From Candidatus Levyibacteriota bacterium (GTDB lineage: Bacteria > Patescibacteriota > Microgenomatia > Levybacterales > UBA12049): 64,000 bases of DNA. The DNA is taken from contig CP066685.1 of NCBI GenBank assembly GCA_016432345.1, positions 176,236 through 240,235 on the forward strand. Reading direction: 5' to 3'. The notes beneath the pieces were generated by a model that was not told where the DNA came from, searched no databases, and worked only from the letters and a program-made list of their open reading frames with translations. Both the position numbers and the translations under genes were made by a program. This document shows positions 1 through 64,000 of the stretch, in pieces; within the stretch, counting starts at the first letter, position 1, and each line of letters begins with the position of its first letter.

Positions 1-633
1 AAGCACAGCATTTCTGCTTCTCCCGCAACAATTCGCAACGAAATGGTAAAACTTACCGAGCTTGGATATCTTAAAAAACCTCATACATCAGCAGGTCGCA
101 TGCCCACATCACAAGGTATGAAGTTTTACGTTAAACAACTCATGAAGGAAAAAGACCTTTCGGTGGCGGAAGAGGTGGCGGTAAAAGAAAAATTGTGGGA
201 TTACCGTGGGAAAGAAGACAAGTTTTTTAGAGAGCTTACCAAATCCCTTGCTAAACAAACCAAATCTCTTGCCGTTGCCACAACAGAGGAAGGGGATTTT
301 TACTGCGCTGGATATGCCAATATCTTAGATATGCCAGAGTTTTATGATATTGATGTTACTAAAAGTTTGCTTTTGGCAATTGATGAATGTGATTACTTTC
401 ATACTTTATTTGCCAAGTTTATAGACGATCAAGACGTGCATGTTTTAGTTGGGGACGAGCTTGGCCCACAGTTGCATGGTCAATACGGATTTGTATTTAC
501 TCATTTTGAAACGCCAAAACACAGAGCAGGGGAAGTTGGGGTACTTGGTCCATCACGGCTTAATTACACAAGGATTGTGCCAACGGTTAGATATTTTGGA
601 GATTTAGTTGAAGAAATTGCAACAGGATGGTAG
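1..633 (+). CDS. hrcA: Heat-inducible transcription repressor HrcA (5' end cut by window edge)
   Basis: The frame is open from nt 1 (KHSISASPATIRNEMVKLTELGYL...), which matches the HrcA SSATIRNEM region. It sits directly upstream of grpE-dnaK-dnaJ. Confidence 0.9.
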   Translation, partial: KHSISASPATIRNEMVKLTELGYLKKPHTSAGRMPTSQGMKFYVKQLMKEKDLSVAEEVAVKEKLWDYRGKEDKFFRELTKSLAKQTKSLAVATTEEGDFYCAGYANILDMPEFYDIDVTKSLLLAIDECDYFHTLFAKFIDDQDVHVLVGDELGPQLHGQYGFVFTHFETPKHRAGEVGVLGPSRLNYTRIVPTVRYFGDLVEEIATGW

Positions 634-672
634 AATTTAGAGTCTAGATAATAGCGTCTAGCGTATAGTTAA
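631..672 (+). repeat. Six phased heptads TAGAATT TAGAGTC TAGATAA TAGCGTC TAGCGTA TAGTTAA, starting at the hrcA stop codon
   Basis: Read directly from the sequence. TAG occurs at 631, 638, 645, 652, 659 and 666, an exact 7-nt period. Confidence 0.9.
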
Positions 673-676
673 AACA

Positions 677-1186
677 ATGACGAAAAATGACAAAAATAAT
701 CAAAAAGAAGTAGAAAAAGTAGATTCTGATGTAAAACAGAAAGCAGAGAAAGAAGAAAAAGAAGATAGTGAAACAGAAAAGTTAAAGCAGAAAGTCGAAG
801 GTCTTGAAAATCAGATAAAAAGAGTATTGGCAGATTATCAGAATCTGGAAAAAAGAGTCAGGGAAGATAGGGTAAGTTGGATCAGAACCGCGAATAAAGA
901 TTTACTCTTGCGATTTTTACCGGTTTTGGATACACTCATATTAGCCAGTAAACATTCAGAAGACAAAAGCTTGGAAGTTACGACTCAGCAATTTTTACAA
1001 GCACTCAAAGACGAAGGAGTAGAAAAAATAGAAACAGAAGGAAAAGCATTTGACCCAAATACAATGGAAGCAATTGGAACTCAAGAGGGAAAAGAAGGGG
1101 AAGTAATCGAAGAAACACGAATGGGATATATGATAAGAGATAGAGTTTTAAGAGTTGCACAGGTGATTGTTGGAGAAGGAAAATAA
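677..1186 (+). CDS. grpE: Nucleotide exchange factor GrpE
   Basis: It has a K/E-rich N-terminus followed by GrpE core motifs (LADYQNLEKR, LLPVLD, FDPNTMEA). It lies between hrcA and dnaK. Confidence 0.93.
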   Translation: MTKNDKNNQKEVEKVDSDVKQKAEKEEKEDSETEKLKQKVEGLENQIKRVLADYQNLEKRVREDRVSWIRTANKDLLLRFLPVLDTLILASKHSEDKSLEVTTQQFLQALKDEGVEKIETEGKAFDPNTMEAIGTQEGKEGEVIEETRMGYMIRDRVLRVAQVIVGEGK

Positions 1187-1189
1187 TAT

Positions 1190-1399
1190 ATGTTTGAATA
1201 TAAAATTGTTCTTATTGATGCAAGCACTTCAGATACATTTTTGGAGAAGGTACAAAATGAGTTAAATAAGTATGGTGCTGAAGGATGGGAATTAGTAACA
1301 ATAGAGTCTTTTAGCAATGCACAATCAGCACTGTTTTATGGTGGGGGCAAGACGTCTGGTTTTGTGGCTATTTTAAAAAGAAAAAAGGAGAGTAAATAA
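1190..1399 (+). CDS. Small DUF4177-like protein (69 aa)
   Basis: The sequence MFEYKIV...[15 protein letters not shown] resembles the DUF4177 pattern (recalled from memory, not searched). The gene starts 3 nt after the grpE stop and ends 1 nt before the dnaK start. Confidence 0.6.
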
Positions 1400-1400
1400 T

Positions 1401-3305
1401 ATGGGAAAAATAATTGGTATTGATTTGGGAACAACAAATAGTTGCGTTGCTGTAATGGAGGGTGGATCACCAAAAGTTATTCACTCTGCAGAAGGCAGAA
1501 ACGTTATTCCATCGGTGGTTGATCCAATCAGTCACGTTGTAGGCGATGTGGCCAAACGACAGTTGGTTTTAAAACCAAAACGGACAATATTTTCTGTCAA
1601 AAGACTGATGGGGCGAAAATTCAACGATGAGTCAGTGCAACGAGACATAAAATGGCTTCCCTATACTGTAAAATCCGGCCGCGACGGCATGACTGTGGTT
1701 GAAGTTGAAGGAAAAACCCTAACGCCTCAAGAAGTTTCGGCCATGATCTTACAAAAAATTAAAGCAGACGCAGAATCTTACTTGGGTGGTAAAGTTATCC
1801 AAGCGGTTATTACAGTGCCGGCGTATTTTGATGACAGTCAGCGTCAGGCCACCAAACAAGCAGGAGAAATTGCCGGACTTGAAGTTCTTAGAATTATCAA
1901 CGAACCAACAGCAGCAGCTCTTGCTTATGGCTTGGATAAAAAGAATGCCCATACTATTGCAGTGTATGATTTGGGCGGTGGTACCTTTGATATTTCTATT
2001 TTGGAACTTGGTGAAGGAGTTTATGAAGTAAAGTCAACCAACGGTGATACGCATTTGGGCGGAGATGATTTTGACCAGAAAATTGTTGATTATTTGGCCG
2101 ATGAATTCAAAAAAGAAAATGGCATTGATCTTAAAAAAGATCCGCAGGCATTGCAGCGACTTCGGGAAGCAGCAGAAAAAGCCAAAATTGAGCTTTCTAG
2201 TAGCACCGAGGCGCAGATTAATCAGCCATTTATCACTCAAGGAAAAGAAGGACCTTTACATTTAACCACCACCTTGACCCGGGCAAAACTCGAACAAATT
2301 GTTGATGAGTTGATTCAAAAAACCATTAAACCAGTTGAATTGGCGTTAAAAGACGCAAAGATTAAAGCATCTGATATTGATGAAGTGGTTTTGGTTGGAG
2401 GAATGACCCGTATGCCTAAGGTTATCGAAGCAGTTACTAAATTTTTTGGTAAAGAGCCGAATAAATCAGTTAATCCAGATGAGGTGGTAGCAGTTGGCGC
2501 AGCAATTCAGGGAGGCGTTTTAGGTGGAGAAGTCAAAGATGTTTTACTTTTAGATGTAACACCATTAACGCTTGGACTTGAAACATTAGGCAGTGTTTCA
2601 ACGCCTTTAATTTCCCGAAACACCACAATTCCAACCAGTAAATCACAAGTTTTTTCAACAGCGGCAGATAATCAAACTCAGGTAGAAATTAATGTGTTGC
2701 AGGGCGAGCGGCCAATGGCTTCGGATAACAAATCATTGGGTAGGTTTATTTTGGATGGTATACCTCCAGCTCCCCGTGGTGTTCCGCAAGTTGAAGTAAC
2801 TTTTGATATTGACGCCAGCGGTATTTTAAGTGTTAAAGCCAAAGACAAGGCAACAGGCAAAGAGCAGAGTATTAAAATTACCGGTTCAACAGGGCTTTCG
2901 AAAGACGAAGTTGAAAAAATGACTAAAGAAGCAGAAATGCACGCTAAAGAAGACGAAGAGAAAAAAGCCAAAGTCGAAACACGAAATCAGGCAGATTCGC
3001 TTATTTTTACGGCCGAAAAATCTCTTAAAGACGCAGGAGATAAAGTGAAGGAAGATCTTAAAAAAGAAGTAGAAGAAAAAATATCAGAACTTAAAAAAAT
3101 TCTAGACACAGGCAGCAAGGAGGAAATCGAGAAAAAAGCCAGCGAATTGTCGGATAGTTTGCAAAAAGTGGGACAGGCGATGTCATCTCAGAAAACGGAA
3201 GACGGAGGACAGAAGACGGAAGCCACCTCCACTGAAAGCTCTAATGAGCCAAAGGAAGAAAAAAAAGATAAAGACGAACCTGTTGAGGGAGAAGTGGTAA
3301 ACTAG
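1401..3305 (+). CDS. dnaK: Molecular chaperone DnaK (Hsp70)
   Basis: Contains [17 protein letters not shown] and [12 protein letters not shown] motifs. A GGAG Shine-Dalgarno lies upstream. Confidence 0.99.
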
Positions 3306-3337
3306 CGTATAGTAAATAGCGTATAGCGTTTAGTTTG
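3303..3337 (+). repeat. Five phased heptads TAGCGTA TAGTAAA TAGCGTA TAGCGTT TAGTTTG, starting at the dnaK stop codon
   Basis: TAG occurs at 3303, 3310, 3317, 3324 and 3331, read directly from the sequence. Confidence 0.9.
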
Positions 3338-3339
3338 GG

Positions 3340-3358
3340 AGCGCAGGGGCGCTTTTTT
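3340..3358 (+). terminator. Short GC hairpin plus T-run after dnaK
   Basis: AGCGC-AGGG-GCGCT forms a 5-bp stem and is followed by TTTTTT. Confidence 0.45.
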
Positions 3359-3360
3359 AG

Positions 3361-3366
3361 TATAAT
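3361..3366 (+). promoter_or_regulatory. TATAAT box 6 nt upstream of the dnaJ ATG (possible leaderless start)
   Basis: TATAAT-ACGATT-ATG. There is no Shine-Dalgarno and no clear -35 element. Confidence 0.35.
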
Positions 3367-3372
3367 ACGATT

Positions 3373-4269
3373 ATGGCAAAAGATTTTTACGAAGCATTGG
3401 GAGTATCCAAAAGCGCGAGCGATGACGAGATAAAGCGTGCGTACCGAAAATTGGCACTGCAGTATCATCCTGATCGAAATAAAGGCAAGGAATCAGAGGA
3501 AAAATTTAAAGAAGTAACCAAAGCCTACGAAGTGTTATCCGACACCCAAAAACGTCAACAGTACGACCAGTTTGGTCATGCGGCATTTGAACAAGGCGCA
3601 GGCGGCCCGGGGCCTTTTGGCGGGACTGGCGGACCGTTTGGCGGAGCACAATCAGGGCAGTATGGACCTTTTAGTTATACATACACAACCGGCGGTGCTA
3701 ATGATTTTGATTTCGGCGGATTTTCTGATCCATTCGAAATTTTTGAACAATTTTTTGGTGGCGCTTCACCTTTTAGCCAACAACGACAGCGGCGTTCGGT
3801 CTACTCACTATCAATTGATTTTATGGAGGCAGTGCATGGAACAGACAAAAAAGTAACCATTGATGGTAAATCGCAAACCATTAAAATTCCAGCAGGTGTT
3901 GATAATGGCACAAGAATTCGTTTTGAAAAGTACGATGTGGTTGTTGAAGTAAGTCCAGATAAACAGTTTCAGCGGGAAGGCACGAATGTTGTTTCCGAAC
4001 AAGAAATTTCGTTTCCTCAAGCAGCTATTGGCGACAATATTGATGTTGAAACAGTTGATGGGACGGTTTCACTTCGTATTCCTTCCGGAACCCAGCCAGA
4101 TGCAGTTATTCGGCTTCGTGGCAAAGGTATTTCGCATGTCCGCGGCGGTGGTAAAGGCGATCATTATGTACGAATCAAAATCGTCGTACCCAAAAACCTC
4201 ACCAGCCGCCAAAAAGACCTCCTCGAAGAATTTGAGGAAGAGGGAAAAAAGAAAAAAGGTTGGTTTTAA
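3373..4269 (+). CDS. dnaJ: J-domain co-chaperone, class II (CbpA/DnaJ-like, no zinc finger)
   Basis: It has a J domain with HPD (YHPDRN), a G/F-rich linker and the C-terminal substrate-binding domains. The protein contains no cysteine at all, so the CxxCxGxG zinc-finger module is absent. Confidence 0.9.
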
Positions 4270-4314
4270 TTTTTTTGCTTGATTTTTATTCGGAATTGAT
4301 ATATACATTAATAT

Positions 4315-4704
4315 ATGTGGTGGAAAATATTTTTTTGGATAAATATTGTTTTTGCAGTTTTGGCAATTTTAGGACTTGCTGTAACAAAAAATTCTTTCTG
4401 GGATGTTTTTTCAATCGCAAACTTTATTGTTGTTGTAGTTGGTTTGTATGCTTTTATTTATCGTAAAAAAGTTTTTAGCGAAACTTTTTGGTTATTCATG
4501 TTTTGGTTTAATATAGTCACTGATATTGTTTACACATTTTATGTCTTTGCTCCAAATGATCCAATAATGAAAAATTTTTCTTTTTTAGTGAGCGGAGAAA
4601 TACCTAATAAATTCCTTATTATCGCTTTTTCACTATTAGATATTCCTTTATTGTATGCAATTTATCAACTAACAAAACCTGCTGGAAAAGTAAGTAAGAA
4701 ATAG
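4315..4704 (+). CDS. Hypothetical multi-pass membrane protein (129 aa)
   Basis: About four hydrophobic segments. No family recognised. Confidence 0.5.
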   Translation: MWWKIFFWINIVFAVLAILGLAVTKNSFWDVFSIANFIVVVVGLYAFIYRKKVFSETFWLFMFWFNIVTDIVYTFYVFAPNDPIMKNFSFLVSGEIPNKFLIIAFSLLDIPLLYAIYQLTKPAGKVSKK

Positions 4705-4839
4705 GTCTAATTAAGATTTAGCCCGAATAGACTGCGATGGTAGTCCAAAAACGAAGTAATTTTTAAATCTTTTTTTTGCAATTTTTAGGTTGACAATTTT
4801 TCTTTGGGGATTTACCATAAGGTTGTTTCTGCGATAGAA

Positions 4840-5031
4840 ATGGTTGGAGAAAGAAAAGTATATACAGAATTTTTAACAAATCTGGCAGTAGCGTGGTTTT
4901 CGGCCGGTGTAATTGCGCCTTTATTTACGCCTATGCGGGGTATAGGGCAATTAACAGGATCGGTACTAGCAATTATTATTTGCTTCGTTTGTATGCAATT
5001 AGCAGTTATGTTTGAAAAAGGAACTAAATGA
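4840..5031 (+). CDS. Hypothetical small membrane protein (two hydrophobic helices)
   Basis: The track ORF is 4804..5031 with a TTG start. The in-frame ATG at 4840 (MVGERKVY...) is preferred. Confidence 0.35.
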   Translation: MVGERKVYTEFLTNLAVAWFSAGVIAPLFTPMRGIGQLTGSVLAIIICFVCMQLAVMFEKGTK

Positions 5032-5126
5032 GCGATAAAATATTATTTGTTTATTCATGGGGCGCTATTATAACAAGTCTTTTTGTAATTTATCTTTATT
5101 TTTTTAAGTTAAAAAGAAAGAAATAA
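5028..5126 (+). CDS. Candidate 32-aa hydrophobic micropeptide (MSDKILFVYSWGAIITSLFVIYLYFFKLKRKK)
   Basis: It is below the ORF-track cutoff. It shares an ATGA start/stop overlap with the previous ORF, has an AAGGA-like SD, and encodes a single TM helix with a basic tail. Confidence 0.3.
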   Translation: MSDKILFVYSWGAIITSLFVIYLYFFKLKRKK

Positions 5127-5128
5127 AT

Positions 5129-5215
5129 ATGACTATCGAAAGTATTGTTTATGTTTTGGCTGTAGTATTAACAAGCATTGCTGTTTATCTTGTTTTCTTT
5201 AGAGCGGGCAAATAG
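5129..5215 (+). CDS. Candidate 28-aa hydrophobic micropeptide (MTIESIVYVLAVVLTSIAVYLVFFRAGK)
   Basis: It starts 2 nt after the previous stop. It encodes a single TM helix, and its stop codon abuts the convergent lemA stop. Confidence 0.25.
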   Translation: MTIESIVYVLAVVLTSIAVYLVFFRAGK

Positions 5216-5785
5216 CTACATCGAGACTTTGACTGCGTCTTTTTCCGAGGCTTGGGCTTGGAAGAATTCTTGTTGTTTAAATCCAAACATGTTGGCAATA
5301 ATGTTGGTGGGGACTGTTTCTATTTTAGTATTTAAATCTCTTACATTGGCATTATAAAATCTTCTTGATGATTCTATATTATTTTCTGTCTGGGTAAGTT
5401 CGTCTTGGAGTTTACTAAAGTTTTCCGATGCCCTAAGGGTTGGATAGTTTTCAGAAACTGCAAACAAACTTTTTAATGCCCCAGTCAGCATGTTTTCTGC
5501 TTGTCCTTTTTCTTCTACTCCTTTTGCCGACATAGCTGCACTTCTGGCTTTGGTAACTTCTTCAAAAACTCCTTTTTCGTGTTTGGCATAGCCTTTGACT
5601 GTTTCAACTAAATTGGGGATTAAATCATATCGGCGCTTTAACTGCACATCAATATCAGACCAGGCATTTTTAGTTTGATTTACTAAAGATACCAAGCCGT
5701 TATATGCTGCAGCAATCCATAAAGCGATAATGGCGAGAATACCGAGAACAATATAAAAAGGATTCATATTTTTATTGTAAAACAA
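5216..5785 (-). CDS. lemA: LemA family membrane protein
   Basis: It has an N-terminal TM helix and the LemA signature region (YNGLV...[20 protein letters not shown]...ENYP.L.A...F..LQ). Confidence 0.85.
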
Positions 5786-5807
5786 TTACAACTCGTTTGT
5801 CAAATTT

Positions 5808-7541
5808 TTACCAGCTCCCGCCTCCACCACCACCAAAGCCCCCGCCGGAAAATCCTCCCCCGCTGGAAAACCCGCTGCCGGATGAGGCAAAACTGTTTTT
5901 TGTTGGCTGCGCTGCAATAGCCGAGGTAAGAGAGTTTGAAAAATGGTTCATATTGCTCGTAAAAAGCATGGCGTTAAATGCATGATTGCTTATATACCAG
6001 TTTGGTTGAGGAAGTTCGATGCCTAGTTTTTTTAGGGCATTGGCAAATTTTTCGGTATTACCAAATACTATGGCATAAGGTAGAATTTCGTTAAACATAT
6101 TTTCTTTTTCAAAAAATTGCTGTCGGTAGTTTTCGGCCTTATCAATAAACAGTTTAAAGCCTAAAATTTTTATATACGTTTCATATCCAAGCTTTGTCCG
6201 TCGGGGCATGTATCGGGAAATAATAAGAAGTGCAAAACCACATATCGAAAGGCCAATCCATATTCCCATCAACGGGAAAATAACAAAAGACAAAACAATA
6301 CCTGTTATAAACAAAGTAAAACCAACACGAGCGTATTTATTTCTGACACTTTCCGGATTTTGGCTAAAGTATTTTTTATCCAAAACATCGGTGTAGAGAG
6401 ATTTTTTAACCAATGCTAAATCGGTATAAAAATTTTTTTCCAGCTCCGAAATTTTAACCGTGTCACCGTCAATAAATAATCGTTCAAAAAGTAATTTTTC
6501 GTAAGTCAGCAATGTATCGGAGCCTTTTTTGCCTTTTTTTAAGATATAATCGGCGGAGCCAAAAACCCACTTTTTTTCCTGTTCGGTAATGGTTAAAAAT
6601 CCCCGCGCTGCCAAATCAACAATTGTAGCCGAGACATCCAATGTGTCTGCCCGCTCGTCTAAAATTGTTCCAACTTCTGCCGGTCGAAGTTTGTCCGGCG
6701 CAAAGTACTGTGCAACAATAGTGTCTGCGGTTAGGTTTTTTTGGTCCCGTCCGTGTTTGAAAAAGAAAAATATGGTGAGTCCAATTCCAAAAATAGTTGT
6801 AGCCAAAAATCCTCCAATATTAAATAGAATCAGCGAAGTTGGTATGTCGTTATTTTCTCCTTGAGGTTTTGAGGCTGTAAGGATCGGCACCATGCCTTTG
6901 GTGTACCCAAGAAGAATACTCATATTTTCTTCGGCTTGCAGAATTCGTGTTGCAGAGAAGTCTGCTTGATTTTGTGAGGTAATAGTTGCCACGCATTTTT
7001 CGCTTGCGTTTTGAATTCCCTCAAAGCAGCGTGCGCCGGTTATTCCACTTTGTGGCAAAGAAATTCTCGCCGATGTTTTAAGAATTGGTACAGGCCAGCC
7101 GTTGCCGGTTACGTCTAGATAGAGTTCATCGTGATCTGAAAAGCTTTTTAATATACCAACCGTAGTGTAAGTTATTGAGTATTTTGCCGATCCAGAAAAT
7201 GTTTGATTAGGTTTACCGATCTTGAGTCGCAAAAAATTGCCATTTTGGCTTTGCTGGTATGGTTCGTTTGCTCCATCTTTTAAGATAGATACGATATATA
7301 TATCAGCGTAAGTATTTTTGTTGTTTTGGTCATAATAGATATTGGGAATGTCCCGATAAATGCCGTGCTTTTGAAGAGTGCCAAAGTTAACATCGATGGT
7401 CTCGGTAATATTTACCTTTCCGTTTTGCTCAACAATAACATTGCTTTGAAAGTTTTCAATAATCCACCCCTCATCAGCATGAGTTAAGGGCGCAAAAGCT
7501 AGAAATATAAAACACAAGAATAAAAATAGAATTTTTCTCAT
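5808..7541 (-). CDS. DUF2207-type membrane protein with glycine-rich C-terminal tail
   Basis: It has a signal peptide, a large N-terminal ectodomain, internal TM helices and a C-terminal SSGSGFSSGGGFSGGGFGGGGGGSW tail. It lies immediately upstream of lemA on the same strand. Confidence 0.7.
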   Translation of the reverse strand: MRKILFLFLCFIFLAFAPLTHADEGWIIENFQSNVIVEQNGKVNITETIDVNFGTLQKHGIYRDIPNIYYDQNNKNTYADIYIVSILKDGANEPYQQSQNGNFLRLKIGKPNQTFSGSAKYSITYTTVGILKSFSDHDELYLDVTGNGWPVPILKTSARISLPQSGITGARCFEGIQNASEKCVATITSQNQADFSATRILQAEENMSILLGYTKGMVPILTASKPQGENNDIPTSLILFNIGGFLATTIFGIGLTIFFFFKHGRDQKNLTADTIVAQYFAPDKLRPAEVGTILDERADTLDVSATIVDLAARGFLTITEQEKKWVFGSADYILKKGKKGSDTLLTYEKLLFERLFIDGDTVKISELEKNFYTDLALVKKSLYTDVLDKKYFSQNPESVRNKYARVGFTLFITGIVLSFVIFPLMGIWIGLSICGFALLIISRYMPRRTKLGYETYIKILGFKLFIDKAENYRQQFFEKENMFNEILPYAIVFGNTEKFANALKKLGIELPQPNWYISNHAFNAMLFTSNMNHFSNSLTSAIAAQPTKNSFASSGSGFSSGGGFSGGGFGGGGGGSW

Positions 7542-7587
7542 TCCATACTAGTATAACGCGTTTATTTCTGCTATACTACCATGACTT

Positions 7588-8580
7588 ATGCCGGCAGTAC
7601 AAAGAAGTGAATTTGCATTAGCATTAAATCAAGTTGCCAACGAGCGAGGCGTTGATGTAACGGTAGTTTTGGACACCGTCAAAAATGCCATTTTGGCTGC
7701 ATACCGTAAAGACCATCCTGGTATTGAAATAGAAGAATACTCTGCAACGCTTAATCCAAGTACCGGTGAAGCTCGCATTTTCCACCAAGACCAAGATGTT
7801 ACCCCCCCTGGATTTGGAAGAATTGCCGCCCAAACAGCCAAACAAGTAATTCTGCAAAAAATTCGAGAGAAAGAAAAAGAAGCGATAGTTAGCGATTACC
7901 GCACCAGAATTGGCACCGTTATTAACGGTATGGTATTAAAGTTTCAGGGGTTAAATGTGATTGTGGATATTGGTAAAACCGAAGGCTTAATGCCCCCTCA
8001 AGAACAAATTCCAAATGAAAGATATCATCTTAATCAGCGACTAACTGTTTATATTGCTGAAATTCGTGAAGGCATAAAAGGAGAAGAAATTATTGTTTCA
8101 CGTGCTCATATTGGGCTTTTGGAGGGACTTTTCCGTCGGGAAGTTCCAGAAGTAGCATCTGGCAGCGTTATTATAAAAGGCATAGTTAGAGAGCCTGGAA
8201 ATCGTGCAAAAGTGGCTGTCTATTCAAATCAGTCAGGTATTGATCCAGTGGGCAGCTGCGTTGGACAAAAGGGAGTGCGCGTCCAGAATGTGATTGCAGA
8301 ACTTTCGGGAATTGAGCGAATAGATATTATTCAGTGGAGCGACTCTCCAAAAATCTTTGTAGCGCAGAGTTTATCTCCTGCAAAAGAAACACGTGTTGAG
8401 ATTAACGAAGAAGAAAAAGTTGCCAACGTTACTGTTTCTGCTAAAGATTTATCGCTGGCTATTGGAAAAGAAGGTCAAAATGCGCGTCTTGCCTCAAGAC
8501 TTACTGGATACAGAATAGAAATTAGAGGAGAAGAAGAATCAGAAGATAAAGAAGTGGAAGAAACAGCAAACGCAGCATAA
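7588..8580 (+). CDS. nusA: Transcription termination/antitermination factor NusA
   Basis: S1 and KH domains are recognisable (GSCVGQKGVRVQ, AIGKEGQNARLAS). It precedes infB. Confidence 0.95.
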   Translation: MPAVQRSEFALALNQVANERGVDVTVVLDTVKNAILAAYRKDHPGIEIEEYSATLNPSTGEARIFHQDQDVTPPGFGRIAAQTAKQVILQKIREKEKEAIVSDYRTRIGTVINGMVLKFQGLNVIVDIGKTEGLMPPQEQIPNERYHLNQRLTVYIAEIREGIKGEEIIVSRAHIGLLEGLFRREVPEVASGSVIIKGIVREPGNRAKVAVYSNQSGIDPVGSCVGQKGVRVQNVIAELSGIERIDIIQWSDSPKIFVAQSLSPAKETRVEINEEEKVANVTVSAKDLSLAIGKEGQNARLASRLTGYRIEIRGEEESEDKEVEETANAA

Positions 8581-8615
8581 TAAATATATGAGAGCCTGCA
8601 TTGCAAATTATATAT

Positions 8616-10085
8616 ATGGGAAAGAAGGAAGAAGTAACCAAAGCACAGCCTACACAGTATTTTCCGCCAGTTGTGGCAGTTTTAGGCCACGTTGATCATG
8701 GGAAAACTACCCTCTTAGATGCTATTCGTAAAAGCAATATTGCCGCTTTAGAAACAGGAGGTATTACACAAAAAATCGGTGCTTCAGGCGTGGAGGTAAT
8801 GCATGATGGTCAAAGGCGTAGAATTACCTTTATTGACACTCCAGGGCATCAAACATTTTCCCAAATGCGCTCTCGCGGCGCATCTGTTGCAGACATAGGT
8901 CTTCTTATTGTATCTGCAGTTGATGGCGTGATGCCTCAAACTAAAGAAAGTATTACTGTGTTAAAACAAGCTAATATTCCAATTATTGTTGTTTTTACCA
9001 AGTCTGACTTGCCCGATAAAAATATCGAAAAAACAAAACAGCAGGTAATAAAAGAAGGGATACTGCTTGAAGGACTGGGAGGAGATGTGCCATATATTGA
9101 AGTTTCGGCAAAGATCAACAAAAATATTCATGAGCTATTGGAGCTTATTCTTTTGGTGTTTGAACTGCATCAGGAGATGTTTGCGAAACATTTAAAAGAA
9201 GCACAGTTTTTGGGTATTATTATTGAATCAAAATTAGACCAAAAAGCAGGCCCGCGGGCAACGGTTGTTATAAAAAATGGCACAATTCATGTAAAGGATG
9301 AAATCATTGCTGAAAGTATCGAAGGAAAAGTAAGACAATTACTTAATGATCAGGGCAAGCAAGTACCAGGGGCAACTATTGGAGAAGCTATTGAAATTTT
9401 AGGTTTTGAGAAAGTGCCACCAGTTGGAAGTATTGTAGCTAAAAAAGGTACAGATACACAAGTAGCCGTGGTACAAAATCAAGCGCCTGTTTCTTCCAAT
9501 ACATCGTTGCATCATGATGAACATAAACTTTCAATAGTACTTGTAGCTGATAGTTTTGGATCGCTTGAAGCAATAATTAACTCTTTGCCTAAAGAGATTA
9601 TTGTTATAGCCAAAAAAACAGGTGAAATTACCCCATCTGATATTTTTTTAGCAAAATCAACAAAAAGCCTTGTTATTGGGTTTAATGCAAAAATTTTACC
9701 CGATATACAAAACATTGCTAGGACAGAAAAGGTGCTACTTAAAAACTACACAATTATTTATGAACTTTTAGATGAAGTCAAAGATGTAATGGAAGGGAAA
9801 GCATTGGCAGAACAAGAAGAGGTATTTGGTAAAGCTAAAGTGCTTGCCAGCTTTCCATTTGAAAAGACAAAGGTTTTGGGAATAGTTGTTTTGGAGGGAA
9901 GAGTGGCAAAAGGGGATAAAGCAAGATTGATGCGGGGAGATTTGATAGTTGGGGAAAGTAATATAGTCTCGGTTAGGCAAGGTAAAAACCAAATATCTAA
10001 AATAGAAGAAAAATCAGAAGGCGGAATAATTATTTCTCCGTTGCTTGACTTCGTAACGAGTGATATGTTAATATGCCACAGATAA
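8616..10085 (+). CDS. infB: Translation initiation factor IF-2 (short form, no long N-terminal region)
   Basis: Contains the GTPase motifs [14 protein letters not shown] and TKSD. The ATG at 8616 is preferred over the track's TTG at 8601. Confidence 0.92.
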   Translation: MGKKEEVTKAQPTQYFPPVVAVLGHVDHGKTTLLDAIRKSNIAALETGGITQKIGASGVEVMHDGQRRRITFIDTPGHQTFSQMRSRGASVADIGLLIVSAVDGVMPQTKESITVLKQANIPIIVVFTKSDLPDKNIEKTKQQVIKEGILLEGLGGDVPYIEVSAKINKNIHELLELILLVFELHQEMFAKHLKEAQFLGIIIESKLDQKAGPRATVVIKNGTIHVKDEIIAESIEGKVRQLLNDQGKQVPGATIGEAIEILGFEKVPPVGSIVAKKGTDTQVAVVQNQAPVSSNTSLHHDEHKLSIVLVADSFGSLEAIINSLPKEIIVIAKKTGEITPSDIFLAKSTKSLVIGFNAKILPDIQNIARTEKVLLKNYTIIYELLDEVKDVMEGKALAEQEEVFGKAKVLASFPFEKTKVLGIVVLEGRVAKGDKARLMRGDLIVGESNIVSVRQGKNQISKIEEKSEGGIIISPLLDFVTSDMLICHR

Positions 10086-10086
10086 T

Positions 10087-11106
10087 ATGGATAGAAATCT
10101 TACTCAGAAGATTCAAGAAGCGATCGAAAGAGATAATACAATTGGTATTGTTGTTGGGAAAAATCCAAATATAGATGAAATGGCTGCGGCTCTTGCTTTA
10201 TACTTGTCGCTAAAAACAAACGGGAAAAACCTCTCGATAGCGTGCCCAACAGAACCTTTGGTTGAACATTCTTCTCTTATTGGAATTGATAAGGTTAAAA
10301 CATTTTTTTCGACAGATAAAGGAGATCTTATAGTATCTTTTCCTTATGCGCAGGGCGAGATAGAAAAAGTTTCGTATACCCTTGAAGATGGGTTTTTAAA
10401 CATTATTGTAAAATGTGGTGAAGATGGGCTTAACTTTTCGGAGAAAGATGTGCAATACAAGCGAGCAAATGGAGTTCCAGGAGTACTTTTTGTTATTGGA
10501 ACAGCCAGGCTTTCTGATTTAGAAAATCTGTTTGATGCAGAGGGGTTAAAAAATACTACAGTTATAAATATTGATAACAAACAAGACAATCAGGGTTTTG
10601 GGGATATTGTTTTTGTTTCGCAAAATTACTCTTCTGTATCCGAACAAATTGCAAGTTTATTAACAGATTTACAATTGCCTCTCGATATAGATATTGCGCA
10701 AAATCTTTTTTCGGGTATTAGCGTTGCTACAGAAAACTTCCAAGATCAAAAAACCAGCCCTCTTGCTTTTGAAATAGCCGCAGTTCTTTTGCGTAAAGGC
10801 GCAACCAGACAAAAATTGGTAAGACCAAGAATAACACCAGAAGTATTTTCTCCTTTTGCTACACCCAAGATGCCAGTAAAGCAACCGCCTTTTCAACCAA
10901 AAGAGCAACAAAAAGGGTTTCGACCAAAAAATCCTTTCTTTTCTAATAGAAGCCAGTTTCAACAGCAACGACCACAACAGACGATGAGCGGAGCGCAATT
11001 TAGTCAAAAACCAACTCCTCCCCCATTTGTGGAGCAAAAAGAAGACTCCACTGCTCCGGCAGATTGGTTAACCCCAAAAGTCTACAAAGGCTCAACCCTT
11101 ATATAG
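10087..11106 (+). CDS. DHH-family (NrnA-like) protein with degenerate catalytic motifs and a P/Q-rich tail
   Basis: The N-terminal two thirds align by eye to the NrnA/DHH fold. NPNIDEM replaces the NPDGDA motif and IDNK replaces DHH. The C-terminal ~100 aa are a low-complexity P/Q/F tail instead of a DHHA1 domain with GGGH. Confidence 0.55.
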   Translation: MDRNLTQKIQEAIERDNTIGIVVGKNPNIDEMAAALALYLSLKTNGKNLSIACPTEPLVEHSSLIGIDKVKTFFSTDKGDLIVSFPYAQGEIEKVSYTLEDGFLNIIVKCGEDGLNFSEKDVQYKRANGVPGVLFVIGTARLSDLENLFDAEGLKNTTVINIDNKQDNQGFGDIVFVSQNYSSVSEQIASLLTDLQLPLDIDIAQNLFSGISVATENFQDQKTSPLAFEIAAVLLRKGATRQKLVRPRITPEVFSPFATPKMPVKQPPFQPKEQQKGFRPKNPFFSNRSQFQQQRPQQTMSGAQFSQKPTPPPFVEQKEDSTAPADWLTPKVYKGSTLI

Positions 11107-11120
11107 ATATTTTTGGATGC

Positions 11121-11149
11121 TTGGAAATTAGAACATTGCATGTTATAAT
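11121..11149 (+). promoter_or_regulatory. Sigma70-like promoter TTGGAA-17-TATAAT for rpsO
   Basis: The spacing is exactly 17 nt. The -10 box ends 11 nt before the ATG. Confidence 0.55.
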
Positions 11150-11160
11150 AACATTATTAT

Positions 11161-11430
11161 ATGCCACTTTCGGTTACACAAAAGCAAGAAATAATTAAAG
11201 AGTTTCAAACTGTAGATGGGGATACTGGTAGTCCAGAAGTACAAATTGCGCTTCTGACAAAAAGAGTTGATCGTTTAACAGAACATTTAAAAAGTCATAC
11301 GCACGATAATCATAGCCGTCGCGGACTTTTGTCCATGATTGCCAAAAGAAGGAGACTTATTAACTTCTTAGAAAAAGTGGATAAGGCGCGTTCCTCGAGT
11401 ATTGCAAAAAAGATAGGATTGAAAGGATAA
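11161..11430 (+). CDS. rpsO: 30S ribosomal protein S15
   Basis: Typical S15 sequence (GDTGSPEVQIALLT.R...LT.HLK.H.HD.HSRRGL). Confidence 0.97.
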   Translation: MPLSVTQKQEIIKEFQTVDGDTGSPEVQIALLTKRVDRLTEHLKSHTHDNHSRRGLLSMIAKRRRLINFLEKVDKARSSSIAKKIGLKG

Positions 11431-11455
11431 TTTCACCACAAAGTATTGAGATTGT

Positions 11456-13723
11456 ATGATAAATAATTCAGTAACATTACCCATTGGAGAAAAAACATTT
11501 ACCTTACAAACAGGCGAACTTGCGCCGCAAGCAACTGCTGCTGTACTAGCGCGTTTGGGAGACACAGTGGTATTTGTTACTGTTGTGTGCGGTAATGACC
11601 GAACTGACATTGATTGGTTTCCTCTTTCTGTTGAATATGTCGAAAGACTTTACGCAGGCGGAAAGATTAAAGGAAGCAGGTGGGTAAAACGTGAGGGTAG
11701 GCCATCTGATGAAGCAATTCTGGCCGGTCGTCTGATTGATCGTTCGATTCGTCCTCTTTTTCCAAAAAGTTTTAAAAGGGAAGTTCAAGTTATTGTCACA
11801 GTTTTGTCCGTTGATGCAGAAAACGAGCCAGATATTTTAGCGCTCAACGCTGTTTCAGCAGCATTGGCTATCTCAAAAATTCCCTGGAGTGGTCCAATTG
11901 CCGCTGTTAGGATGGGATATGCCCAGAATGGTGGCAGTGAAGGAACAGTTTTAGTTAATCCAACCACAACCGAGGCGACCTCGGCCTTATCCCAGCTTGA
12001 CATTGTTGTTTCGCAAAATAAAGAAAAGACTGTCATGCTCGAGGCAGAAGCAAAGCAAGTTGCAGAAGAGATTATTCAGATGGCAATTGAAAAAGCGCAC
12101 ATTGAAACACGAAAAATAATAGCAGGAATCGAAGAGCTTGTGAAAAAAGTCGGTCAGGAAAAGCTTCCTATCCCTCAAGAGACAACGCTTGCCGAAGCGG
12201 TAAACATTTTTGAAAAAGGGTACAAAAGCGAAATAGCCAAGATTATCGAAGCTAGGGTTCAGAAGGAAGGCGGAGGGGCTGAAACAGAAGAATTAATCAC
12301 TAAAATCTATGACGATCTTAAAGTAAAAGACCCTCAAACAGAAGTTGATAAAAAATCACTTGCAAAAGGACTAGAGAAGGTTATGTTTAAAATGATAAGA
12401 GTTGACGTTGTTAATAAAAAGAAACGAGCCGATGGAAGATCTGTTGACCAAATCCGCGAAATTTCGGCTCAAGTTGGTATTCTTCCCAGAACCCACGGAT
12501 CAGCTTTATTTTCGCGGGGGATTACCCAGGCACTTAGTATTGCCACACTTGGTTCGCCACGTCTTGAGCAGCTTATTGAGTCAGCAGATGGGGAAGAAAG
12601 AAAGCGATATATTCATCATTATTCAGGACTTCCCTATTCTTTTGGCCAGGCAGGCCGAATGGGATTTGTTTCGAGAAGAGAAATCGGTCATGGGGCACTA
12701 GCTGAACGAGCGCTTTTAGCAGTTATTCCATCTCAAGCTGATTTTCCTTATACAATTCGGGTTGTATCGGAAGTTTTATCGCAAAATGGTTCAAGCTCTA
12801 TGGCATCAACGTGCGGTTCGACCCTTGCTCTTATGGATGCAGGAGTACCAATTACCGCACCAGTGGCTGGTATATCAATTGGCATGATGTCGGACGGAGA
12901 CAAATATGTGTTGTTGACAGATATTATTGGACTCGAAGATTTTGCCGGGGACATGGATTTTAAAGTTGCAGGAACAGAAAAAGGTATTACAGCAATTCAG
13001 TTGGATGTAAAGATTGACGGATTAACAGATGTGCAAATTGTGGAGATATTTGCTCAAGCAAGAATAGCTCGCATGGAGATACTTTCAAAAATGCTTTCGG
13101 TACTTCCAAGCTCACGCAAAGCAGTTTCGGAATTTGCGCCAAAAATTGAGGTTGTTAAGATACCTGTTGAAAAAATAGGTGAAGTGATTGGTCCTGGAGG
13201 ACGGGTTATTCGAAACATTATTGCAGAAACCGGCGCCACAGTTGATGTTGAAGATGACGGATCGGTAACTGTATCTGGCACATCTGAAGAATCGGTTGCC
13301 AAAGCTGTTACATGGATACAAAGCTTAACTCGAGAAGTCCAAGCAGGAGAGGAGTTTGAAGGAGAAGTAAAAAGAATTTTGCCTTTCGGCGCATTTGTTG
13401 AAATACTGCCAGGAAAAGAAGGAATGGTGCATGTGTCGCAGATGGCGCAAGGATTTGTAAAGGATCCAAATGAAGTAGTGCGTCTAGGACAGAAAGTAAA
13501 AGTGAAGGTTATGGAAATAGATGCGCAGGGAAGAATAAATCTTACTATGATAGAAAAAGCTCAAATGCCAGACCAGGGGCCACGTCGTGAATTTAGAGAA
13601 AATGCAAACCCGCATCCGCTTACCATGCAATTTAGACGTGAGAGATTTGGAAAAACTAGTGGTAGGCCAGGTTCCCGTCCTTTACGCCCAGCGCGTCCCT
13701 CTCGTTTCCGCACCGGCCGCTAA
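11456..13723 (+). CDS. pnp: Polyribonucleotide nucleotidyltransferase (PNPase) with Arg/Pro-rich C-terminal tail
   Basis: It has two RNase PH domains followed by KH and S1 domains. It follows rpsO, as is usual. Confidence 0.96.
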   Translation: MINNSVTLPIGEKTFTLQTGELAPQATAAVLARLGDTVVFVTVVCGNDRTDIDWFPLSVEYVERLYAGGKIKGSRWVKREGRPSDEAILAGRLIDRSIRPLFPKSFKREVQVIVTVLSVDAENEPDILALNAVSAALAISKIPWSGPIAAVRMGYAQNGGSEGTVLVNPTTTEATSALSQLDIVVSQNKEKTVMLEAEAKQVAEEIIQMAIEKAHIETRKIIAGIEELVKKVGQEKLPIPQETTLAEAVNIFEKGYKSEIAKIIEARVQKEGGGAETEELITKIYDDLKVKDPQTEVDKKSLAKGLEKVMFKMIRVDVVNKKKRADGRSVDQIREISAQVGILPRTHGSALFSRGITQALSIATLGSPRLEQLIESADGEERKRYIHHYSGLPYSFGQAGRMGFVSRREIGHGALAERALLAVIPSQADFPYTIRVVSEVLSQNGSSSMASTCGSTLALMDAGVPITAPVAGISIGMMSDGDKYVLLTDIIGLEDFAGDMDFKVAGTEKGITAIQLDVKIDGLTDVQIVEIFAQARIARMEILSKMLSVLPSSRKAVSEFAPKIEVVKIPVEKIGEVIGPGGRVIRNIIAETGATVDVEDDGSVTVSGTSEESVAKAVTWIQSLTREVQAGEEFEGEVKRILPFGAFVEILPGKEGMVHVSQMAQGFVKDPNEVVRLGQKVKVKVMEIDAQGRINLTMIEKAQMPDQGPRREFRENANPHPLTMQFRRERFGKTSGRPGSRPLRPARPSRFRTGR

Positions 13724-13771
13724 AAATTACGATACGTTGTTAAATTTCATTTAAATTTGCTACTATTAAAC

Positions 13772-14902
13772 TATATGGATACAAATACTGATACTGGAAA
13801 TTCTCAAAGTGATCAAATTACCGGGTTTGCGCAGAAGCAGAATGTTTCAAACGACCAAATTAGGCGTTTGGGTGAAAAAGTAGAACAGACGCCGCTTTTG
13901 CCCGATTTAAAACAGAGACTTATTGAGCGAGTGCAGAGGCTTGCATTACTTCGCGCATCTGCAGGCTTTTTAAGCCCAACGTATATTATAGAATACGAAA
14001 GTACTGCAACATATATTGATTGGGTGGTTACTATGCCGTGGGGAAAAAAGACAGAAGATATTTTAGATTTAAATAGAGCAAAAGCAGTATTAGATACAAA
14101 TCATTATGGTTTGCCAGCCATTAAAGATCGGATACTTGAGTATTTGGCGGCAATTATTTTGCATATGAAACAGGGAAATAAAGGAAGCGAGCTTCGCGCT
14201 CCCATTCTTTGTCTGGTTGGACTGGCAGGTACGGGAAAAACAACACTTGCTTCATCTATCGCAGAAGCTTTGGGCCGAAAATTTGAACGTATCCCCTTTG
14301 GGGGCATGGGGGATGCTCGAGCGCTTCGTGGGCAATCCCGCGCTTTTGCCGATGCAGAACCTGGCTATATGGTGAAAAAACTCGTACATGCCGGGGCAAA
14401 AAATTCTGTTATTTTGCTTGATGAGCTGGATAGGATATCACAAGATGCCAGAGCAGATATTATGGGAGTTTTAGTTGAGCTTTTAGACCCAGAACAAAAT
14501 AAGATGTTTACCGATCATTATATTGATTATCCTTTTGATTTATCCGAGGTGTTATTTATTACCACAGCAAATAATACCACAAATATTTCCACAGCAGTAC
14601 TTGATAGGTTGGAAATTGTGCAAATGCCATCTTACACTGATGAAGAAAAGATTGTGATTGGCAGAGATTATTTATTTAAAAAAGTACGTTTGGAAACAGG
14701 ATTATTAGATACACAACTTGTTGTTGACGATAATGTTTGGCCAGGAATTATTAGACCACTGGGTTTTGATTCTGGAATTCGTAGTCTTAAGCACACAATT
14801 GAGGGGATTTGTCGAAAAACAGCAAGATTAATAGTTGAAGGAAAGGCTCAGTCGGTTCACATAACAAATGATAATGTAAAGGAATTTTTGCCCAGTCAGT
14901 AA
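13772..14902 (+). CDS. Lon-like AAA+ ATPase module without a protease domain
   Basis: Collinear with the Lon ATPase core: HYGL..IKDRILEYLA, Walker A GLAGTGKTT, Walker B ILLDELD, LLDPEQN..F.DHY, TANN, LDRLE and GIRSL. The ORF ends right after the AAA+ alpha-subdomain. The ATG at 13772 is preferred over the track's TTG at 13757. Confidence 0.7.
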   Translation, partial: YMDTNTDTGNSQSDQITGFAQKQNVSNDQIRRLGEKVEQTPLLPDLKQRLIERVQRLALLRASAGFLSPTYIIEYESTATYIDWVVTMPWGKKTEDILDLNRAKAVLDTNHYGLPAIKDRILEYLAAIILHMKQGNKGSELRAPILCLVGLAGTGKTTLASSIAEALGRKFERIPFGGMGDARALRGQSRAFADAEPGYMVKKLVHAGAKNSVILLDELDRISQDARADIMGVLVELLDPEQNKMFTDHYIDYPFDLSEVLFITTANNTTNISTAVLDRLEIVQMPSYTDEEKIVIGRDYLFKKVRLETGLLDTQLVVDDNVWPGIIRPLGFDSGIRSLKHTIEGICRKTARLIVEGKAQSVHITNDNVKEFLPSQ

Positions 14903-14905
14903 GTT

Positions 14906-16570
14906 ATGAATCAACTTTCTTTTATTCCTCTTGGCGGTATTGGCGATGTTACTAAAAACATGTACATATATGAATATGGTGATGAAATGTTGATTGTTGA
15001 TTGCGGTTTGGGGTTTGCCGATGAAACAATGTTAGGCGTTGATTTATTGCTTCCAGATATTTCTTATATATTGCAGGCCAAAAAAAAGATTGTTGGTATG
15101 GTGTTTACTCATGGTCACGAGGATCATATTGGGGCGCTGCCATTTCTTTTATCTCAACTACTTAATAAAGGACCTTTTCCAATGTATGCTACGCCTTTTA
15201 CCGCAGCAGTTGCCAACGAGAAACTAAAAGAGTTTGGTGTACAAAAAAGAATCGATACAGTTAATTTTGGTGAAACGCCAAAGCATATGGGAAGTTTTAC
15301 AGCCTTATTTATTCGGGTAACCCATTCGATTCCCGATACCTCACACATTTTTATTACAACTCCCATTGGTAATTTTTATCATGGCAGCGATTTTAAGTTT
15401 GACGACACGCCATTTGATGGTAAAAAGAGCAATTATGATGTTATCGAACAAGTAGGTCAAAAGGGTGTGCTTTGTTTGCTTTCGGATTGTTTAGGAGCGG
15501 AGCGGCAGGGTCGGCTCCCATCAGAGTTAGACATTCTTTCGCAATTTGAAAATGCGTTTGGAGAAACACAGGGGCGATGTATTGTTACAACTTATTCATC
15601 AAATATTGCCAGACTTAATCAGATAATTTTAGCATCGGAAAAATATAATAGGAAAGTTTGTTTTATTGGCAGGTCTTTGGTAAAAATGAAAGACATTTCA
15701 CTGCGGCTGCGATATCTGCAAATTCAGCCACAAACAGAAATACAAATTGATCAAATAGATTCATATCCAGAAAATATGCTTACACTTATTGTTGCCGGAA
15801 GTCAGGGACAAGAGTCATCGGCAATGGTCAGAATTGCCGATAACGAGCATAGAGACATAAGACTTTCGGAGCATGATACTGTTATATTTTCTGCAGACCC
15901 AATTCCGGGAAACGAAACACTTGTCTACGAGCTTGTTGATACGCTGGCCAAACGAGGAGTAAAAGTGTTATATCCACCGCTTCGGCGAGATTTTCATGTA
16001 TCGGGACATGGATCATCGGACGAACTCCTGCATCTTATGCGTTTGACAAAACCAAAAAAACTTGTGCCAATTGGCGGTAATTTTCGGCACATGGCGGCAT
16101 ACAAGAATCTCGCGTTATCTCAATCTTTCCAAAAGTCAGACGTGCTGCTTTTGGATGATGGACAGGAAGTACTTTTTGCTAAAGATGGAACTATAAAACT
16201 AGGAAGAAACGTACCAGCAAAAAATGTGTACGTTGATGAGATTAGCGGAGAAGAAGTTGAAAGTTTTGTGATGCGGGATCGACAAAAGCTATCCGAAGGT
16301 GGGGTAGTAATAGTTCTTGCCGAAGTTGATGCGCAGAATTCCGAACTTATTAGTAAGCCCGATATTATTATGCGTGGATTTCGCGTTGAAAATGATAGCA
16401 AGCTGTATGGTCATATGATAGCCGATATAAAAACTGCTTTCAGAGGAAAAAAAGGACGAGTCAATAATTGGGTGCATCTTCGAAAACTTATCGGCGAGGT
16501 AGTCGAACGGCGCATTTTTAAAGATCTCCGCCGCCGCCCATTGGTTTTGCCTGTTGTCATTGAGGCGTAG
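14906..16570 (+). CDS. rnj: Ribonuclease J (metallo-beta-lactamase/beta-CASP)
   Basis: Contains the THGHEDHIG motif. The beta-CASP architecture and length (554 aa) are typical of RNase J. Confidence 0.88.
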   Translation: MNQLSFIPLGGIGDVTKNMYIYEYGDEMLIVDCGLGFADETMLGVDLLLPDISYILQAKKKIVGMVFTHGHEDHIGALPFLLSQLLNKGPFPMYATPFTAAVANEKLKEFGVQKRIDTVNFGETPKHMGSFTALFIRVTHSIPDTSHIFITTPIGNFYHGSDFKFDDTPFDGKKSNYDVIEQVGQKGVLCLLSDCLGAERQGRLPSELDILSQFENAFGETQGRCIVTTYSSNIARLNQIILASEKYNRKVCFIGRSLVKMKDISLRLRYLQIQPQTEIQIDQIDSYPENMLTLIVAGSQGQESSAMVRIADNEHRDIRLSEHDTVIFSADPIPGNETLVYELVDTLAKRGVKVLYPPLRRDFHVSGHGSSDELLHLMRLTKPKKLVPIGGNFRHMAAYKNLALSQSFQKSDVLLLDDGQEVLFAKDGTIKLGRNVPAKNVYVDEISGEEVESFVMRDRQKLSEGGVVIVLAEVDAQNSELISKPDIIMRGFRVENDSKLYGHMIADIKTAFRGKKGRVNNWVHLRKLIGEVVERRIFKDLRRRPLVLPVVIEA

Positions 16571-16592
16571 TATTTTATTGTATAATAGATAT

Positions 16593-18716
16593 ATGAGGAG
16601 AAAAAGACATTCTTATAGAAGGCGACGGGGGATTAAGTTTAAGCTAAAAAAAGAGACAATTTACACAATTTTTGCCCTGGGACTTTTTTTAGGCAGTATA
16701 CTTACCTTTCTTTCGTTTATAAAGAGAGAGGGAGCTTTTCTTACTTTACATGCCGCTTTGCAGTATTATTTTGGAGGAGTGTCGTTTCTTTTTCCACTAA
16801 TTCTTATTTTCTTTTCTCTTCTTCTTTTTAGGTTTAAAATGTTTTTTTCTAAACCAAACATTGCCATTGGTTTTTCCATTTTTTTTCTCGCCAGTGCTGC
16901 CATTACCAAAAGCGGTCTTATTGGCAGCTCTCTTTTTTCCATTCTTTCGGAAGTGCTTAGCGATATTGGCAGCTATGTTGTTTTTTTGATTGGTTTTGTT
17001 GTAGGAATTATTGTTTTTTTTGATACATCAGTTGACCAGTTGCTGCAAATTGGTAAAACTATTGGACAGACAATAAGGAAACTATTTCCTAAAAGAGCGC
17101 TTGACTTTTTTAAAACGAATAATAAACAGCTTGTGGTACGAGACAATAAGTCTTTAGCCATAAAAGGGGCGTCAAAAGATTTTGCCCAAGCTGGAAGTTT
17201 GTCTTCATCTCCAACAGTAATAAAAAAAGAACCGGTTATTTTGGCTGATTCTTTGGTAAGTAATCAAATGTTAAAGGACGGTATTTGGGAGTATCCATCA
17301 CTTTCTATACTTTCTGACAGTTCTGGGCAAAAGGCCGATACAGGCGATGTGAAAAAGATTGCAACTGTTATCGAAAAAACCCTGCAGAGTTTTGGCATTG
17401 GAGCTCGGGTGGTGGAGGTAAATGTGGGTCCGGCAGTAACCCAGTATGCTTTGGAAATTGCCCTTGGCACGAAAGTATCAAAGATTACTTCTTTATCAAA
17501 TGATTTGGCTTTAGCTACCGAAGCGCCAACAGGACAAATTAGAATTGAAGCTCCAATTCCTGGGCGAAGCTTGGTGGGTATTGAAATTCCTAATAGGTCG
17601 CTGGAAGTCGTAACTTTAAAGACGATGTTGTCATCAAATACCATGCACAAGAGTAAATCCAGACTTACTGTGGCATTGGGATTGGATGTTTCTGGAAATC
17701 CGGTGGTGGCTGATATTGCTAAAATGCCGCATGTGTTAATTGCCGGTACTACTGGGTCTGGAAAATCTGTAACGATGAATTCTTTTATTTCCTCTCTTCT
17801 TTTTAGAGCTTCACCATCGGAAGTAAAGTTAATACTTATTGATCCAAAAAGAGTTGAACTAACAGGTTACAACGGTATTCCACATTTATTAACTCCTGTT
17901 ATTGTCGAGGTGGAAAAAATTTTGTCGTCTCTTCGTTGGGCCATGGGAGAAATGGATCGAAGGTACAAACTTTTTGCAGAAAGAGGAGTTAGAAATATTG
18001 ATTCCTACAATGAGCTGTCTGGTTTTCAGGCGCTTCCTTTTATAGTTATTTTGCTTGATGAACTGGCCGATTTAATGGCTTTTGCGCCTGTTGAAGTGGA
18101 AGACGCCATTGCCAGACTTGCTCAGATGGCTCGGGCAACAGGCATTCATTTAGTTATTGCCACGCAGCGGCCATCGGTTGATGTCATTACAGGACTTATT
18201 AAAGCGAATATTCCATGCCGTATTGCATTTAATGTGTCTTCAATGATTGATTCGCGAGTTATTATTGACACTCCAGGAGCAGAAAAGCTTTTAGGACGTG
18301 GAGATATGCTGTTTATTCCGCCAGATCAAGCCAAACCAACGCGTATTCAAGGCGCATTTATTTCGGATAAAGAAGTAAAAAAACTAGTTGAATACCTTAA
18401 ATCAAAATCTCCGGTCGTGGAGTATACAGAAGAAGTAATTTCTCAAGCACTTCCTGTTAAAAAAGGTGTTGGATCCGCTGCCGCGGATGGTAAAGATGCG
18501 TTATTTGAAGAAGCAATCCGAGCAGTTTGTCAGTACGACAGAGCTTCGGCCTCTCTTTTGCAGCGCAGGCTCTCGGTGGGATATGCCAGGGCTGCCAGAA
18601 TTTTAGATCAACTTGAGGCGGCAGGAATTGTGGGACATGGAGAGGGTTCAAAGCCGCGTGATGTGTTGGTTAGAAATGCTGAAGAATTTATTGCTAGTTT
18701 GCATGAGCAGCAGTAG
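16593..18716 (+). CDS. ftsK: DNA translocase FtsK/SpoIIIE
   Basis: It has N-terminal TM helices, a motor domain with GTTGSGKS and LLDELADL motifs, and a C-terminal gamma winged helix. The ATG at 16593 is preferred over the track start at 16554. Confidence 0.93.
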   Translation: MRRKRHSYRRRRGIKFKLKKETIYTIFALGLFLGSILTFLSFIKREGAFLTLHAALQYYFGGVSFLFPLILIFFSLLLFRFKMFFSKPNIAIGFSIFFLASAAITKSGLIGSSLFSILSEVLSDIGSYVVFLIGFVVGIIVFFDTSVDQLLQIGKTIGQTIRKLFPKRALDFFKTNNKQLVVRDNKSLAIKGASKDFAQAGSLSSSPTVIKKEPVILADSLVSNQMLKDGIWEYPSLSILSDSSGQKADTGDVKKIATVIEKTLQSFGIGARVVEVNVGPAVTQYALEIALGTKVSKITSLSNDLALATEAPTGQIRIEAPIPGRSLVGIEIPNRSLEVVTLKTMLSSNTMHKSKSRLTVALGLDVSGNPVVADIAKMPHVLIAGTTGSGKSVTMNSFISSLLFRASPSEVKLILIDPKRVELTGYNGIPHLLTPVIVEVEKILSSLRWAMGEMDRRYKLFAERGVRNIDSYNELSGFQALPFIVILLDELADLMAFAPVEVEDAIARLAQMARATGIHLVIATQRPSVDVITGLIKANIPCRIAFNVSSMIDSRVIIDTPGAEKLLGRGDMLFIPPDQAKPTRIQGAFISDKEVKKLVEYLKSKSPVVEYTEEVISQALPVKKGVGSAAADGKDALFEEAIRAVCQYDRASASLLQRRLSVGYARAARILDQLEAAGIVGHGEGSKPRDVLVRNAEEFIASLHEQQ

Positions 18717-18718
18717 GT

Positions 18719-19354
18719 ATGATCAGAGTTGGTCAAAAATTAAAAGAGGCTCGTCTTAAAAAAGGATTAACAGTAGCCGATGCCGCAAAAGCAACAAAAA
18801 TAAAAGCCTTATTTTTGGAGGCTTTAGAAAAAGGAGATTACACAAAACTTCCATCAGTTGCCTACGCTCAAGGTTTTGTCAGAAACTACGCTATCTTTTT
18901 AGGTATCCCAACCCAAGCGTTACTTGCTATTTTTCGACGTGAATTTGACGAAAAGAAAATGTATAAAGTTTTACCAGAAGGATTTGTGGAAACTTCGGAT
19001 TTTTCCACGAAACGATTGCCAGTGCGCACTATCCTTGTAGGATTACTTCTTTTTGTAGGCCTTTTTGGATATATCTTTTTCCAATATAAATACGCCGTTA
19101 TTAATCCTCCGCTTGTTATTTTACAACCTAAAGAAAATCAGGTAGTAGAAACAGCGGATGTGGTGGTTTTAGGAAAGACAGATGTTAATGTTAGCCTTTC
19201 TATTAACAGTGTTCCAGTATCTCTTGATGAAAACGGACAGTTTAAAAAAACAATCAATGTTTTTCCAGGTAAAGAAACAATTATAGTTAAAGCTGTCAGC
19301 CGCTTTGGCACAGAGACAATAGTAGAGCGTCATATAGAAATAAAATCTAAATAA
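18719..19354 (+). CDS. RodZ-like HTH membrane protein
   Basis: It has an N-terminal XRE-type HTH (GQKLKEARLKKGLTVADAAKATKI), a YAQGFVRNYA motif, a single TM helix and an extracytoplasmic domain. Confidence 0.7.
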   Translation: MIRVGQKLKEARLKKGLTVADAAKATKIKALFLEALEKGDYTKLPSVAYAQGFVRNYAIFLGIPTQALLAIFRREFDEKKMYKVLPEGFVETSDFSTKRLPVRTILVGLLLFVGLFGYIFFQYKYAVINPPLVILQPKENQVVETADVVVLGKTDVNVSLSINSVPVSLDENGQFKKTINVFPGKETIIVKAVSRFGTETIVERHIEIKSK

Positions 19355-19402
19355 TCAACATCTTCTTGACATAAGAAAGGATTTAATGTTAGCCTAGTAT
19401 AT

Positions 19403-19672
19403 ATGATCGATACTGCTCAAGCGGTTTTTCTCTTTGTTATTTTAGTCTTAACAATTCTTGTTTTAGTATTAGGAGTACAGGTGTTTTTTATTCTTCGGGA
19501 ATTACGGCAAACAGTCTCAAAGGCAAATAAGGTGCTTGATGATGCAGGACTTATTACCGAAAGTGTTTCGGGACCGCTAACAAGTCTGTCAAGTTTGGCA
19601 ACAGGTGTTAAAACAGGAGCTTTACTTGCAGGGCTTTTGCGGAGAAAGAAAAAAGATAAAAATAATGAATAA
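19403..19672 (+). CDS. DUF948-like small membrane protein
   Basis: It has an N-terminal TM helix followed by a coiled segment. It is paired with a YtxH-like gene. Confidence 0.5.
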   Translation: MIDTAQAVFLFVILVLTILVLVLGVQVFFILRELRQTVSKANKVLDDAGLITESVSGPLTSLSSLATGVKTGALLAGLLRRKKKDKNNE

Positions 19673-19964
19673 CAATAATTCGGGTAATGGGTTTTCTCAT
19701 GGATTTATTTTAGGAGCTTTAATTGGCGGGGGTATTGTTTTTTTGTTTGGAACCAAAAAAGGCAAAAAACTTCTTAAAACAATTACAGAGGAGGGTTTGG
19801 AAGGTATAGCCGAACTGGAGAATCTGGCAGAGGATGAAATTGAAGAATATGAAAATTCAGATGATGTGGTACAGAAACAACCGTCTACAAAACCACAAGA
19901 AAATCTAAATGAAGTTACTTCTTCTGCCAAACGGTTTTTTAAAGGCATCCACAAAAAGAGCTAG
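19665..19964 (+). CDS. YtxH-like protein
   Basis: The pattern GFILGALIGGGIVFLFGTKKGKK is typical of YtxH. The ATG at 19665 overlaps the upstream stop by 8 nt, and the track's earlier start at 19605 is rejected. Confidence 0.6.
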   Translation: MNNNNSGNGFSHGFILGALIGGGIVFLFGTKKGKKLLKTITEEGLEGIAELENLAEDEIEEYENSDDVVQKQPSTKPQENLNEVTSSAKRFFKGIHKKS

Positions 19965-20911
19965 AGATCGTATTTACGAATATTAGCGTTGTGGTCCTCA
20001 ATAGTTGCAGCATAATGATTAACTCCTTTTTTATCTGATATATAATAAAAGTAATTAGTTTTGGCCGGGTTTGCGGCTGCTTGTAATGCGGCAAGTCCTG
20101 GATTTGATATTGGAGTTGGTGGTAATCCTGGATTTTTATATGTATTATATGAAGAATTAAAATTTATATCTTCTCTTGTAAGCGCTTTTTTCCACCATGT
20201 TTTTTCATTTCTTTGATATCCAAGCGTATATTGAATGGTGGCATCTATGTCAAGTTTCATGCCAATGCGAAGCCTATTTGTAATAACTGATGCTACAAGC
20301 GGTCTATCTTGTTGGTGTTTTGCTTCTCGTTCAACAAGAGAGGCAATAGTTACAATATCATTTTTTATTTTTCCCGCCGTTTTAATTTGGGAAAATTTAT
20401 TATCAAAATTTTTGGTCATAAGAGCAATAATAAGATTAATATCCGCATCTTTTGGCACCAGATATGTGTCTGGAAAAAGATATCCTTCGTGTTTTACAAG
20501 TTGTAGTCTCCATGACTGATCAAAACTGGGAATTTTTTCTTGTAATATGTCGGCGATTTCCTCTGCCCGTTTTCCTTCGGGAATAGTTATCCAAACATCC
20601 AAAGTTCCATGAGTAAGATTGTCTGCAATTTCATACATAGTCATAGAAGGAGAAAGGCGAAAGTCGCCTGCTTGTATTTTTCCATCAATACCCTGTTTTT
20701 TTACCACCAGAAAAAAAAGCACAGGATCTTTAATTAAGTTTTCTTTTTTTAGTTTATTGGCAATTTCTCTAATGCCCGAACCTTTTTCAATCACAAAAAT
20801 TGTTTTTGTATTATTATTTTTGTCAATAGGTTGGATGCCGTTATACCACCAGATAGATAACGAAATGAGGAGAAAAAAAATAATTCCAAAAAGCACAGCT
20901 ATTCTTTTCAT
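19961..20911 (-). CDS. mltG: Endolytic murein transglycosylase MltG (YceG-like)
   Basis: It has an N-terminal TM anchor and the YceG core (LASLVEREA, YNTY...GLPP.PI.NPG). Confidence 0.9.
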   Translation of the reverse strand: MKRIAVLFGIIFFLLISLSIWWYNGIQPIDKNNNTKTIFVIEKGSGIREIANKLKKENLIKDPVLFFLVVKKQGIDGKIQAGDFRLSPSMTMYEIADNLTHGTLDVWITIPEGKRAEEIADILQEKIPSFDQSWRLQLVKHEGYLFPDTYLVPKDADINLIIALMTKNFDNKFSQIKTAGKIKNDIVTIASLVEREAKHQQDRPLVASVITNRLRIGMKLDIDATIQYTLGYQRNEKTWWKKALTREDINFNSSYNTYKNPGLPPTPISNPGLAALQAAANPAKTNYFYYISDKKGVNHYAATIEDHNANIRKYDL

Positions 20912-20914
20912 ATA

Positions 20915-22201
20915 TTAGAATTCAACAATAGGAAAATTTGGTATGGATTCTTTTGCTTCTTCAAGATTATACACTGTTTCACTATAAAGCGTATAAAGAG
21001 CTTCATTTTTTTGTATGATGTCCCCTATTTTTTTATCCAGATAAATTCCCGCTTTTTTTTGAGCTGGCGCCCCTAAAATTTTTGCAATTATTGTTAAATT
21101 TTTATTATTTATTTTTTTAATGGGCCGATTATCTGTTGCTTTAATTACAAAAGAAAATTTTCCAGGTATCAATTGATTTGAGGTTATATTATTATTTCCC
21201 ATTTGTTCTTTAATAATCTCTTTCATTTTTTGCAAAGCTTTGCCTGTTTTTAATATGTCAGTTGCCCAACCAAGACACGAGCCATAAGTTTCTTGTATAT
21301 GGTTTTTAGTTATTTGTGGCGCATCTTCTATGCATAGTTCAAGCAGATGAGAAGCAATGTAAAGGCTTTTTTGCTCAAGCGAGAAAGGTCTTTTTTGGTC
21401 TTGTTCTAAAACAAAAAAGGCATCGCGCGCCTCAAGAATTGGCCCTATGCCATTACCAAATGGTTCTTCAGCGCTGCTTATAAGCACATGGATTTTCACG
21501 CCGAATCGTTTTGCTAGATTTTCAAATTTATCTTTGAGTATTTCTGCATCTTTCATGCGGTGTACTTTTACTGTGGTGCCGTATGGCAGATCAACAACAA
21601 GATGCGTTGCGCCAAAAGCCACTTTTTTGGCCATGATTGATACCAGTATTTTGTCGTAACTTTCAAATAGTAGCGGTTCCTCAACCTTAATAAGCACATC
21701 ATCAGCAGGGGCGATATGAAAACTTCCTCCCCACACAATACAGCCTTTTGTTTTTTTAACTATGTCATAAATTTTTTCTTTGGAGAATTCAACTTTTGAT
21801 AATACTTCCATAGTATCTGCTGTGCCGCTTGGGGTAGTGATGGCGCGAGACGAGCTTTTGGGAATAGTAAAACCACAAGCTGCAATAATTGGCGTAACAA
21901 TAAGTGTGGTACGACTCCCGGGCATTCCTCCGATAGAGTGTTTATCTGCCACAATGCCAGAAAATTCAAGTTTTTCTCCTGTTTCCACCATCGCTTTTGT
22001 AAGGTAAAATAGCTCGTCATTACTAAATCCTTTTGCATATCCCGATGCCGCAAAGTACGTGGTTAAAATATCACCAAGTTTGTTATGTGCAATCTGATCC
22101 ATGATGGCATAGATTTCTTCGTAGTTAAGTATTTTCCCCACAAGTTTTTTTCGGATGGCCTCAAGAGCAATGTCTTTTTCGTTGTTGCTAATACTCCTCA
22201 T
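20915..22201 (-). CDS. AMP phosphorylase-type (archaeal DeoA-like) nucleoside phosphorylase, lacking the archaeal N-terminal extension
   Basis: The segment DKHSIGGMPGSRTTLIVTPIIAACGFTIPKSSSRAITTPSGTADTMEVL matches the AMP phosphorylase branch (SSRAIT..GTAD) rather than E. coli DeoA (SGRGLGHTGGTLDKLE). Confidence 0.7.
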   Translation of the reverse strand: MRSISNNEKDIALEAIRKKLVGKILNYEEIYAIMDQIAHNKLGDILTTYFAASGYAKGFSNDELFYLTKAMVETGEKLEFSGIVADKHSIGGMPGSRTTLIVTPIIAACGFTIPKSSSRAITTPSGTADTMEVLSKVEFSKEKIYDIVKKTKGCIVWGGSFHIAPADDVLIKVEEPLLFESYDKILVSIMAKKVAFGATHLVVDLPYGTTVKVHRMKDAEILKDKFENLAKRFGVKIHVLISSAEEPFGNGIGPILEARDAFFVLEQDQKRPFSLEQKSLYIASHLLELCIEDAPQITKNHIQETYGSCLGWATDILKTGKALQKMKEIIKEQMGNNNITSNQLIPGKFSFVIKATDNRPIKKINNKNLTIIAKILGAPAQKKAGIYLDKKIGDIIQKNEALYTLYSETVYNLEEAKESIPNFPIVEF

Positions 22202-22206
22202 ATTTT

Positions 22207-22953
22207 TTAAACCCCCGATTTAATCGGGGCAAGTTTTCCTCGTAAGATAAGTCTTTTCCAAGTTGTTCCAGGAGGAGTGCATGTTACCAGCGTTAAATAT
22301 GATTCATCAAAATCCTGCGAAAAAACAGATGTTTCTGTTGGATCAACAACAAAAATATTTTTTATGGCATATTTATAGGAGACATGATCGGCTGTTAATA
22401 TTACTTCATCGTTAATACCTAACTTATACAAAGTTGCAAAAATTGTTTTGTAGTCTTTAGGATTGAATAATTGCGGAAGAGTTGAGTGACCGAAAATAAC
22501 AATATTTCCATTATCGCCAGGAAGCGCAGTATCTCCATAATGGACAAGATGACGGCTTAAATCGTAATCTGTTGTAGAGACAATGGCGTCTTTGATGCCC
22601 AGTTTTTGAATTGTAAGTTTATAAGAAGTAATATTTGTTTTTGATCTTTTAAGGTTTTCTGGCAATGCTGGAAACCAGTTTCGCGCATCTGTGTAGTCAA
22701 CACTTCCAAATGCCAAAGATGCAGACTCAATAAGTGTTTTTACAGTGTCTTTTGAAACAACTGTTGTTTTTGGGATGGGAGTTGTTAAGTCTTTGGAAGC
22801 AAAGACCTGATTAAAATAGAGATGCCAAGATATAAGAGGAAAGGAAATATACATAATAATGCTGCTGCCTAATAAAATAAGAAAAAAAGCAAAAGCTTTT
22901 AAGAAATTGATCTTAATACCTTTTTTTGATTTTTTGTAATAATACGATGTCAT
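22207..22953 (-). CDS. Sortase family transpeptidase
   Basis: It has an N-terminal TM anchor, a catalytic His (IVIFGHS), a TLVTCTP cysteine motif and a downstream Arg. Confidence 0.85.
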   Translation of the reverse strand: MTSYYYKKSKKGIKINFLKAFAFFLILLGSSIIMYISFPLISWHLYFNQVFASKDLTTPIPKTTVVSKDTVKTLIESASLAFGSVDYTDARNWFPALPENLKRSKTNITSYKLTIQKLGIKDAIVSTTDYDLSRHLVHYGDTALPGDNGNIVIFGHSTLPQLFNPKDYKTIFATLYKLGINDEVILTADHVSYKYAIKNIFVVDPTETSVFSQDFDESYLTLVTCTPPGTTWKRLILRGKLAPIKSGV

Positions 22954-25100
22954 TCTTTATCAACGATAACTGTTATATTTTTTGCTATCCGTGGCAGGTT
23001 TTTGAGCACAAACGGCAGCGAAGGCGAAAGCTTGATAGAGACATGAGACACTTGCGGAATTTTTAAAAGAATTTTTTGAGCTTCATCAAATGATTTACCG
23101 GACAGCGTATTGGCAATTTTTTCTTTTTCAAGTTTTGGTAATAACAACGCTTTTACATGAATAGCAGCAGATACCTCGTTATTATTTTTTTTCTTTGAGT
23201 TTTCTAAGGCATATGAAATATCATCTTGAATAAAAGCATCATCTATTGTTTTTTCTTTGAGTAACTCTTTTGAGAGTTTTTGTAATTCATCGTCTGGATA
23301 AGAAATTCCATTATAATTAATGTTTCCGGCAATAGTAAATGTTTCTGTTTCTTCACCTACTTTTTTATCTAAACTTTTTTGCGAGAATTCCGAGTTGACA
23401 ATAACAGGAAGAAGTTTATTTTTTTGGTCAATTTTTTCTTCCATAGATTTTTTTGCTTTTTCCTCAAGATTTTTTGTTATTTCCTCTATCGCCTTTTCAA
23501 CATCTTTTTTAGATACCACCATTACTTCTTTTTTACTTCCGCCAGAAAAAGCAGCATCATTTTTTGCTTCGACTTCAGAGGAGCCGAAGTCGTCAATAGT
23601 AAATTTTGTTCCAGATGGTAAATTATATTCTTTACCAATATCCTCTGCTACAACATTAGTTTTGATTGTTTTTACATCGCTTAAACCCGATGAGGATGCA
23701 ATTTTTACTGTTTCATCAAGCGCAAATTTTAATTTGTTGGACGATGTAATTACAGTGCCTTTGGTAAATGTTTGTTCTTTTCCAAGAGCGCTAAGGATAG
23801 TTATTGTCCCTTTTGCTTTTTCGCCAACTTCTTTTTTTCCAGATGCCGACTTGGTAATTTTTCCATCTTGCGTTGTTTCTAAAGTTTTAGCAGAAATAAT
23901 ATTTTTTGAAAAATCAGTTGGAGCTTTTGTAGAAAAGGTAATATCTTGATTTTGCTCAACAATTTTTGGTCTGACAGACAAAGATACGGTTGCTTTTAAT
24001 AAGAAAATATAAGATAAGAAAATGGCAATTATTGCAATAATAATTGGGGGAATAAAAATAATTTTATTTTTTCCAAATTTTTTAAAGACATACAATTTTT
24101 TTATTATGTTTTTTAATATTTTAAAAGAAGAATAAAAAATATATCCTAGTGATATTAATAATTTACGCAGTTTTGTGTGTTTAGTTTCTGCTATTATTGG
24201 CTCTAATTTTTCTTCCTGTTGCGTACCTATATTAATTTTTATCTCATTTACATCTTTATTTTTGACAAACCCAAATTCTTCCTCTAGCGTTTTATCTATT
24301 TGATTGTTTTCTGGTTTTTGAATTTCTTTCTGTTGGTCTAATACCTCAAACCCCATCTGTGTTGCCGCTCCAAAAATGATTGATTTAACATCAAAATCCT
24401 CTGAAAGAATTGTAATTTGCGGCACATGTAAAAAAGGAAGGCTTTTGCTCCAGGAATGGGAAATAAAGCTTTGAGATAGCGCTTCGTGATTATTTTTGTC
24501 GCTTAAGATAATAATTCTTGATGGGAGAACCTCCTGATTTATAAAATGATGAAGTAATCTATCGGTAACTTTAGCAATGTCTTCTTCGATTTTTGTTCTT
24601 TTTGTTTCAATAACGCGTCCTGCTCTAAAAAGAGAAATGGCAGCATTTTTTTGAGAAATCTCAACAAGTATTCCAGATACAGGAACTCCTTCTTCTTGTT
24701 GCAATAGGTTAATGATTGCTTCGTGAATAATCAAAAATCCAATTGGAATTAAACCAAGCGCATCGCTGATTTTTTTTAGTTTTAGAAGATGCTCCTTTTT
24801 AATTTTTTCCCCTTCCGCCCAATTTTCTTTTACGCCAAAAATTGTTTTTTGAACTTCAATTGCCCAAACATATTCTTCAATTCCTGATATAGCTTTATCT
24901 AAAATATCCAACAATTCTTCAAACGGTAATGTTTCTAAAGTATTTGGTAGATTTTCTTCATGCTTGCTTACAATACTGGCTTGGCCATTTACCTCTTTAA
25001 AAATTGCGGCAATAATTTTCTCGTCTCGTAAAAGAAGAGTAAGAAAGTATTTAATTTTTTCTTTTTTATTAAAAATAGATGAGAAGAAAGGCAGTTTCAT
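22950..25100 (-). CDS. Hypothetical 716-aa bitopic membrane protein with a degenerate FtsA/PilM-like cytoplasmic domain, one TM helix and a K/S/T-rich ectodomain containing baseplate-J-like segments
   Basis: The N-terminal ~260 aa show actin-fold-like blocks (GILVEISQKNAAISLFRAGRVIE) without the DxG phosphate motifs. The TM helix is IIFIPPIIIAIIAIFLSYIFLL. The ectodomain contains KAKGTITILS...TKGTVITS and VVAEDIGKEYNLPSGTKF...AFSGGS. Its stop overlaps the sortase start by 4 nt. Confidence 0.45.
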   Translation of the reverse strand: MKLPFFSSIFNKKEKIKYFLTLLLRDEKIIAAIFKEVNGQASIVSKHEENLPNTLETLPFEELLDILDKAISGIEEYVWAIEVQKTIFGVKENWAEGEKIKKEHLLKLKKISDALGLIPIGFLIIHEAIINLLQQEEGVPVSGILVEISQKNAAISLFRAGRVIETKRTKIEEDIAKVTDRLLHHFINQEVLPSRIIILSDKNNHEALSQSFISHSWSKSLPFLHVPQITILSEDFDVKSIIFGAATQMGFEVLDQQKEIQKPENNQIDKTLEEEFGFVKNKDVNEIKINIGTQQEEKLEPIIAETKHTKLRKLLISLGYIFYSSFKILKNIIKKLYVFKKFGKNKIIFIPPIIIAIIAIFLSYIFLLKATVSLSVRPKIVEQNQDITFSTKAPTDFSKNIISAKTLETTQDGKITKSASGKKEVGEKAKGTITILSALGKEQTFTKGTVITSSNKLKFALDETVKIASSSGLSDVKTIKTNVVAEDIGKEYNLPSGTKFTIDDFGSSEVEAKNDAAFSGGSKKEVMVVSKKDVEKAIEEITKNLEEKAKKSMEEKIDQKNKLLPVIVNSEFSQKSLDKKVGEETETFTIAGNINYNGISYPDDELQKLSKELLKEKTIDDAFIQDDISYALENSKKKNNNEVSAAIHVKALLLPKLEKEKIANTLSGKSFDEAQKILLKIPQVSHVSIKLSPSLPFVLKNLPRIAKNITVIVDKE

Positions 25101-25103
25101 AAC

Positions 25104-26903
25104 TTAACCAACGACGGCGTATATTCGTCTCTGTCCATGGCCGATGTTTTCTTGTTTTATAATTGTAAAATTTTTTATTACCCCAGTATGTTTTACATGC
25201 GGCCCGCCACAGAACTCTTTTGAGTAATTACCAACAAAATACACTTTGACTTGGTCTTGATACTTTTCGTCAAAAAGTCCAATGGCGCCAATTTTTTTGG
25301 CTTGTTCTAATGGTATCATTTCAAAATGAACAGGTAAATCAAGTTTTATTTTCTGGTTGACAGTCTGTTCAATTTTTTGGATTTCTGTATCTGATAACTT
25401 TTTATCGTAATTAAAGTCAAAACGCAAGCGTTTTGTTGTAATGTTAGATCCTGTTTGGTGTACATGATTTCCTAAAATATCCCTGATGGCTTGGTGTAGA
25501 AGATGTGTTGCTGTGTGACCCATGATTGTTTTTTCGCTATGATCTGCCAGCCCTCCGGCAAATTTTTGCGCCGCCCCGCTTCGGGAAAGCGCTTGATGTT
25601 CTTCCATTTTCTTGGCAAATTCTTGGTCGTTAAAAGTAAACCCAAGACTTTTAATTTGGCTAGGAGATAAGCCATGAGTCGAGTACAAGACAAAAGCAGC
25701 TTCGGCAGAAATTACTTTTACACCTATTAATTCATCACCTTGTTGAGAATATTGTTTTACTATATATGCTTTTGCTCGTTGAAGCGTTTTTCGGTACACT
25801 TGTTCTTCTTCTGTAATTGCATAACGGATTTTTTCATATTTATTTTCCAAAACAGGGTCGGTTTCTTTATATTGCTGCGCAATAGTTTCGATGATAGTAT
25901 AAATATTTTTGCCATCAAGCAGATCAAAATTGTCGAATGCGCGACGTAATAAGCGTCTTAAAATATACCCCTGTTCGGTATTTGACGGGGTAACGCCATT
26001 GCTAATCATAAAACATGAGGCAATTAAATGATCTGCAATAACACGTATTTCTTTTGGGCTTTTTTCATATTCTTTGGCAGTTTGTGTTTCGATTGTTTTA
26101 ATAATGGGGTAAAAAAGAGACGTTTGAAAAACATCTTGTTTGTTTTCGCATGCAGCAAGTAGCCGCTCAAGTCCACCGCCAAAGTCAACGTTTTTTTGCG
26201 GCAATTCTTTAAATGATCCGCTCTCTTGTTTTTGGTACTGCATAAAAACAGAATTGCCTATTTCTAGGTATCTGCCGCAATCACAGTTTATATGGCAGGT
26301 TTTGCCAAATTTTGGGTTATGCGGCGTTTCAAAATCAAAAAAAACTTCACTGTCTGGTCCTCCTGGTTCTCCTGCTGGCATATTTTCGGGAGCTCCTGCT
26401 CTTGACCACCAGTTTTTAGACGCGCCATAAAAGAAGATATGATTTTTTGGATTAATGCCAGCATTTATAAAAAGCTCTTGCCAAATATTTTCTGATTCTG
26501 TGTCTTTATAGATATCATTATAACCCTGGAAAACACTAACATAAAGTTTTTCCAAGGGTAAGTTTAACTCTTTTATTAGAAATTCAAAAAACCAAGAGAG
26601 TTGCTCTTTTTTAAAATACCCGCCTAACGACCAATTACCAAGCATCCTAAAAAAAGTAGTGTGTCGGTTGTCGCCAATCTCGTCTATATCTTGAGCGCGA
26701 AAACAATTTTGCACATTAACTAATTTTTTTCCCTGTGGATGCTTTTCGCCAAGAAGATAAGGAACAAGCGGCTGCATGCCACTGTTGGTAAAAAGGGTGG
26801 TCGGGTCGTTTTCGGGAACAAGGGGTGCATTAGGAATTTGTTTGTGCCCTCTTTTTTCAAAAAAGGCAATATATTTTTCAATAATTTTTTTTGCTATGAT
26901 CAC
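25104..26903 (-). CDS. alaS: Alanine--tRNA ligase, short form (catalytic, tRNA-binding and editing domains; no C-Ala domain)
   Basis: It shows the class II AlaRS core (FTNSGM, FRMLGNWS) and the editing-domain motifs HTATHLL and CGGPHV. It is 599 aa, against roughly 870 aa for typical AlaRS. It has a GTG start. Confidence 0.9.
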   Translation of the reverse strand: MIIAKKIIEKYIAFFEKRGHKQIPNAPLVPENDPTTLFTNSGMQPLVPYLLGEKHPQGKKLVNVQNCFRAQDIDEIGDNRHTTFFRMLGNWSLGGYFKKEQLSWFFEFLIKELNLPLEKLYVSVFQGYNDIYKDTESENIWQELFINAGINPKNHIFFYGASKNWWSRAGAPENMPAGEPGGPDSEVFFDFETPHNPKFGKTCHINCDCGRYLEIGNSVFMQYQKQESGSFKELPQKNVDFGGGLERLLAACENKQDVFQTSLFYPIIKTIETQTAKEYEKSPKEIRVIADHLIASCFMISNGVTPSNTEQGYILRRLLRRAFDNFDLLDGKNIYTIIETIAQQYKETDPVLENKYEKIRYAITEEEQVYRKTLQRAKAYIVKQYSQQGDELIGVKVISAEAAFVLYSTHGLSPSQIKSLGFTFNDQEFAKKMEEHQALSRSGAAQKFAGGLADHSEKTIMGHTATHLLHQAIRDILGNHVHQTGSNITTKRLRFDFNYDKKLSDTEIQKIEQTVNQKIKLDLPVHFEMIPLEQAKKIGAIGLFDEKYQDQVKVYFVGNYSKEFCGGPHVKHTGVIKNFTIIKQENIGHGQRRIYAVVG

Positions 26904-26914
26904 AATACTATACT

Positions 26915-26923
26915 ATTATACCA
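26915..26923 (-). promoter_or_regulatory. Extended -10 box TGGTATAAT upstream of alaS
   Basis: The reverse complement of 26915..26923 reads TGGTATAAT. The hexamer ends 11 nt before the GTG start at 26903. Confidence 0.45.
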
Positions 26924-27005
26924 CTATACCATGAAGTTACGATGTAAATCTTTTTTTTATTTTTTTTATTTATCCTGAAAAAAGGGCGTACCCTACTATA
27001 GGTTA

Positions 27006-27034
27006 TTGACACATAGTTCAATCTTATGTTATAC
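27006..27034 (+). promoter_or_regulatory. Putative rpoB promoter (TTGACA-17-TTATAC)
   Basis: The -35 hexamer is perfect, but the -10 is weak. Confidence 0.35.
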
Positions 27035-27066
27035 AAGTAAAGCTCTCATCAAGGAAAAACTAAGAG

Positions 27067-27091
27067 GGTAGCTTACCCAGCTACTTTTTTT
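27067..27091 (+). terminator. Terminator-like hairpin with T7 run in the rpoB leader (candidate attenuator)
   Basis: GGTAGCT-TACCC-AGCTACT is followed by TTTTTTT, 34 nt upstream of the rpoB ATG. Confidence 0.45.
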
Positions 27092-27125
27092 GTTGTATTA
27101 AGAGCAAAATCCTGCCGCAATTCAA

Positions 27126-30100
27126 ATGCCAAAGCACAATACACAAAAAAATTTAAGACAAAACTGGGGAAGATCATACACCAAATTACCAAAGCTTGAT
27201 TTGCTCGCAATGCAGAAAGATTCATATGAGTGGTTTCAAGAAGTAGCAATTGGTGAGGTTTTAAAAGAAATTTCTCCCATAGATGATTTTACAGAAAAAA
27301 ATTGGAATCTGCATTTAGGAGAATATCGTTTTGGTAAAGTATCTACCACTCCACAAACAGCACTTGTTAAAGGTATTACATTTGATGCTCCTTTATATGT
27401 TAAAGCAACATTAACCAATAAAAAAACTGGCAAAACTCAAACTCAAGAAGTATTTTTAGGTGATATTCCTCAAATGACAACCAGCGGAACATTTATTGTT
27501 AATGGAATTGAAAGGGCAGTGGTAAATCAGTTAGTTCGTTCTCCAGGATCATTTTTTACTGCTATTTCAGATGCGGTTACGGGAAGACCATTATATGTGG
27601 CGGAGATTAGACCAACTCATGGATCATGGCTTGAGTTTGTAACAACACGGCACGACACAATAACAGTAAAAATAGATAGAAGGAGAAAATTTTTAGTCAG
27701 TACATTTCTTAGAGCAATTGGTTTATCCTCAAACGAGCAAATCCAGGGAAAATTCAAGGCAATTGAAGAGTTGGACAAGAACGGTTTTATTAAAAATACC
27801 CTTATGAAGGATGAAACAGCGAGTGAAACAGAAGCGCTTATTGAGATTTTTAGAAAGATGCATCCTGGAGAGCCAGTTGTTTTAGAAAAAGTAAAAGAAA
27901 ATTTTCACGGGTTATTCTTTAACAGCAGAAGATATGACATAGGTAAAGTTGGAAGATATAAAATGAATAAAAAACTTGATGAAGTTCCAGGTTTTACTAA
28001 ATCAGAAGAGTATGTATTAACAATAGATGATATTATTGGTACGATAAGTTATCTTATTTTGCTTACCCAGGGCATTGGAAATATTGATGATATAGATAGT
28101 TTAGCCAATAGACGGATTAGAAGAGTTGGGGAATTAGTGGCCACAACGGCATTTCGTGTTGGAATCTTGCGGCTTGAGCGAAGCATTAAAGAGAGAATGA
28201 GTCTTATTCAGCCAGATGTGCCTGTTGTTATTTCCAGTCTTATCAATGCCCGTCCAATTATGGCCTCGATTAACGAATTCTTCAGAACTTCGCAGCTTTC
28301 GACAATTCTTGATCAAACAAATCCTCTTTCAGAGATAGATAATCTTAATCGGCTTACTGTGATGGGAACAGGTGGTATATCACGAGAACGCGCTTCCTTT
28401 TCGATTCGTGATATTAATAGTTCTCAATACAGCAGAATTTGTCCAATTAGATCTCCCGAGGGGCCTAATATTGGTCTTGTTACCTATGTTACTTCATATG
28501 CAAGAGTTAATGAGCATGGATTTTTGGAAGCTCCATATAGAAAAGTTGTGCAAGAGAAAAGAGGAGCAAAAATAATCATTAAAGCAACAGATGAAATTGT
28601 TTATTTTGATGCCGACGATGAAAGACGTCATTACATTACCCATGCCATGGCGCTGGATGAAGATGGTCATATAAGCCAAGATCGCGTGCCAGCAAGATTT
28701 AATGGAGAGTTTTTGGAAATTGAAAAAGAGAAGATTGAATATGTTGATGTAACGCCTCGTCAGGTTGTTGGCAGCGCTGCATCCCTTATTCCGTTTATTG
28801 CGCACGATGAGGCAAACAGAGCTCTTATGGGAACACACATGCAGTGTCAGGCAGTACCGCTTGTTAAGCCACAGTCGCCTATTGTTGGAACTGGTATGGA
28901 AGCGACAATTGCTCAAGTTATGGGTCGGGTAGTAAAAGCGCCATTTGATGGCAAAGTAACCTTTGTTGATGCCACAAAGCTTGTTTTGGAAGGGCAAAAA
29001 GGAGAAAAAGCCACATTTCTTATTGATTCTTTTAAGCGAACGGCGCAAGCCACCTCTTATACACAAAAAGCCTCTGTTGCAGTTTTAGAAAGAGTGAAAA
29101 AGGGAGATGTGCTTATTGATGGACCAGCTGCCGAAAGTGGAGAGCTGGCGCTAGGTCAAAATTTGCTTATTGCCTACACATCGCTTGATGGTTTGGGGTA
29201 TGAAGATGCTATTGTTATTTCTGATCGGCTTGTTAGGGAAGATATTTTGTCGTCTATTCATATTGAAAAATATGAAGCATCGGTGGTTGAGACAAAATTA
29301 GGTCCAGAGGAGACAACGCAAGATATACCAAATGTTTCAGAAGAAGATTTGGCTAATTTAGATGAAGATGGTATTGTGGTAGTAGGCAGCGAAGTAAGTC
29401 CGGGAGATATCTTAGTTGGAAAGATTGCTCCTAAAGGAGAAACAGAGTTAACAGCAGAAGAAAGACTTCTTCGAGCTATTTTTGGAGAGCAGGCGCGGGA
29501 AGTTCGGGATACTAGCCTTCGCATACCGCATGGAGAACGGGGAACTGTTATAAGCGTACAAACACTTGATAGGAAACATGGAGATGAACTAGAACCAGGA
29601 ACAATTCGAAAAATTCTGGTTGAGGTGGCGCAATTTAGACATGTTGTTGTTGGAGATAAGCTTGCAGGACGGCATGGCAACAAAGGGGTTATCTCCAAAA
29701 TACTGCCTCGAGCTGATATGCCATTTCTTTCCGATGGAACCCCCGTTGATATTGTTATTTCTCCAATTTCAGTACTCGCCCGTATGAATTTAGGTCAGCT
29801 TTTGGAAGCGCATCTTGGTTTTGCCGCCCAGAAATTAAATACAAAAATAGCAGCGCCTGTTTTTGAGAACATTAGCGAAGAGAAAATTATTGAGTTGCTT
29901 AAAAAAGCTGATTTACCCATAAATGGAAAAGCAACTTTATACGATGGCAGAACAGGTCAAGCATACGAAAACCCTGTAGTTGTTGGTATTGAGTATATTA
30001 TGAAGCTTATTCACATGGTTGAGGACAAGACTCATGCGCGTTCAACTGGGCCATACTCGCTTGTTACACAACAGCCGCTCGGCGGAAAAGCTCAAATGGG

Positions 30101-30503
30101 AGGACAGCGCTTAGGGGAAATGGAGGTATGGGCGCTTGAGTCGCATAGAGCGCGGTATGTCTTGCAGGAAATGTTAACTATTAAGTCCGATGATATTGTC
30201 GGTCGCGCCAAAGCATTTGAAGCAATTGTGAAAGGCGTGGATATTCCAACTCCTAAAGTGCCAGAATCCTTTAAAGTTCTTATTAAAGAGCTTCAGGCTT
30301 TAGGACTTAATGTTGTACCAGAGGGAGCAATGATTCAGCCGCAACTGCAAGTAATTGAAACTGCAGAAAGTTTACCAAAAGATTTAGGAGAGGAGAAATT
30401 TGAAAAAGAGGCAAAAGAGCTTCAAGAGACACTTGGAGGAGAAGAAATTGCCTTAGAAAGCGAAGGAATGCATGTTGGAGACACAGGGGAGAAGAAGCTA
30501 TGA
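27126..30503 (+). CDS. rpoB: DNA-directed RNA polymerase subunit beta
   Basis: Conserved RpoB blocks run throughout (GTFIVNGIERAVVNQLVRSPG, GRHGNKGVISKI, MNLGQ). Confidence 0.99.
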   Translation: MPKHNTQKNLRQNWGRSYTKLPKLDLLAMQKDSYEWFQEVAIGEVLKEISPIDDFTEKNWNLHLGEYRFGKVSTTPQTALVKGITFDAPLYVKATLTNKKTGKTQTQEVFLGDIPQMTTSGTFIVNGIERAVVNQLVRSPGSFFTAISDAVTGRPLYVAEIRPTHGSWLEFVTTRHDTITVKIDRRRKFLVSTFLRAIGLSSNEQIQGKFKAIEELDKNGFIKNTLMKDETASETEALIEIFRKMHPGEPVVLEKVKENFHGLFFNSRRYDIGKVGRYKMNKKLDEVPGFTKSEEYVLTIDDIIGTISYLILLTQGIGNIDDIDSLANRRIRRVGELVATTAFRVGILRLERSIKERMSLIQPDVPVVISSLINARPIMASINEFFRTSQLSTILDQTNPLSEIDNLNRLTVMGTGGISRERASFSIRDINSSQYSRICPIRSPEGPNIGLVTYVTSYARVNEHGFLEAPYRKVVQEKRGAKIIIKATDEIVYFDADDERRHYITHAMALDEDGHISQDRVPARFNGEFLEIEKEKIEYVDVTPRQVVGSAASLIPFIAHDEANRALMGTHMQCQAVPLVKPQSPIVGTGMEATIAQVMGRVVKAPFDGKVTFVDATKLVLEGQKGEKATFLIDSFKRTAQATSYTQKASVAVLERVKKGDVLIDGPAAESGELALGQNLLIAYTSLDGLGYEDAIVISDRLVREDILSSIHIEKYEASVVETKLGPEETTQDIPNVSEEDLANLDEDGIVVVGSEVSPGDILVGKIAPKGETELTAEERLLRAIFGEQAREVRDTSLRIPHGERGTVISVQTLDRKHGDELEPGTIRKILVEVAQFRHVVVGDKLAGRHGNKGVISKILPRADMPFLSDGTPVDIVISPISVLARMNLGQLLEAHLGFAAQKLNTKIAAPVFENISEEKIIELLKKADLPINGKATLYDGRTGQAYENPVVVGIEYIMKLIHMVEDKTHARSTGPYSLVTQQPLGGKAQMGGQRLGEMEVWALESHRARYVLQEMLTIKSDDIVGRAKAFEAIVKGVDIPTPKVPESFKVLIKELQALGLNVVPEGAMIQPQLQVIETAESLPKDLGEEKFEKEAKELQETLGGEEIALESEGMHVGDTGEKKL

Positions 30504-33500
30504 TTCAAGATAAAAACAAAAAATTAAAAGATCAGACAATTATTGATTTTAAGTCGCTAAAAATTCTTTTAGCAAATAAAGACGATATACTTTCGTGGTC
30601 ATATGGCGAAATAACCAAGCCTGAAACAATTAATTACAGAACGCTTCGTCCAGAAAAAGATGGACTTTTTGATGAGCGAATTTTTGGCCCAACCAAAGAC
30701 TGGGAATGTTATTGCGGAAAATACAAAAGAATTAGATACAAAGGAATTGTTTGTGATAAATGTGGTGTAGAAGTAACTTTATCGCGTGTCAGACGAGAGA
30801 GAATGGGTCATATTGCTTTAGCGTGTCCAGTTGGTCATGTCTGGTTTTTCAAAGGTCCCTCATCCCCTTTGTCTCTTATTTTAGACATTCCGCAAAAAAG
30901 TCTTGAATCAGTTATTTACTACGCATCATATCTTGTTATTGGTATTGATGATAAGAAGAAAGAGGATAGTTTGCAAAAATTTGCGAAAGTAATGGAGGAA
31001 AGACATAAAAAATTGAAAGAAGAGACAGAAATAGAGCAAAAAAGAATAGAGCAAGATACAGAAGAGAGAAAAAAAGGAACAAAAGGTAAGAAAACCGCTC
31101 CAGAACAGCGAGATCTTATTTTGTCAGAGCTTGATTTACAAAAAAGGCAAAAAGCTGCAGCGTTGGAGAAGAAATTCGAGGAAGAAAGCAGTAAAATTAC
31201 AGAAATTGGCGATGCATTAGCAAAGCTCATAAAAAGTCTTAGAGTAGGCAGTGTGCTTTCTGAAGAGGAATACTTTAAATTTCTTGAATACGATATTCCA
31301 ATTTTCTTCACCATGCAAACCGGCGCAGAAGGGTTGTATGCGCTTTTGGATAAACTTGATTTATCAGCTCTGATTGCCGATTTGCGAGAAGAGGCAGAAA
31401 AGTCATCTGGCGCAAGATATCTAAAGATTATTAAAAGGCTGAGGCTTATTGAGGCAATGCGCAAGGCAAATATTACTTCCTCCTCCATGATTTTAACTAT
31501 GTTGCCAGTTATTCCACCAGACCTTCGTCCAATGGTGCAGCTAGTTGGTGGCCGTTTTGCTACATCAGATTTAAATGATTTATACAGAAGAATTATTAAT
31601 AGAAACAGCCGTCTTAAGCATCTGATGCTTCTTGGCGCGCCAGAGATAATTCTTAGAAATGAAAAACGCATGCTCCAAGAGTCTGTTGATTCGCTTATTG
31701 ATGCGTCGCAAAGAAATCAAGTTGTTTCCGCGCCGCTTCGATCGCTTTCTGATATGCTTAGGGGTAAGCAAGGAAGATTTAGACAAAATCTTTTGGGAAA
31801 ACGTGTTGATTATTCGGGAAGATCTGTTATTGTGGTTGGTCCGCAGCTTCGTTTAACCCAGTGCGGGTTGCCAAAAGAAATGGCTTTGGAAATGTTTAAG
31901 CCATTTGTTTTGCGGGAAGTTATTATTCAAAACCTGGCGCCGAACATAAAAAGCGCCAAGCGATATATCGAAAAACGGCCGCCACAGGTATTTGATATTT
32001 TAGAAGAAATAACAAAAAACCATCCAGTTCTTCTTAACCGCGCTCCTACTCTTCATAAGCTTGGTATTCAAGCATTTTATCCTGTGCTTATTGAGGGATC
32101 GGCTATTCAGCTTCATCCATGTGTTTGCGCTGGATACAATGCGGATTTTGATGGCGACCAGATGGCTGTACATATTCCTCTTTCTCAAAATGCGCAGGAA
32201 GAAGCAATAAGATTAATGATGCCATCTAACAATTTGTTAAAACCTGCAGATGGTAGTCCAATTACTTTGCCAAATAAAGAAATGGCTGTTGGAATATTTT
32301 ATTTAACAGCCATGGATAATAATTTAAGAAAGGATATTTTACCAACATTTGCAAATATTAACGAAGCTGTACTTGCATATTCGCTGGAAAAGTTAAAACT
32401 AAAACAACCAATTAGCGTGCGGATAGAGGATAAAGGAGAGGAAAAAATAATTGAAACAACAGTGGGGAGATTGATGTTTAATGAACGGCTTCCCAAAAAG
32501 ATCGGTTTTGTTAATGATGCAGTAAAAGCCTCTGGCATAAACAAAATTATTCGTAAGGCGCTGTCGGTATGTACCCCAGAAGAAACAGCAAAACTTATAG
32601 ACGATATTAAAGATTTGGGATTTATTGCTGTAACTCTTTCTGGCATTTCCGTGTCTGTTTTTGACAACCAAATGGTTGAGGAAAAAGATGAGCTTATCAA
32701 AGAAGCAGAAAATAAAATTACCAAAATTGAACATGAATACCAAAAGGGACTTATCACAAGCGATGAAAAAAAGAGATTATCAAACGACGTATGGCTTAAA
32801 ACAACAGATAAGATTGCAGATTTAACATGGAATAGTTTAAAAACTGCAAACATGATTAAAACTATTATTGATTCAGAAGGAGCTCGCGCTGGAAAAGAAC
32901 AGCTAAAACAGCTTTCGGCAATGAGAGGTCTTATTCTTGATCCGTTGGGAAAGATTGTTGAACTTCCGATTAAATCAAACTTTAGAGAGGGATTGTCTAT
33001 TTTTGAGTATGTAGCATCAGCTAGAGGTTCGCGAAAAGGATTAACTGATTCAGCGCTTAAAACTGCCAATGCCGGATATTTAACCCGCAGACTTGTTGAT
33101 GTGGCGCACGATGTGTTGATTAAGGAAGAAGATTGTCAAGCAACAGATGGAACACTTATTTCTGCAAAAGATGATAGAACAGCTTCTTTTGCGAGCAGAA
33201 TTATTGGCAGAACCTCTTTGCAAAAAGTTGTTTCCAAAAAAACAAAAAAAACAATTCTTGATGCTGGAGAAGAAATTACCGAAGAAAGAGCGCATCAGCT
33301 TTTAGAAAACGATATTGCAGAAATTTCTGTTAGATCAGTTCTTTATTGCAATCTTTCTTATGGAGTTTGCGCTAACTGCTACGGGTGGGATTTTGCCACT
33401 CGAAAGAAAGTGCAATCTGGTGTTCCTGTAGGTGTCATTGGCGCCCAATCAATTGGAGAGCCTGGTACACAGCTAACTATGCGTGTTAGACACTTTGGAG

Positions 33501-34225
33501 GAGTTGTTATGTCTGATGTTACACAAGGATTGCCAAGAATCGAAGAGCTTTTTGAAATGCGAACACCCAAAAACTTCTCTCCAATTTCCGAGATCACTGG
33601 TAAAGTAAGCATAGAAACATCGGACGATGGGTATATTATTCGTGTTAAAAACACCCGTATGAAACCAGTTGAAGAAAAAGAATACTTTGTGCCGCTTGCT
33701 ACATCGCTTCTTGTTTCTGATGGAGATGAAATTGTTGCTGGAACACAATTTGCCCAAGGCTATCTTGATCCAAAAGAAGTTCTTCGGGTTAAAGGGCATA
33801 TTCAGACACAAAGACATATTATTGATGAAGCGCAAAAAGTATATGAATCGCAAGGAATTACTATTAACGATAAGCATTTTGAGGTGATTCTTCGAAAGAT
33901 GTCCGACAAAATTATTGTTGAAACGGTTGGAGATACTAGTTTTGTTCCAGGAGATTTTATTACAAATACGCGATTTGAAGAGGTTAACGCGGAAGTAATA
34001 GCCCAAGGCGGAGAGCCAGCAACAGGCAGAAGAGTGATTTTAGGAATCACAAAAGCAGCGTTATTCTCGGATTCATGGCTTTCTGCCGCATCATTCCAAG
34101 AAACAACAAAAGTCTTAACAGACGCAGCGCTTGAAGGGAGAGAAGATAAGCTTGTTGGACTTAAAGAAAACGTTATTATTGGTCGGCTTATCCCCGTTGA
34201 AGGAAAGGCTACACCTTTGGTATAA
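30500..34225 (+). CDS. rpoC: DNA-directed RNA polymerase subunit beta'
   Basis: It has a zinc-binding N-terminus ([15 protein letters not shown]) and the NADFDGDQM catalytic motif. It overlaps rpoB through an ATGA junction. Confidence 0.99.
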
Positions 34226-34235
34226 TAAACACCTT

Positions 34236-34706
34236 ATGCCTACTTTATCACAACTTTCTAAAAGAGGGAGAAAAAGAAAAATTAAGAAAACTCGTTCAAC
34301 AGCATTGCGACGCTTATACAATGCAAAAGAGCGTTTATATACGAATGATCTTTCGCCTCAAAAACGAGGGGTTGTAACATTGGTTAAAACTATGACGCCA
34401 AAAAAGCCAAACTCAGCCCTTAGAAAAGTGGCCAGGGTTAAGCTTTCCAACAGAATAGAAGTAACAGCATATATTCAAGGAGTTGGTCATGCACTTTCTG
34501 AACACGGCATTGTGCTTGTTCGCGGAGGACGGGTTAAAGATTTACCAGGAGTAAAATACCATATTGTTCGTGGAAAGTTTGATTTATTGGGAGTTGATGG
34601 CCGTAAGTCTTCACGAAGTAAGTATGGTACGAAGAAAGGTTTAGGCGGTGGACCGGCAGCTGCGCCGAAAGCGCAAGCATCGGCACCCGCGGCAACCAGC
34701 GTTTAG
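34236..34706 (+). CDS. rpsL: 30S ribosomal protein S12 (with an internal ~13-aa insertion and an Ala/Pro-rich C-terminal tail)
   Basis: It begins MPTLSQL and contains [15 protein letters not shown] and [14 protein letters not shown]. The track's start at 34131 runs inside rpoC and is rejected. Confidence 0.95.
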
Positions 34707-34730
34707 TTAATAGCGTCAGCGTATAGTTAA
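34704..34730 (+). repeat. Heptad block TAGTTAA TAGCGTC (-)AGCGTA TAGTTAA starting at the rpsL stop codon
   Basis: It uses the same words as the 652-672 array, with one T missing. Read directly from the sequence. Confidence 0.85.
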
Positions 34731-34740
34731 AAATAAAAAC

Positions 34741-34775
34741 TAAGCGCTAATATCTAGACGCTAAACGCTAAAATT
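34741..34775 (+). repeat. Five phased heptads TAAGCGC TAATATC TAGACGC TAAACGC TAAAATT ending at the rpsG ATG
   Basis: TAA or TAG occurs at 34741, 34748, 34755, 34762 and 34769, and the ATG at 34776 continues the same 7-nt phase. The block is an inverted version of the TAGCGT words. Confidence 0.85.
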
Positions 34776-35249
34776 ATGAGACATAAAAAAGTTGTAAAAA
34801 GAGAAACAAATACAGATCCAGTTTATAATAGTAAGTTAGTAGCGAAATTTATTAATAATATTATGATCGCTGGTAAAAAGACCGCTGCCCAGAAGACTTT
34901 TTATAATGCGTTGGTTATTCTTGAAAGCAAGGGTCAAGTGCCTTTGGAGGCTTTTGAAAAAGCAATTCAAACTGTGGGGCCAAGAGTAGAAGTGAAAGCC
35001 AGACGAGTAGGCGGAGCAAATTATCAAGTGCCGGCAGAAGTTAGGGGAGAGCGAAAAACTTCTTTAGCAATTCGTTGGATAATAGATGCTGCAAAAGCAA
35101 GGCCAAGCGCGCAGTTTCATACATTCGCCGAAAAGCTTGCAGCAGAGTTGTTAGACGTGCTGCAAAATCAAGGAGCAGCAATCAAAAAGCGAGATACAGT
35201 CCTTCGCATGGCCGAAGCCAACAAAGCCTTCGCCCATTTCCGTTGGTAA
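34776..35249 (+). CDS. rpsG: 30S ribosomal protein S7
   Basis: Typical S7 sequence (DPVYNS.LV.KFIN..M..GKK..A). Confidence 0.97.
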   Translation: MRHKKVVKRETNTDPVYNSKLVAKFINNIMIAGKKTAAQKTFYNALVILESKGQVPLEAFEKAIQTVGPRVEVKARRVGGANYQVPAEVRGERKTSLAIRWIIDAAKARPSAQFHTFAEKLAAELLDVLQNQGAAIKKRDTVLRMAEANKAFAHFRW

Positions 35250-35383
35250 TTCTGTCGATGTTATTTAAATGACCATTGGCTGCATGCAAACTTCCTCTTG
35301 CAAATCGTCTAATTTTCGTCTATCCCTAAGAACGATTTTGCGAATCATTATTATTTGATAATACTCTATGTTACATATAACTA

Positions 35384-35412
35384 TTGACTTCTTGCTTAAT
35401 GTAGTATAAAAT
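35384..35412 (+). promoter_or_regulatory. Putative fic promoter TTGACT-17-TAAAAT, 8 nt before the ATG
   Basis: Hexamers and spacing were read directly. The arrangement implies a leaderless or near-leaderless mRNA. Confidence 0.4.
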
Positions 35413-35420
35413 AGCCTTGT

Positions 35421-36362
35421 ATGGATGATAGATTACTTAAGTTACAGGCTAAAAAACAACGTCTAGATAGCTATAAACCACTCCGAAACGAACTTATTAA
35501 AAACCTGGAGGAATGGTTTCGGATAGAATTAACCTATACCTCCAATGCCATAGAAGGTAATACTTTAACCCGGCAAGAAACTGCTATGGTGGTAGAAGAA
35601 GGCATTACTGTTAAAGGTAAAAGTTTGACAGAGCATCAGGAAGCAATCAGTCATGCAGAAGCTTTTGATTATATTCAAACCCTCGTTAATAAAAAAAGGC
35701 AAGAATTAACAACTAAAGATATTTTAGATATTCATAGCATTATCCTAAATAAAATCGATGACACAAATAAAGGTAAATACCGAACAGTAGCCGTGCGGCT
35801 TAGAGGCTCGGAAACAATCTTACCAAATCCTCTAAAAGTATCGGAATTAATGGACGAGTTTATAACCTGGTTAAAAAGTGATATTTCTGATCACCCTGTT
35901 AAAATTGCTATCGATGCCCATTATAAATTAGTAAGTATTCATCCTTTTGTTGACGGTAATGGGAGAACCGCACGATTGTTAATGAACTTACTTTTAATGC
36001 AATCAGGTTATCCTTCTGCCATAGTTCGCAAAGAGGATCGTAGCGAGTACATCAATTCTTTAGAAAAAGGTCAAACCAAAAATGATACAGATGACTATGA
36101 CACTTTAATGCTTGAAGCAGTAGATCACTCTTTGGATATTTATCTTGAGGCAGTCGAACCAGAAAAAGTAAGTGCAGAAGAACCAACACTAGATCAGCGT
36201 TTTTACACAACAGATGAGGTGGCAAAGCTTCTGCAGGTTGATCCAGAAAGTGTTAGAAGATACGTAAGACGTGGAGATTTAAAAGCTGTTAAGCTTGGAG
36301 GAAAATTTATTAGAATTGATAAAACTGATTTAGAAAAATTTATTGAATCTCTTAAGAGTTAA
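35421..36362 (+). CDS. Fic-domain protein (class II, internal inhibitory motif) fused to a C-terminal excisionase/MerR-type HTH
   Basis: The Fic motif HPFVDGNGRTAR lies at aa 174-185. The inhibitory-helix motif SNAIEG ([ST]xxxE[GN]) lies at aa 41-46. The C-terminal FYTTDEVAKLLQVDPESVRRYVRRGDLKAVKLGGKFIRIDKTDLEKFI is an excisionase-family HTH. Confidence 0.88.
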   Translation: MDDRLLKLQAKKQRLDSYKPLRNELIKNLEEWFRIELTYTSNAIEGNTLTRQETAMVVEEGITVKGKSLTEHQEAISHAEAFDYIQTLVNKKRQELTTKDILDIHSIILNKIDDTNKGKYRTVAVRLRGSETILPNPLKVSELMDEFITWLKSDISDHPVKIAIDAHYKLVSIHPFVDGNGRTARLLMNLLLMQSGYPSAIVRKEDRSEYINSLEKGQTKNDTDDYDTLMLEAVDHSLDIYLEAVEPEKVSAEEPTLDQRFYTTDEVAKLLQVDPESVRRYVRRGDLKAVKLGGKFIRIDKTDLEKFIESLKS

Positions 36363-36381
36363 TCTTAGTTGATAAAATCAT

Positions 36382-36663
36382 TTAGATATTCTTTATAGCG
36401 AAGTTTTGGAAGAGAGTACTTAGCATTAGAGCATCTTCTGCTACTCTTTCAGATGTACCTGTAATCATTTTTTTCATATACAAAAGTAGCTTTTTAAGGT
36501 AATTATTTGGATTAAGATTTTCTAATTCTGCTGCTCTTTGAAAAGCTTCTTCTCTAAATCTATTTGCCATGTTAAAAGAACCTCTATGTAAACCCAAAGC
36601 AACTCTTTTCAGATCCATAGCTAAAGATTCAATAATTATTTTCTGACTTAATTTATCATTCAT
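36382..36663 (-). CDS. Hypothetical alpha-helical protein (93 aa)
   Basis: The ORF is visibly AT-rich and starts 7 nt downstream of the previous minus-strand gene. No family recognised. Confidence 0.45.
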   Translation of the reverse strand: MNDKLSQKIIIESLAMDLKRVALGLHRGSFNMANRFREEAFQRAAELENLNPNNYLKKLLLYMKKMITGTSERVAEDALMLSTLFQNFAIKNI

Positions 36664-36670
36664 ATTAATA

Positions 36671-37009
36671 TTATATAACTTTTTGGAAAAAATATTCGGT
36701 TAATTCTTCATATTTTTTTCTAATTTCTGGATTCTGAATTTCATTACTAGTATTATTATCGCCTGGTCTGATATTGATAAAAGAATTAAAATCTATAACT
36801 TTAGTTTCTAAATCTATTCCTCCACCCCAAATGTTAGATTGTTTAGAGTCTTCTTTAAGAAGAATTTGTTCTCCTTCAAAATGTCTATCTATACCAGCTG
36901 AACAAACTTTTCTATTGATATCTATGACAGTTTTAATATAAGGATCAAATTGTTCTTTAAGTTTTTCAATTTCTTCTAAAGTAAATGGTGAAGATTTAGT
37001 AAGAAGCAT
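36671..37009 (-). CDS. Hypothetical protein (112 aa), possibly DUF5674-like
   Basis: The pattern VIDINRKV...GIDRHFEGEQILLKEDSKQSNIWGGGI...FNSFINIRPGDNN resembles my recollection of DUF5674. This has not been verified by any search. Confidence 0.45.
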   Translation of the reverse strand: MLLTKSSPFTLEEIEKLKEQFDPYIKTVIDINRKVCSAGIDRHFEGEQILLKEDSKQSNIWGGGIDLETKVIDFNSFINIRPGDNNTSNEIQNPEIRKKYEELTEYFFQKVI

Positions 37010-37042
37010 AGAAATATTTTATCATCTATCTATGGCAGGAAA

Positions 37043-37681
37043 TTACTGGATTGTAATGCCGAGGATTTTGTCACCAATCTCCATCTTTTTAACTACATCC
37101 ATCCCTTTAGTTACAATGCCAAAGTTAGTGTATTTACCATTTAGCCAAGAAGCATCCTGTTTGGCAATAAAAAACTGAGCGTCGTTTTGTACTTTTCCAT
37201 CACCTTTACTCGCAACACCAACCGATCCTTCAACAAAAGGTTTGTCGTTAAATTCAACAGGCATATTTCCGCCGCCTGTACCATCGCCTTTTGGATCTCC
37301 ACCTTGTACCACCCAATCTTCAACTCTATGGAATAAAAGATTGTTGTAAAATCCGCTAGAGGCTTTTTTGATAAAGTTAAACACAGTATTTGGAGAATCA
37401 CTGGTATAAAAAGACATAGTAATATCGCCTTTTGTAGTTTTTATAACTGCTGATTTTGAAGCCATATCAGAAATAAATTGTTCAGCACTTATTGTAGCAA
37501 CAGTAGGTGTTGGGATACTAGAGGTGATTGTGTTAGTTGGAATAATAGTGGCTGGAATTGATGTTGGTATAGCTGTGGGTATAATTATTGCTGTTTTTGT
37601 TTCGTCATTTTTATTTGCGAAAAACAATAAGCCTAGAAATCCTATGATTACAACTGAAACAAAAAGAAAAATCTTGCCCAT
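37043..37681 (-). CDS. Membrane-anchored cyclophilin-type peptidyl-prolyl cis-trans isomerase
   Basis: The core reads FHRVEDWVVQGGDP.GDGTGG...NDAQFFI...WLNGKYTNFG. It has an N-terminal TM helix and a T/P/I-rich linker. The ATG at 37681 (MGKIFLF) is preferred over the one at 37702. Confidence 0.85.
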   Translation of the reverse strand: MGKIFLFVSVVIIGFLGLLFFANKNDETKTAIIIPTAIPTSIPATIIPTNTITSSIPTPTVATISAEQFISDMASKSAVIKTTKGDITMSFYTSDSPNTVFNFIKKASSGFYNNLLFHRVEDWVVQGGDPKGDGTGGGNMPVEFNDKPFVEGSVGVASKGDGKVQNDAQFFIAKQDASWLNGKYTNFGIVTKGMDVVKKMEIGDKILGITIQ

Positions 37682-37716
37682 ATGCGAAAAGCATTGTAGC
37701 ACAAGATAAAAAAGTA

Positions 37717-37725
37717 TGCTATACT
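37717..37725 (+). promoter_or_regulatory. Extended -10 box TGCTATACT upstream of fusA
   Basis: Read directly. It lies in the divergent ppiase-fusA spacer. Confidence 0.4.
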
Positions 37726-37733
37726 ATTTTGAT

Positions 37734-37760
37734 AAATTCGCGAGCGAATTTTTGTTTTTT
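37734..37760 (+). promoter_or_regulatory. Perfect palindromic hairpin AAATTCGC-GA-GCGAATTT plus a T-rich tract abutting the fusA ATG
   Basis: The stem spans 37734-37751 and TTGTTTTTT runs to 37760. No Shine-Dalgarno is present. Confidence 0.5.
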
Positions 37761-39878
37761 ATGGCTGATCAAAAATCACGTCTTACAGAATTAGACAAAA
37801 TTAGAAATATTGGTATTATTGCTCATATTGACGCGGGAAAAACTACTACTACCGAGCGTATTTTGTACTATACAGGCAAAACCTACAAAATTGGTGATAT
37901 TGACGAGGGAAATACCCAAATGGACTGGATGGAACAAGAGCGCGAGCGTGGTATTACTATTGTTTCTGCTGCCACCACCGCTTTTTGGAAGGATTACAGA
38001 ATTAATATTATCGATACTCCAGGCCACGTTGATTTTACTGCAGAAGTAGAGCGCTCGCTTCGCGTTTTGGACGGCGGTATTACGGTACTTGATGCCGAAG
38101 AAGGCGTGCAATCGCAATCCGAAACTGTGTGGCGCCAGGCTGACAAATACAAAGTTCCTCGTATTTGTTTTGTCAATAAAATGGACAAACTTGGGGCAGA
38201 TTTTTTGGCCACTGTCAAAAGTATCGAAGATCGGCTGGGAGCAAATCCAGCTATTATGGTGTTGCCAATTGGCCGCGAACAAGAATTTAAGGGTATTTTT
38301 GAACTTCTTACTATGAAATCTATAGTTTGGGGTGGTGAGGAGCTTGGGGCAAAGTTTACAGTAACTGATGACATTCCTGATACAATGGAAGCCGAGATTA
38401 AAGAATATCGAAATAAACTCATCGAAAAAATTGCCGAAACAGATGATGCTCTTCTTGAAAAATATCTTAGTGGAACAGAGCCAACAGTTGACGAGCTTAA
38501 AAAGGCGCTACGAAGGGCAGTTATTGCATACAAATTAGTCCCAATTTATGCAGGGTCAAGTTTGCGCAATAAAGGTGTTCAGCCGCTACTTGACGCAGTG
38601 ATAGATTATCTTCCATCACCTGTTGATTTAAAAGAAGTTAAAGGACTTAATCCAAAAACAAATCAAGAAGAGTTGAGAAAACTTATTGTTGAAGAGTCGC
38701 TTTCGGGGCTTGCTTTTAAGATTCAAAATGATCCGCATGTGGGGAAGCTTACTTACTATCGTGTTTATTCAGGAAAGATCGAGGCAGGATCGTATATTTA
38801 TAATAGTACCAAAAATATTCGAGAGCGGGTTGGCCGACTTCTCCTTATGCATGCCAATCAACGAGAAGAAATTAAAGAGGGATACGCTGGAGAAATTGTG
38901 GCAGTTGTTGGACTTAAAGATACTACTACAGGAGATACTCTTTGTAATGAAGGGAAACCGATAGTTTTGGAGAAAATTTCTTTCCCAGAACCGGTTATTT
39001 CCTTAGCTATTGAACCCAAAACAAAATCGGACCAGGAAAAACTGGGGTTTGCCTTAAAAAGACTTATGGATGAAGATCCAACATTTCAGGTTAAAGCCAA
39101 TCACGAAACAGGTCAAACGATTATTTCGGGTGTTGGCGAATTACAACTGGAAATTATGGTTGATCGCATGAAGCGAGAATTTAATGTTTTGGCAAATGTG
39201 GGAGCGCCGCAAGTGGCCTATAAAGAGACAGTTTCCAAAATGGCCGAAGCAGAAGGAAAGTATATTCGCCAATCTGGAGGCCGCGGGCAGTATGGACATT
39301 GTTTCCTTCGTGTCGATCCAAAACCGCGGGGAGAAGGGTTTGAATTTGTGGATGCGATTAAAGGCGGCGCAATTCCTGCTGAATTTATAAAATCTGTTGA
39401 GAAAGGCGTTAAAGAAACCATGGAGAATGGTATTCTTTTGGGGTACCCAATGGTTGATATGACAGTAACATTATATGATGGAAGTTTTCACGATGTTGAT
39501 TCATCCGACATTGCTTTTAAGATTGCCGCATCGCAAGCACTTCAGGCTGCCACCAAAAAAGCAGACCTAACACTGTTGGAGCCAATCATGAAGGTTGAGG
39601 TTACAACACCTTCTGAATTTATGGGCGATGTAATTGGTGATTTGTCTGCCAAACGGGCGCAAATTTTAGGGACGGAAGAAAAGCATAAAGCAACAATTGT
39701 CATGGTGATGGTGCCACTGGCTGAACTTTCTGGTTACGCCACAACGCTTCGTTCTATGTCGCAAGGCAGAGCAAGTTACTACATGGAGCCGTCGCATTAC
39801 GAAGAAGTGCCGCGAAACATTGTTGAAGCCATGCTGGCAAAATCCACCTTCACCGGCCGCATCTCCGCCCAGCAGTAA
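37761..39878 (+). CDS. fusA: Elongation factor G
   Basis: Begins [35 protein letters not shown] and contains DTPGHVDF. The track's start at 37716 is rejected. Confidence 0.98.
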
Positions 39879-39922
39879 TGAAAAGGAATTTTAAAATTCT
39901 TATTTCATGATAAAATGTTAGT

Positions 39923-41557
39923 GTGATTGTGCTTTTGTTTTTTGCTTTTCTGGCCGGACTTACCACCATTTTGGCTCCGTGTATTTGGCCGCTTCTACCA
40001 ATCATTCTTTCTTCTTCAACAACAGGCGGACACCGGAAACCGCTTGGGATAACGCTTGGCATTATTGTTAGCTTCTCTATTTTTACATTAAGTATTTCCT
40101 ATTTGGTTATGCTGTTTCATTTTGACCCCAATATTTTGAGAATAATTGCCGCCATAACCATTGCATTTTTAGGTTTGACCATGATTGTTCCGGCACTACT
40201 TATTCGTTACGAATCGCTTATTACCAAACTAAGCAGCTTTATCGGTGGAAGGCCAATTGCCAGTCACCATGGTTTTTTCGGCGGGTTTATCACCGGTCTT
40301 TCACTTGGCATTATTTGGTCTCCTTGCGCCGGGCCAATTTTGGCAACCATCGCGGCGCTGGGCGCAACGCAGGCGGTAAATTTTCAGGTTGTGCTTGTGG
40401 CTATTGCATATGGTTTTGGTGTTGGTATCCCGCTTTTTTTATTTTCATTTCTGGGAACGTGGCTTTTTCAAAAAAGCAGATTTATATCCGCATACACAAG
40501 TCATGTACAAAAATTATTTGGTGTTATTACTATTCTTACGGCAATTGCCATTTATACAAATTACGACAAAGTTATTCAATTAAAACTTCTTAGCGCGTTT
40601 CCAACATACACAACATTTACAAATAAGCTTGAAGGTAACGACAAAGTAAAAGAGCAGCTTGGTATTTTAAAAGGCGAAAAAACCAAAACCCCAGGTATTA
40701 AAAAGATACTTAAGTCTTCATCTTTATCCAATTATGGCCGCGCCCCGGAGTTTGTTGGAATTTCCAACTGGATTGGTTCGAAACCTTTAACAATGCAGGA
40801 ATTAAAAGGGAAAGTAGTTTTAATAGATTTTTGGACATACACGTGTATTAATTGCATCCGGACACTGCCGTATGTAACCAGCTGGTACGAGAAATATAAA
40901 GATAAAGGATTTATGGTTATTGGCGTACATACGCCGGAATTTGAGTTTGAGAAGAAAACAGAGAATGTAGAAAATGCAATAAAAATGTATAACATTACTT
41001 ATCCAGTTGCTCAAGACAATAATTATGCCATCTGGCAGGCATATAACAATCAATACTGGCCGGCGAAATATCTTATTGATGCCAATGGGAATATTCGTTA
41101 TACCCATTTTGGTGAAGGAAAATACGAAGAAACAGAAAAAGCCATTCAGGCGCTTCTTGAAGAAGCAGGTAGAAAAGTAGATGGGAAAGTAGTAAAAGTA
41201 GAAGATCAAACACCAAAAACAAGACTTACTCCAGAAACATATCTTGGCAAAAAGCGAGGAGACGGATCGGTTATGTTTAAAGGTTCGTGGGATATTTTAG
41301 ACGAACAAGCAGTGGCTTCAAAAGGTTCGATTCTCGAGTTACGTTTTTACGCTAATAAAGTGTTTTTGGTGGTAACACCTGCGACACAAAAAGATCGGGC
41401 AAAAATTTTTCTTGATGATAAGTTAATTGGAGAAATGGTGTTCGATGTGGCAAAACTTTATGAACTGGTTGATCTAAAGGGGAATATAGGAGATCACATC
41501 TTGCGGATAGAATTTGAGCAAAACGGCACCGCTGTCTACGCCTTTACGTTTGGCTGA
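39923..41557 (+). CDS. DipZ-like protein: CcdA/DsbD-type membrane domain fused to a thioredoxin-like domain (CINC) and a C-terminal beta domain
   Basis: The TM cysteines are LAPCIWP and SPCAGPIL. The thioredoxin-fold segment is VLIDFWTYTCINCIRTLP. The overall architecture matches mycobacterial DipZ. It has a GTG start. Confidence 0.75.
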   Translation: MIVLLFFAFLAGLTTILAPCIWPLLPIILSSSTTGGHRKPLGITLGIIVSFSIFTLSISYLVMLFHFDPNILRIIAAITIAFLGLTMIVPALLIRYESLITKLSSFIGGRPIASHHGFFGGFITGLSLGIIWSPCAGPILATIAALGATQAVNFQVVLVAIAYGFGVGIPLFLFSFLGTWLFQKSRFISAYTSHVQKLFGVITILTAIAIYTNYDKVIQLKLLSAFPTYTTFTNKLEGNDKVKEQLGILKGEKTKTPGIKKILKSSSLSNYGRAPEFVGISNWIGSKPLTMQELKGKVVLIDFWTYTCINCIRTLPYVTSWYEKYKDKGFMVIGVHTPEFEFEKKTENVENAIKMYNITYPVAQDNNYAIWQAYNNQYWPAKYLIDANGNIRYTHFGEGKYEETEKAIQALLEEAGRKVDGKVVKVEDQTPKTRLTPETYLGKKRGDGSVMFKGSWDILDEQAVASKGSILELRFYANKVFLVVTPATQKDRAKIFLDDKLIGEMVFDVAKLYELVDLKGNIGDHILRIEFEQNGTAVYAFTFG

Positions 41558-41559
41558 CC

Positions 41560-41568
41560 TGGTATAAT
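41560..41568 (+). promoter_or_regulatory. Extended -10 box TGGTATAAT 6 nt before the GTG of the GH18-like gene
   Basis: Read directly. It overlaps the 3' end region of the dipZ-like gene. Confidence 0.4.
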
Positions 41569-41574
41569 CACAGG

Positions 41575-42639
41575 GTGAAAAAGTTAGGTATTTTGATTGT
41601 TTGCTTCTTTGTTGTTGGTATATTTTTTTTTCTCCAAAAGAAAGAAAACAAGACACAGCAGGTTTTGCCGGCATCAGATAGTATTGTTCCTACGAAGATC
41701 CCGAAACAAGTTCGGGATGACAAGGGTCAGGAAAAAAAGTTTCTGTTTGTGCCGTACTGGGGACAAACACAAGATAAAATACCCAATGAGTTTGGCGATA
41801 TGCTTATTTATTTTGGTATTACTCCAAGCAAAGATGGAATTGATACTCAAGAGCCTGGATTTTTGGGTTTGGGTAGGTTTGTGGGGATTTCGGAAGGAAG
41901 AAAAACATTATTAACGATTCGCATGATGGATCAAGACACAAATTTTGCGATTATTAAAGATAAAAAGCAGCAAGAAAAAATTATGACACAAGCAATAGTT
42001 ATAGCAAAACAAAAAGGTTTTTCGGGCATTGTTTTGGATTTAGAGATTAGCAGTCTGCCTTTTGCAACGGTAACTGACCAGATGAATAAGTTTGTTTCGG
42101 ACTTTTCGAAGTCTGCAAAAAAAAATAACTTAACATTTTCCATGATGTTTTTTGGCGACACGTTTTTCAAGCTTCGGCCATACGATGTTACCGTATTACG
42201 GCAGTATCTCGATACTGTTTTTGTGATGGCGTACGATTTTAGTAAGGTAAAAGGCGATCCAGGGCCTAATTTTCCCTTTCCCGAGTTTACTCTTATGGTG
42301 CAAGATTTTTTAAATATTGTGCCAAAAGAAAAATTGGTGATTGTTTTTGGCATGTTTGGGTACGATTGGCAAGTTGATACTGATGGAAAGTCAGTTGGCC
42401 AAGCAAGGGCGGTAACAACAACAGTTGCCAAAAAACAATTTGTCAATCAATGTTTGTTCAAAAAATGTGATGTAAAGCGAGATAAAGTATCGGCAGAGAC
42501 AACGATTACATATATCGATAATCAAGGAAATAATCATATTGTGTGGTTTGAAGATGAAGAATCAGTGGCTAAAAAGAGTGAATTTTTAAAAGAAAAAGGA
42601 ATAAAAAATGTGGGGTATTGGGCATACTCATACTTTTAA
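41575..42639 (+). CDS. Glycoside hydrolase family 18-like protein (membrane anchored)
   Basis: It has an N-terminal TM helix. The segment GFSGIVLDLE corresponds to the GH18 DxxDxDxE region and is partly degenerate. The C-terminal GIKNVGYWAYSY is typical of GH18 barrels. Confidence 0.6.
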   Translation: MKKLGILIVCFFVVGIFFFLQKKENKTQQVLPASDSIVPTKIPKQVRDDKGQEKKFLFVPYWGQTQDKIPNEFGDMLIYFGITPSKDGIDTQEPGFLGLGRFVGISEGRKTLLTIRMMDQDTNFAIIKDKKQQEKIMTQAIVIAKQKGFSGIVLDLEISSLPFATVTDQMNKFVSDFSKSAKKNNLTFSMMFFGDTFFKLRPYDVTVLRQYLDTVFVMAYDFSKVKGDPGPNFPFPEFTLMVQDFLNIVPKEKLVIVFGMFGYDWQVDTDGKSVGQARAVTTTVAKKQFVNQCLFKKCDVKRDKVSAETTITYIDNQGNNHIVWFEDEESVAKKSEFLKEKGIKNVGYWAYSYF

Positions 42640-43392
42640 GAGGTATGGGGTTTTGTGTTTATATTCGTTTTCTTTGACTCGTTTAATAATTTTTTCTGCA
42701 TTTGATAATCCCTTTTTGATAATTTCCTCAAGGCTTAATTTATGTTCAAGATAGTAGTAAAGTACCTGGTCGGCTTCTTGGTAGGTAAAACCAAATTCTC
42801 CTTCGTCGGTTTGGTTTTCCCATAGATTTGCTGTTGGTTTGGCATTGATAATCTCATCTGGAACGCCAAGATATTTTGCCAATTCAATAATTTGGGTTTT
42901 ATATAAATGTTGGATTGGTTCTATATCAGATGCCCCGTCTCCAAAGCGGGTGAAATAACCAAGGAGATGTTCTGATTTATTTTCGGTTCCAACAACCATG
43001 GCATTATGTTTTTTTGCCAGGTCAAAAAGAAAAGTCATGCGAACCCGCGCCATAACATTGCCGCTGCGTATTGTGTTAAGGTGCGACCTTAACACAAGGT
43101 CGCACCTTTTACGAAATACATCAACTACTTGTTTTATAGAAATCTCAAAAACATTTTCTTTTGGAATGATTGTTGTTATTTGTTTAAATAGGGAAAATGT
43201 TGATGGATAATACGGAAGGTGGGCTACAAAAATATTTTCTGGTTGTAAAGTTTTTTTTAGCAAATAAAAACTAACTGCAGAATCTATACCGCCAGAAAGA
43301 CCAACAACGGCGTTTTTGATTCCTTGTTTTTCAAAAGTTGTTTTTAAAAACGAAACAATTTTTTTGCTTTGGGTTTTTGGATCAATTTTCAT
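42628..43392 (-). CDS. nadE: NH3-dependent NAD+ synthetase
   Basis: It has the PP-loop motif GLSGGIDS and a typical NadE C-terminal region. Its 3' end overlaps the convergent GH18-like gene by 12 nt. Confidence 0.88.
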   Translation of the reverse strand: MKIDPKTQSKKIVSFLKTTFEKQGIKNAVVGLSGGIDSAVSFYLLKKTLQPENIFVAHLPYYPSTFSLFKQITTIIPKENVFEISIKQVVDVFRKRCDLVLRSHLNTIRSGNVMARVRMTFLFDLAKKHNAMVVGTENKSEHLLGYFTRFGDGASDIEPIQHLYKTQIIELAKYLGVPDEIINAKPTANLWENQTDEGEFGFTYQEADQVLYYYLEHKLSLEEIIKKGLSNAEKIIKRVKENEYKHKTPYLLKV

Positions 43393-43955
43393 GTGTACAG
43401 TTTATGTTTTACAATATAGTCTTCCACCTCTTTGGGAACAAGACAGGTAATAGGTAAGTTTTTTTTTACTCTATTACGAATTATTGTTGATGAAAGATTT
43501 GTTGTGATAAGATCATGTCCCAAAACAGTCTCAAAACCATTAGGTAGTGTTTTGGGAGGCAAAAGCGGATCCCGCGGAAATACCAGGAATGTTGTTAAGT
43601 TTATTAACTCTTCTGCTCTTTCCCATCGCGTAAACTCCGAAAGAATATCGCTTCCGACAATCCAATAGAGTGTATGATTAAAACTTTTTTTAATTTCTTG
43701 GATGGTATCAATTGTGTAGCTTATTCCTTTTTTGTTGATTTCTATATCCAAAATTTTTATGCGGCTATCAGCAAAGGCGCTTAACATGTTTATGCGATCT
43801 TTGCCGTTTGCAATAATTGGTTTCCATTGATGTTTGTATGCCGGAACAAACCAAACTTCTTTAATATCTGGTCTTTTTTCCAAAATCTGCGTAGCAACAA
43901 GATAGTGTCCAATATGAGGCGGATCAAATCGGCCGCCAAATAAAGCAATTTTCAT
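43389..43955 (-). CDS. nadD: Nicotinate-nucleotide adenylyltransferase
   Basis: Begins MKIALFGGRFDPPHIGH and contains an ISSTIIR-like motif (LSSTIIRNR). The internal ATG at 43955 is preferred because the track's extension covers the tuf promoter. Confidence 0.88.
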   Translation of the reverse strand: MKIALFGGRFDPPHIGHYLVATQILEKRPDIKEVWFVPAYKHQWKPIIANGKDRINMLSAFADSRIKILDIEINKKGISYTIDTIQEIKKSFNHTLYWIVGSDILSEFTRWERAEELINLTTFLVFPRDPLLPPKTLPNGFETVLGHDLITTNLSSTIIRNRVKKNLPITCLVPKEVEDYIVKHKLYT

Positions 43956-43986
43956 AACAGATGGTAAGATTGTAGCAAATTGGGTA

Positions 43987-44015
43987 TTGACGAGCAAGGA
44001 AAAATATTGTAAGAT
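43987..44015 (+). promoter_or_regulatory. Sigma70-like promoter TTGACG-17-TAAGAT for tuf
   Basis: Hexamers and the 17-nt spacer were read directly. Confidence 0.5.
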
Positions 44016-44022
44016 TATTTTT

Positions 44023-44054
44023 AACCTCAAAAGTTGAGGTTTTATTATTTTCTT
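44023..44054 (+). promoter_or_regulatory. 8-bp hairpin AACCTCAA-AAG-TTGAGGTT at the predicted tuf 5' end, followed by a T-rich tract
   Basis: The stem pairs 44023-44030 with 44034-44041 and is followed by TTATTATTTTCTT. No Shine-Dalgarno precedes the ATG at 44063. Confidence 0.5.
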
Positions 44055-44062
44055 ACAAATTT

Positions 44063-45250
44063 ATGGCAGACGTAAAGAAATTCGAGAGAAACAAACCGCA
44101 TATTAATATTGGTACCATTGGTCATGTTGATCATGGCAAGACCACCACCACCGCTGCAATTGCCACTGTTCTTTCTAAAAAAGGTCTAGCCCAGGCTAAA
44201 AAATACGAAGATATTGATAATGCTCCAGAAGAAAAAGCCCGTGGAGTTACCATTAACATTTCTCATATCGAATATGAAACAGACAAAAGACATTATGCTC
44301 ACATTGATGCTCCAGGCCACGCCGATTACATTAAAAACATGATTACAGGAGCAGCCCAAATGGATGGAGCAATTTTAGTGGTGTCGGCGCCAGATGGTCC
44401 AATGCCTCAAACTCGCGAGCACATTCTTTTAGCTCGCCAGGTTGGAGTGCCTTCAATTGTTGTCTATCTTAACAAGTGTGATATGGTGCAAGACGCAGAG
44501 CTTTTGGATTTAGTTGAAATGGAAGTAAGAGAACTTTTGACCAAATATCAATATCCAGGAGCTGATGTACCAATTATTCGTGGTTCGTCTTTAAAAGCAC
44601 TCGAAGGTGATGCAGAATATGAGAAAAAGATCATGGAACTTATGGATGCAGTGGATTCTTATATCCCAACACCAAAGCGCGATATTGACAAGCCATTTAT
44701 GATGGCTGTTGAGGACGTATTCTCTATTAAAGGCCGCGGAACAGTTGTTACAGGACGCGTTGAGCGAGGTCAAGTAAAAGTTAATGAAACAGTTGAAATC
44801 GTGGGAATTAGACCAACTAAGTCAACGGTTGTTACCGGTGTTGAGATGTTTCGAAAACAGCTTGATGAAGCGCAGGCAGGAGACAATGTTGGATTACTCC
44901 TTCGCGGTATCGAAAAAGACGATGTCGAACGGGGACAGGTTATTGCCAAGCCAGGCAGTATTACTCCGCACACAGAATTTGAGGCAGAAGTATATATTTT
45001 AACCAAAGAAGAAGGTGGACGCCATACACCATTTTTTACAGGATATCGTCCACAATTTTATATTCGGACAACCGATGTTACAGCCGAAGTTGCGCTTCCA
45101 CAAGGTGTTGAAATGGTGATGCCGGGAGACAGTACCAAAATGACAGTTAAACTTATAAATCCAATTGCTCTTGAAGAAGGGTTGAGGTTTGCGGTTCGCG
45201 AAGGCGGTAAAACAGTTGGAGCTGGAGTAATTAGTAAAATTCTTAAATAG
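44063..45250 (+). CDS. tuf: Elongation factor Tu
   Basis: Contains [17 protein letters not shown] and NKCD. Full length at 395 aa. Confidence 0.99.
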
Positions 45251-45280
45251 TTTGTACATTAACTTGTTGGGGGAAATTTT

Positions 45281-45589
45281 ATGCCAAGAGGAAGAATTAG
45301 AGTACGCCTTAAAAGCTACGATGCCAGAGTTATAGACAGTTGTTGCCAGCAAATTTTAGATACGGCCATTAGAACAGGAGCAAAAGTAGTGGGGCCAATC
45401 CCTCTCCCAACAGATCGAAGTGTTTACGTAGTTAATAAATCTCCATTTGTTGATAAAAACGCCCGGGATCATTTTGAAATTAGAGTCCACAAACGCTTAA
45501 TTGATATTATTTCTCCAACCGATCGAACTATTGATCAGCTTACTCACCTCGAACTACCCGCAGGAGTGGATGTTACAATTAAGATGTAG
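45281..45589 (+). CDS. rpsJ: 30S ribosomal protein S10
   Basis: Typical S10 sequence (IRVRLKSYD...GPIPLPT). Confidence 0.97.
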   Translation: MPRGRIRVRLKSYDARVIDSCCQQILDTAIRTGAKVVGPIPLPTDRSVYVVNKSPFVDKNARDHFEIRVHKRLIDIISPTDRTIDQLTHLELPAGVDVTIKM

Positions 45590-45604
45590 GGTTTATCATA
45601 TATC

Positions 45605-45633
45605 TTGTCCCAAATATGCGCATGCGATATACT
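45605..45633 (+). promoter_or_regulatory. Putative promoter TTGTCC-17-TATACT, 7 nt before the acyltransferase GTG
   Basis: Read directly. It implies a leaderless transcript. Confidence 0.4.
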
Positions 45634-45640
45634 AATGTAG

Positions 45641-46720
45641 GTGGATAAAAAGACATATATTTTTGCCGCAGACGTTACTCGCGATATTGCCATCATTGGC
45701 GTTGTTATTATTCATACTATAAATGCCGTTTACACCCGACCTGATTTTTTTGGAGGAATAACCTGGTGGATAACTACATTTTTAGATTCAGCCTCTCGAA
45801 TTTCCATCCCGCTTTTTATTATGCTCAGTGGGTATTTACTGCTAAAAAAAGACGAGACAATGGAACAATCGTTAAAACGAATAGCTTCTAGAATTATAGT
45901 TCCTTTTATCTTTTGGGTGCTTTTTTATTTTTGGTATGGCGGCGGTCTTCCTTCATTTAATTTTATAAGAGTAAGCATTTTAAAAAACGTATTTCAGAGT
46001 AACGTATTTCATCTTTATTATTTGGTTATTCTCATGGGTTTATATGTAATCGCTCCACTGATCCGAGCTTATCTGCGTAGTGTTTCGTTTGCGTCACAAG
46101 AGTTTTTAATGAAGATTTTTCTTGTTGGCGGAGTTCTGCAAGTAGGATTGGAATTTATCTTTCAAACCTGTGCCGCCGAGAATTTTTTTACACGCTGGAT
46201 GCCTTACACAGGGTTTTTTATAGCAGGTTATGTATTGGGCACAAAACAACATCTACTTAAAACATCCAAACTTTTTATATGGTATGCGGCAGCATTTACA
46301 ACAACTGTGGGTCTTAACTATTTACATTATTTCCTTGTTAAATACAAGTATAATTTTCTTGATGCGCCGGGATGTCTTTCATATTACAGCGATCATTATC
46401 TTAGTATAAATGTGGTTATAATGTCTTTGTGCGCTTTTATTTTTTTGCTTCATGCCTCATACGGGTTTTTACAAAACAATAGAATTGCGGCAAAAATTAT
46501 TGCTTCTTTAGCACGAACATCTTTTGGAATATATTTAGCCCACCCGTTTATTAACCGATTTTTAGAGATGCAATTTCATCTAGCTGTTGATATTAGCAAG
46601 TTGCCAATTTTTATTATTATTACACTAAAATTTTTTCTGGTATTTGTGCTTTCTTACTTTCTTACGTTTTTTTGTTTAAAAATTCCAATTGTGCAGCTAG
46701 TTTTTGGTGGAAAAAGGTAA
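45641..46720 (+). CDS. Acyltransferase family 3 (OatA-like) integral membrane protein
   Basis: It has about 10 TM helices, the N-terminal pattern R.IAIIGVV.IH, and a typical Acyl_transf_3 layout. It has a GTG start. Confidence 0.75.
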   Translation: MDKKTYIFAADVTRDIAIIGVVIIHTINAVYTRPDFFGGITWWITTFLDSASRISIPLFIMLSGYLLLKKDETMEQSLKRIASRIIVPFIFWVLFYFWYGGGLPSFNFIRVSILKNVFQSNVFHLYYLVILMGLYVIAPLIRAYLRSVSFASQEFLMKIFLVGGVLQVGLEFIFQTCAAENFFTRWMPYTGFFIAGYVLGTKQHLLKTSKLFIWYAAAFTTTVGLNYLHYFLVKYKYNFLDAPGCLSYYSDHYLSINVVIMSLCAFIFLLHASYGFLQNNRIAAKIIASLARTSFGIYLAHPFINRFLEMQFHLAVDISKLPIFIIITLKFFLVFVLSYFLTFFCLKIPIVQLVFGGKR

Positions 46721-46724
46721 TGTA

Positions 46725-46753
46725 TTGCATTTCCAAGACGTGCGTTATATAAT
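46725..46753 (+). promoter_or_regulatory. Strong sigma70-like promoter TTGCAT-17-TATAAT
   Basis: The -10 is a perfect consensus with a 17-nt spacer. It lies just after the acyltransferase stop codon. Confidence 0.55.
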
Positions 46754-46759
46754 AACAAA

Positions 46760-46921
46760 ACATGGTAAACCTAATGGAGGTGTATCTGGCCCCAAAAGGT
46801 CTTTCCGTTCGCCTTCAGGTACTATTCGTACACGGCTCACGGAGCGGCTCATCGGGGTAGACTACATAGCGCACGAGTTTAGATTTCTAAATACAAAGCG
46901 ACTGTATGTAGTCGCTTTTTT
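46760..46921 (+). ncRNA. Candidate ~160-nt structured leader or small RNA upstream of rplC (unclassified)
   Basis: It is bounded by the promoter at 46725-46753 and an intrinsic terminator. It is visibly more GC-rich than its surroundings. Several helices can be drawn, for example GTATCTGGCCCC/GGGGTAGACTAC and CCGTTCGCC/GGCTCACGG. The overlapping 118-aa track ORF is not credible. Confidence 0.35.
46895..46921 (+). terminator. Intrinsic terminator AAAGCGACT-GTATGT-AGTCGCTTT followed by a T-run
   Basis: The stem is 7-9 bp, the loop is 6 nt, and the tail reads TTTTTTGGTTTTTT. It lies 26 nt upstream of the rplC ATG. Confidence 0.65.
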
Positions 46922-46947
46922 GGTTTTTTCTCCGAAGGCGGATAAAT

Positions 46948-47640
46948 ATGCAAGCATTTATTGGACAAAAATTATTACAAACGCAGGCGTTCCTAACCGA
47001 CGGAACCAGAATTCCTGTGACAAAGATCAATGTGCCACATCTTCCTGTGGTGGCAATTAAAACCAAGAATAAAGATGGCTACAGAGCGCTTCAAGTTGGA
47101 TGGGGACAAAGAAAGCATCCAAATAAAGCAATAGTTGGACATATACGAGGAGCAAAATTAGAAAAAGCACCTCGTTTTTTACGGGAAATTCGTTTAGCAG
47201 ATGCCGATTCGGCAGCCTCGATCGAAGTAGGTTCATATATAAAAGTTGCTGATATCTTAAAACCAGGAGACATGGTTGATGTTGTCGGCATTTCTAAAGG
47301 AAAAGGATATGCCGGAGTTGTAAAAAGACACCATTTTAAAGGTGGACCCAGGACGCATGGGCAATCGGATAGAGAAAGAGCACCAGGCAGTATTGGCCAA
47401 ACCACAACGCCAGGAAGAGTATATAAGGGAAAACGTATGTCTGGTCGCATGGGCCAAGATAGAGTAACAATTAAAAACTTGGAAGTTGTTGACGTAACAG
47501 AAGGAGAAGTGTTGGTAAAAGGTGTTGTGCCAGGCGTAAGAGGTAGTCTAGTTATGATTGAAAAAGTTGGAGAAAAGAAAAAGTTTGCACCATTGTACAA
47601 GGAAAAAGTAGAAGAGGAGGAAAAAGATGCCGGTAAGTAA
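46948..47640 (+). CDS. rplC: 50S ribosomal protein L3
   Basis: Contains FKGGPRTHGQSDRERAPGSIG. An AAGG Shine-Dalgarno lies upstream. Confidence 0.97.
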   Translation: MQAFIGQKLLQTQAFLTDGTRIPVTKINVPHLPVVAIKTKNKDGYRALQVGWGQRKHPNKAIVGHIRGAKLEKAPRFLREIRLADADSAASIEVGSYIKVADILKPGDMVDVVGISKGKGYAGVVKRHHFKGGPRTHGQSDRERAPGSIGQTTTPGRVYKGKRMSGRMGQDRVTIKNLEVVDVTEGEVLVKGVVPGVRGSLVMIEKVGEKKKFAPLYKEKVEEEEKDAGK

Positions 47641-48367
47641 ACTTAAAACTATAGCTCAAAGCGCAAAGCCAAAAACCACTCTAGTTCAAAAATTAAAAGT
47701 AGCGAAAGAGAAGAGCAACAAACTAATTATTGATGTTTTAGATATCAAAAGTAAGGTTGTAGACACAGTAGAATTACCGAAGGAAATATTTGGAGTTGAA
47801 GAAAATAACAATTTATTAGCTCAAGCAGTAAGAGTGCATCTGGGAAATAAAAGACGAGGAACTGTTTCGACAAAAACAAGAGGGCAAGTTAGGGGTTCAA
47901 CTCGAAAGATTTATAGGCAAAAAGGAACAGGACGAGCACGTCATGGGGGAATACGCGCGCCAATTTTTGTGCACGGAGGAATTGCGCATGGGCCAAAACA
48001 GAGAGATTATTCTCTTTCATTTCCTAAAAAAATGAAAAAGCAAGCCCTTTTTTGCGCTTTATCTTCTTTTTACAAGCAGAATGGTATTAAGGCAATTGGA
48101 GGCTTACAAAAAGTAGAGCCTAAAACAAAGATAATGGCAGAGGTGTTTAAAAACCTATCCTTGGATGCAAAAAATAAAAAAGATGTTTTGTTTATAATAA
48201 CAAAAGAACTTGAAAATGTGAAACGTGCAGCCAGAAATTTGACTAACATTTCTATTTTGCAAACACCGCAATTAAATGCCTACGATGTATTAAGGCATGA
48301 TATACTTCTTTTTTCTAAAGAATCACTTGCAGAAATAACAAAACAGTTTTTAGCTAAAGAAAAATAA
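47627..48367 (+). CDS. rplD: 50S ribosomal protein L4 (with an N-terminal extension)
   Basis: Contains KGTGRARHG and GG..HGP motifs. A GGAGG Shine-Dalgarno lies upstream. Confidence 0.95.
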   Translation: MPVSKLKTIAQSAKPKTTLVQKLKVAKEKSNKLIIDVLDIKSKVVDTVELPKEIFGVEENNNLLAQAVRVHLGNKRRGTVSTKTRGQVRGSTRKIYRQKGTGRARHGGIRAPIFVHGGIAHGPKQRDYSLSFPKKMKKQALFCALSSFYKQNGIKAIGGLQKVEPKTKIMAEVFKNLSLDAKNKKDVLFIITKELENVKRAARNLTNISILQTPQLNAYDVLRHDILLFSKESLAEITKQFLAKEK

Positions 48368-48369
48368 TT

Positions 48370-48672
48370 ATGGATAAAGTGCTTATTAGACCACTGATAA
48401 CAGAAAAATCAATAAATGATGCTCAAAATGGAAAATTTACCTTTATTATTGCAGAAAGCGCTCATAAAAATGATATTAAAAAAGCTGTTGAAGATCAATT
48501 TAAAGTTCATGTTGTTGCTATCGCCACAATTATTACAAAAGGAAAAAGCAAGCGTGTTGGTAGAAAGAGGCAAATTGTTAAAGAGCGGCCTGCTAAGAAG
48601 GCAATTATCAAACTTGCAGCAGGTGAAAAAATTGATTTATTCGATTTAAAAGCTTCGACACAAAAAAAGTAA
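48370..48672 (+). CDS. rplW: 50S ribosomal protein L23
   Basis: Contains IRPLITEKS, and gene order supports the call. Confidence 0.95.
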   Translation: MDKVLIRPLITEKSINDAQNGKFTFIIAESAHKNDIKKAVEDQFKVHVVAIATIITKGKSKRVGRKRQIVKERPAKKAIIKLAAGEKIDLFDLKASTQKK

Positions 48673-48673
48673 T

Positions 48674-49414
48674 ATGAGCAAACTAAAAATAATTAAGAAA
48701 AAACATTCAGGTCGAGATGCAAGCGGAAGCGTAACAGTACGGCATCAAGGCGGAGAACATAAAAGATTCTTGCGTATTATTGATTTTAAGCGAGATAAAA
48801 TAGGAATTACGGGTAAAGTTGTGGCATTTGAATACGACCCAAACAGAACTTGTGATGTGGCGCTGATTCAATATGCAGATGGTGAAAAAAGATATATTTT
48901 AAAACCAGAGGGACTTAATCTTGGCGATGCTATTGTTTCCGCAAAAGAAGGCGAACCAGAAGTCGGCAGTTCATTTCCTCTGGAAGTTTTGCCAATTGGC
49001 ACAGTTATTCATAACATTGAATTGCATCCTGGCAGAGGCGGTGTGTTGGCAAGGTCTGCCGGGACCGCGGCTGTTATTCAGGCCAGAGAAGGGAATTTTG
49101 TGCATCTTAAACTTCCGTCAGGTGAAGTTAGAAAAGTGTTAAGTCTTGGCTTTGCAACTGTCGGACAGCTTGGGAATATAGATTGGAAAAACGAAGTAGT
49201 TGGTAAAGCTGGTAGATCACGACATCGAGGTATTCGCCCAACAGTTAGGGGAGTGGCGCAAAATCCAAGGTCTCATCCACATGGAGGCGGAGAAGGAAGA
49301 TCAGGCATTGGTATGTCAACGCCCAAAACTTATGCCGGAAGACCTGCTGTTGGAAAAACCAGAAAAAAACATAAGTATTCAAATAAGTATATTTTGCAAA
49401 GGAGGAAGAAATAA
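48674..49414 (+). CDS. rplB: 50S ribosomal protein L2 (N-terminally shortened, 246 aa)
   Basis: Contains [17 protein letters not shown] and [10 protein letters not shown]. Confidence 0.97.
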
Positions 49415-49698
49415 TGGCAAGAAGTACAAAAAAAGGTCCATTTATAGACCAAAGATTACTTAAAAAAGTTTTAAAGCAAAAGCAAACTGGAGAAAAAGCT
49501 GCAATTAAGACATGGTCAAGAGCTTGTCAAATTCCTCCAGAGTTTGTGGGACATACTTTTGCTGTATATAATGGCAAGATATTTGTAAATGTATTCGTAG
49601 TAGAGGGAATGGTTGGACATCGTTTAGGAGAATTTGCGCCAACCAGGACATTTCGATCTCATGGTCGAGTGGTTGCTAGAGAAGTATCAAAGACATAA
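49414..49698 (+). CDS. rpsS: 30S ribosomal protein S19
   Basis: Contains KKGPFID and GHT.AVYNGK. It joins rplB through a TAATG overlap. Confidence 0.97.
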
Positions 49699-49702
49699 AA
49701 AT

Positions 49703-50050
49703 ATGGAAGTAAGAGCAGAAAATAATAACATTAAAATAAGTACACGAAAAGTACGTCTGGTGGCAGATGCAATTCGCAGTCTTTCGATAAAAGACGCTTT
49801 GCGCGTGCTGGCAACAGCTCGAAAAAAGGCAAGCAGGGTTTTGGAGAAAACCATTAAAAGCGCTGTGGCAAATGCTGTACATAATGCAAAATTAAAACAA
49901 GAAAATTTAAAAATTAAAAGCATTGAGGTAACAGAAGGAACAGCCATGAAAAGATTTAGACCATCAACCAGAGGAAGAGTACACCCATTTAAAAAGAGAA
50001 GTAGTCATATAAGAATTATTTTAGAGGAGGCTTATGGGGCAAAAAGTTAA
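49703..50050 (+). CDS. rplV: 50S ribosomal protein L22
   Basis: Begins MEVRAENNNIKISTRKVRLVADAIR. The track's earlier start overlaps rpsS and is rejected. Confidence 0.95.
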   Translation: MEVRAENNNIKISTRKVRLVADAIRSLSIKDALRVLATARKKASRVLEKTIKSAVANAVHNAKLKQENLKIKSIEVTEGTAMKRFRPSTRGRVHPFKKRSSHIRIILEEAYGAKS

Positions 50051-50684
50051 TCCATTAGCATTGCGCCTGGGGCCAGTTTTTGATTGGTCAAGCCACTGGT
50101 TTGAAAACAAGCGTTATAAAGAAGTTTTAATGCAAGATTATACCATTAGAAAAGCCTTGCTACAAAGATTAAAAAATGCTGGCGTTGCAAAAATTGTGAT
50201 AGACAGGTCAATTAATAGTATAAAAATTACCGCTTTTGTATCTCGTCCTGGTATGGTTATTGGAAGAGCGGGAACTGGACTTGAAGACTTAAAGAAGTTT
50301 TTGTTAACTGTAATGCGAACATTCGATAAAAGTAAAAAAAATGCGCCAAAGCTTGATATTAGAGTTGAACCGGTGAAAGAGCCAAATCTTGATGCATTTT
50401 TGATGGCAACCACCATTGCAGATCAGTTGGCAAAACGGCTTTCTTACAAAAGAGTAATGCTTGCGACAGCAGAAAAAGTGATGAATGCCGGAGCAAAAGG
50501 AGTAAGAATTATTTTGTCTGGAAGAATTGCAGGAGCTGAAATTAGCAGACGGGAAAAAATTCAAAGGGGCACTGTCCCGTTATCAACAATTAGAGAGCAC
50601 GTCTATTTTGCTAGCGTGCCATCTTTGACTAAAAAAGGATATATTGGGGTGAAGGTTTGGATAAATAGACCTGAGGGAAAATAA
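50034..50684 (+). CDS. rpsC: 30S ribosomal protein S3
   Basis: Begins [11 protein letters not shown] and has a KH domain. A GGAGG Shine-Dalgarno lies upstream. Confidence 0.97.
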
Positions 50685-50685
50685 T

Positions 50686-51099
50686 ATGTTAGTTCCAAAA
50701 AGAGCAAAATATAGGAAAATGCACAGAGGAAGAATGAGGGGGAAGGCTCATGCGGGCACAGATATTTCTTTTGGAGAATTTGGGCTTGTATCTTCAGAGT
50801 GCGCCTGGGTAAGCAACCGCCAAATAGAAGCAGCTCGTCGAGCGATTACTCATTATACACAACGAGGGGGAAGGGTGTGGATTCGAATTTTCCCAGATAA
50901 GCCAATAACAAAAAAACCTGCAGAAACAAGAATGGGAAGCGGTAAGGGAGATGTTTATGAATATGTGGCGGTTGTTAGGCCAGGAAGAGTTCTTTTTGAG
51001 ATGGGCGGAGTAGCAAAAGATGTTGCCTCTGCAGCATTGCGGCTTGCATCCCATAAACTTTCGGTAAAAACAAAGTTTGTTGAAAAGGGGAATATATGA
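50686..51099 (+). CDS. rplP: 50S ribosomal protein L16
   Basis: Contains [14 protein letters not shown] and RMGSGKG. Confidence 0.97.
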
Positions 51100-51308
51100 A
51101 GATAAAAGAGAAGAAACAGCTAAGAGGAAAATCAATAAAAGAACTGCAGACAATATTAGCCCAAGCAAGAGATGAGGTAAAAGCATTATTGTTTGAGCAT
51201 AATCGGGGGAAATTAAAAAATACTGGCAGTCTTTTGCATAAGAAGAAAGATATTGCTAGAATATACAGTATTTTAGGAGAAAAGAAACTGGTAGAAGAAA
51301 ACATATGA
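51096..51308 (+). CDS. rpmC: 50S ribosomal protein L29
   Basis: Size, position and the L29-like helical sequence support the call. Confidence 0.9.
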
Positions 51309-51535
51309 AAACATTAAAAGGAATAGTTTTATCAACAAAAATGGATAAAACAGCAGTAATTATTGTTGAACAGATAAAAACACATCGGCTTTACAAGAAG
51401 CGGCTTGTGCGGCATAAAAAATACAAAGTAGAGATAGAGAGTTTTTTAGTAAAGGCAGGAGATGTGGTTAAAGTAGTTGAGACAAAACCATTGTCAAAAG
51501 ATAAATATTTTAAAGTAGTAGAGGTATTAAAGTAA
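51305..51535 (+). CDS. rpsQ: 30S ribosomal protein S17
   Basis: Contains G.V.S.KMDKT..V and Y.K....K.Y..H. Confidence 0.95.
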
Positions 51536-51536
51536 C

Positions 51537-51911
51537 ATGATTCAACAAAGGACAGTTTTAAATGTAGCAGATAACAGCGGCGCAAAGTCGCTGGTGGTAA
51601 TTCATATTTTTGGCGGTTCGAAACGCAAATATGGATATCTTGGCGATGTGTTAAATTGTGTTGTAAAGCAAGCAAGTCCCACAGGGCAGGTAAAAGATAG
51701 CGAGTTGGTTAAAGCAGTTGTTGTGAGAACGAGAAAGGAATATAAAAGACAGGATGGTTCATATATTCGTTTTTCTGACAATGCTGCTGTTATTATTGAC
51801 AACGCCAAAGATAAAAATCCCAAAGGCACACGCATTTTTGGGCCAATTGCTCGGGAAGTAAAAAATAAAGGTTTTGCAAAAATTGCCAGCATGGCGATAG
51901 AAGTTTTATAA
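51537..51911 (+). CDS. rplN: 50S ribosomal protein L14
   Basis: Begins [17 protein letters not shown]. Confidence 0.98.
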
Positions 51912-51916
51912 AACTT

Positions 51917-52222
51917 ATGAAGCTAAAAAAGGGAGACGAGGTAAAAGTGGTTGCAGGGAAAGATAAAGGAAAAACAGGAAAAGTGGAGAAAGTTTTTCCA
52001 GATGAGCAAAAGGTGCTTATTGTAGGGATAAACGAATATAAAAGACACATAAAAGGGCAAGCTAATATGCGAAAATCAGAGATTGTTACTATTGCAAAGC
52101 CGCTTTTTTTTGCAAACGTAGCACTTATTTGTTCTAAATGTCATTTAGCAACAAGAGCAGGTTATCAAATTTTAGATAATAAAAAAGAGAGAATATGTAA
52201 AAAATGTAAACAAACGATATGA
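51917..52222 (+). CDS. rplX: 50S ribosomal protein L24 (KOW domain plus a C-terminal CxxC...CxxC segment)
   Basis: Contains [22 protein letters not shown]. The C-terminus contains CSKC and CKKC. Confidence 0.95.
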
Positions 52223-52740
52223 GTCAGACTCAAAACGAATTACAGCAAAAACTAAATATAAAAAATGTGATGGCAGTGCCAAAGATTTCTAAAATTGTTG
52301 TCAACATGGGCGTAAAAGACGTAGTACAGGATAAAAAAAATATCGAAAGAGCAGCGGTAATTCTATCGCAAATTACTGGGCAAAAGCCCAAAATCACATC
52401 GGCCAAAAAATCTATTGCAACTTTTAAGCTAAGAGAAGGAGATCAAATAGGGGTTATGGTAACATTGCGAGGAAAACGAATGCATGATTTTTTTACAAAA
52501 CTTACTAGTATTGTTTTACCCCGACTTAGAGATTTTCGAGGTGTTTCAAAAAAGCAATTTGATGGGCATGGCAATTATACATTGGGGTTTTCCGAGCACA
52601 CGGTATTTCCAGAAATTGATCCTGGAAAGGTAGAAAAGGTTTTTGGTTTTGAAGTTGTTATTGTGACAACAGCCAGAGACAATAAAGAAGGACTTGCATT
52701 GCTTGAAATGCTTGGCATGCCCTTTATGAAAAGCGTCTAG
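52219..52740 (+). CDS. rplE: 50S ribosomal protein L5
   Basis: Contains typical L5 blocks (ITGQKP, FKLREG, RDFRG). Confidence 0.97.
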
Positions 52741-52765
52741 TTTTTTCAACTGAACGCTAAAAATT

Positions 52766-52951
52766 ATGGCAAAGAAATCTAATATTGTTAAATTTAAAAA
52801 AAAGCAAAAGTTTGCTGTTCGTCAGAAAAACAGATGTAACATTTGTGGAAGAAATAGGGCTTACATGCGACGGTTTGGTTTATGTCGTTTGTGTTTTCGG
52901 GAATTAGTCATGAAAGGAGAATTGCCAGGGGTAACAAAAGCAAGCTGGTAA
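52766..52951 (+). CDS. rpsN: 30S ribosomal protein S14 type Z (zinc-binding)
   Basis: It is 61 aa and carries CNICGR...CRLC. Confidence 0.96.
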
Positions 52952-52957
52952 AATAAT

Positions 52958-53347
52958 ATGAATTATCAAATTGGAGATTTTGTTATAAGGTTAAAAAATG
53001 TATGTCTGGCAAGGCGAAAAACTGTTGAGCTTCCTTATTCTAAGCTTAATAAAGGGGTGGGTGAAATTTTAGTAAAAAATGGTTTTCTTGGGTCTATTGC
53101 CGAGGAAGAGAGAGACGGAAAAAAGGTTCTTACAGCGACAATAAAATATGAGAAGAGAAAACCTATGATAACGGATGTGCTTTTGGCATCAAAGCCATCG
53201 CTACGTATCTATATAAAAGCAAAAAATGTAGAAAAGAAAAAGGGAAAGCTTGGTATAGAAATTATTTCAACAAGCGCTGGCGTAATGACTATGAGGCAAG
53301 CAAAAAAACAAGGGATTGGGGGAGAGTTGCTTTTTAGAATTTGGTAA
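52958..53347 (+). CDS. rpsH: 30S ribosomal protein S8
   Basis: S8 sequence pattern and gene order support the call. Confidence 0.95.
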   Translation: MNYQIGDFVIRLKNVCLARRKTVELPYSKLNKGVGEILVKNGFLGSIAEEERDGKKVLTATIKYEKRKPMITDVLLASKPSLRIYIKAKNVEKKKGKLGIEIISTSAGVMTMRQAKKQGIGGELLFRIW

Positions 53348-53364
53348 AGCATTTTATATTAAAT

Positions 53365-53916
53365 ATGTCTAAAATAGGAAAAATACCAGTTATAATTAAA
53401 GAAGGAGTAACAGTTTCCATTAATAATGGAGAGGTTGTTGTTAGCGGTCCAAAGGGAACATTAGTTTATAAAATTCCATCAAGTATTGATGTAAAGACAG
53501 AAGAAGGGAGAATTTTTGTTACACCTCAGAAAGAATTGCAAGATACCGTAAGGGCCGTATATGGTCTAACGCGAGCAATCCTTGCAAACATGGTAAAAGG
53601 CGTATCTGAAGGTTTCCAAAAAAAACTTGAACTTACTGGTGTTGGATATAGGGCTTCGGTAATGGGCAAAGACCTTTCTGTTTCTGTTGGATTTTCTCAT
53701 CCCGTAAAAATTGCAGCCCCAGAGGGCATACAATTTGCAGTTTTGGAAAATACAATTGTCATAACAGGCATAGATAAAGTTCTTGTTGGAAATACGGCAG
53801 CATCAATTAGAGCTATTCGTCCTCCAGAACCATATAAAGGAAAAGGGATAAAATATGCAGGTGAGAAAATAAGAAGAAAGGCAGGTAAAGCTGCAAAAGC
53901 AGTAGGGAGTAAGTAG
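53365..53916 (+). CDS. rplF: 50S ribosomal protein L6
   Basis: Begins MSKIGKIPVII and contains GVGYRA. The ATG at 53365 is preferred over the track's TTG at 53341. Confidence 0.96.
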   Translation: MSKIGKIPVIIKEGVTVSINNGEVVVSGPKGTLVYKIPSSIDVKTEEGRIFVTPQKELQDTVRAVYGLTRAILANMVKGVSEGFQKKLELTGVGYRASVMGKDLSVSVGFSHPVKIAAPEGIQFAVLENTIVITGIDKVLVGNTAASIRAIRPPEPYKGKGIKYAGEKIRRKAGKAAKAVGSK

Positions 53917-53917
53917 C

Positions 53918-54262
53918 ATGAATAATAAAAACCAAAAATTACGCAGAAGAAAAAGAGTAAGGGCAAGAGTAAAAGGCAGCAAAGAAATGCCAAGATTGTC
54001 TGTTTTTCGATCAAATCGATATTTCTACGGACAATTAATTAATGATGAAAAGGCTGCTACAATTGTAGGGGTATCAGAAAAAGAGCTTGAAAACAAAAAG
54101 GCGGAAAAAACAGAAAGAGCAAAAAAATTGGGACAGCTTATGGCAAAAAAAGCAATCGGTGAAAAGATAAAAAAAGTGGTTTTTGACAAAGGAAGCAATA
54201 AATATCATGGAAGAGTAAAAGCATTTGCCGATGGAGCAAGAGAAGGAGGATTGGTATTTTGA
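53918..54262 (+). CDS. rplR: 50S ribosomal protein L18
   Basis: Contains PRLSVFRSNRY.Y.Q and ends with the typical L18 C-terminus (YHGRVKAFADGAREGG). Confidence 0.96.
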   Translation: MNNKNQKLRRRKRVRARVKGSKEMPRLSVFRSNRYFYGQLINDEKAATIVGVSEKELENKKAEKTERAKKLGQLMAKKAIGEKIKKVVFDKGSNKYHGRVKAFADGAREGGLVF

Positions 54263-54714
54263 TGGAAAGGGAGTTTGAGGAGAAAATAGTCCAAATTAAC
54301 AGAGTTTCAAAAAAGACCAAAGGAGGTAACAAAGTTGGCTTCTCTGTTTTAGTGGTTGTGGGAGATAAAAAAGGAAAAGTAGGGGTTGGTCTTGGAAAAG
54401 CGGGAGATGTTTCTTCATCAATTAAAAAAGGTATTGAAATTGCCAAAAAACACATGCTTGTAGTACCAATTGTTAATGACACCATACCACTTGAAGTTAG
54501 AGTAAAGGTGGGAGCAGCCAGAATTATGTTAAAACCAGCGCCACGCGGTAGCGGCGTTATTGCAGGAGGAGCTGTTAGAAGCGTTGTTGAAGCAGCAGGA
54601 ATTCATAACATTTCATCAAAAGTTTTGGGAACAAAAAATCAGGCATCAAATGTGTATGCAACGCTTGCGGCTTTGCGCAGCATAGCAGATCAATATAAGG
54701 CAAAGGAGAAATAA
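54259..54714 (+). CDS. rpsE: 30S ribosomal protein S5
   Basis: Contains INRVSKKTKGG and GVGLGKA. Confidence 0.96.
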   Translation: MMEREFEEKIVQINRVSKKTKGGNKVGFSVLVVVGDKKGKVGVGLGKAGDVSSSIKKGIEIAKKHMLVVPIVNDTIPLEVRVKVGAARIMLKPAPRGSGVIAGGAVRSVVEAAGIHNISSKVLGTKNQASNVYATLAALRSIADQYKAKEK

Positions 54715-54715
54715 T

Positions 54716-55162
54716 ATGAAAGTTTCGTTAAGCACACTGCCAAGAATAACTGTTAAGGAAAAAAAGCGGTTGGGTCTTGGACATGGTTCGGGTCGTGGCA
54801 AAACTGCGGGCAGGGGGACAAAGGGTCAAAAAGCAAGAAACAAAGTTCCGATATATTTTGAAGGCGGAGCAGTTTCGCTTATTAAGCGTCTTCCATTTAT
54901 GCGCGGAAAAGGCAGAAATAAAGTATTTAAGAAGAAGCCAATAATTGTTAATCTTAAAGTACTTAACCTTTTACCTAAAGGAAGTATAGTAAATATAGAG
55001 ACGTTAATTAAGCATAGAATTGTTGACGCACAAGATGGAAAAGTATACGGTGTAAAAATTCTTGGAGACGGCGAACTTGCTAATTTATTAACAGTCGCTC
55101 TGCCAGTATCAAAAAGCGCTAGGCAGAAAATAGAAAAAGCAGGCGGAAAAGTATTAGTATAA
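54716..55162 (+). CDS. rplO: 50S ribosomal protein L15
   Basis: Contains [18 protein letters not shown]. It directly follows rpsE, with no rpmD between them. Confidence 0.96.
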
Positions 55163-56448
55163 TGAAGAATATCCTGTCTATCTTCAAAAATAGCATAAAA
55201 ACAGAAGAGGTGCGAAGAAAAATTCTTTTTACCATAGGAGTTTTTGTAGTTTTTAGAATTTTTGCTTATATTCCAGTTTCTGGTGTCAATCTTGTTAGTC
55301 TTAAAGCGCTTTTTTCCCAGAATCAATTCTTAGGACTTTTAGATATATTCTCTGGCGGAACATTAGCAAACTTTTCGGTGATGGCTTTAGGACTTAATCC
55401 GTATATTAACGCCTCAATTATTTTTCAGCTTTGCACATTTGTTTTTCCAAAACTTGAAGAGTTGGCTAAAGAAGGAGAGAGCGGCCGCCAAAAAATAAAT
55501 CAATACACCAGATTTTTAACAGTTCCGCTGGCTATTTTGCAGGCCATTGGTATGTATGCGCTTTTGCGTAATCAGGGCATTATTTCTGTTCTTTCTCCTC
55601 TTTATCTGGTATCGTTTATTGCCACCATGACTGCAGGCACAATGCTTCTTGTATGGCTGGGTGAGCTTATTACAGAAAAAGGGATTGGAAACGGTATTTC
55701 AATTCTTATTTTTGCCGGCATCGTGGGAAGATTACCGGTAGTTATTGGTCAAACATTACAAACAGTTACTAACGAAAACATTCTAAATACAATCCTTTTT
55801 TTAGGGGTAGGCATTGGTGTTGTGGCAGGCGTTATTTTTATGAATGAAGCGGTGCGACAAATAACAGTATATTATGCAAAACGAGTCAGAGGCAACAAAG
55901 TGTATGGTGGGCAAACAACCCATTTGCCTCTGCGGTTAAATCAGGCAGGTGTCATTCCAATTATTTTTGCGGTCTCTCTGGTTTTATTACCGTCTCTTAT
56001 TGGTAATTATTTATCGGCCTCAAAAAATAGTGCTATTCATAATATTGCCACCGCTCTTTCTTCTTTATTTAATCCAACCAGCATCTTTTACAATGTTATT
56101 TATTTTTTGCTTATTGTTGGTTTTACGTATTTTTACACAGCGATTGTATTCAACCCCAAAAAAATAGCAGAAGAGATACAAAAGTACGGCGGATTTATTC
56201 CGGGTGTTAGACCTGGCACCCCAACAGCGCAGTATCTTAATTATGTTCTCACAAGAATTACTCTTGCAGGCGCTGTTTTTTTAGGGGTTATTGCAATTCT
56301 GCCAACGCTTGGTCGGGCTACCAGTGGAGTTCAAACACTATTTTTAGGTGGCACTGGACTGTTGATTGTGGTGTCTGTTGTTCTAGAAACAGTGCGGGCA
56401 ATCGAGTCGCAGCTGGTAATGCGTAATTACGAGCGATTTGTTCAGTAA
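55162..56448 (+). CDS. secY: Preprotein translocase subunit SecY
   Basis: It has 10 TM helices and typical SecY blocks ([13 protein letters not shown]). Confidence 0.97.
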
Positions 56449-56454
56449 TACTTT

Positions 56455-56994
56455 ATGAGGATAGTGCTTATTGGTATTCAGGGTTCGGGTAAATCAACGC
56501 AGGGAGATTTGTTGTCCAAAAAATTTAGCATTCCATTTTTTTCTTCTGGAGATATTTTTCGAACATTAGCTAAAGAAGAAACGGATTTAGGAAAATATAT
56601 TAAAGAGGTTATGAATTCTGGGCTTTTAATTCCAGATGATAAGACGATTGCCATTATAACCGAGTATTTAAGTCGTCCAGAATATAAAAATGGCTATATT
56701 TTAGACGGTTTTCCTAGAACTATTATTCAGGCAGAGCAATTTAAAAATGGCGTTGATTTTACAATTTATTTAAAAGTTTCTGATGAAGAAGCGTTACACA
56801 GAATTAGCTTAAGAAAGTCAGCTAGACAAGATGAGACAACTTCAGCAATCCGTAAAAGAATTGAGCTTTTTCATACGCATACAGAGCCATTATTAGATTT
56901 TTACAGAAAAGATAATAAGTTAATTGAAATAGATGGCGAGCAGGATATTGAGGCAATCCACAAGCAAATTCTTGCTTCTTTGGGGGTAGCATGA
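56455..56994 (+). CDS. adk: Adenylate kinase (short-LID form, no zinc lid)
   Basis: Contains a P-loop GIQGSGKST, SSGDIFR and ILDGFPRT. The LID segment is very short. Confidence 0.9.
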   Translation: MRIVLIGIQGSGKSTQGDLLSKKFSIPFFSSGDIFRTLAKEETDLGKYIKEVMNSGLLIPDDKTIAIITEYLSRPEYKNGYILDGFPRTIIQAEQFKNGVDFTIYLKVSDEEALHRISLRKSARQDETTSAIRKRIELFHTHTEPLLDFYRKDNKLIEIDGEQDIEAIHKQILASLGVA

Positions 56995-57533
56995 GCAAAA
57001 AACAAATTTTTGCTCTGGTTGGTATGCCAGGTTCTGGCAAAAGCGAAGTTGTTTTATATCTTCAAAAAAAAGGTCTTCCGGTGCTGCGGTTTGGGGATTT
57101 AACAGAAAAGGTATTACAAGAACAAAATCTTACGATTACTCCGGAAAATGAGAAAAAAGTTAGAGAAGGTCTGCGAGCGGAATTTGGTATGGCTGTCTAT
57201 GCCGAAAAATCAAAAGCAAAAATTGATGAGCTTTTTGCGTCATATGATACTGTTGTAATTGATGGACTATATTCGTGGGAAGAGTACTTATTTTTAAAAA
57301 AGTCTTTTCCAAAATTAATACTTATTTATATTTTTACCCGACCAAGCGTTCGATATCAAAGGCTTGCCAAAAGAAAAATTAGGCCCCTCACTGAAGAACA
57401 GGTAAAGATGCGAGATGTTTTGGAAATTGAAAAACTTAACAAAGGCGGTCCGATTGCTATTGCGGATTTTGTGATAGATAACTCGGAAGAAAATATTGAT
57501 GAGCTACATAAGAATATAGATAAAATTTTATGA
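56991..57533 (+). CDS. P-loop nucleotide kinase-like protein, UPF0200-like (archaeal-type, dephospho-CoA-kinase related)
   Basis: The pattern GMPGSGKSEV...G.PV..FGD...TPEN...VVIDG..S.EE...R..RL..R resembles the archaeal UPF0200 family, recalled from memory. It overlaps adk through an ATGA junction. Confidence 0.55.
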   Translation: MSKKQIFALVGMPGSGKSEVVLYLQKKGLPVLRFGDLTEKVLQEQNLTITPENEKKVREGLRAEFGMAVYAEKSKAKIDELFASYDTVVIDGLYSWEEYLFLKKSFPKLILIYIFTRPSVRYQRLAKRKIRPLTEEQVKMRDVLEIEKLNKGGPIAIADFVIDNSEENIDELHKNIDKIL

Positions 57534-58279
57534 TAAATATAAAAACAGACAAAGAAATAGAGAGCATGGTAAAAGGCGGCAAGATTTTGGTTGATGTTCT
57601 GTCTGCGGTGTTACGTTATGCCAAGCAGGGTGTTTCTGAACTCGAGCTTGACGCAATGGCTGAAAAGCTGATTAGGGAAAAAGGCGCAGAGCCTGGGTTT
57701 AAGAAAATCAAAGGATATAATCATACAATTTGTATTTCAACTAACGATGTGGTTGTTCATGGCGTGCCAACTTCTTACAAATTAAAAGAAGGAGATATTG
57801 TCGGAATTGATTGCGGAGTATTTTATAAAGGATTTCATACTGACGCTGCACATACAATACAAGTTAAAAATTCGGAAGGAGTTAATAAATTTTTAAAGAC
57901 CGGAGAGCAAGCGCTTTGGGAGGCGATTAAGCAGGCAAAACCTGGAAACAGGATTGGACATATTAGTAAGACTATTCAAGATATTATCGAGGGAGCAGGG
58001 TATTCGGTTGTCAGAAGTTTGATTGGTCATGGGGTGGGAAGACAGCTGCATGAAGAACCAGAAGTTCCAGGTTTTCTTAATAGAAAAATAGAAAAAACTC
58101 CGCTTTTGGTTGAAGGTATGACAATTGCAGTTGAGGTTATTTATAACATGGGTAAAAAAGAAGTTAAATATGGAAACAAAGACGGCTGGACTATTTCTAC
58201 AGCAGATGGAAGCATCTCCGGCCTTTTCGAACGGACAATTGCTCTTATCAAAGATGGAAATATATTAATCACAAAATAG
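57530..58279 (+). CDS. map: Type I methionine aminopeptidase
   Basis: Metal-ligand blocks are present (GDIVGIDCG, HGVGR..HE, IAVEV). Confidence 0.95.
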   Translation: MINIKTDKEIESMVKGGKILVDVLSAVLRYAKQGVSELELDAMAEKLIREKGAEPGFKKIKGYNHTICISTNDVVVHGVPTSYKLKEGDIVGIDCGVFYKGFHTDAAHTIQVKNSEGVNKFLKTGEQALWEAIKQAKPGNRIGHISKTIQDIIEGAGYSVVRSLIGHGVGRQLHEEPEVPGFLNRKIEKTPLLVEGMTIAVEVIYNMGKKEVKYGNKDGWTISTADGSISGLFERTIALIKDGNILITK

Positions 58280-58281
58280 GT

Positions 58282-58310
58282 TTGCTCTTTATAGGCTGGT
58301 TTGTTATAAT
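58282..58310 (+). promoter_or_regulatory. Sigma70-like promoter TTGCTC-17-TATAAT for infA
   Basis: The -10 is a perfect consensus with a 17-nt spacer. The leader to the ATG at 58390 is about 75 nt. Confidence 0.5.
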
Positions 58311-58389
58311 AGTTAGACAAGCGTCTAGTTCAAGGACTGCCACATGGCAAACTAACCGCTAGTCGGTTAGTAACTAAACGCTTATATTT

Positions 58390-58608
58390 ATGGCTCATCA
58401 GGGATCATACGAAGTAGAAGGTGTTGTTAAAGAATCATTGCCTAATACCTTATTTCGTGTTGAAACCTCGGATGGGCAGATTATTTTGTGTCATTTATCC
58501 GGTAAGATGAGAATGCATTTTATTAAAATTTTGCCAGGAGATAAGGTTAAAGTGGAAATGACGCCGTACGACAAGTCGAAGGGAAGAATTACCTATAGAG
58601 GAAAATAA
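58390..58608 (+). CDS. infA: Translation initiation factor IF-1
   Basis: The S1-like fold sequence G.V.E.LPN..FRV....G......L.GKMR...I.I..GD.V.VE..PYD...GRI.YR supports the call. Confidence 0.97.
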
Positions 58609-58609
58609 C

Positions 58610-58723
58610 ATGAAAGTACAAGCAAGTGTTAAAAAACGATGTGTAAAATGCAAAATTATTAAGCGAAAAGGTGTAATTCGTGTGGTTTGCGAAAATCCAA
58701 GACACAAACAAAGACAGGGATAG
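58610..58723 (+). CDS. rpmJ: 50S ribosomal protein L36 (zinc type)
   Basis: It is not in the ORF track because it is too short. My own translation gives [37 protein letters not shown]. Confidence 0.95.
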
Positions 58724-58726
58724 TTT

Positions 58727-59161
58727 ATGAGAATTTCGGGAGTAAATATTCCAGATCAAAAAAGAGTAGATATTGCTTTGACATATATTTATGGCATTGG
58801 AAGAAGCAACGTGAATGATGTATTAAAAAATGCAGAAGTTGACGCGGCAAAACGCATAAAAACACTTTCCGAGGAGGAGCAAAAAAGAATTCAAAAAGCA
58901 CTTGAAACATATAAGGTGGAAGGAGATTTACGAGCAGAAATAACAGCAAGTATAAAGAGATTAAAAGAGATTGGTAGTTATAGAGGCATGCGGCATTCTC
59001 GCAATTTACCAGTACGAGGTCAAAGAACTCGTTCAAATGCTCGTACAAAACGAGGAAAGAGGGTAACAATTGGCGCAATTAAAAAAGAAATGGCTGCAAA
59101 ACTTGGTATTGATACAAAAACAGAGAGCGCGCCAAAACCAGCCGCAGGAGGAAAAAAATAG
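58727..59161 (+). CDS. rpsM: 30S ribosomal protein S13
   Basis: Begins MRISGVNIP and contains YRG.RH...LPVRGQRT..NART. Confidence 0.97.
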   Translation: MRISGVNIPDQKRVDIALTYIYGIGRSNVNDVLKNAEVDAAKRIKTLSEEEQKRIQKALETYKVEGDLRAEITASIKRLKEIGSYRGMRHSRNLPVRGQRTRSNARTKRGKRVTIGAIKKEMAAKLGIDTKTESAPKPAAGGKK

Positions 59162-59164
59162 CTT

Positions 59165-59578
59165 ATGGCAGAAAAAGCAATAAAAAAAGAAGCAGTAAAG
59201 CCTGCAAAAAGAAAAAAAACTAATGTTAAAATATCCCAGAAGGGAAAGGTGTATATTATTGCCACATTTAACAATACGCTTGTTACGATAACAAATGATA
59301 AGGGAGATACTGTGTCATGGGGGTCAGCTGGCGCAGCAGGATTTAAAGGTACAAGAAAATCTACTCCTTACGCGGCAACTGTGGCAATGGAACAAGCAGC
59401 TAAAAAGGCTTTGGCTTTAGGTATTCAATCGGTTGATGTATCTGTAAAAGGACCAGGCGCCGGGAGAGATTCCGCTTTGCGGGCAATTAAATCAGCGGGG
59501 ATTTCGATATCTTCAATTGCGGATATTACACCTATCCCCCATAATGGGCCAAGGGCAAAAAAGAAAAGAAGAGTATAA
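59165..59578 (+). CDS. rpsK: 30S ribosomal protein S11
   Basis: Contains FNNT.VTITD..G...SWGSAG..GFKG.RKSTP.AA. Confidence 0.97.
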
Positions 59579-59583
59579 AAATT

Positions 59584-60186
59584 ATGGCACGATATACAGG
59601 ACCAAAACATAAATTAGCTAGAAGACATGGAGTAAATATTCTTGATAAGGAATCTAAATCTCTTACTAGAAGATTAACTGTTCTTCCTGGTATCCATGGA
59701 AAAAAGAGAAAAAGAGCCCTGTCCGAATTTGGTCAGCAGTTAAAAGAAAAACAAAAGGCAAAAACCATGTATGGTATTTTAGAAAAGCAGTTTAAAAATC
59801 TTGTTGATAAATTGCAAAAGAAAAAGGGTGAAACAGGAGAACTTTTAATATCTCTTTTGGAAACAAGACTTGATAATATCGTTTATCGCTTGGGTTTTAC
59901 AAAATCAAGATTTCAAGCAAGACAGTTTGTTGCGCATGGCCATATTTTGGTAAATGGTAAGAAAATGACAATTCCGTCCTATCAGGTTAAAGAAAAAGAT
60001 ATTATAGAATTATCTCCCAAATTGCAGAAAAACCCTAATGTTTTAGAGCTCTTAAAAGAGGAAAGACCGATACTTTCGTATCTAGCAAGAGAAGCAATTT
60101 CTGGAAAGCTGTTGCGTATGCCGGGAAAGGCAGATGTGCAGGTTCCTTTTGATACACAGCTGATTATTGAATATTATTCAAGATAG
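59584..60186 (+). CDS. rpsD: 30S ribosomal protein S4
   Basis: Begins MARYTGPK.KL.RR.G and has an S4 RNA-binding domain. Confidence 0.96.
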   Translation: MARYTGPKHKLARRHGVNILDKESKSLTRRLTVLPGIHGKKRKRALSEFGQQLKEKQKAKTMYGILEKQFKNLVDKLQKKKGETGELLISLLETRLDNIVYRLGFTKSRFQARQFVAHGHILVNGKKMTIPSYQVKEKDIIELSPKLQKNPNVLELLKEERPILSYLAREAISGKLLRMPGKADVQVPFDTQLIIEYYSR

Positions 60187-60213
60187 TGTTATAATACTTT
60201 TTTGAACTTATTT

Positions 60214-61137
60214 ATGGATCCGGTATTTAAAGTAAAAGAAGAAAAACATACAGATGAGTACGGCGAGTTTGTTATCGAACCGCTAGAGCCAGGATATGGT
60301 CATACGGTTGGAAATGCGTTGCGCCGAGTGCTTTTAACATCTATTCCAGGAGCTGCAATAACCTCTGTTAAAATTTCTGGTGTGAAACATAGATTTTCTA
60401 CACTTTCTGGACTTAAAGAAAACATTGTTGATTTGCTTCTTAATCTTAAAGGTGTAAGTTTCCATTTTTCCGACGCAAAAACCAGCGCCACGATTAGAAT
60501 CTCTGAAAAAGGCCCCAAAACCATTACGGCAAGAGATATTGTTGTCAGTGATGGCGTTGAAATTGTTAATAAAGATCATTATTTGGGTTCGTTAGCAGAT
60601 AAAAAAGCAAAACTAGATATGGAAATGACTGTTGAAAAAGGACAAGGATACATGGTTGTAGAAGATCGAAAAGTATCTGAAGTAGGAGTTATTACCACAG
60701 ATGCCATATTTACTCCTGTAAGAAGAGTTAGCTATAATGTATCTGCAACACGTGTTGGCAGACAAACAAATCTTGATAAACTGACCATATCCATTTGGAC
60801 AAACGGCACAATTACTCCCCGCGAGGCTCTTCGCCAAGCCGCTAAAGTTTTAGGGTCGTTTTTTATGCAAGTATACGAACCAAAATCCGCATCGCTTCCA
60901 TCAGATGGCATAGCAATAAGTCCAAGCATTTCTGAAGATTTGCTTAAGCTTACCATTGATGAACTCGATTTACCAACCCGTATTTACAATAGTTTACGAA
61001 ATGGTAGCATAGAAACACTTGGGCAACTTTTGGGAACATCAAAAAGAGACCTTATGACTATGAGAAATATGGGAAACAAATCTATTAGTATTATCGAGGA
61101 TAAATTGCGAGAAAAAGGAATATCATTGGGAGTGTAA
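60214..61137 (+). CDS. rpoA: DNA-directed RNA polymerase subunit alpha
   Basis: Contains GYGHTVGNALRRVLL and a C-terminal helix-hairpin-helix domain (LDLPTRIYNSL). The ATG at 60214 is preferred over the TTG at 60202. Confidence 0.96.
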   Translation: MDPVFKVKEEKHTDEYGEFVIEPLEPGYGHTVGNALRRVLLTSIPGAAITSVKISGVKHRFSTLSGLKENIVDLLLNLKGVSFHFSDAKTSATIRISEKGPKTITARDIVVSDGVEIVNKDHYLGSLADKKAKLDMEMTVEKGQGYMVVEDRKVSEVGVITTDAIFTPVRRVSYNVSATRVGRQTNLDKLTISIWTNGTITPREALRQAAKVLGSFFMQVYEPKSASLPSDGIAISPSISEDLLKLTIDELDLPTRIYNSLRNGSIETLGQLLGTSKRDLMTMRNMGNKSISIIEDKLREKGISLGV

Positions 61138-61140
61138 GAC

Positions 61141-61200
61141 ACGAATAGACACGAATGTTTTTTGAGCGGAAATTGAGTATTCGTGTTTATTCGTTTTTTT
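61141..61200 (+). terminator. 16-bp hairpin plus T6 run between rpoA and rplQ, ending at the rplQ ATG
   Basis: ACGAATAGACACGAAT (61141-61156) pairs with ATTCGTGTTTATTCGT (61179-61194) with one G-U pair. The loop is 22 nt and TTTTTT occupies 61195-61200. Confidence 0.6.
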
Positions 61201-61659
61201 ATGAGAAAGAAAGTATTTGGCAGAAAATTGAAAAGAGATAAAAACGAAAGAAAGGCTCTTTTTAAGAGTCTTATGTCGGCGTTGGTTTTATATGGGCATA
61301 TTAAAACAACAATTGCTAAAGCAAAGGCAATAAAAGGAACAATTGAAAAGCTTGTAACGAAGACAAACAAAAGTAACAAAGAACTTGCATACAGGTTTTT
61401 AAATTATTACTTATCTAGCGCGACAATCAGTAAATTTGTTAATGAAGTTGCTCCTCGTTTTACAGATAGATCAGGTGGATATACCAGAATAATAAAAATT
61501 GGCAATAGGCTTAAAGATAATTCCAAAATGGCACTTATGGAATGGACGGAAAAAAACTCAAAACCAGACGAAAAAGAAACAAAAGAAAACGAAGAAAAAG
61601 CGGAGATCAAAAAAGAAAAAAAGCCAAGAAAGAAAGAAACGAAAAAAACAATAAAATGA
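61201..61659 (+). CDS. rplQ: 50S ribosomal protein L17 (with a K/E-rich C-terminal tail)
   Basis: Begins MRKKVFGRKLKRDKNERKALFKSL and contains GGYTRI. The ATG at 61201 is preferred over the track's start at 61183. Confidence 0.95.
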   Translation: MRKKVFGRKLKRDKNERKALFKSLMSALVLYGHIKTTIAKAKAIKGTIEKLVTKTNKSNKELAYRFLNYYLSSATISKFVNEVAPRFTDRSGGYTRIIKIGNRLKDNSKMALMEWTEKNSKPDEKETKENEEKAEIKKEKKPRKKETKKTIK

Positions 61660-62087
61660 AAACACAGACAAAATCAACAAAAGCAGCGGATATAAAGCGA
61701 TCTTGGTATCTTGTTGATGTTGGAGAAAAAATACTGGGTAGATCAGCAACAGAAATTGCGCTGCTTCTTATGGGAAAGAAAAAACCATATTTTGTTAGGC
61801 ATTTAGACTGTGGCGATTACGTTGTGGTTGTAAACGCAAAAGAGGTAAAAGTTACTGGCAACAAGGAATTAAAAAAGATTTATTATAGATATTCTGGTTA
61901 CCCAGGTGGATTAAGCTCTAGAAAATTAGAAGAAGTACGCGCTCAAAAACCGGAGGAAATTATTATTCATGCAGTAAAAGGCATGTTACCTCAAAATAGA
62001 TTGCGTGATAGAATGTTAAAACGCTTATTTGTTTTTGCAGGGGCAGAACATACATATCAAGATAAATTTAGAAACAGCGTATGGTAA
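61656..62087 (+). CDS. rplM: 50S ribosomal protein L13
   Basis: Begins MKTQTKSTKAADIKRSWYLVD and contains YYRYSGYPGG. It overlaps rplQ through an ATGA junction. The track's earlier start is an out-of-frame read of the L17 tail. Confidence 0.96.
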   Translation: MKTQTKSTKAADIKRSWYLVDVGEKILGRSATEIALLLMGKKKPYFVRHLDCGDYVVVVNAKEVKVTGNKELKKIYYRYSGYPGGLSSRKLEEVRAQKPEEIIIHAVKGMLPQNRLRDRMLKRLFVFAGAEHTYQDKFRNSVW

Positions 62088-62566
62088 AACAAGTAAAAGT
62101 AGAAGAAACACAAACAAAGAATAAACCTATAAAAAAGGATTATATTCATGCTGTGGGAAGACGCAGAGAAGCAGTCGCCCGAGTTCGTCTGTACCCAGAG
62201 ATAAAAGACCCCATTGTATGGGGAGAAAAACAAGTTGAAAAAGGCATGATATTTATTAATGGAAAGGTAGCATCAGAGTATTTTCCGTCTAGTATTGCTA
62301 AGATGCGATATGAACAGCCATTGCGCATAGCAAATTTATTGGGTAAATTTACTGTTACTGTTGTAGTAGTAGGAGGGGGAAAAAGTGGCCAGCTTGAGGC
62401 TTTAGTTCATGGTCTCTCAAGAGCAATTGTGACATACGATAAAGAAAAATTTCGTCCTCTTCTTAAGAAAAAAGGTTTGTTAACTCGCGACCAAAGAGCA
62501 AAAGAGCGACGAAAAGTTGGTATGGGTGGAAAAGCAAGACGCAAGAAACAATCACCAAAACGATAA
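62081..62566 (+). CDS. rpsI: 30S ribosomal protein S9 (with an N-terminal extension)
   Basis: Contains GRRREAVARV and GGG.SGQ, and ends in the C-terminal KKQSPKR. Confidence 0.96.
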   Translation: MVKQVKVEETQTKNKPIKKDYIHAVGRRREAVARVRLYPEIKDPIVWGEKQVEKGMIFINGKVASEYFPSSIAKMRYEQPLRIANLLGKFTVTVVVVGGGKSGQLEALVHGLSRAIVTYDKEKFRPLLKKKGLLTRDQRAKERRKVGMGGKARRKKQSPKR

Positions 62567-62569
62567 AAG

Positions 62570-62642
62570 TCAGGGTGGGCAGATTTGAACTGCCGACTTC
62601 TGGACCCCCAGCCCAGCGTTCTACCAACTGAACTACACCCTG
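62570..62642 (-). tRNA. tRNA-Pro (anticodon GGG), no encoded CCA
   Basis: A manual cloverleaf was drawn on the reverse complement: acceptor CAGGGTG/CACCCTG (C1-G72, A73), D arm GTTC-AGTTGGTA-GAAC, anticodon arm CTGGG-CTGGGGG-TCCAG (anticodon GGG, G37), and T arm GGCAG-TTCAAAT-CTGCC. Confidence 0.88.
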
Positions 62643-62650
62643 TTTACCAC

Positions 62651-62678
62651 TTGCATTTTATCATATTGTTGTTACAAT
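62651..62678 (+). promoter_or_regulatory. Sigma70-like promoter TTGCAT-16-TACAAT for recA
   Basis: Read directly. The -10 ends 11 nt before the ATG. Confidence 0.5.
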
Positions 62679-62689
62679 GAGAACCAATT

Positions 62690-63766
62690 ATGGGAAGACT
62701 ATCAGTACATAAAACATCTCCAAATGGACACACCGAAACTTCTCAAAAACTGGAAGCAGTTAGATTGGCCATGGAGCAAATCGAAAAACAATATGGTCGG
62801 GGGTCTATTATGCGTTTTGGCGAGGCAGCGCAAAAGTTTGATATTTCGGTTATTTCCACCGGTTGTCTTCCTTTAGACTTAGCGCTTGGTGTTGGCGGTG
62901 TGCCAAGGGGAAGAATTATAGAAATTTTTGGTCCAGAGGCATCGGGGAAAACAACTATTTGTTTATCTATTATTGCTCAAGCTCAAAAACATGGGGGTGT
63001 GGCGGCGTTTATTGATGCCGAACATGCCCTTGATCCGTTGTGGGCGCAGCGTTTGGGAGTAAAGCTGGACGAATTGCTTATTTCCCAACCTGATACCGGC
63101 GAGCAGGCTCTTGAGATTGCCGAAAGTCTTATCCGAAGCGGCGGCGTTGATGTGTTGGTTATAGATTCTGTAGCGGCATTAGTGCCCAGGGCCGAAATAG
63201 AGGGAGAAATGGGAGATTCGATGATGGGTCTTCAAGCAAGACTAATGTCTCAAGCGCTTCGAAAATTAACAGGAGTTATTTCTAAATCCAAAACTGTGTG
63301 TATTTTTACCAATCAATTGCGTCAAAAGATTGGGGTCATGTTTGGTAACCCCGAAACCACCACTGGCGGTTTGGCATTAAAGTTTTATTCATCAATTCGT
63401 ATGGATGTTAGAAAAATCGAAACCATCAAAGACGGCGATAAAGTGGTTGGGTCGCGGCATCGGGTTAAGATTGTCAAAAATAAAGTATCCTCACCATTTC
63501 GGATTGCCGAGTTTGATGTTGGATCAGGCGGCATATCTCGAGAAGGCGGCATTTTGGATGTGGGGTTAGAAATGGGAGTGTTGCAAAAATCTGGCGCATT
63601 TTACCGCTATAACGATCAAATGATTGGTCAGGGAAAAATTGCCGTAGCGGAGTATTTAAAAGAAAATCAGGATGTGGCCAAAAAAATTGTGGCGGAAATT
63701 ATGGATAAAAGTAAAGGCGTAACACCAGTGGCAGTGGGCATGGAAGAAGCCTCTGAATCAGAATAA
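62690..63766 (+). CDS. recA: Recombinase RecA
   Basis: Contains [12 protein letters not shown], the FIDAEHALD pattern and L1/L2 loop regions. Confidence 0.99.
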
Positions 63767-63770
63767 CTAG

Positions 63771-64000
63771 ATGGATGAGTTTGAGAAGTATTATAATCAC
63801 GCTCTTCGTTTTCTCTCCTTTCGTCCCCGCTCTGAAAAAGAGATTAGAGATAATCTAAAAAAGAAAAAAGTAGACCCTCTTGTTATAGAAAAAATTATTA
63901 TCAAGCTTAAAGAGCAAAAATTTGTCAATGATAAAGATTTTGCCCGAATGTGGGTTGAAAGTAGGATGCGATTTAAACCTCGCAGTCAAAGATTTATTAT
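63771..64000 (+). CDS. recX: Regulatory protein RecX (3' end cut by window edge)
   Basis: It is not in the ORF track. My translation gives MDEFEKYYNHALRFLSFRPRSEKEIRDNLKKKKVDPLVIEKIIIKLKEQKFVNDKDFARMWVESR, a typical RecX repeat, and it lies immediately after recA. Confidence 0.8.
   Translation, partial: MDEFEKYYNHALRFLSFRPRSEKEIRDNLKKKKVDPLVIEKIIIKLKEQKFVNDKDFARMWVESRMRFKPRSQRFI

Follow-up and report, generated by a model that had tools for sequence, protein, structure and literature searches.

The six tandem heptads that fill the spacer between hrcA and grpE (site 1) are a direct-repeat copy of a small dispersed heptad family, which has the core TAGCGTN / AGCGTNTAG and is located at cistron junctions. 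This assignment is well supported, as is the view that the family is the local form taken by a widely distributed class of intergenic heptamer arrays, each short at four to six units. As the best overall explanation, which we hold tentatively, the dispersed copy would work at the mRNA level as a fixed-length intercistronic spacer of about 6 × 7 nt. The window referred to below is the whole stretch of 64,000 nt that was analyzed, and the features discussed are listed in Table 1.

Table 1. Heptad copies and neighboring features in the window
Feature	Position	Strand	Description
hrcA ORF	43..633		Stop codon (631-633) is the first TAG of the site 1 array
Site 1, six direct heptads	631..672	+	Sequence read and motif count; 3′ part conserved in L007
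Linker AACA (A-rich) and grpE ATG	673..679	+	Without Shine-Dalgarno sequence
grpE ORF	677..1186		ATG at 677, 4 nt past the end of the site 1 array
Site 2, five direct heptads	3303..3337	+	TAGCGTA TAGTAAA TAGCGTA TAGCGTT TAGTTTG; begins at the dnaK stop codon
GC hairpin AGCGC-AGGG-GCGCT and T run	3340..3358	+	From sequence; terminator-like; 34 nt past the dnaK stop
Site 3, heptad-word hairpin, rpsL/rpsG	34698..34769	+	Fold -25 kcal/mol, z = -3.46; inverted repeats
Site 4, mini hairpin AGCGTCTAGTT-TTTTC-AACTGAACGCT	52732..52758	+	Fold -9.3 kcal/mol, z = -1.4 (weak)
Site 5, infA-leader hairpin, base AAGCGTCTAGTT / AACTAAACGCTT	58319..58383	+	Fold -24.2 kcal/mol, z = -2.8; inverted repeats

Heptad array in the hrcA/grpE spacer

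The first-pass annotation had described six in-phase TAG-N4 heptads running from the hrcA stop codon, followed by AACA and a grpE start codon without a Shine-Dalgarno (SD) sequence, and the sequence bears this out. The units are, in order, TAGAATT, TAGAGTC, TAGATAA, TAGCGTC, TAGCGTA, and TAGTTAA. No SD-like word was found before the grpE ATG. Such words precede just 14 of the 59 other genes in the window, where SD-less starts are thus the rule, so that the missing SD at grpE is not special. The absence of an SD as a mark of element-preceded genes was rejected for the same reason, the difference not being significant. The terminator scan listed no terminator-like site between 631 and 677, and an inverted-repeat search returned no partner arm for site 1, which is a direct array and not a palindrome.

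The array is identical in six contigs from six sequencing runs and is therefore not an assembly artefact. The six assemblies are clonal, with 100% identity overall, and hence uninformative on copy-number variation at site 1. The pattern TAGN4TAGN4TAG is enriched over shuffled controls, with 10 matches in the window versus 0.31 ± 0.58 expected from dinucleotide shuffles, none of 100 shuffles reaching 10, and no match lies outside three places: 631-668, 3303-3333, and, on the minus strand, 34740-34770. The looser TAR-N4 pattern suggested in the first-pass annotation is only weakly enriched (16 versus 8.8), and 14 of its 16 matches lie in those same places.

Family copies at five junctions of the window

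The 9-mer AGCGTNTAG has 12 matches in the window versus 0.88 expected, spread over five gene junctions. Two of these carry direct arrays (hrcA/grpE and dnaK/dnaJ) and three carry hairpins (rpsL/rpsG, rplE/rpsN, and the infA leader). The recurrence of the word set after dnaK and after rpsL, which had been noticed at first reading, proved true, and the core common to these two copies and the one at hrcA/grpE is TAGCGTN TAGCGTN TAG. At the family junctions, all four upstream genes end in TAG, versus 16 of the 68 stop codons in the window, and the AGC GTN TAG at the end of both rplE and rpsL comes from the element.

The copies differ in their placement. The site 2 array precedes a terminator within a 3′ UTR and is not next to a start codon. 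The terminator-like hairpin that follows it is not listed by the simple terminator scan, and downstream of this hairpin come a TATAAT box (3361-3366), 6 nt, and the dnaJ ATG at 3373. In site 3, the 5′ arm (AGCGTT TAGTTAA TAGCGTC AGCGTA TAGTTAA) contains the rpsL stop at 34704, and the 3′ arm (CTAAGCG CTAATAT CTAGACG CTAAACG CT) ends 6 nt before the rpsG ATG (34776). Site 4 includes the rplE stop TAG (52738-52740) and ends 7 nt before an rpsN-like ATG (52766), while site 5 comes directly after a TGTTATAAT box and stops 6 nt short of the ATG at 58390. An Rfam search (gathering thresholds and E ≤ 1) returned only tRNA and a chance miRNA match.

Period and length of orthologous spacers

In a set of 80 loci from Levybacteria-like relatives, the hrcA-grpE spacer usually holds four to six heptads, which span from just after the stop codon to 0-10 nt before the ATG, with a unit that varies between lineages (AAATTCA, TAGAAGA, ATATTAA, and others). 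In the window and the 80 loci together, period 7 accounts for 137 arrays with 3.5 copies or more, and no other period for more than 15. The lag-7 autocorrelation reaches at least 0.8 in 20 of the 41 hrcA-grpE spacers of 28 nt or longer, and lags 4-6 and 8-11 do so in none. Most of the unique arrays (82 of 120) lie outside long ORFs, in 22% of the sequence.

Spacer length is constrained as well. The hrcA-grpE spacers are bimodal in length (n = 60), with 19 of at most 27 nt and 30 of 35-48 nt, and 30-35 nt separate the dnaK stop from the terminator stem in 15 of 19 lineages irrespective of the unit, the layout being conserved. Diverged relatives have spacers of identical length (45/45/45, 45/45, and 74/74), which argues against a phase-variable simple sequence repeat (SSR; contingency locus) for this family. 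The features conserved across relatives are the 7-nt period and the spacer length of about 42 nt, and not the TAG. The refuting conditions set in the first-pass annotation gave a mixed outcome: besides the enrichment over shuffles, the 7-nt phase is kept in relatives, while the TAG is replaced by unrelated units in distant orthologous spacers. The annotation had also asked whether the TAG phase rather than the N4 positions is conserved; against the closest relative of the window (L007), the CGT within "N4" is as conserved as the TAG, and the TAG is lost in distant orthologues.

Within sub-lineages, the spacers are far more alike than the saturated four-fold sites. The spacer identity between the window and L007 is 0.77, versus 0.36 at four-fold sites; the corresponding values are 0.93 versus 0.46 for L034/L048, and 0.71-0.82 versus about 0.41 for L050/L053/L056, whose spacers have the same length (45 nt). 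Identity well above saturated sites in several pairs indicates that the spacers are under selection. Sites 1 and 2 are both conserved in L007, and at site 2 all five seventh positions differ between the two genomes, versus 1 of 30 core positions. A test of 50 arrays for a general pattern of conserved core and variable positions within them gave no significant result (combined z = 0.64). In several other genome pairs, the units turn over as fast as four-fold sites, which was counted against the preferred spacer explanation.

The sense strand of the arrays is biased, with A exceeding T in 33 versus 11. The array spacers are nearly free of structure (mean MFE -2.8 kcal/mol). Selected absence of structure was nevertheless rejected, since dinucleotide shuffles show no more structure than the arrays (mean z = -0.66), so that composition alone explains their low structure.

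Related arrays in other phyla and a 71-nt element

A cross-phylum pattern scan gave at least 120 loci, the window's own genome not being among the matches listed. Among these listed matches, TAGCGTN arrays are present in many other phyla, in genomes dominated by period-7 arrays; 44 of the arrangements are convergent and none divergent, and direct ones also occur. Single TAG arrays have a co-directional upstream gene in 34 versus 12 of the matches listed, and nine of the listed arrays start exactly at the upstream stop. TAG as a special core across phyla was rejected, because the units flanking TAGCGTN seeds, among the same matches, lose TAG about as fast as CGT on the upstream side. On the downstream side, TAG is lost only modestly slower than CGT in these matches.

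In the Levyibacteriota genome MGR_bin367, at least 11 near-identical copies of a 71-nt element with the same loop occur at different ribosomal-protein junctions. The element, seen in L091/L165, is a multi-copy imperfect palindrome at extragenic sites, as are sites 3-5. Genes upstream of the 71-nt copies also end in AGC GTN TAG supplied by the element. The relative's elements separate ribosomal-protein genes that adjoin or overlap in the window, and given this placement they must be compatible with expression of the essential downstream genes. Covariation analysis of the element yielded one compensatory pair, the copies being too similar to each other. With five loci in the window, conservation in L007, and at least 11 copies of a related element in a relative, the earlier view that the element is repeated and not accidental to one locus is upheld.

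Proposed mechanism

In the preferred explanation, the array in the mRNA would be an essentially unstructured spacer of fixed length, extending from the upstream stop codon to a few bases before the SD-less start, and would stand where relatives have stop and start codons that overlap or lie very close together. Ribosomes would terminate at the first TAG, and the single-stranded array may then offer a platform for initiation or re-initiation at grpE. The user of this platform could be the ribosome itself, or a protein that covers about 7 nt, for example an OB fold of the S1 or cold-shock type. In the hairpin copies (sites 3-5), the stop and start codons would be brought together at the stem base. 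The explanation draws on the period and the stop-to-start placement of the arrays, the constrained length, the sequence conservation within sub-lineages, the strand bias and low structure, the compatibility of the relative's elements with expression, and the precedent of the TAACTGA heptamers discussed below. Since site 2 precedes a terminator within a 3′ UTR, one initiation-centered mechanism cannot cover all copies. The 7-nt period itself is probably a mutational signature of slipped-strand duplication, often seeded by a stop codon; the subsequent targets of selection would be the length of the spacer and, in sub-lineages, the 6-nt core.

Alternative explanations

The repeat sequence, including its TAG, may itself be functionless. 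Slippage with a strong 7-nt preference would then merely fill spacers whose length is selected, copying the TAG from the seeding stop codon. We consider this unlikely. Several observations are as it predicts: period and length persist despite free variation of the unit sequences between lineages and inside genomes, arrays often take in a stop or start codon in phase, and the genomes with TAGCGTN arrays hold, among the matches listed, at least 152 arrays of other units, with 296 arrays at period 7 versus at most 39 at other periods. Spacers of equal length without arrays also exist (e.g., L080), which fits a situation where length matters and repeats are filler, and which was counted against the preferred explanation. 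Polymerase slippage was proposed as the cause of the excess of heptamers by Mrazek (2007), as cited in two later articles (PMC4679880, PMC4692102). Stop triplets are no more frequent than composition predicts (54 in sense-strand units versus 50.2 expected, in 69 unbiased arrays), and the idea of an all-frame ribosome backstop from the first-pass annotation accordingly survives only in that arrays start at stop codons, the all-frame stop being rejected as a general property. Mere filling is difficult to reconcile with spacer identities of 0.77-0.93 beside saturated four-fold sites (0.36-0.46), with the contrast between core and seventh positions against L007, or with the same 9-mer at five unrelated junctions. 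The seventh base also varies between units of one array, making recent homogenizing slippage unlikely.

Binding of an oligomeric sequence-specific protein, one heptad per subunit, is improbable in our estimation. The target of such a protein would be RNA, as for HutP and TRAP, or duplex DNA, as for the omega repressor, and the protein would co-regulate chaperone and ribosomal-protein genes. The HutP site of the B. subtilis hut mRNA consists of UAG-N4-UAG-N4-UAG in two clusters, and site 1 resembles it in having six UAG triplets exactly 4 nt apart. The HutP/TRAP-like array suggested at first reading is nevertheless not supported. In contrast to the HutP site, the N4 is conserved here (only the seventh base is free against L007), most orthologous spacers are non-TAG, the six units form one continuous run, and the same words also build palindromic hairpins. 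Control of a terminator/antiterminator was rejected, as site 1 has no terminator-like sequence and the hairpin with T run at site 2 is another locus. A TRAP array of 9-11 (G/U)AG triplets with 2-3 nt spacers was rejected because the spacer here is 4 nt and the units are six. The CtsR operator, also raised as a heptad direct repeat, is not enriched (RGTCAAA-NAN-RGTCAAA with three mismatches, 11 matches versus 14 expected) and its consensus is absent from the array.

The omega ribbon-helix-helix repressor binds contiguous heptads, with direct or convergent arrangements preferred. The arrays resemble the omega operators of pSM19035 in their contiguous 7-bp units in direct or convergent order, and the listed cross-phylum matches, convergent 44 times and never divergent, agree with that preference. 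They differ in lacking the consensus WATCACW and in not being located at promoters (no promoter overlap at site 1). A conserved six-base core with a free seventh base, one word at five junctions, and the conserved non-complementary positions in the arms of the 71-nt element across 11 copies would all suit a binding protein. However, several unrelated heptad units per genome would require many proteins, the array edges coincide with stop and start codons in a way that a DNA operator does not need, and binding to double-stranded DNA leaves the strand bias unexplained. TAGAATT-type hairpins have the opposite arm order, and free positions in the hairpin arms pair in 58% by Watson-Crick rules versus 30% expected. 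A search of 30 non-ribosomal window proteins gave no HutP, TRAP, or ribbon-helix-helix candidate.

Equally improbable, in our view, is a REP/MITE-like element of which site 1 would be a solo arm; the hairpins would protect cistrons, and cleavage at the single-stranded hrcA-grpE copy would separate unstable hrcA from grpE-dnaK. REP/BIME, Correia, RUP, and ERIC sequences are small dispersed palindromes with possible roles in mRNA stability or translation. The present family likewise is dispersed, multi-copy, and extragenic, lies within operons after stop codons, and includes imperfect palindromes, but its arms consist of heptad repeats and site 1 is a direct array. The 71-nt copies at the ribosomal-protein junctions of MGR_bin367, the element-supplied gene ends there and at rplE and rpsL, the significant stability of the hairpins (z -2.8 to -4.9), and the genes for RNase J and PNPase in the window speak for such an element. 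In B. subtilis, processing of the transcript of the dnaK operon takes place between hrcA and grpE, which was counted on the same side. Against it, no transposase (RAYT/IS) is evident in the window proteins scanned, and sites 1 and 2 are orthologously conserved in L007 and not mobile. The hairpins are not followed by a U run and are thus not terminators.

An internal promoter giving grpE no leader or a short one, from TATAGT (664-669, 7 nt before the ATG) or TTGAAG-17-TGgTAGAAT (608-636), is highly improbable. In its favor, a -10 box precedes the start codon of many window genes by 6-11 nt, the distance between TATAGT and the ATG is 7 nt in the window and 11 nt in L007, the scan lists TTGAAG-17-TAGAAT with TG ahead, and the spacer, at 35-48 nt, comes close to a core promoter in size. 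Against it, TATAGT lacks a usable -35, promoter-like matches near site 1 do not exceed shuffles (5 versus 8.4), and the best scores in 25 array-bearing orthologous spacers barely exceed theirs (6.5 versus 5.4 of 12), so that a promoter was rejected as a general explanation.

Comparison with known repeats

Among known repeats, the arrays come closest to the intergenic heptamers of Mrazek (2007), MacGregor (2015; TAACTGA), and Rehm (2015), a kind of repeat that has been reported before but little studied. Site 1 shares with this class the tandem 7-nt units, the intergenic position near a start codon without a ribosome-binding site (RBS), the recurrence, and the period-7 excess; site 2 does not share the proximity to a start codon. 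The TAACTGA heptamers occur in marine Beggiatoaceae, Cyanobacteria, and Bacteroidetes in 2-6 copies that end about 1 nt before RBS-less start codons, including those of ribosomal-protein operons, and S1, Csp, and CsrA were proposed as factors (MacGregor, 2015, PMC4679880). Like site 1, they are 7-nt units in 2-6 tandem forward copies a few nucleotides from a start without an RBS, and like the family as a whole, some overlap the end of the upstream ORF, carry stop triplets in the unit, and occupy many loci per genome (PMC4679880). The family differs in its unit (TAGCGTN / TAG-N4) and phylum, and in also building convergent hairpins, unlike TAACTGA as reported. Levybacteria-like genomes also hold many different units, unlike the TAACTGA case, and orthologous conservation and length constraint were measured for the window family, in which the present analysis differs from the TAACTGA study.

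The GGGAATC / GGGGAYT repeats of Xanthomonas and Nostoc (Rehm, 2015, PMC4692102) and the over-represented Mrazek SSRs, as cited in PMC4679880 and PMC4692102, have in common with our arrays the period-7 excess, the intergenic location, and a size of mostly about four units. A Calothrix heptamer case is cited in PMC4692102. Some Rehm, Mrazek, and STRR (see below) heptamers also form convergent inverted pairs, with some unit positions conserved and others free. The Rehm, Mrazek, and STRR repeats are G-rich and vary in length between close species, and those of Rehm are able to form G-quadruplexes, whereas the arrays here are AT-rich or TAGCGTN and conserved in length.

A literature search on heptamer repeats in the Candidate Phyla Radiation (CPR) found nothing relevant. 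Heterocystous cyanobacteria reportedly contain STRR heptamers, described by Mazel in 1990. A 7-bp SSR is located upstream of H. influenzae genes, in a 5′ UTR (PMC12721329); the genes are presumably hmw. It resembles our arrays in its contiguous 7-bp units but is long and variable in copy number, which is fixed here.

Biological meaning

Since 2007, heptamers have ranked as the long simple repeats with the strongest over-representation in the intergenic DNA of prokaryotes. The present locus is an unusually clean test case, in which the repeat fills the stop-to-start spacer of an essential and conserved operon, hrcA-grpE-dnaK-dnaJ. Period and length are conserved over dozens of lineages while the unit turns over, and some pairs are conserved above saturated silent sites; this pattern argues for function. 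It is conceivable, though unlikely, that heptad arrays and heptad hairpins form a general, undescribed punctuation of cistron junctions in Levybacteria/Microgenomates and in several further phyla, most of them uncultivated (Omnitrophota, Atribacterota, Saccharibacteria, and others), with a conserved factor reading these elements in 7-nt steps. If this were true, the punctuation elements would extend from the stop codon to a fixed few bases before the SD-less start, and the reader could be the ribosome or an S1 protein, a cold-shock-type protein, or some other oligomer. They would serve the hand-over of ribosomes between cistrons or set processing points, as an alternative to SD-based coupling. 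Such a 7-nt reader, if it exists, would bear on how translation is organized in the operons of SD-poor, leaderless-prone bacteria (CPR), and the pattern makes the purpose of the 7-nt step testable with simple reporter constructs.

Heptad elements at gene junctions

Open reading frame 43..633 was identified as HrcA by synteny and by Pfam in the longer contig L001, and its stop codon is the first TAG of six in-phase heptads (TAGAATT TAGAGTC TAGATAA TAGCGTC TAGCGTA TAGTTAA), followed by AACA and the GrpE start, ATG at 677. This confirmed the array described in the first-pass annotation. An assembly artefact is excluded, since six contigs, each from its own sequencing run, have the array unchanged. 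The GrpE is 100% identical to one whose source is named as a Candidatus Levyibacteriota MAG, which places the organism in the Microgenomates group of the CPR. The pattern TAG-N4-TAG-N4-TAG occurred 10 times in the window versus 0.31 expected, a count reached by no shuffle, whereas the looser TAR-N4 count proposed in that annotation gave only 16 versus 8.8 expected. The strict matches were confined to 631-668, to a run beginning at the dnaK stop (3303-3333), and to a minus-strand run between rpsL and rpsG (34740-34770). The claimed recurrence of the words after dnaK and rpsL thus held, with TAGCGTN TAGCGTN TAG common to all three places.

The 9-mer AGCGTNTAG was found 12 times versus 0.88 expected, always at gene junctions. 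The elements of this word family (sites 1 to 5) are listed in the table together with other features. The next ATG lay 6-7 nt past the end of each of the three hairpins at sites 3, 4, and 5. TAG was the stop of 4/4 genes upstream of the elements, compared with 16/68 stops window-wide, and the final two codons of rpsL and rplE, AGC GTN, also belonged to the element. The last codons of the S12 C-terminal extension lie within the element at the rpsL end. The rpoA/rplQ hairpin is also repeat-built, with a period other than 7, its arms being 10-nt direct repeats (AGACACGAAT twice, pairing with TATTCGTGTT TATTCGTTTT). The GAAGACG repeat in the dnaK coding region was kept in several relatives.

Positions of repeat elements and neighboring features (window coordinates unless a locus of a relative, L number, is named; z, fold stability versus shuffled sequence)
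Feature	Location	Position	Structure	Stability
Site 1	hrcA/grpE junction	631-672	direct array	
Site 2	dnaK/dnaJ junction		direct array, then GC hairpin, T run, TATAAT box, dnaJ ATG	
Site 3	rpsL/rpsG junction	34698-34769	heptad-built hairpin	-25 kcal/mol, z = -3.5
Site 4	rplE/rpsN junction	52732-52758	mini hairpin	z = -1.4, weak
Site 5	infA leader	58319-58383	hairpin	z = -2.8
MGR_bin367 palindrome, example copy		L165 5559-5629		
Strong hairpin	rpoA/rplQ junction	61134-61200	hairpin, then U run	-23.5 kcal/mol, z = -4.4
S12 extension	C-terminus	34630-34706	Ala/Pro-rich, ~22 residues	
GAAGACG repeat	dnaK 3′ coding region	3191-3222; L069 6347-6392; L081 6453-6483	period 7	
DUF4177 ORF	between grpE and dnaK; missing there in relatives examined	1190-1399	69 aa	
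Fic/DOC + HTH gene	inserted between rpsG and fusA (str operon)	35421-36362	own TTGACT-17-TATAAA promoter	
-10-like box, no Shine-Dalgarno	6-11 nt before gene starts	3361-3375; 11140-11163; 35400-35423; 39905-39925; 41560-41577; 45625-45643; 60185-60204; 62670-62692		
hrcA promoter	overlaps degenerate CIRCE	L001 4028-4070; L007 2950-3118	TTGACA-17-TATATT; CIRCE TGGCACTC-N9-TACTGCTAA (L001), TTAGCAGTC-N9-TACTGCTAA (L007)	
GC-rich insertion	breaks hrcA-grpE array versus 91%-identical L035	L054 171-227 (approx.)	~57 nt	

Period and length of the spacers in relatives

Eighty hrcA-grpE-dnaK-dnaJ loci with 40-70% identical GrpE were taken from metagenomes. Where the hrcA-grpE spacer exceeded about 30 nt, most lineages had it filled with an array of 4-6 heptads in tandem, and units varied by lineage (AAATTCA, AAATTTA, ATATTAA, TAGAAGA, AAAATCA, AATTTTC, CAATTTA, AGATTTA, and others). 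In the window and the 80 loci, TRF detected 137 period-7 arrays of at least 3.5 copies and at most 15 for any other period, and 82/120 unique arrays were outside long ORFs, where 22% of the sequence lies. Of the 41 unique hrcA-grpE spacers that measured 28 nt or more, 20 contained a 28-nt window in which lag-7 autocorrelation reached at least 0.8, compared with 0/41 at lags 4-6 and 8-11. Of the proposed 7-nt TAG phase, the period was therefore preserved while the TAG was not; since the unit differs across lineages, the period is the conserved feature.

Spacer lengths were also restricted. The hrcA-grpE spacers were bimodal, with 19/60 of at most 27 nt, often with overlapping or adjacent stop and start codons such as TAATG, and 30/60 of 35-48 nt. 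The grpE-dnaK spacers were either at most 13 nt or 63-90 nt, and the long ones usually carried an array and its reverse complement, forming a hairpin. The dnaK-dnaJ layout was conserved (stop, array of about 31 nt, GC hairpin with T run, -10 box, dnaJ), with a stop-to-stem distance of 30-35 nt in 15/19 lineages regardless of the unit, and also in one lineage without an evident array.

In several pairs, four-fold degenerate sites were saturated, yet spacers were retained. The four-fold and spacer identities were 0.36 and 0.77 for the window and its closest relative L007 (lengths 43 and 48), 0.46 and 0.93 for L034/L048 (both 45), about 0.41 and 0.71-0.82 for L050/L053/L056 (all 45), and 0.46 and 0.85 for the dnaK-dnaJ spacer of L038/L070 (both 74). 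At site 2, 5/5 seventh positions differed between the window and L007, versus 1/30 core positions. The length restriction and these contrasts indicate that spacer length and, within sub-lineages, the 6-nt core are under purifying selection, with occasional turnover of the unit. In other genome pairs, unit replacement was as fast as silent-site change, and pure mutational filler is a live alternative.

Arrays in other phyla

A scan for TAGCGTNTAGCGTNTAG with one genome per species returned at least 120 loci, and nearly all those listed were true arrays of 3-8 units. The matches listed included Omnitrophota, Atribacterota, Levyibacteriota and other Microgenomates-group phyla, Saccharibacteria, Planctomycetota, Nitrospirota, Bacteroidota, Gammaproteobacteria, and others. 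Among them, 296 arrays had period 7 and at most 39 any other period, and 152 arrays had units other than TAGCGTN; TAGCGTN is therefore not special, and these are heptad-rich genomes. In the roughly 850 kb around the listed matches (L087-L206), period 7 was at least 7-fold above every other period, and heptad-rich genomes were concentrated in uncultivated groups (Omnitrophota, Atribacterota, CPR phyla, Planctomycetota, Nitrospirota).

Among the matches listed, 44/131 TAGCGTN arrays were followed by a reverse-complement array and 0 were preceded by one. Free positions in the hairpin arms were 58% Watson-Crick versus 30% expected, a figure that the fold register may inflate. Arm order thus depends on the unit family, as it was opposite in the TAGAATT-type hairpins of Microgenomates. 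For the single TAG arrays listed, the upstream gene was co-directional in 34 cases versus 12.

Possible roles of the element

Among long simple repeats in the intergenic DNA of prokaryotes, heptanucleotide repeats are reportedly the most strongly over-represented (Mrazek 2007, cited in PMC4679880 and PMC4692102). In Beggiatoaceae, 2-6 copies of TAACTGA face a start codon that lacks an RBS and stop about 1 nt short of it; some overlap the end of the ORF before them, and ribosomal-protein operons contain them too (PMC4679880). The G-rich heptamers of Xanthomonas and Nostoc occur mainly as arrays of four units, some of them in convergent pairs (PMC4692102). Site 1 matches this kind, of which none has an established function, feature by feature; it is therefore a further member rather than a new kind. 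Our literature search found no paper on such repeats in CPR.

The comparisons established stop-to-start placement, period, length constraint, sub-lineage sequence constraint, strand bias, and dispersal. We propose that the element may serve at the mRNA level as a spacer of fixed length, in place of close coupling between hrcA and grpE. The 7-nt period would be a slippage signature, often seeded at a stop codon, and a factor that covers about 7 nt, the ribosome/S1 or a cold-shock-type protein, may take part as its reader. Since site 2 lies in a 3′ UTR, no one initiation-centred account covers all copies.

A protein-binding array with sequence specificity, on RNA or DNA, is also live. Its suggested HutP-like form failed on conservation, the N4 bases being constrained and TAG lost in orthologues, and a survey of 30 non-ribosomal proteins of the window detected neither a HutP nor a TRAP domain. 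A CtsR-type operator was discarded, the CtsR box being absent from the window, and Rfam gave no match at sites 1-5. An internal promoter is likewise live: TATAGT lies 7 nt before the grpE ATG, and leaderless-type starts abound in this genome, making this role possible for the site 1 copy alone, while a general promoter role for the arrays was unsupported. Only 14/59 window genes had a Shine-Dalgarno-like word at -4 to -20, so its lack at grpE is not distinctive. Many genes without such a word have a -10-like box close to the start codon, which suggests that leaderless or near-leaderless mRNAs are widespread. In L007, hrcA additionally has a 130-nt leader carrying an AAATTCT/TAGAATT heptad hairpin, the end of which is 10 nt from the ATG; the window's genome lacks this leader.

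The proposed all-frame stop backstop was borne out in placement, 9 listed arrays beginning exactly at the upstream stop codon, but stop triplets in the units showed no excess beyond composition. The arrays were nearly unstructured, yet no more so than composition predicts.

Dispersal to ribosomal-protein junctions

One 46-kb contig of the relative Levyibacteriota MGR_bin367 (JACDET010000006.1; loci L091 and L165) carried a near-identical 71-nt heptad-built palindrome, AGCGTCTAGGGTATAGCGTCTAGCGTCTAGT-loop-ACTAGACCCTAACCGCTAGAAGCTAAACGCT, at no fewer than 11 ribosomal-protein cistron junctions. The element supplies the last codons of the genes upstream, AGC GTC TAG (Ser-Val-stop), and from the 3′ base of its stem it is 8-12 nt to an ATG without Shine-Dalgarno. 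The folds were significant (z -4.1 to -4.9), and in the 3′ arms CTA was followed by a purine in 55/58 units (hand count). A REP-like processing or stability element is a further live reading; PNPase and RNase J, as well as NusA, IF2, and S15, are encoded in the window. The corresponding window junctions are short, adjacent, or overlapping, several with Shine-Dalgarno-like words before the downstream genes. With five loci in the window and many copies in this relative, the site 1 array is a repeated element, as first suspected, and not a local accident. The heptad family thus behaves as a dispersed repeat spreading to junctions of essential genes and, to judge from these positions, must be compatible with expression of the essential genes downstream.

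Follow-up and report, generated by a model that had tools for sequence, protein, structure and literature searches.

A stop-anchored heptad array, a predicted intrinsic terminator and a candidate leaderless promoter between dnaK and dnaJ in an uncultured Levybacteria bacterium

In the dnaK operon of Bacillus subtilis, as Homuth et al. reportedly described in 1997 and 1999, a terminator-like stem-loop follows dnaK and an internal promoter precedes dnaJ. REP/BIME and Correia elements are intergenic palindromes that can stabilise mRNA, serve as RNase III sites or cause partial termination. The cyanobacterial STRR heptamers, which Mazel et al. are said to have described in 1990, consist of tandem 7-nt units. 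The TRAP site is built from 9–11 (G/U)AG triplets spaced 2–3 nt apart, and HutP is, to our knowledge, known from Firmicutes only. The HutP site in the hut terminator of B. subtilis has XAG triplets 4 nt apart (U498, U505 and U512; PMC2425495). Leaderless genes carry a TANNNT signal about 12 bp upstream of the start codon (PMC3160421). Heptanucleotides were the commonest long simple repeats in most repeat-rich prokaryotic genomes of one survey (Mrazek 2007, as summarised in PMC4679880), and one account proposes polymerase slippage as the origin of such repeats (PMC4692102). For direct repeats of the heptamer TAACTGA in marine Beggiatoaceae, some Cyanobacteria and Bacteroidetes, translational regulation has been proposed (MacGregor 2015, PMC4679880).

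We analysed a 64-kb stretch of DNA (the window) from an uncultured Levybacteria (CPR) bacterium, in which dnaK and dnaJ are separated by a TAG-phased heptad array, a hairpin and a −10 box (Table 1). Translation of dnaJ from the ATG at 3373 gives the canonical DnaJ N-terminus. The array is made of the units TAGCGTA (3303–3309), TAGTAAA (3310–3316), TAGCGTA (3317–3323), TAGCGTT (3324–3330) and TAGTTTG (3331–3337), so that, as the preliminary description had it, TAG recurs at 3303, 3310, 3317, 3324 and 3331 and the first TAG (3303–3305) is the dnaK stop codon. The units occupy the 34 nt from that stop codon to the stem of the hairpin. Tandem Repeats Finder (TRF) independently reported a repeat at 3303–3333 with period 7, 4.4 copies and the consensus TAGCGTA; with at least three head-to-tail 7-nt copies in non-coding DNA, the array has the form of a heptanucleotide simple sequence repeat. 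The window contains 10 matches to the pattern TAG-N4-TAG-N4-TAG, where 0.31 would be expected and shuffles reached at most 3. These matches make up three arrays, at 631–668 (+), 3303–3333 (+) and 34740–34770 (−); TAG at other spacings gave 0–1 matches. TAG is constant across the units while the four intervening bases are poorly kept, and in the array at 631–668, where only TAG is conserved between units, they are nearly random. Folded alone, the 3303 array has weak structure (−3.9 kcal/mol).

Table 1. Features of the dnaK–dnaJ boundary and of related heptad sites in the window.
Feature	Position	Strand	Description	Basis
Sister array	631–668	+	6 TAGs; from hrcA stop codon to 8 nt before the grpE ATG (677), which lacks a Shine–Dalgarno sequence	
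dnaK	1401–3305	+	634 aa	ORF list; Pfam HSP70, E = 6.6e-258
TAG-phased heptad array	3303–3337	+	5 units; TAG in all three frames	Sequence; TRF period 7
Predicted intrinsic terminator	3337–3358	+	Of the hrcA–grpE–DUF4177–dnaK transcript	Fold; recurrence in relatives
TAGTATAAT	3358–3366	+	Sigma-70-type −10 box (TATAAT 3361–3366)	Sequence; recurrence in relatives
dnaJ	3373–4269	+	298 aa; leaderless mRNA predicted	Pfam J domain and DnaJ_C, no zinc-finger domain
rpsL–rpsG spacer	34698–34770	.	Forward and reverse units; hairpin; ends 5 nt before rpsG ATG	
rplE–rpsN spacer	52732–52759	+	AGCGTCTAG (with rplE stop codon) pairs with CTGAACGCT	Fold, −9.3 kcal/mol
infA leader (map–infA spacer)	58319–58383	+	AAGCGTCTAGTT and AACTAAACGCTT close a structured element	−24.2 kcal/mol, z = −3.0

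An identical DnaJ protein is encoded in 6 independent assemblies. The spacer array is identical in 5 of these, and the contig of the sixth starts just 3′ of it; copy-number variation is thus not seen in this population, and we discarded the idea of a hypervariable contingency locus. A search of the whole window against Rfam at the gathering threshold returned only a tRNA, and at E ≤ 1 there was no match in 500–3500 or 34600–34850. The exact repeat strings gave no match in the searchable literature, and we found no published description of a spacer-repeat family containing the TAGCGTN array.

The TAGCGTN unit recurs in five spacers of the window. In the sister array, a TATAGT (664–669) lies 13 nt upstream of the grpE ATG. 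In the rpsL–rpsG spacer, the forward units AGCGTTTAG/TAGCGTC/AGCGTATAG take in the rpsL stop codon and are followed on their 3′ side by the reverse units CTAAGCG, CTAATAT, CTAGACG, CTAAACG and CTA; the resulting hairpin (−25.0 kcal/mol, z = −3.5) was equalled by none of 200 shuffles. The reverse unit CTGAACGCT ends 7 nt upstream of the rpsN ATG, and the infA element ends 6 nt before the infA ATG, downstream of a promoter, TGTTATAAT (58302–58310). Two inverted arms are present at 34698–34770, 52732–52759 and 58319–58383; near 3303–3337 we found no CTA-phased inverted partner. At all four window junctions where forward units abut the upstream gene, the TAG stop codon of that gene forms part of a unit, and TAG is the stop codon of only 16 of the 69 genes in the window.

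These sites bear on the earlier remark that two of the three arrays lie inside the HrcA-regulated heat-shock operon. Since the motif also sits in the rpsL–rpsG, rplE–rpsN and map–infA spacers, and heptad arrays of many sequences fill spacers across the lineage, the array is not specific to heat shock and a special link to the HrcA regulon is not supported. The same description had seen no CIRCE in these spacers; we agree, as the inverted repeat TTAGCACTC-N9-GAGTGCTAA is found nowhere in the window, even with 3 mismatches allowed. In relatives, 30 of 43 loci have a CIRCE-like element upstream of hrcA, a position whose equivalent here falls outside the window.

Both sequence and folding bear out the GC hairpin with a T-run reported at 3340–3358. 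Its core stem is formed by AGCGC (3340–3344) and GCGCT (3349–3353) around an AGGG loop, and the T's extend up to 3358 (T6). The fold has −9.4 kcal/mol (z = −3.0), and 2 of 200 shuffles were equally good. A GC-rich stem-loop with a U-tract directly after it, downstream of a stop codon, has the form of an intrinsic terminator. The TATAAT that follows at 3361–3366 was also correctly described: it ends 6 nt ahead of the dnaJ ATG, its first T is 12 nt upstream of that ATG, and it has no TTGACA-like −35. The 18 nt upstream of dnaJ contain no GGAG, GAGG or AGGA and hence no Shine–Dalgarno (SD) sequence. This absence is unremarkable by itself, because a strong SD is present at just 11 of 67 genes in the window. 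A simple consensus scan for terminators and promoters listed neither the hairpin nor the box, probably because G–T pairing extends the stem into the T-run and because the TATAAT has no −35.

The −10 boxes of the window genes peak at position −12. A box at −12, the leaderless layout, is found at 12 of 67 genes, and none of these 12 has an SD. At dnaJ, the first T of TANNNT at −12 (within the range of 10–13 nt), the missing SD and the ATG start all agree with this layout. We considered two ways in which the array itself might act on transcription. As a riboswitch-like antiterminator it is unconvincing: the minimum free energy fold of 3290–3385 pairs units with both halves of the terminator, at a z of only −1.4. 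Nor do the arrays behave as stacked −10 boxes of the form TAnnnT, since TAGCGT and TAGAAT fit but the units TAGAAGN, TAGCAAC and TAGACAA of relatives and the reverse-oriented arrays do not.

The comparison with relatives covered 70 related loci in which dnaK and dnaJ are both present. In 47 the spacer contains a GC hairpin and T-run, and in 35 a −10 box that matches at 5 or more of its 6 positions ends 4–10 nt before the dnaJ ATG. In 19 of those 35 the box is an exact TATAAT, against about 0.5 expected from base composition by our own estimate, and only 11 of the 70 have an SD-like motif before dnaJ. The string TTTTTAGTATAAT also recurs in relatives. The distance from the stop codon to the terminator stem is 22–36 nt in 29 of 42 relatives (median 32.5 nt; 34 nt in the window), and the range is the same whatever occupies the gap, be it TAG heptads, TAA heptads, other heptads or sequence without repeats. 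In the closest relative (DnaJ 83% identical), 4.7 copies of ATTCAAA take the place of the array and are followed by the same terminator and TAGTATAAT; TAAGTTA and AAATCCG are further unrelated heptads found at this spot among relatives. Units turn over rapidly at orthologous spacers, and many relatives have no array at all. Levybacteria relatives share three parts of the arrangement first described, namely the terminator, the −10 box placed at −12 and the missing SD. As a −10 box at −12 is a known in silico signature of leaderless genes, the comparison with related loci backs the proposal that dnaJ may be uncoupled from dnaK and expressed from a leaderless transcript. From these features dnaJ looks transcriptionally uncoupled and leaderless, and the terminator and promoter of the spacer are ordinary for this lineage.

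Period 7 is the dominant simple repeat of the lineage, accounting for 74 of 126 tandem arrays in 727 kb, with many unrelated units. Fifty-three of the 74 are intergenic, compared with about 8% of the DNA, and the arrays adjoin stop and start codons; in several relatives they end 4–8 nt before SD-less start codons. TAG is the most period-7-specific of all 64 triplets, and TAGCGTN units also occur at other spacers in other Levybacteria. Solo arrays that follow a gene are in sense orientation at about 2:1, so that about one third are antisense to the upstream gene.

We give an even chance to the following reading: the locus is a compact operon boundary in which a slippage-born, stop-seeded spacer, an intrinsic terminator and a leaderless dnaJ promoter follow one another. 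The TAGCGTN-family array would have arisen by replication slippage, seeded on the dnaK UAG stop and the bases after it. What has been retained would be a spacer of about 34 nt with little structure and stop codons in all frames, which keeps the terminating ribosome off the terminator hairpin; its exact sequence would matter little, and it would have no relation to HrcA. The terminator would end the CIRCE/HrcA-controlled hrcA–grpE–dnaK transcript, and TAGTATAAT, a −10 box that abuts the T-run and lacks a −35, would place the first transcribed base on the A of the dnaJ ATG or right beside it. The outcome would be a leaderless, CIRCE-free dnaJ mRNA expressed independently of dnaK. We infer the spacer role from the clustering of stop-to-stem distances whatever fills the gap, and from the ATTCAAA repeat that holds the same place in the closest relative. 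A slippage origin is suggested by the dominance of period 7, the intergenic bias, the abutment on stop and start codons with TAG stops used at 4/4 junctions, a difference of exactly one unit between the Omnitrophota strains L101 and L210, whose DnaK proteins are 96% identical, the sense bias of solo arrays and the weak structure of the array alone. Termination and leaderless initiation are made probable by the conservation of terminator and promoter in relatives, the rarity of SD-like motifs there and the leaderless signature elsewhere in the window, and CIRCE-free expression of dnaJ by CIRCE-like elements that lie upstream of hrcA in relatives and are absent from the window.

Several observations count against this reading. 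An invariant TAG next to a variable N4 is not predicted by slippage with uniform decay, and the recurrence of TAGCGTN in five window spacers, in other Levybacteria and at an Omnitrophota dnaK stop points to a trans-acting reader or a mobile origin. Stops in three frames need only three units and no particular period, and, with about one third of solo arrays antisense, an all-frame-stop role cannot be general. In our folding model the natural array helps the terminator to fold no more than shuffled spacers do: the stem probability with the natural array is 0.92, the 38th percentile of 500 shuffled spacers, and so gives no signal. The array also shows no copy-number variation among five of the six assemblies.

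The array may instead be a neutral simple repeat, a by-product of slippage-prone replication or repair that merely occupies space. Its position on the stop codon would then follow because the coding sequence on either side cannot tolerate 7-nt expansions. Period-7 repeats with many unrelated units, their fast turnover at orthologous spacers and the many arrayless relatives are in line with this, as is the prevalence of heptanucleotides among long simple repeats in most repeat-rich prokaryotes surveyed, as summarised in PMC4679880. Small CPR genomes, however, retain little useless sequence, and still many genomes have arrays filling two operon junctions, the same ones each time. Because TAG is selectively conserved, the distance from stop codon to terminator is narrowly distributed and the array shows no length polymorphism among the independent assemblies, we consider a purely neutral repeat unlikely.

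The inverted units at other junctions raise another explanation, in which the array is a half or decayed relative of a palindromic element, REP-, MITE- or Correia-like, composed of forward TAGCGTN and reverse NACGCTA units. Its RNA would fold back into a long, imperfectly paired hairpin, which would either be cut, by RNase III for instance, or stabilise the upstream cistron, giving differential expression within operons; at dnaK–dnaJ of the window, the reverse half would have been replaced by the terminator and promoter. Of 127 metagenome arrays, 49 have an inverted partner no more than 100 nt away; under stricter conditions, with the search restricted to downstream sequence, there were 43 forward and reverse pairs. 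The hairpins at the rplE–rpsN and map–infA junctions are shared with the distant contigs L181 and L185, and hairpins of the window are stable (−25 and −24 kcal/mol, z about −3). In Omnitrophota contigs, the TAGCGTN array begins on the dnaK stop codon with 4–5 forward units; a reverse array comes next, ahead of the dnaJ ATG.

The heat-shock operon of the window, by contrast, has no reverse partner anywhere, and units of reverse arrays often stand in direct rather than mirrored order, so that the stems are imperfect. The arrays are absent from other Omnitrophota with DnaK 78–85% identical, which indicates that the dnaK–dnaJ junction does not require them. Among 83 ORFs downstream of metagenome arrays, 97 Pfam families were matched and none occurred in more than 2 ORFs; neither a transposase nor any other family was enriched, and we abandoned the idea of a specific gene family beside the arrays. 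A few arrays adjoin four-helix-bundle (23S_rRNA_IVP-like) ORFs, which is not general. A bolder variant would have unpaired arrays in heat-shock mRNAs pair in trans with reverse boxes before SD-less ribosomal-protein starts. For it, UAGCGUUUAG (3324–3333) is perfectly complementary to CUAAACGCUA (34761–34770), but a 10-nt complementary stretch is what two repeats from one family should show by construction. Like REP, BIME and Correia sequences, the rpsL–rpsG, rplE–rpsN and map–infA pairs are short repeated intergenic palindromes co-transcribed in operons; they differ in having arms of 7-nt tandem units and no associated transposase that we could see, and the 3303 array lacks an inverted partner. 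We judge descent of that array from such an element to be quite improbable.

In another explanation, an oligomeric RNA-binding protein uses the array as a platform on the 3′ UTR of dnaK as it is transcribed, tuning termination after dnaK and, at the hrcA–grpE array, translation of grpE. Candidate readers would be HutP- or TRAP-like proteins, which recognise triplets at fixed spacing, or cold-shock proteins covering about 7 nt each. The last of the five UAGs, which recur every 7 nt, ends 6 nt short of the stem, and this agrees exactly with HutP site I, which has at least three single-stranded XAG triplets 4 nt apart, with a 7-nt period, just 5′ of an intergenic GC-rich terminator stem (PMC2425495). 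The invariant TAG with its variable N4, the period-7 specificity of TAG across the lineage, the arrays of several relatives 4–8 nt ahead of SD-less start codons and the proposal that cold-shock and S1 proteins read TAACTGA heptamers (PMC4679880) would all fit such a platform. HutP site II, a second XAG set 12–17 nt downstream across the stem, is however missing: a lone TAG lies at 3358–3360, 24 nt past the array, with no XAG at +7 or +14 after it. Arrays also occur in both orientations, including antisense, and relatives have other cores (ATTCAAA, TAAGTTA and AAATCCG) at the same spot. A TRAP site is a poor match, as the five triplets here are 4 nt apart and TAG at 2- or 3-nt spacing has 0 matches in the window. 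The neighbouring small ORFs, DUF4177 and orf129, gave no informative match to solved structures and were dropped as readers, which leaves no candidate next to the operon. A protein platform therefore seems to us very unlikely.

The broadest proposal is that TAG heptads (TAGCGTN/NACGCTA) form a cis-regulatory code of at least two phyla with ultra-small cells, Levybacteria (CPR) and Omnitrophota, and we regard it as a long shot. Such a code would mark the dnaK–dnaJ, hrcA–grpE, rpsL–rpsG, rplE–rpsN and map–infA junctions. Its reader would be a conserved factor that binds nucleic acid over 7 nt, or else the code would work by RNA–RNA pairing between forward and reverse arrays. Pairing could create processing hairpins in cis or act in trans between chaperone mRNAs and SD-less ribosomal-protein leaders. 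If true, the code would set relative expression inside SD-poor operons.

Returning to the compact operon boundary, dnaJ of Levybacteria is probably constitutive and independent of the CIRCE/HrcA-controlled hrcA–grpE–dnaK transcript, which should be of use to annotators and physiologists, and leaderless initiation and SD-poor translation appear to be common practice in this CPR lineage. Of greater interest is that the heptad array points to invariant-TAG, period-7 repeats at the same operon junctions in CPR and Omnitrophota. Should a factor read them, these repeats would amount to a new regulatory signal, easy to recognise, in organisms so far ungrown; if they are slippage products only, they would mark an unusual replication or repair regime and be a nuisance for gene callers and assemblers.

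The candidate dnaJ promoter shares TANNNT at about 12 nt, the missing SD and the ATG start with TA-led leaderless genes (Zheng et al. 2011, PMC3160421; GeneMarkS-2 group C, PMC6028130); the layout is the same in kind, and what is local is the Levybacteria host and the fusion of the box to the T-run of the preceding terminator. With the repeats surveyed by Mrazek et al. (2007), as summarised elsewhere, the arrays share tandem 7-nt units, the prevalence of period 7 among longer repeats and the intergenic bias. Those repeats and the STRR heptamers are usually near-perfect copies, whereas here only TAG has escaped divergence between units, and stop codons anchor the arrays. The likeness to the TAACTGA repeats extends to tandem arrays of 2–6 copies of a 7-nt unit with stop codons, intergenic and mostly forward, a few nucleotides upstream of starts without a canonical ribosome-binding site, in ribosomal-protein operons and patchy across phyla. 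TAGCGTA, TAGTAAA, TAGCGTT and TAGTTTG are not TAACTGA, however, and fall outside MacGregor's family: each unit is TAG plus four variable bases, most often CGTN, and the triplet alone is invariant. Arrays here are often inverted-paired hairpins, whereas MacGregor recorded a single indirect repeat among 170 sets; the hosts are Levybacteria and Omnitrophota, and the 3303 array, as part of a 3′ UTR, precedes a terminator instead of a start codon. The dnaK operon of B. subtilis has the same order, hrcA–grpE–dnaK–dnaJ, with CIRCE at the first promoter and separate transcription of dnaJ, as predicted here. The Levybacteria locus differs in its predicted leaderless dnaJ mRNA and in having a heptad array as spacer.

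dnaJ follows hrcA, grpE, a 69-aa DUF4177 ORF and dnaK in the window, whose edge cuts off the 5' part of hrcA. The sequence between dnaK and dnaJ (see table) is exactly as the preliminary description gave it, with heptads, a hairpin, TATAAT and a dnaJ start without a Shine-Dalgarno (SD) motif; GGAG, GAGG and AGGA are all absent upstream of the ATG. The hairpin stem can be extended into the T-run via G-U pairs, and the promoter has no -35 hexamer. A crude consensus scan of the window listed neither the hairpin nor the promoter.

Features of the dnaK-dnaJ interval and of related heptad arrays and hairpins
Feature	Position	Strand	Fold	Remarks
dnaK ORF (HSP70)	1401-3305	+		stop TAG 3303-3305 is the TAG of the first heptad
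Heptad array TAGCGTA, TAGTAAA, TAGCGTA, TAGCGTT, TAGTTTG	3303-3337	+		
Hairpin AGCGC-AGGG-GCGCT	3340-3353	+	-9.4 kcal/mol (z = -3.0)	two G's between array and stem; T's run to 3358
TAG	3358-3360	+		after the T-run, before TATAAT
TATAAT	3361-3366	+		dnaJ ATG six bases downstream
dnaJ, 298 aa	ATG 3373	+		J domain and C-terminal domain; no zinc finger
TAG-N4 array	631-668			at hrcA stop
TAG-N4 array	3303-3333			at dnaK stop
TAG-N4 array	34740-34770	-		
rpsL-rpsG hairpin	34698-34770		-25.0 kcal/mol	
rplE-rpsN hairpin	52732-52759		-9.3 kcal/mol	
map-infA hairpin	58319-58383		-24.2 kcal/mol	
dnaK-stop arrays of metagenome contigs	L089:330-560; L101:10600-10810; L210:4882-4951			dnaK stop is the first TAG of TAGCGTN x4-5, then reverse CTA-phased array, then dnaJ ATG

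The DUF4177 ORF (1190-1399) sits between grpE and dnaK and gave no informative match to solved structures; in the nearest related loci, L207 and L209, grpE abuts dnaK with no such gene between them. Within the coding sequence of the DnaK C-terminal tail there is a further period-7 repeat, GAAGACG x4.6 (3191-3222), an intragenic period that is unusual in not being a multiple of 3. Similar heptad repeats occur at the dnaK 3' ends of L207, L209 and a third related locus, L013.

We compared the window with the best 80 genomic relatives of its DnaJ (52-72% identity), nearly all of them MAGs labelled Candidatus Levybacteria, Levyibacteriota, Microgenomates or Patescibacteria; the window comes from a CPR bacterium. 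The order hrcA-grpE-dnaK-dnaJ is kept in 59 of these 80 loci. The dnaJ gene itself was found, 100% identical, in six short assemblies, which derive from two sequencing projects; identical contigs are present in SRR12113419-33 and SRR4343430. Five of the six cover the whole dnaK-dnaJ spacer, and the array is unchanged in all five. The spacer contains a perfect, GC-containing hairpin with a T-run after it in 47 of the 70 loci that have both dnaK and dnaJ; in 35 of the 70, a -10 hexamer (at least 5/6 matches) ends 4-10 nt 5' of the dnaJ ATG. This hexamer is an exact TATAAT in 19 of the 35, typically within TTTTTAGTATAAT. An SD-like motif precedes dnaJ in only 11/70 loci.

Bacterial leaderless genes have a published computational signature, a TANNNT box starting ~12 nt 5' of the start codon (PMC3160421), and the first T of the TATAAT before the window dnaJ is at -12. 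A -10 box at -15 to -10 precedes 12 of 67 window genes, with a peak at -12 and no SD in any of the 12. A strong SD (GGAG, GAGG or AGGA upstream) was found for only 11/67 genes; the missing SD of dnaJ is thus typical of the genome, and the position of the -10 box is the informative feature. The other 44 genes lack both an SD and a leaderless-type -10 box, and many of them have stop and start codons that overlap or abut.

The absence of CIRCE, the HrcA operator, had been noted for the spacers and holds for the entire window. CIRCE-like repeats lie 5' of hrcA in 30 of the 43 relatives with sufficient upstream sequence; the two nearest relatives, for example, have TTGGCACTC-N9-TAGTGCTAA there. Two loci from more distant Microgenomates have a CIRCE-like inverted repeat ~75 nt 5' of dnaJ (L062:3924-3950 and L079:3926-3952; dnaK-dnaJ distance 870 nt in L062), and in these genomes dnaJ would be HrcA-controlled at its own promoter.

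The terminators and -10 boxes of the relatives support the earlier proposal that dnaJ is uncoupled from dnaK and leaderless. Comparison thus gives good support to a predicted dnaJ mRNA that would be separate from the HrcA-controlled transcript, leaderless and CIRCE-less. The predicted terminator and leaderless promoter, for which the comparative evidence is strong, form the interval's functional core. Examples of both kinds are known already. Bacillus subtilis, too, is described as having a terminator-like stem downstream of dnaK and an internal promoter ahead of dnaJ, so the logic of dnaJ uncoupling has a precedent. The locus is ordinary among the operon boundaries of this lineage.

We then asked whether the heptads exceed chance. 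The window contains 10 matches to TAG-N4-TAG-N4-TAG where 0.31 are expected, and they fall into three arrays; other TAG spacings gave at most one match each. The array after dnaK was also called independently by Tandem Repeats Finder. Tandem arrays with three or more copies number 126 in 727 kb of Levybacteria/Microgenomates sequence; 74 of them have period 7, and the runner-up, period 9, has 15. Of the period-7 arrays, 53/74 are intergenic, compared with ~8% of the DNA, whereas the period-6 and period-9 arrays all lie within coding sequence. A typical array spans from one gene's stop codon to a terminator or the next gene's start codon. TAG is the most 7-nt-specific of the 64 triplets (60 matches versus at most 12 at any other spacing), followed by TAA and several A/T-rich triplets. 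TAG-phased heptads are a real and widespread feature. A special link of the arrays to the heat-shock operon is unsupported, as heptads also fill other spacers, lineage-wide.

Within the window arrays TAG is invariant and the other four positions vary; the N4 bases of array 631-668, for example, are AATT, AGTC, ATAA, CGTC, CGTA and TTAA. A protein could read such triplets at a 7-nt period, and the array after dnaK exactly matches target site I of HutP, which binds XAG triplets at the hut terminator. The second HutP site beyond the stem is absent, however. Arrays occur in either orientation in the lineage, and no candidate protein is evident. Proteins of the cold-shock or S1 type, which have been proposed to read the TAACTGA repeats, may serve as readers here too; overall, we consider a triplet reader decidedly unlikely. 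An RNA switch between array and terminator was tested in silico and is unsupported, and no Rfam family matches.

Of 12 copies of the core AGCGTNTAG in the window, 10 are in intergenic DNA, which makes up only 5.3% of the window, and two lie on the final codons of genes. In the rpsL-rpsG, rplE-rpsN and map-infA spacers, forward units that take in the upstream TAG stop codon pair with reverse units (CTANACGCT) into hairpins ending 5-7 nt 5' of the SD-less starts of rpsG, rpsN and infA. Each AGCGTNTAG...CTANACGCT hairpin starts on the upstream TAG stop or just past a promoter, and Rfam has no match for these inverted pairs. Wherever a forward unit abuts the upstream gene (four junctions), that gene ends in TAG, although only 16/69 genes use this stop codon. 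The paired arrays are well described as a palindromic intercistronic element, whether REP-like, Correia-like or an RNase III hairpin. Array 3303, however, has no partner, and as its explanation such an element is rather improbable.

Around array 631-668, an extended -10 promoter-like site (TTGAAG-17-TGgTAGAAT, 608-636) overlaps the hrcA stop codon, and the grpE-side end carries TATAGT (664-669) 13 nt 5' of the grpE ATG, so that grpE may also be leaderless. After rpoA (61137-61198), two direct 10-mers (AGACACGAAT) and two inverted 10-mers (TATTCGTGTT) precede a T-run, in what looks like a terminator-like hairpin made from tandem units by the same building principle at period 10.

A metagenome scan with the pattern TAG-N4-TAGCGTN-TAGCGTN-TAG matched at least 120 contigs (GC 0.31 to 0.60), some of the matches being eukaryotic telomere-like TTTAGGG arrays; as the scan covered the TAGCGTN unit alone, its counts give no frequency relative to other heptads. 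Among the matches listed, 49/127 arrays are accompanied within 100 nt by an inverted, CTA-phased partner, and in 29 a long upstream ORF ends on the first, second or third TAG, with a preference for the first (16/8/5, respectively). No flanking gene family is enriched among these matches, the neighbours being diverse housekeeping genes. ORFs of four-helix-bundle or 23S_rRNA_IVP type start a few nt past the arrays at L095:779-830, L161 (minus strand, ~1092-1200) and L207:20855-20891, an association that is not general across flanking genes.

Three contigs among the matches listed have dnaK-stop arrays. Their DnaK is of Candidatus Omnitrophota type and ~52% identical to that of the window. Between L101 and L210, whose DnaK proteins are 96% identical, the array differs by a single forward unit; more distant Omnitrophota lack the array. 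On other distant contigs, TAG/CTA heptad hairpins lie at rplE-rpsN (L181:2120-2290) and map-infA (L185, minus strand, ~330-560), junctions that coincide with those of the window.

The heptad unit is not conserved in orthologous spacers: after dnaK, relatives carry TAGTAAT-type units, TAAGTTA, TTAAAAG, AAATCCG, ATTTAAG or no repeat, and the closest (DnaJ 83% identical) has ATTCAAA x4.7, then the same terminator, TAGTATAAT, 6 nt and the ATG. The length of the gap is conserved, with the stem beginning 22-36 nt past the dnaK stop in 29/42 relatives (median 32.5 nt, and 34 nt in the window). A purely neutral repeat is an unlikely reading of the array. The account that fits most facts, and the most likely one, is that replication slippage duplicated the stop codon plus the following bases and that the product was retained as a weakly structured spacer of conserved length (~30 nt); the array alone folds at -3.9 kcal/mol. 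Such a spacer would keep the terminator hairpin clear of a ribosome at the stop codon, and the array would halt ribosomes in all frames because 7 mod 3 = 1. In favour of this slippage-and-spacer account, the gap keeps its length with free turnover of the unit, arrays are anchored on TAG stop codons, solo arrays show a 2:1 sense bias and close Omnitrophota strains differ by a single unit. Against it, TAG is selectively invariant, one unit family recurs at several junctions and in two phyla, and antisense arrays exist; three units, moreover, would already suffice for stops in all three frames.

The exact repeat strings are absent from the searchable literature. Among phenomena already described, the TAACTGA heptamer family of marine Beggiatoaceae, Cyanobacteria and Bacteroidetes comes closest; its short, forward arrays contain stop codons and lie directly 5' of RBS-less starts, including those of ribosomal-protein operons; the family is patchy across phyla and its function is unknown (PMC4679880). 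Arrays of the window type differ from it in unit and host phyla, in conserving TAG alone and in often having an inverted partner. According to the summary of Mrazek 2007 in PMC4679880, most of the surveyed prokaryotic genomes that are rich in repeats have heptanucleotides as their most common long simple repeats. By this comparison, the TAG heptad array appears to differ from the known heptamer repeats yet to be of the same general kind.

Follow-up and report, generated by a model that had tools for sequence, protein, structure and literature searches.

Why should a gene for a Fic protein with a DNA-binding domain, together with two small genes, stand between rpsG and fusA, and does its position beside genes for elongation factors carry functional meaning? 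In the window (the whole 64,000-nt stretch analysed here), which belongs to a Candidatus Levyibacteriota genome (CPR, Microgenomates), a 100%-identical protein being assigned to Levyibacteriota, the genes for ribosomal protein S7 (rpsG, 34776-35249, + strand; Pfam Ribosomal_S7 E=1.5e-52) and EF-G (fusA, 37716-39878, + strand; Pfam EF-G domains) form the left and right borders of a 2.5 kb gap, the gene content and coordinates of which are as originally predicted. Following rpsG are a spacer (35250-35348), a promoter/operator block of about 72 nt (35349-35420, + strand) and the fic gene (35421-36362, + strand), which encodes a class II, FICD-like Fic protein of 313 aa with a C-terminal HTH_17 domain (Pfam, NCBIfam). 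Three genes on the - strand then precede fusA: orf93 (93 aa, 36382-36663, without a Pfam match), a DUF5674 gene (112 aa, 36671-37009; Pfam PF18924, 70 bits against a cut-off of 27), to which orf93 is the second gene of a pair, and a peptidyl-prolyl isomerase of cyclophilin type that has a hydrophobic segment at its N-terminus (37043-37702; Pfam Pro_isomerase E=9e-32). The true start of fusA is probably the ATG at 37761 rather than 37716, since the orthologue in the Levybacteria relative L131 is 705 aa long and aligns from 37761. An assembly artefact is ruled out, as the gene order is identical in four independent assemblies (L001-L004) from different sequencing runs.

The window shares with the canonical str operon the order and the common strand of the genes rpoB-rpoC-rpsL-rpsG upstream and tuf-rpsJ-S10 downstream, but its string is split at two points, between rpsG and fusA and between fusA and tuf. 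We gathered Levybacteria relatives via homologous proteins and then their encoding contigs, and find an opposite-strand cyclophilin gene between rpsG and fusA in all five (L131, L132, L133, L140, L141). Consequently, judged by gene order, the cyclophilin is an ancestral resident of this gap. The slots beside it vary by genome (orf159, orf186, orf307, orf182, and PNPOx with DUF6899), and their cargo either lacks Pfam matches or has unrelated ones only. The fusA-tuf junction is interrupted by GH18 and other genes in each of the three relatives showing that stretch, and in L140 nadE/nadD stand there too. A scan of genome contigs for rpsG returned only distant phyla among the matches listed and provided one useful locus, from Nomurabacteria, another CPR group (L070), in which rpsL-rpsG-fusA are contiguous. 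The idea of an insertion into the str operon thus stands in part: Fic, orf93 and DUF5674 are additional genes at this junction, present there in the window strain alone among the genomes examined, but the string into which they came had already been broken. Similarly, an ancient arrangement, which had been named as the alternative to insertion, is what we find for the cyclophilin, but not for Fic and the DUF5674 pair, which are confined at this site to the window strain. For those scanning CPR and Levybacteria genomes, a broken str operon is accordingly a trait of the lineage and no sign of recent invasion, and gene adjacency in these genomes should not be taken as functional coupling.

The reading that we favour, with a probability of roughly 0.7, is that the gap between rpsG and fusA was ancestrally broken, that its slot holds two relocated and self-contained units, and that their adjacency to fusA is incidental. 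Under this reading the str string was broken by ancestry in this phylum, leaving a cyclophilin gene flanked by variable slots, and the slot bounded by rpsG and the cyclophilin 3' end would here have received two independent units, each with its own promoter, and each conserved across the lineage while sited elsewhere in other genomes. The first would be a monocistronic, probably leaderless fic-HTH gene, encoding a catalytic domain of FICD/HYPE type joined to a helix-turn-helix (HTH) of excisionase/MerR type, and the second an operon of DUF5674 and orf93, a predicted four-helix bundle. We infer that ordinary relocation of genes, in a genome prone to rearrangement, brought both here without a recognisable mobile element; their entry into the slot has left no trace.

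The assignment of the Fic protein to class II, made in the original prediction from its motifs, is borne out. The Fic domain (Pfam PF02661, 87.1 bits, cut-off 24) spans residues 96-192 and contains the motif HPFVDGNGRTAR (residues 174-185, nt 35940-35975), which fits HxFx(D/E)GNGRxxR, while the inhibitory motif SNAIEG occupies residues 41-46 (nt 35541-35558), such that the inhibitory helix lies in the same chain and N-terminal to the Fic core, as in class II. Residues 261-310 (nt 36201-36350) match the profiles for HTH_17 (PF12728, 58.5 bits, cut-off 27) and excisionase (TIGR01764, 41.5 bits, cut-off 28.8). Among 34 homologues (down to 42% identity), T40-L49 are invariant except for A43, which is at least 90% conserved, and H174, P175, F176, D178, G179, N180, G181, R182, A184 and R185 are likewise invariant, leaving V177 and T183 as the only variable positions of the Fic motif. 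The best match among solved structures is human FICD (E=6e-46, 42% identity over 226 residues), in an alignment that pairs E45 with E234, H174 with H363, K67 with K256 and L69 with L258, and SNAIEG with the FICD residues T-V-A-I-E234-G. By the motif criterion, the domain is predicted to be competent for AMPylation. We infer that the enzyme would reversibly AMPylate a conserved cellular protein, with Glu45 holding it in a de-AMPylating or inhibited state until switched by oligomerisation or by DNA binding. Relatives consisting of the Fic part only, 48-50% identical, are found on plasmids of Francisella and Clostridium botulinum.

Membership of the Fic/Doc family, weak hits to Doc and VbhT, and the HTH-mediated autoregulation typical of toxin-antitoxin loci could together suggest a toxin-antitoxin module of FicTA type with the Fic protein as its toxin. 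We consider this very improbable. In class I FicTA systems a separate antitoxin gene supplies the inhibitory helix, whereas here the helix (S41-G46) belongs to the same polypeptide; the scores for Doc (TIGR01550, 24.8 bits against a cut-off of 38.65) and VbhT (15.1 against 800) fall below their thresholds; fic has no small co-directional ORF before or after it; and a search for a nearby small protein with an (S/T)xxxE(G/N) helix, as an antitoxin candidate, found none.

The block preceding fic provides it with a promoter of its own. A promoter-like element, TTGACT-17-TAAAAT (35384-35412), had been proposed 8 nt from the ATG. Promoter-like hits across the region are at chance level (10 found against 11.8 expected), yet this element is real, because it is conserved in 22 orthologous loci. 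The consensus of the block in these loci is TTGACA-17-TAAAAT, with an ATACTAC/GTAGTAT inverted repeat bracketing the promoter elements, whereas the sequence upstream of the 72 nt, and that past the stop codon, is unrelated among them. In the window the block contains, all on the + strand, a direct half-site ATAATAC (A, 35358-35364), a second direct half-site ATGTTAC (B, 35368-35374; degenerate here), the -35 element TTGACT (35384-35389), an inverted half-site GTAGTAT (C, 35401-35407) and the -10 element TAAAAT (35407-35412). As only 8 further nt separate the -10 element from the ATG, the fic mRNA is probably leaderless.

In all but one of the 22 loci, half-site A shares 5-7 of its 7 positions with the reverse complement of C (4/7 in the exception, L104), and in two loci (L097 and L098) both half-sites are altered together, to ACGCTAC and GTAGCGT. 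The Fic-HTH protein may thus repress its own gene by binding the two ATAnTAC repeats and GTAGTAT that bracket the -35 and -10 elements there. Alternatively, GTAGTAT, which abuts the -10 element, could be part of the promoter instead of a predicted operator, and the 43 bp separating the half-sites (centre to centre) are wider than in the Fic protein CccR and unusual for a simple dimer. A search of the window for a wider regulon with the operator 8-mer GTAGTATA gave two hits against 0.86 expected, a number reached in 22 of 100 shuffles. The second of these (7572-7579), between the divergent genes for DUF2207 and nusA, was set aside as probably representing two divergent -10 boxes. The full pattern ATACTAC-N30-40-GTAGTAT has no match in the window, because the window's own upstream half-site is degenerate.

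The spacer between rpsG and this block is unlike the flanks of relatives, although its segment 35327-35337 (TAAGAACGATT) is common, by alignment, to the two closest Fic loci only (L126 and L127). The hairpin that had been described at about 35300-35341 is not significant, as the weak structure found at 35298-35343 (-8.9 kcal/mol, z=-1.5) is equalled by 21 of 200 shuffles and is followed by no T-run. Terminator-like sites are absent from 34.7-37.9 kb, and an Rfam scan of the whole window returned a tRNA-Pro gene as its sole match.

Orthologues of fic (69-91% identical) have almost no neighbours in common at the 24 other loci checked, and rpsG, fusA and tuf are found near none of them within the sequenced flanks. 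Many of them belong to a dispersed tRNA cluster (Leu-Pro-Gly-Arg-His), where they closely follow tRNA genes, while at three loci (L088, L105, L126) typA stands 3-5 kb away. The window fic has neither the tRNA cluster nor typA nearby, and the only tRNA gene of the window, tRNA-Pro(GGG), is 26 kb off. The original prediction had called the position of a Fic protein beside the EF-G and EF-Tu genes provocative, a suggestion for which synteny offers no support (0/24).

In its fuller form, this suggestion holds that one of the translational GTPases EF-Tu, EF-G and TypA is the substrate of Fic, the gene of which is co-regulated with the adjoining fusA. Doc, a relative in the broader family, phosphorylates EF-Tu. 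Moreover, SoFic, a class II Fic with a DNA-binding domain, acts on EF-Tu (bioRxiv 10.64898/2026.07.09.737422), and the three loci with typA compare with an estimated 0.2 or so such cases expected by chance (based on the 13 loci with enough upstream flank). Nevertheless, we regard a functional position as distinctly unlikely, given that fic has its own conserved promoter, that three opposite-strand genes intervene before fusA, that the 24 other loci lack fusA, tuf and rpsG in their flanks, and that SoFic is a distant relative (PDB search E=2e-6; 41.6 bits against a cut-off of 550 for NF046030). As for typA, it lies several unrelated genes away in varying orientation, a pattern that leftover ancestral synteny fits better than an operon. 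EF-Tu may still be a target of this Fic protein, since the weakness concerns the positional argument only.

The age of fic is also informative with respect to its origin. Its homologues form more than 120 clusters at 77-92% identity, almost all of 313 aa. The protein is 80-84% identical in most orthologues, with identity at four-fold degenerate sites of 0.35-0.48 (0.59-0.65 for those orthologues that are 90-91% identical), whereas nadD and nadE of the same contigs are 59% and 50-55% identical, respectively. Synonymous sites near saturation despite such high protein identity indicate that fic is old and strongly constrained. RNA polymerase subunits of the window and of L131/L132 are 86-89% identical, which is close to the value for Fic, and no S7 protein of more than 86% identity was found, whereas some Fic orthologues reach 90-91%. 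Repeated horizontal transfer of fic within the phylum may have occurred.

We find no support for a foreign insertion: the GC content of fic is native (35.4%, z=-0.5 among the 64 window genes), and both Fic and the DUF5674 pair are conserved genes of Levybacteria/Microgenomates that are placed elsewhere in other genomes. The reported absence of integrase, transposase and flanking repeats was upheld for 34.7-38 kb, direct and inverted repeats at the ends of the insert are chance-level matches only, and the rpsG 3' end occurs only once in the window. (A duplicated rpsG 3' end does occur in the relative L132.) The region does not qualify as an integrative element or genomic island, with the DUF5674 pair as its sole GC outlier. 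A phage origin of Fic was also considered and rejected: viral contigs scanned with patterns derived from the window protein yielded no relative, and a phage collection contained none above 40% identity.

A further hypothesis is that of a mobile or defence island, in which a SoFic-type abortive-infection Fic and an AT-rich accessory pair integrated at a hot spot and the integrase has since been lost. Several observations are in keeping with it: the PADLOC model for SoFic, a candidate defence gene, matches with E=3.7e-35 (PDC-S04, 4e-34); many fic orthologues lie directly downstream of tRNA genes; fic in L126 adjoins genes for AAA_15/21, HTH_3, an integrase, HEPN_AbiU2 and SIR2; L129 has fic and the DUF5674 pair within 2 kb, near a resolvase, Replic_Relax and a KAP-NTPase; the GC content of the DUF5674 pair deviates strongly; and one DUF5674 gene (L142), the single hit of the scan of viral contigs for this family, has an integrase as its neighbour where an IMG/VR contig ends, most likely as host flank. 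However, fic itself combines native GC with saturated synonymous sites and 80-90% protein identity, quite contrary to defence genes, which typically turn over rapidly; in the genome to which L126 and L134 belong, some 290 kb separate fic from the DUF5674 pair, so that the two are not one unit; and neither the lack of integrase, transposase, repeats and duplicated rpsG end in the window nor the lack of viral relatives of Fic is what such an island would lead one to expect. We therefore judge a defence island to be unlikely, and return to two relocated units as the preferred reading.

The second of these units differs in composition from the first. Among the 64 window genes, that for DUF5674 is the lowest in GC content (26.0%, z=-2.9; GC3 10.6%, z=-3.8) and orf93 is also low (29.4%, z=-2.0), in agreement with the initial description of two AT-richer small ORFs, which had left the DUF5674 gene unnamed. 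This very low GC suggests that the pair came here more recently, perhaps out of a relative with lower GC. Homologues of DUF5674 form more than 120 clusters at 71-86% identity, and those of orf93 (E<0.001) 167 clusters (at 50% identity), all of about 90 aa. Together the two genes constitute an invariant unit in five genomes with differing flanks. The extended -10 element TGATAAAAT (37016-37024, - strand), which ends 6 nt upstream of the DUF5674 ATG, is probably a leaderless promoter of the pair; TGnTAnAAT recurs at the same distance from DUF5674 in L129, L134, L135 and L139, amid unrelated flanks. AF2 models predict a four-helix bundle for orf93 (pLDDT 96.3), with generic FliS-like fold matches only, and a structure without a PDB match for DUF5674 (pLDDT 86.8). 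We considered a HEPN-MNT toxin-antitoxin system and rejected it: Pfam, NCBIfam and PADLOC give no hits pointing there, the His of 'RVALGLH' is not conserved, the matches of orf93 are those of a generic helical bundle, and the DUF5674 model has no PDB match. We found no paper mentioning DUF5674. The pair is of interest as a conserved, self-promoted module with a confidently predicted fold that has no solved-structure match beyond the generic helical-bundle matches of orf93.

A bolder possibility, which we hold to be rather unlikely in its joint form, is that nearly all Levybacteria have inherited Fic-HTH vertically as a core regulator and that DUF5674 and orf93 form a two-protein system, of new fold, that extends throughout the Microgenomates. 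Fic-HTH would then couple binding of its own promoter (and possibly of other DNA) to a FICD-like switch between AMPylation and de-AMPylation, the candidate substrate being a protein central to housekeeping, for example EF-Tu, TypA or DnaK. If true, this would represent a one-protein brake on growth or translation in minimal, episymbiotic cells.

With respect to characterised Fic systems, Fic-HTH is best read, on its domains and motifs, as a reversible AMPylase that represses its own gene, akin to SoFic, CbFic2 and CccR but with another kind of DNA-binding domain. CccR represses its own promoter via inverted repeats 26 bp apart near the -35 and -10 elements (PMC9755527), and the fic block of the window likewise has a widely spaced inverted repeat at -35/-10 as a candidate operator. 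CbFic2 is switched by DNA binding via its C-terminal HTH and by dimerisation (PMC10628234), while SoFic binds its own promoter and AMPylates switch I of EF-Tu, inhibiting translation, in a manner that depends on dimerisation (bioRxiv 10.64898/2026.07.09.737422). All three have a winged helix of SoFic/DeoR type (IPR048770), in contrast to the HTH_17 of excisionase/MerR type found here, as well as a DUF4172/Fic_N-type N-terminal domain that is missing from the window protein, the host of which, unlike theirs, is an uncultured CPR bacterium. The window protein falls outside the SoFic family (NF046030): its core is of FICD type and only marginally similar to SoFic, its C-terminus is HTH_17, and it matches the PADLOC SoFic model over positions 29-271 of 361 only.

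The catalytic core resembles that of FICD/HYPE, with the inhibitory Glu, the catalytic His and the dimer-relay residues K256 and L258 all identical. FICD, the metazoan ER AMPylase/deAMPylase of BiP, recognises BiP through its TPR domain, and so its target is not transferable to the window protein by homology. Indeed, where FICD has a membrane anchor and TPR, the window protein has no TPR, anchor or other N-terminal Pfam domain and carries an HTH instead; the alignment is limited to the Fic domain, which places the window protein outside FICD/HYPE proper. Our literature search found no paper joining Fic, AMPylation and CPR. For Fic biology, this protein represents a branch, as yet uncharacterised but conserved to an unusual degree, of the theme of a Fic enzyme with a DNA-binding domain. 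It combines a FICD-type core, an excisionase/MerR-type HTH and a sharply defined, conserved candidate operator of about 72 nt.

In the window, rpoB (27126-30503) and rpoC (30500-34225) are followed by rpsL, which ends at 34706, and rpsG (34776-35249), beyond which a gap of 2466 bp containing four genes precedes fusA (37716-39878). These four are a forward-strand gene for a 313-aa Fic protein with a C-terminal HTH_17 domain (Fic-HTH, 35421-36362) and, on the reverse strand, a 93-aa ORF (orf93, 36382-36663), a 112-aa DUF5674 gene (36671-37009) and a cyclophilin gene (37043-37702). A second interval (39923-44030), holding a DsbD_TM-redoxin fusion, GH18 and reverse-strand nadE and nadD, separates fusA from tuf (44063-45250), which is followed by rpsJ and S10 genes. 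Gene order is identical in four independent assemblies, and is therefore not chimeric. The cyclophilin start is ambiguous, with gene callers placing it at 37681 (212 aa), while that of fusA is most likely the ATG at 37761 (MADQKSRL...); together these starts would leave a divergent promoter region of about 80 nt rather than 13 nt.

The original prediction was that Fic-HTH and two small genes had been inserted into the rpsL-rpsG-fusA-tuf string. We find every gene and motif that it listed for the gap, including the Fic motifs SNAIEG (residues 41-46) and HPFVDGNGRTAR (residues 174-185) and a promoter-like TTGACT-17-TAAAAT at 35384-35412, and, as it had also reported, we detected no integrase, transposase or meaningful repeat around the gap. 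A hairpin proposed to follow rpsG is not significant, however (z=-1.5; 21 of 200 shuffles fold equally well). The observation is thus confirmed, while its interpretation is supported only in part.

A comparison of rpsG neighbourhoods in five other Levybacteria, with S7 proteins 69-86% identical to that of the window, places the gap in context. In L131, rpsG is followed by cyclophilin(-), orf159, fusA, Trx, DsbD-Trx, HicBA, GH18, nadD-like(-) and tuf; in L140 by cyclophilin(-), orf182, fusA, GH18, nadE(-), nadD(-) and tuf; in L141 by cyclophilin(-), PNPOx, DUF6899(-) and fusA, with GH18 further on; in L132 by orf186 and cyclophilin(-); and in L133 by orf307(-) and cyclophilin(-). Cyclophilin is consequently an ancestral occupant of the gap in this lineage, and the genes between fusA and tuf are likewise ancestral, making the second split of the str locus lineage-typical too; rpsL-rpsG-fusA is uninterrupted in a Nomurabacteria genome (L070). 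What varies among the window and its five relatives is the cargo flanking cyclophilin on either side, and a Pfam scan of cargo ORFs from L131, L132 and L133 returned no significant family. Among the genomes compared, Fic-HTH, orf93 and DUF5674 occupy this position solely in the window strain. The gap is thus a variable slot typical of the lineage, within a str locus that was split long ago, and in the window strain two units of conserved genes, each autonomous, fill it. In the three relatives in which that stretch was seen, the fusA-tuf interval always includes GH18, and in L131 a HicB/HicA pair (15425-15946) is inserted between DsbD-Trx and GH18, another sign of these gaps collecting small autonomous modules. 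In L132, the last 17 nt of rpsG (CCCACTTCCGCTGGTAA) recur at 9507-9523, 33 nt past the true stop, possibly a scar left by recombination at this end of the gene; in the window the rpsG 3' end is not duplicated.

The first unit, Fic-HTH, is widespread. A homologue search recovered over 120 clusters (77-92% identity), all Fic+HTH_17 and nearly all of 313 aa. One protein 100% identical to that of the window is assigned by its source to Candidatus Levyibacteriota, a CPR phylum within Microgenomates. We inspected 24 other orthologous loci (L086-L106, L126, L127 and L129; 69-91% identity). These loci have almost no neighbours in common, and in none of the 24 do the sequenced flanks contain rpsG, fusA or tuf, so that synteny lends no support to the suggested tie to the EF-G and EF-Tu genes. 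Many orthologues lie within a scattered cluster of tRNA genes, Leu(taa)-Pro(tgg)-Gly(tcc)-Arg(tct)-His(gtg), frequently 70-300 nt past one of these genes (e.g. L091 6844-6927, L092 2246-2320, L095 6670-6742, L099 5030-11419). GIY-YIG and unknown small genes are scattered through the same cluster, and a second, Fic-only paralogue (27-30% identity) directly adjoins Fic-HTH in L096 (1872-2747), L097 (3110-3736) and L099 (5774-6232). In three widely separated orthologues, typA/BipA is found 3-5 kb from Fic-HTH (L088 1-1146, L105 871-2682, L126 3178-4953), far above chance for a single-copy gene. This proximity is probably leftover ancestral synteny, yet may reflect functional coupling with a translational GTPase. 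Given that the window lacks typA and that its sole tRNA gene, tRNA-Pro(GGG) at 62569-62642, is distant from Fic-HTH, the position of the gene here is derived.

Fic-HTH is an old and strongly constrained gene rather than the product of a recent sweep, as judged from sequence divergence. Identity at four-fold degenerate sites is 0.35-0.48 for orthologues at 80-84% protein identity and 0.59-0.65 for those at 90-91%, and in a same-contig comparison nadD and nadE are 59% and 50-55% identical, against 82% for Fic. For reference, identities between the window and L131 are 75% for S7, 86% for RpoC, 89% for RpoB and 92% for EF-G. The best S7 found reaches no more than 86%, whereas several Fic proteins reach 90-92%, and transfer within the phylum may have occurred.

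Upstream, a 72-nt stretch leading up to the ATG is conserved in 22 loci with unrelated outer flanks, while sequence past the stop codon is not conserved. The consensus reads ...ACTAT..AATACTACTTtATAATACAT..(6-7)..TTGACA-(17)-TAAAAT-AGTGTTAT-ATG. Only 8 nt separate the -10 element from the ATG, leaving no room for a Shine-Dalgarno sequence, and the mRNA is therefore probably leaderless. GTAGTAT abuts the -10 element and is an inverted copy of ATACTAC, located upstream of the -35 element; a direct second copy (ATAATAC) trails ATACTAC at a 10-nt period. The inverted arms agree at 4 of 7 positions in L104 and at 5-7 in the other 21 loci, perfectly in 8. For the HTH_17 domain, these repeats are the obvious candidate target. 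In L097 and L098 the two arms have changed in concert (ACGCTAC / GTAGCGT) with the perfect inverted repeat kept, representing a single event. An inverted repeat sharing the core of the candidate Fic operator (GTAGTATA ... TATACTAG) occurs in the 46-nt spacer (7542-7587) between divergent DUF2207(-) and nusA(+); its count is not above chance, and it probably represents two divergent -10 boxes.

The second unit comprises DUF5674 and orf93, predicted to be AT-richer than their surroundings and found to be so: DUF5674 has the lowest GC (26.0%) and GC3 (10.6%) among the 64 window genes and orf93 (29.4%) is likewise an outlier, whereas Fic-HTH (35.4%) is native in composition (window, 37.8%). The pair is about 10 GC points below its host genome in the window and 4-8 elsewhere. 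DUF5674 is very strongly conserved, with over 120 clusters (71-86% identity) in genomes named Levy-, Davies- and Pacebacteria, with many invariant polar residues (e.g. CSAG.DRH.EGE, WGGG.D.ET, DFNSFINIRP.DNN.SNEIQ); the orf93 family (167 clusters at 50% identity) has no Pfam model. In all five genomes compared (window 36382-37024 on the reverse strand, L129 12634-13247, L134 6001-6628, L135 6001-6660, L139 6001-6608) DUF5674 is followed by a co-directional ORF of about 90 aa while flanks differ, the two genes forming an invariant unit across Microgenomates. In every pair the start codon is preceded, at exactly 6 nt, by an extended -10 element, TGnTAnAAT; the pair is a second self-promoted, probably leaderless unit. 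The pair lies about 290 kb from Fic in the genome behind L126/L134 and less than 2 kb in L129, so the two units are independent. The predicted DUF5674 model (pLDDT 86.8) has no match in the PDB (best E-value 1.1), and that of orf93 (pLDDT 96.3) is a four-helix bundle with generic FliS-like matches alone. We found no support for the pair being a toxin-antitoxin or HEPN/MNT system. Its sole match in a viral collection, a DUF5674 gene beside a tyrosine integrase at an IMG/VR contig end (L142 3727-5339), most likely belongs to host DNA flanking a provirus. This uncharacterised pair is the second interesting residue of the locus and, like the Fic-HTH family, is testable by simple experiments.

The interest of that family lies in its FICD-like core, invariant regulatory residues, conserved candidate operator and predicted leaderless promoter. 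Among solved structures, human FICD is the closest in sequence (E=6e-46, 42% identity over 226 residues), followed by C. elegans FIC-1, BtFic and CdFic, with SoFic marginal (E=2e-6). Residues E45 and H174 align with E234 and H363 of FICD, and K67 and L69 with K256 and L258, its dimer-relay and interface residues. Across 34 homologues, reaching down to 42% identity, the inhibitory motif (save A43) and 10 of 12 Fic-motif residues do not vary. At 46-55% identity, MerR_1 replaces HTH_17 and one homologue lacks an HTH; Fic-only 'HYPE-like' relatives (48-50%) are carried on plasmids of Francisella and C. botulinum, and a Chlorohelix plasmid protein is alignable through residue 296. Such distant relatives indicate that the FICD-type core is widespread in bacteria, and the distinguishing feature is its fusion to a MerR/excisionase-type HTH. 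Unlike FICD, the Levybacteria protein has neither TPR domain nor membrane anchor; it falls below the SoFic profile (41.6 bits, cut-off 550), and its HTH differs in class from those of the known DNA-binding Fic proteins CccR, SoFic and CbFic2. CccR AMPylates FtsZ and acts as a repressor at its own promoter (PMC9755527); the Fic-HTH upstream repeats resemble its operator, AGATAATCAT-N26-ATGATAATCT, which is situated at the -35 and -10 elements (PMC9755527). SoFic, which binds the promoter of its own gene, AMPylates switch I of EF-Tu (bioRxiv 10.64898/2026.07.09.737422), and this finding renders an EF-Tu/EF-G target biochemically conceivable here, although gene position gives it no support. In CbFic2, DNA binding toggles AMPylation versus de-AMPylation (PMC10628234), and by analogy the Levybacteria Fic-HTH plausibly works like these three proteins.
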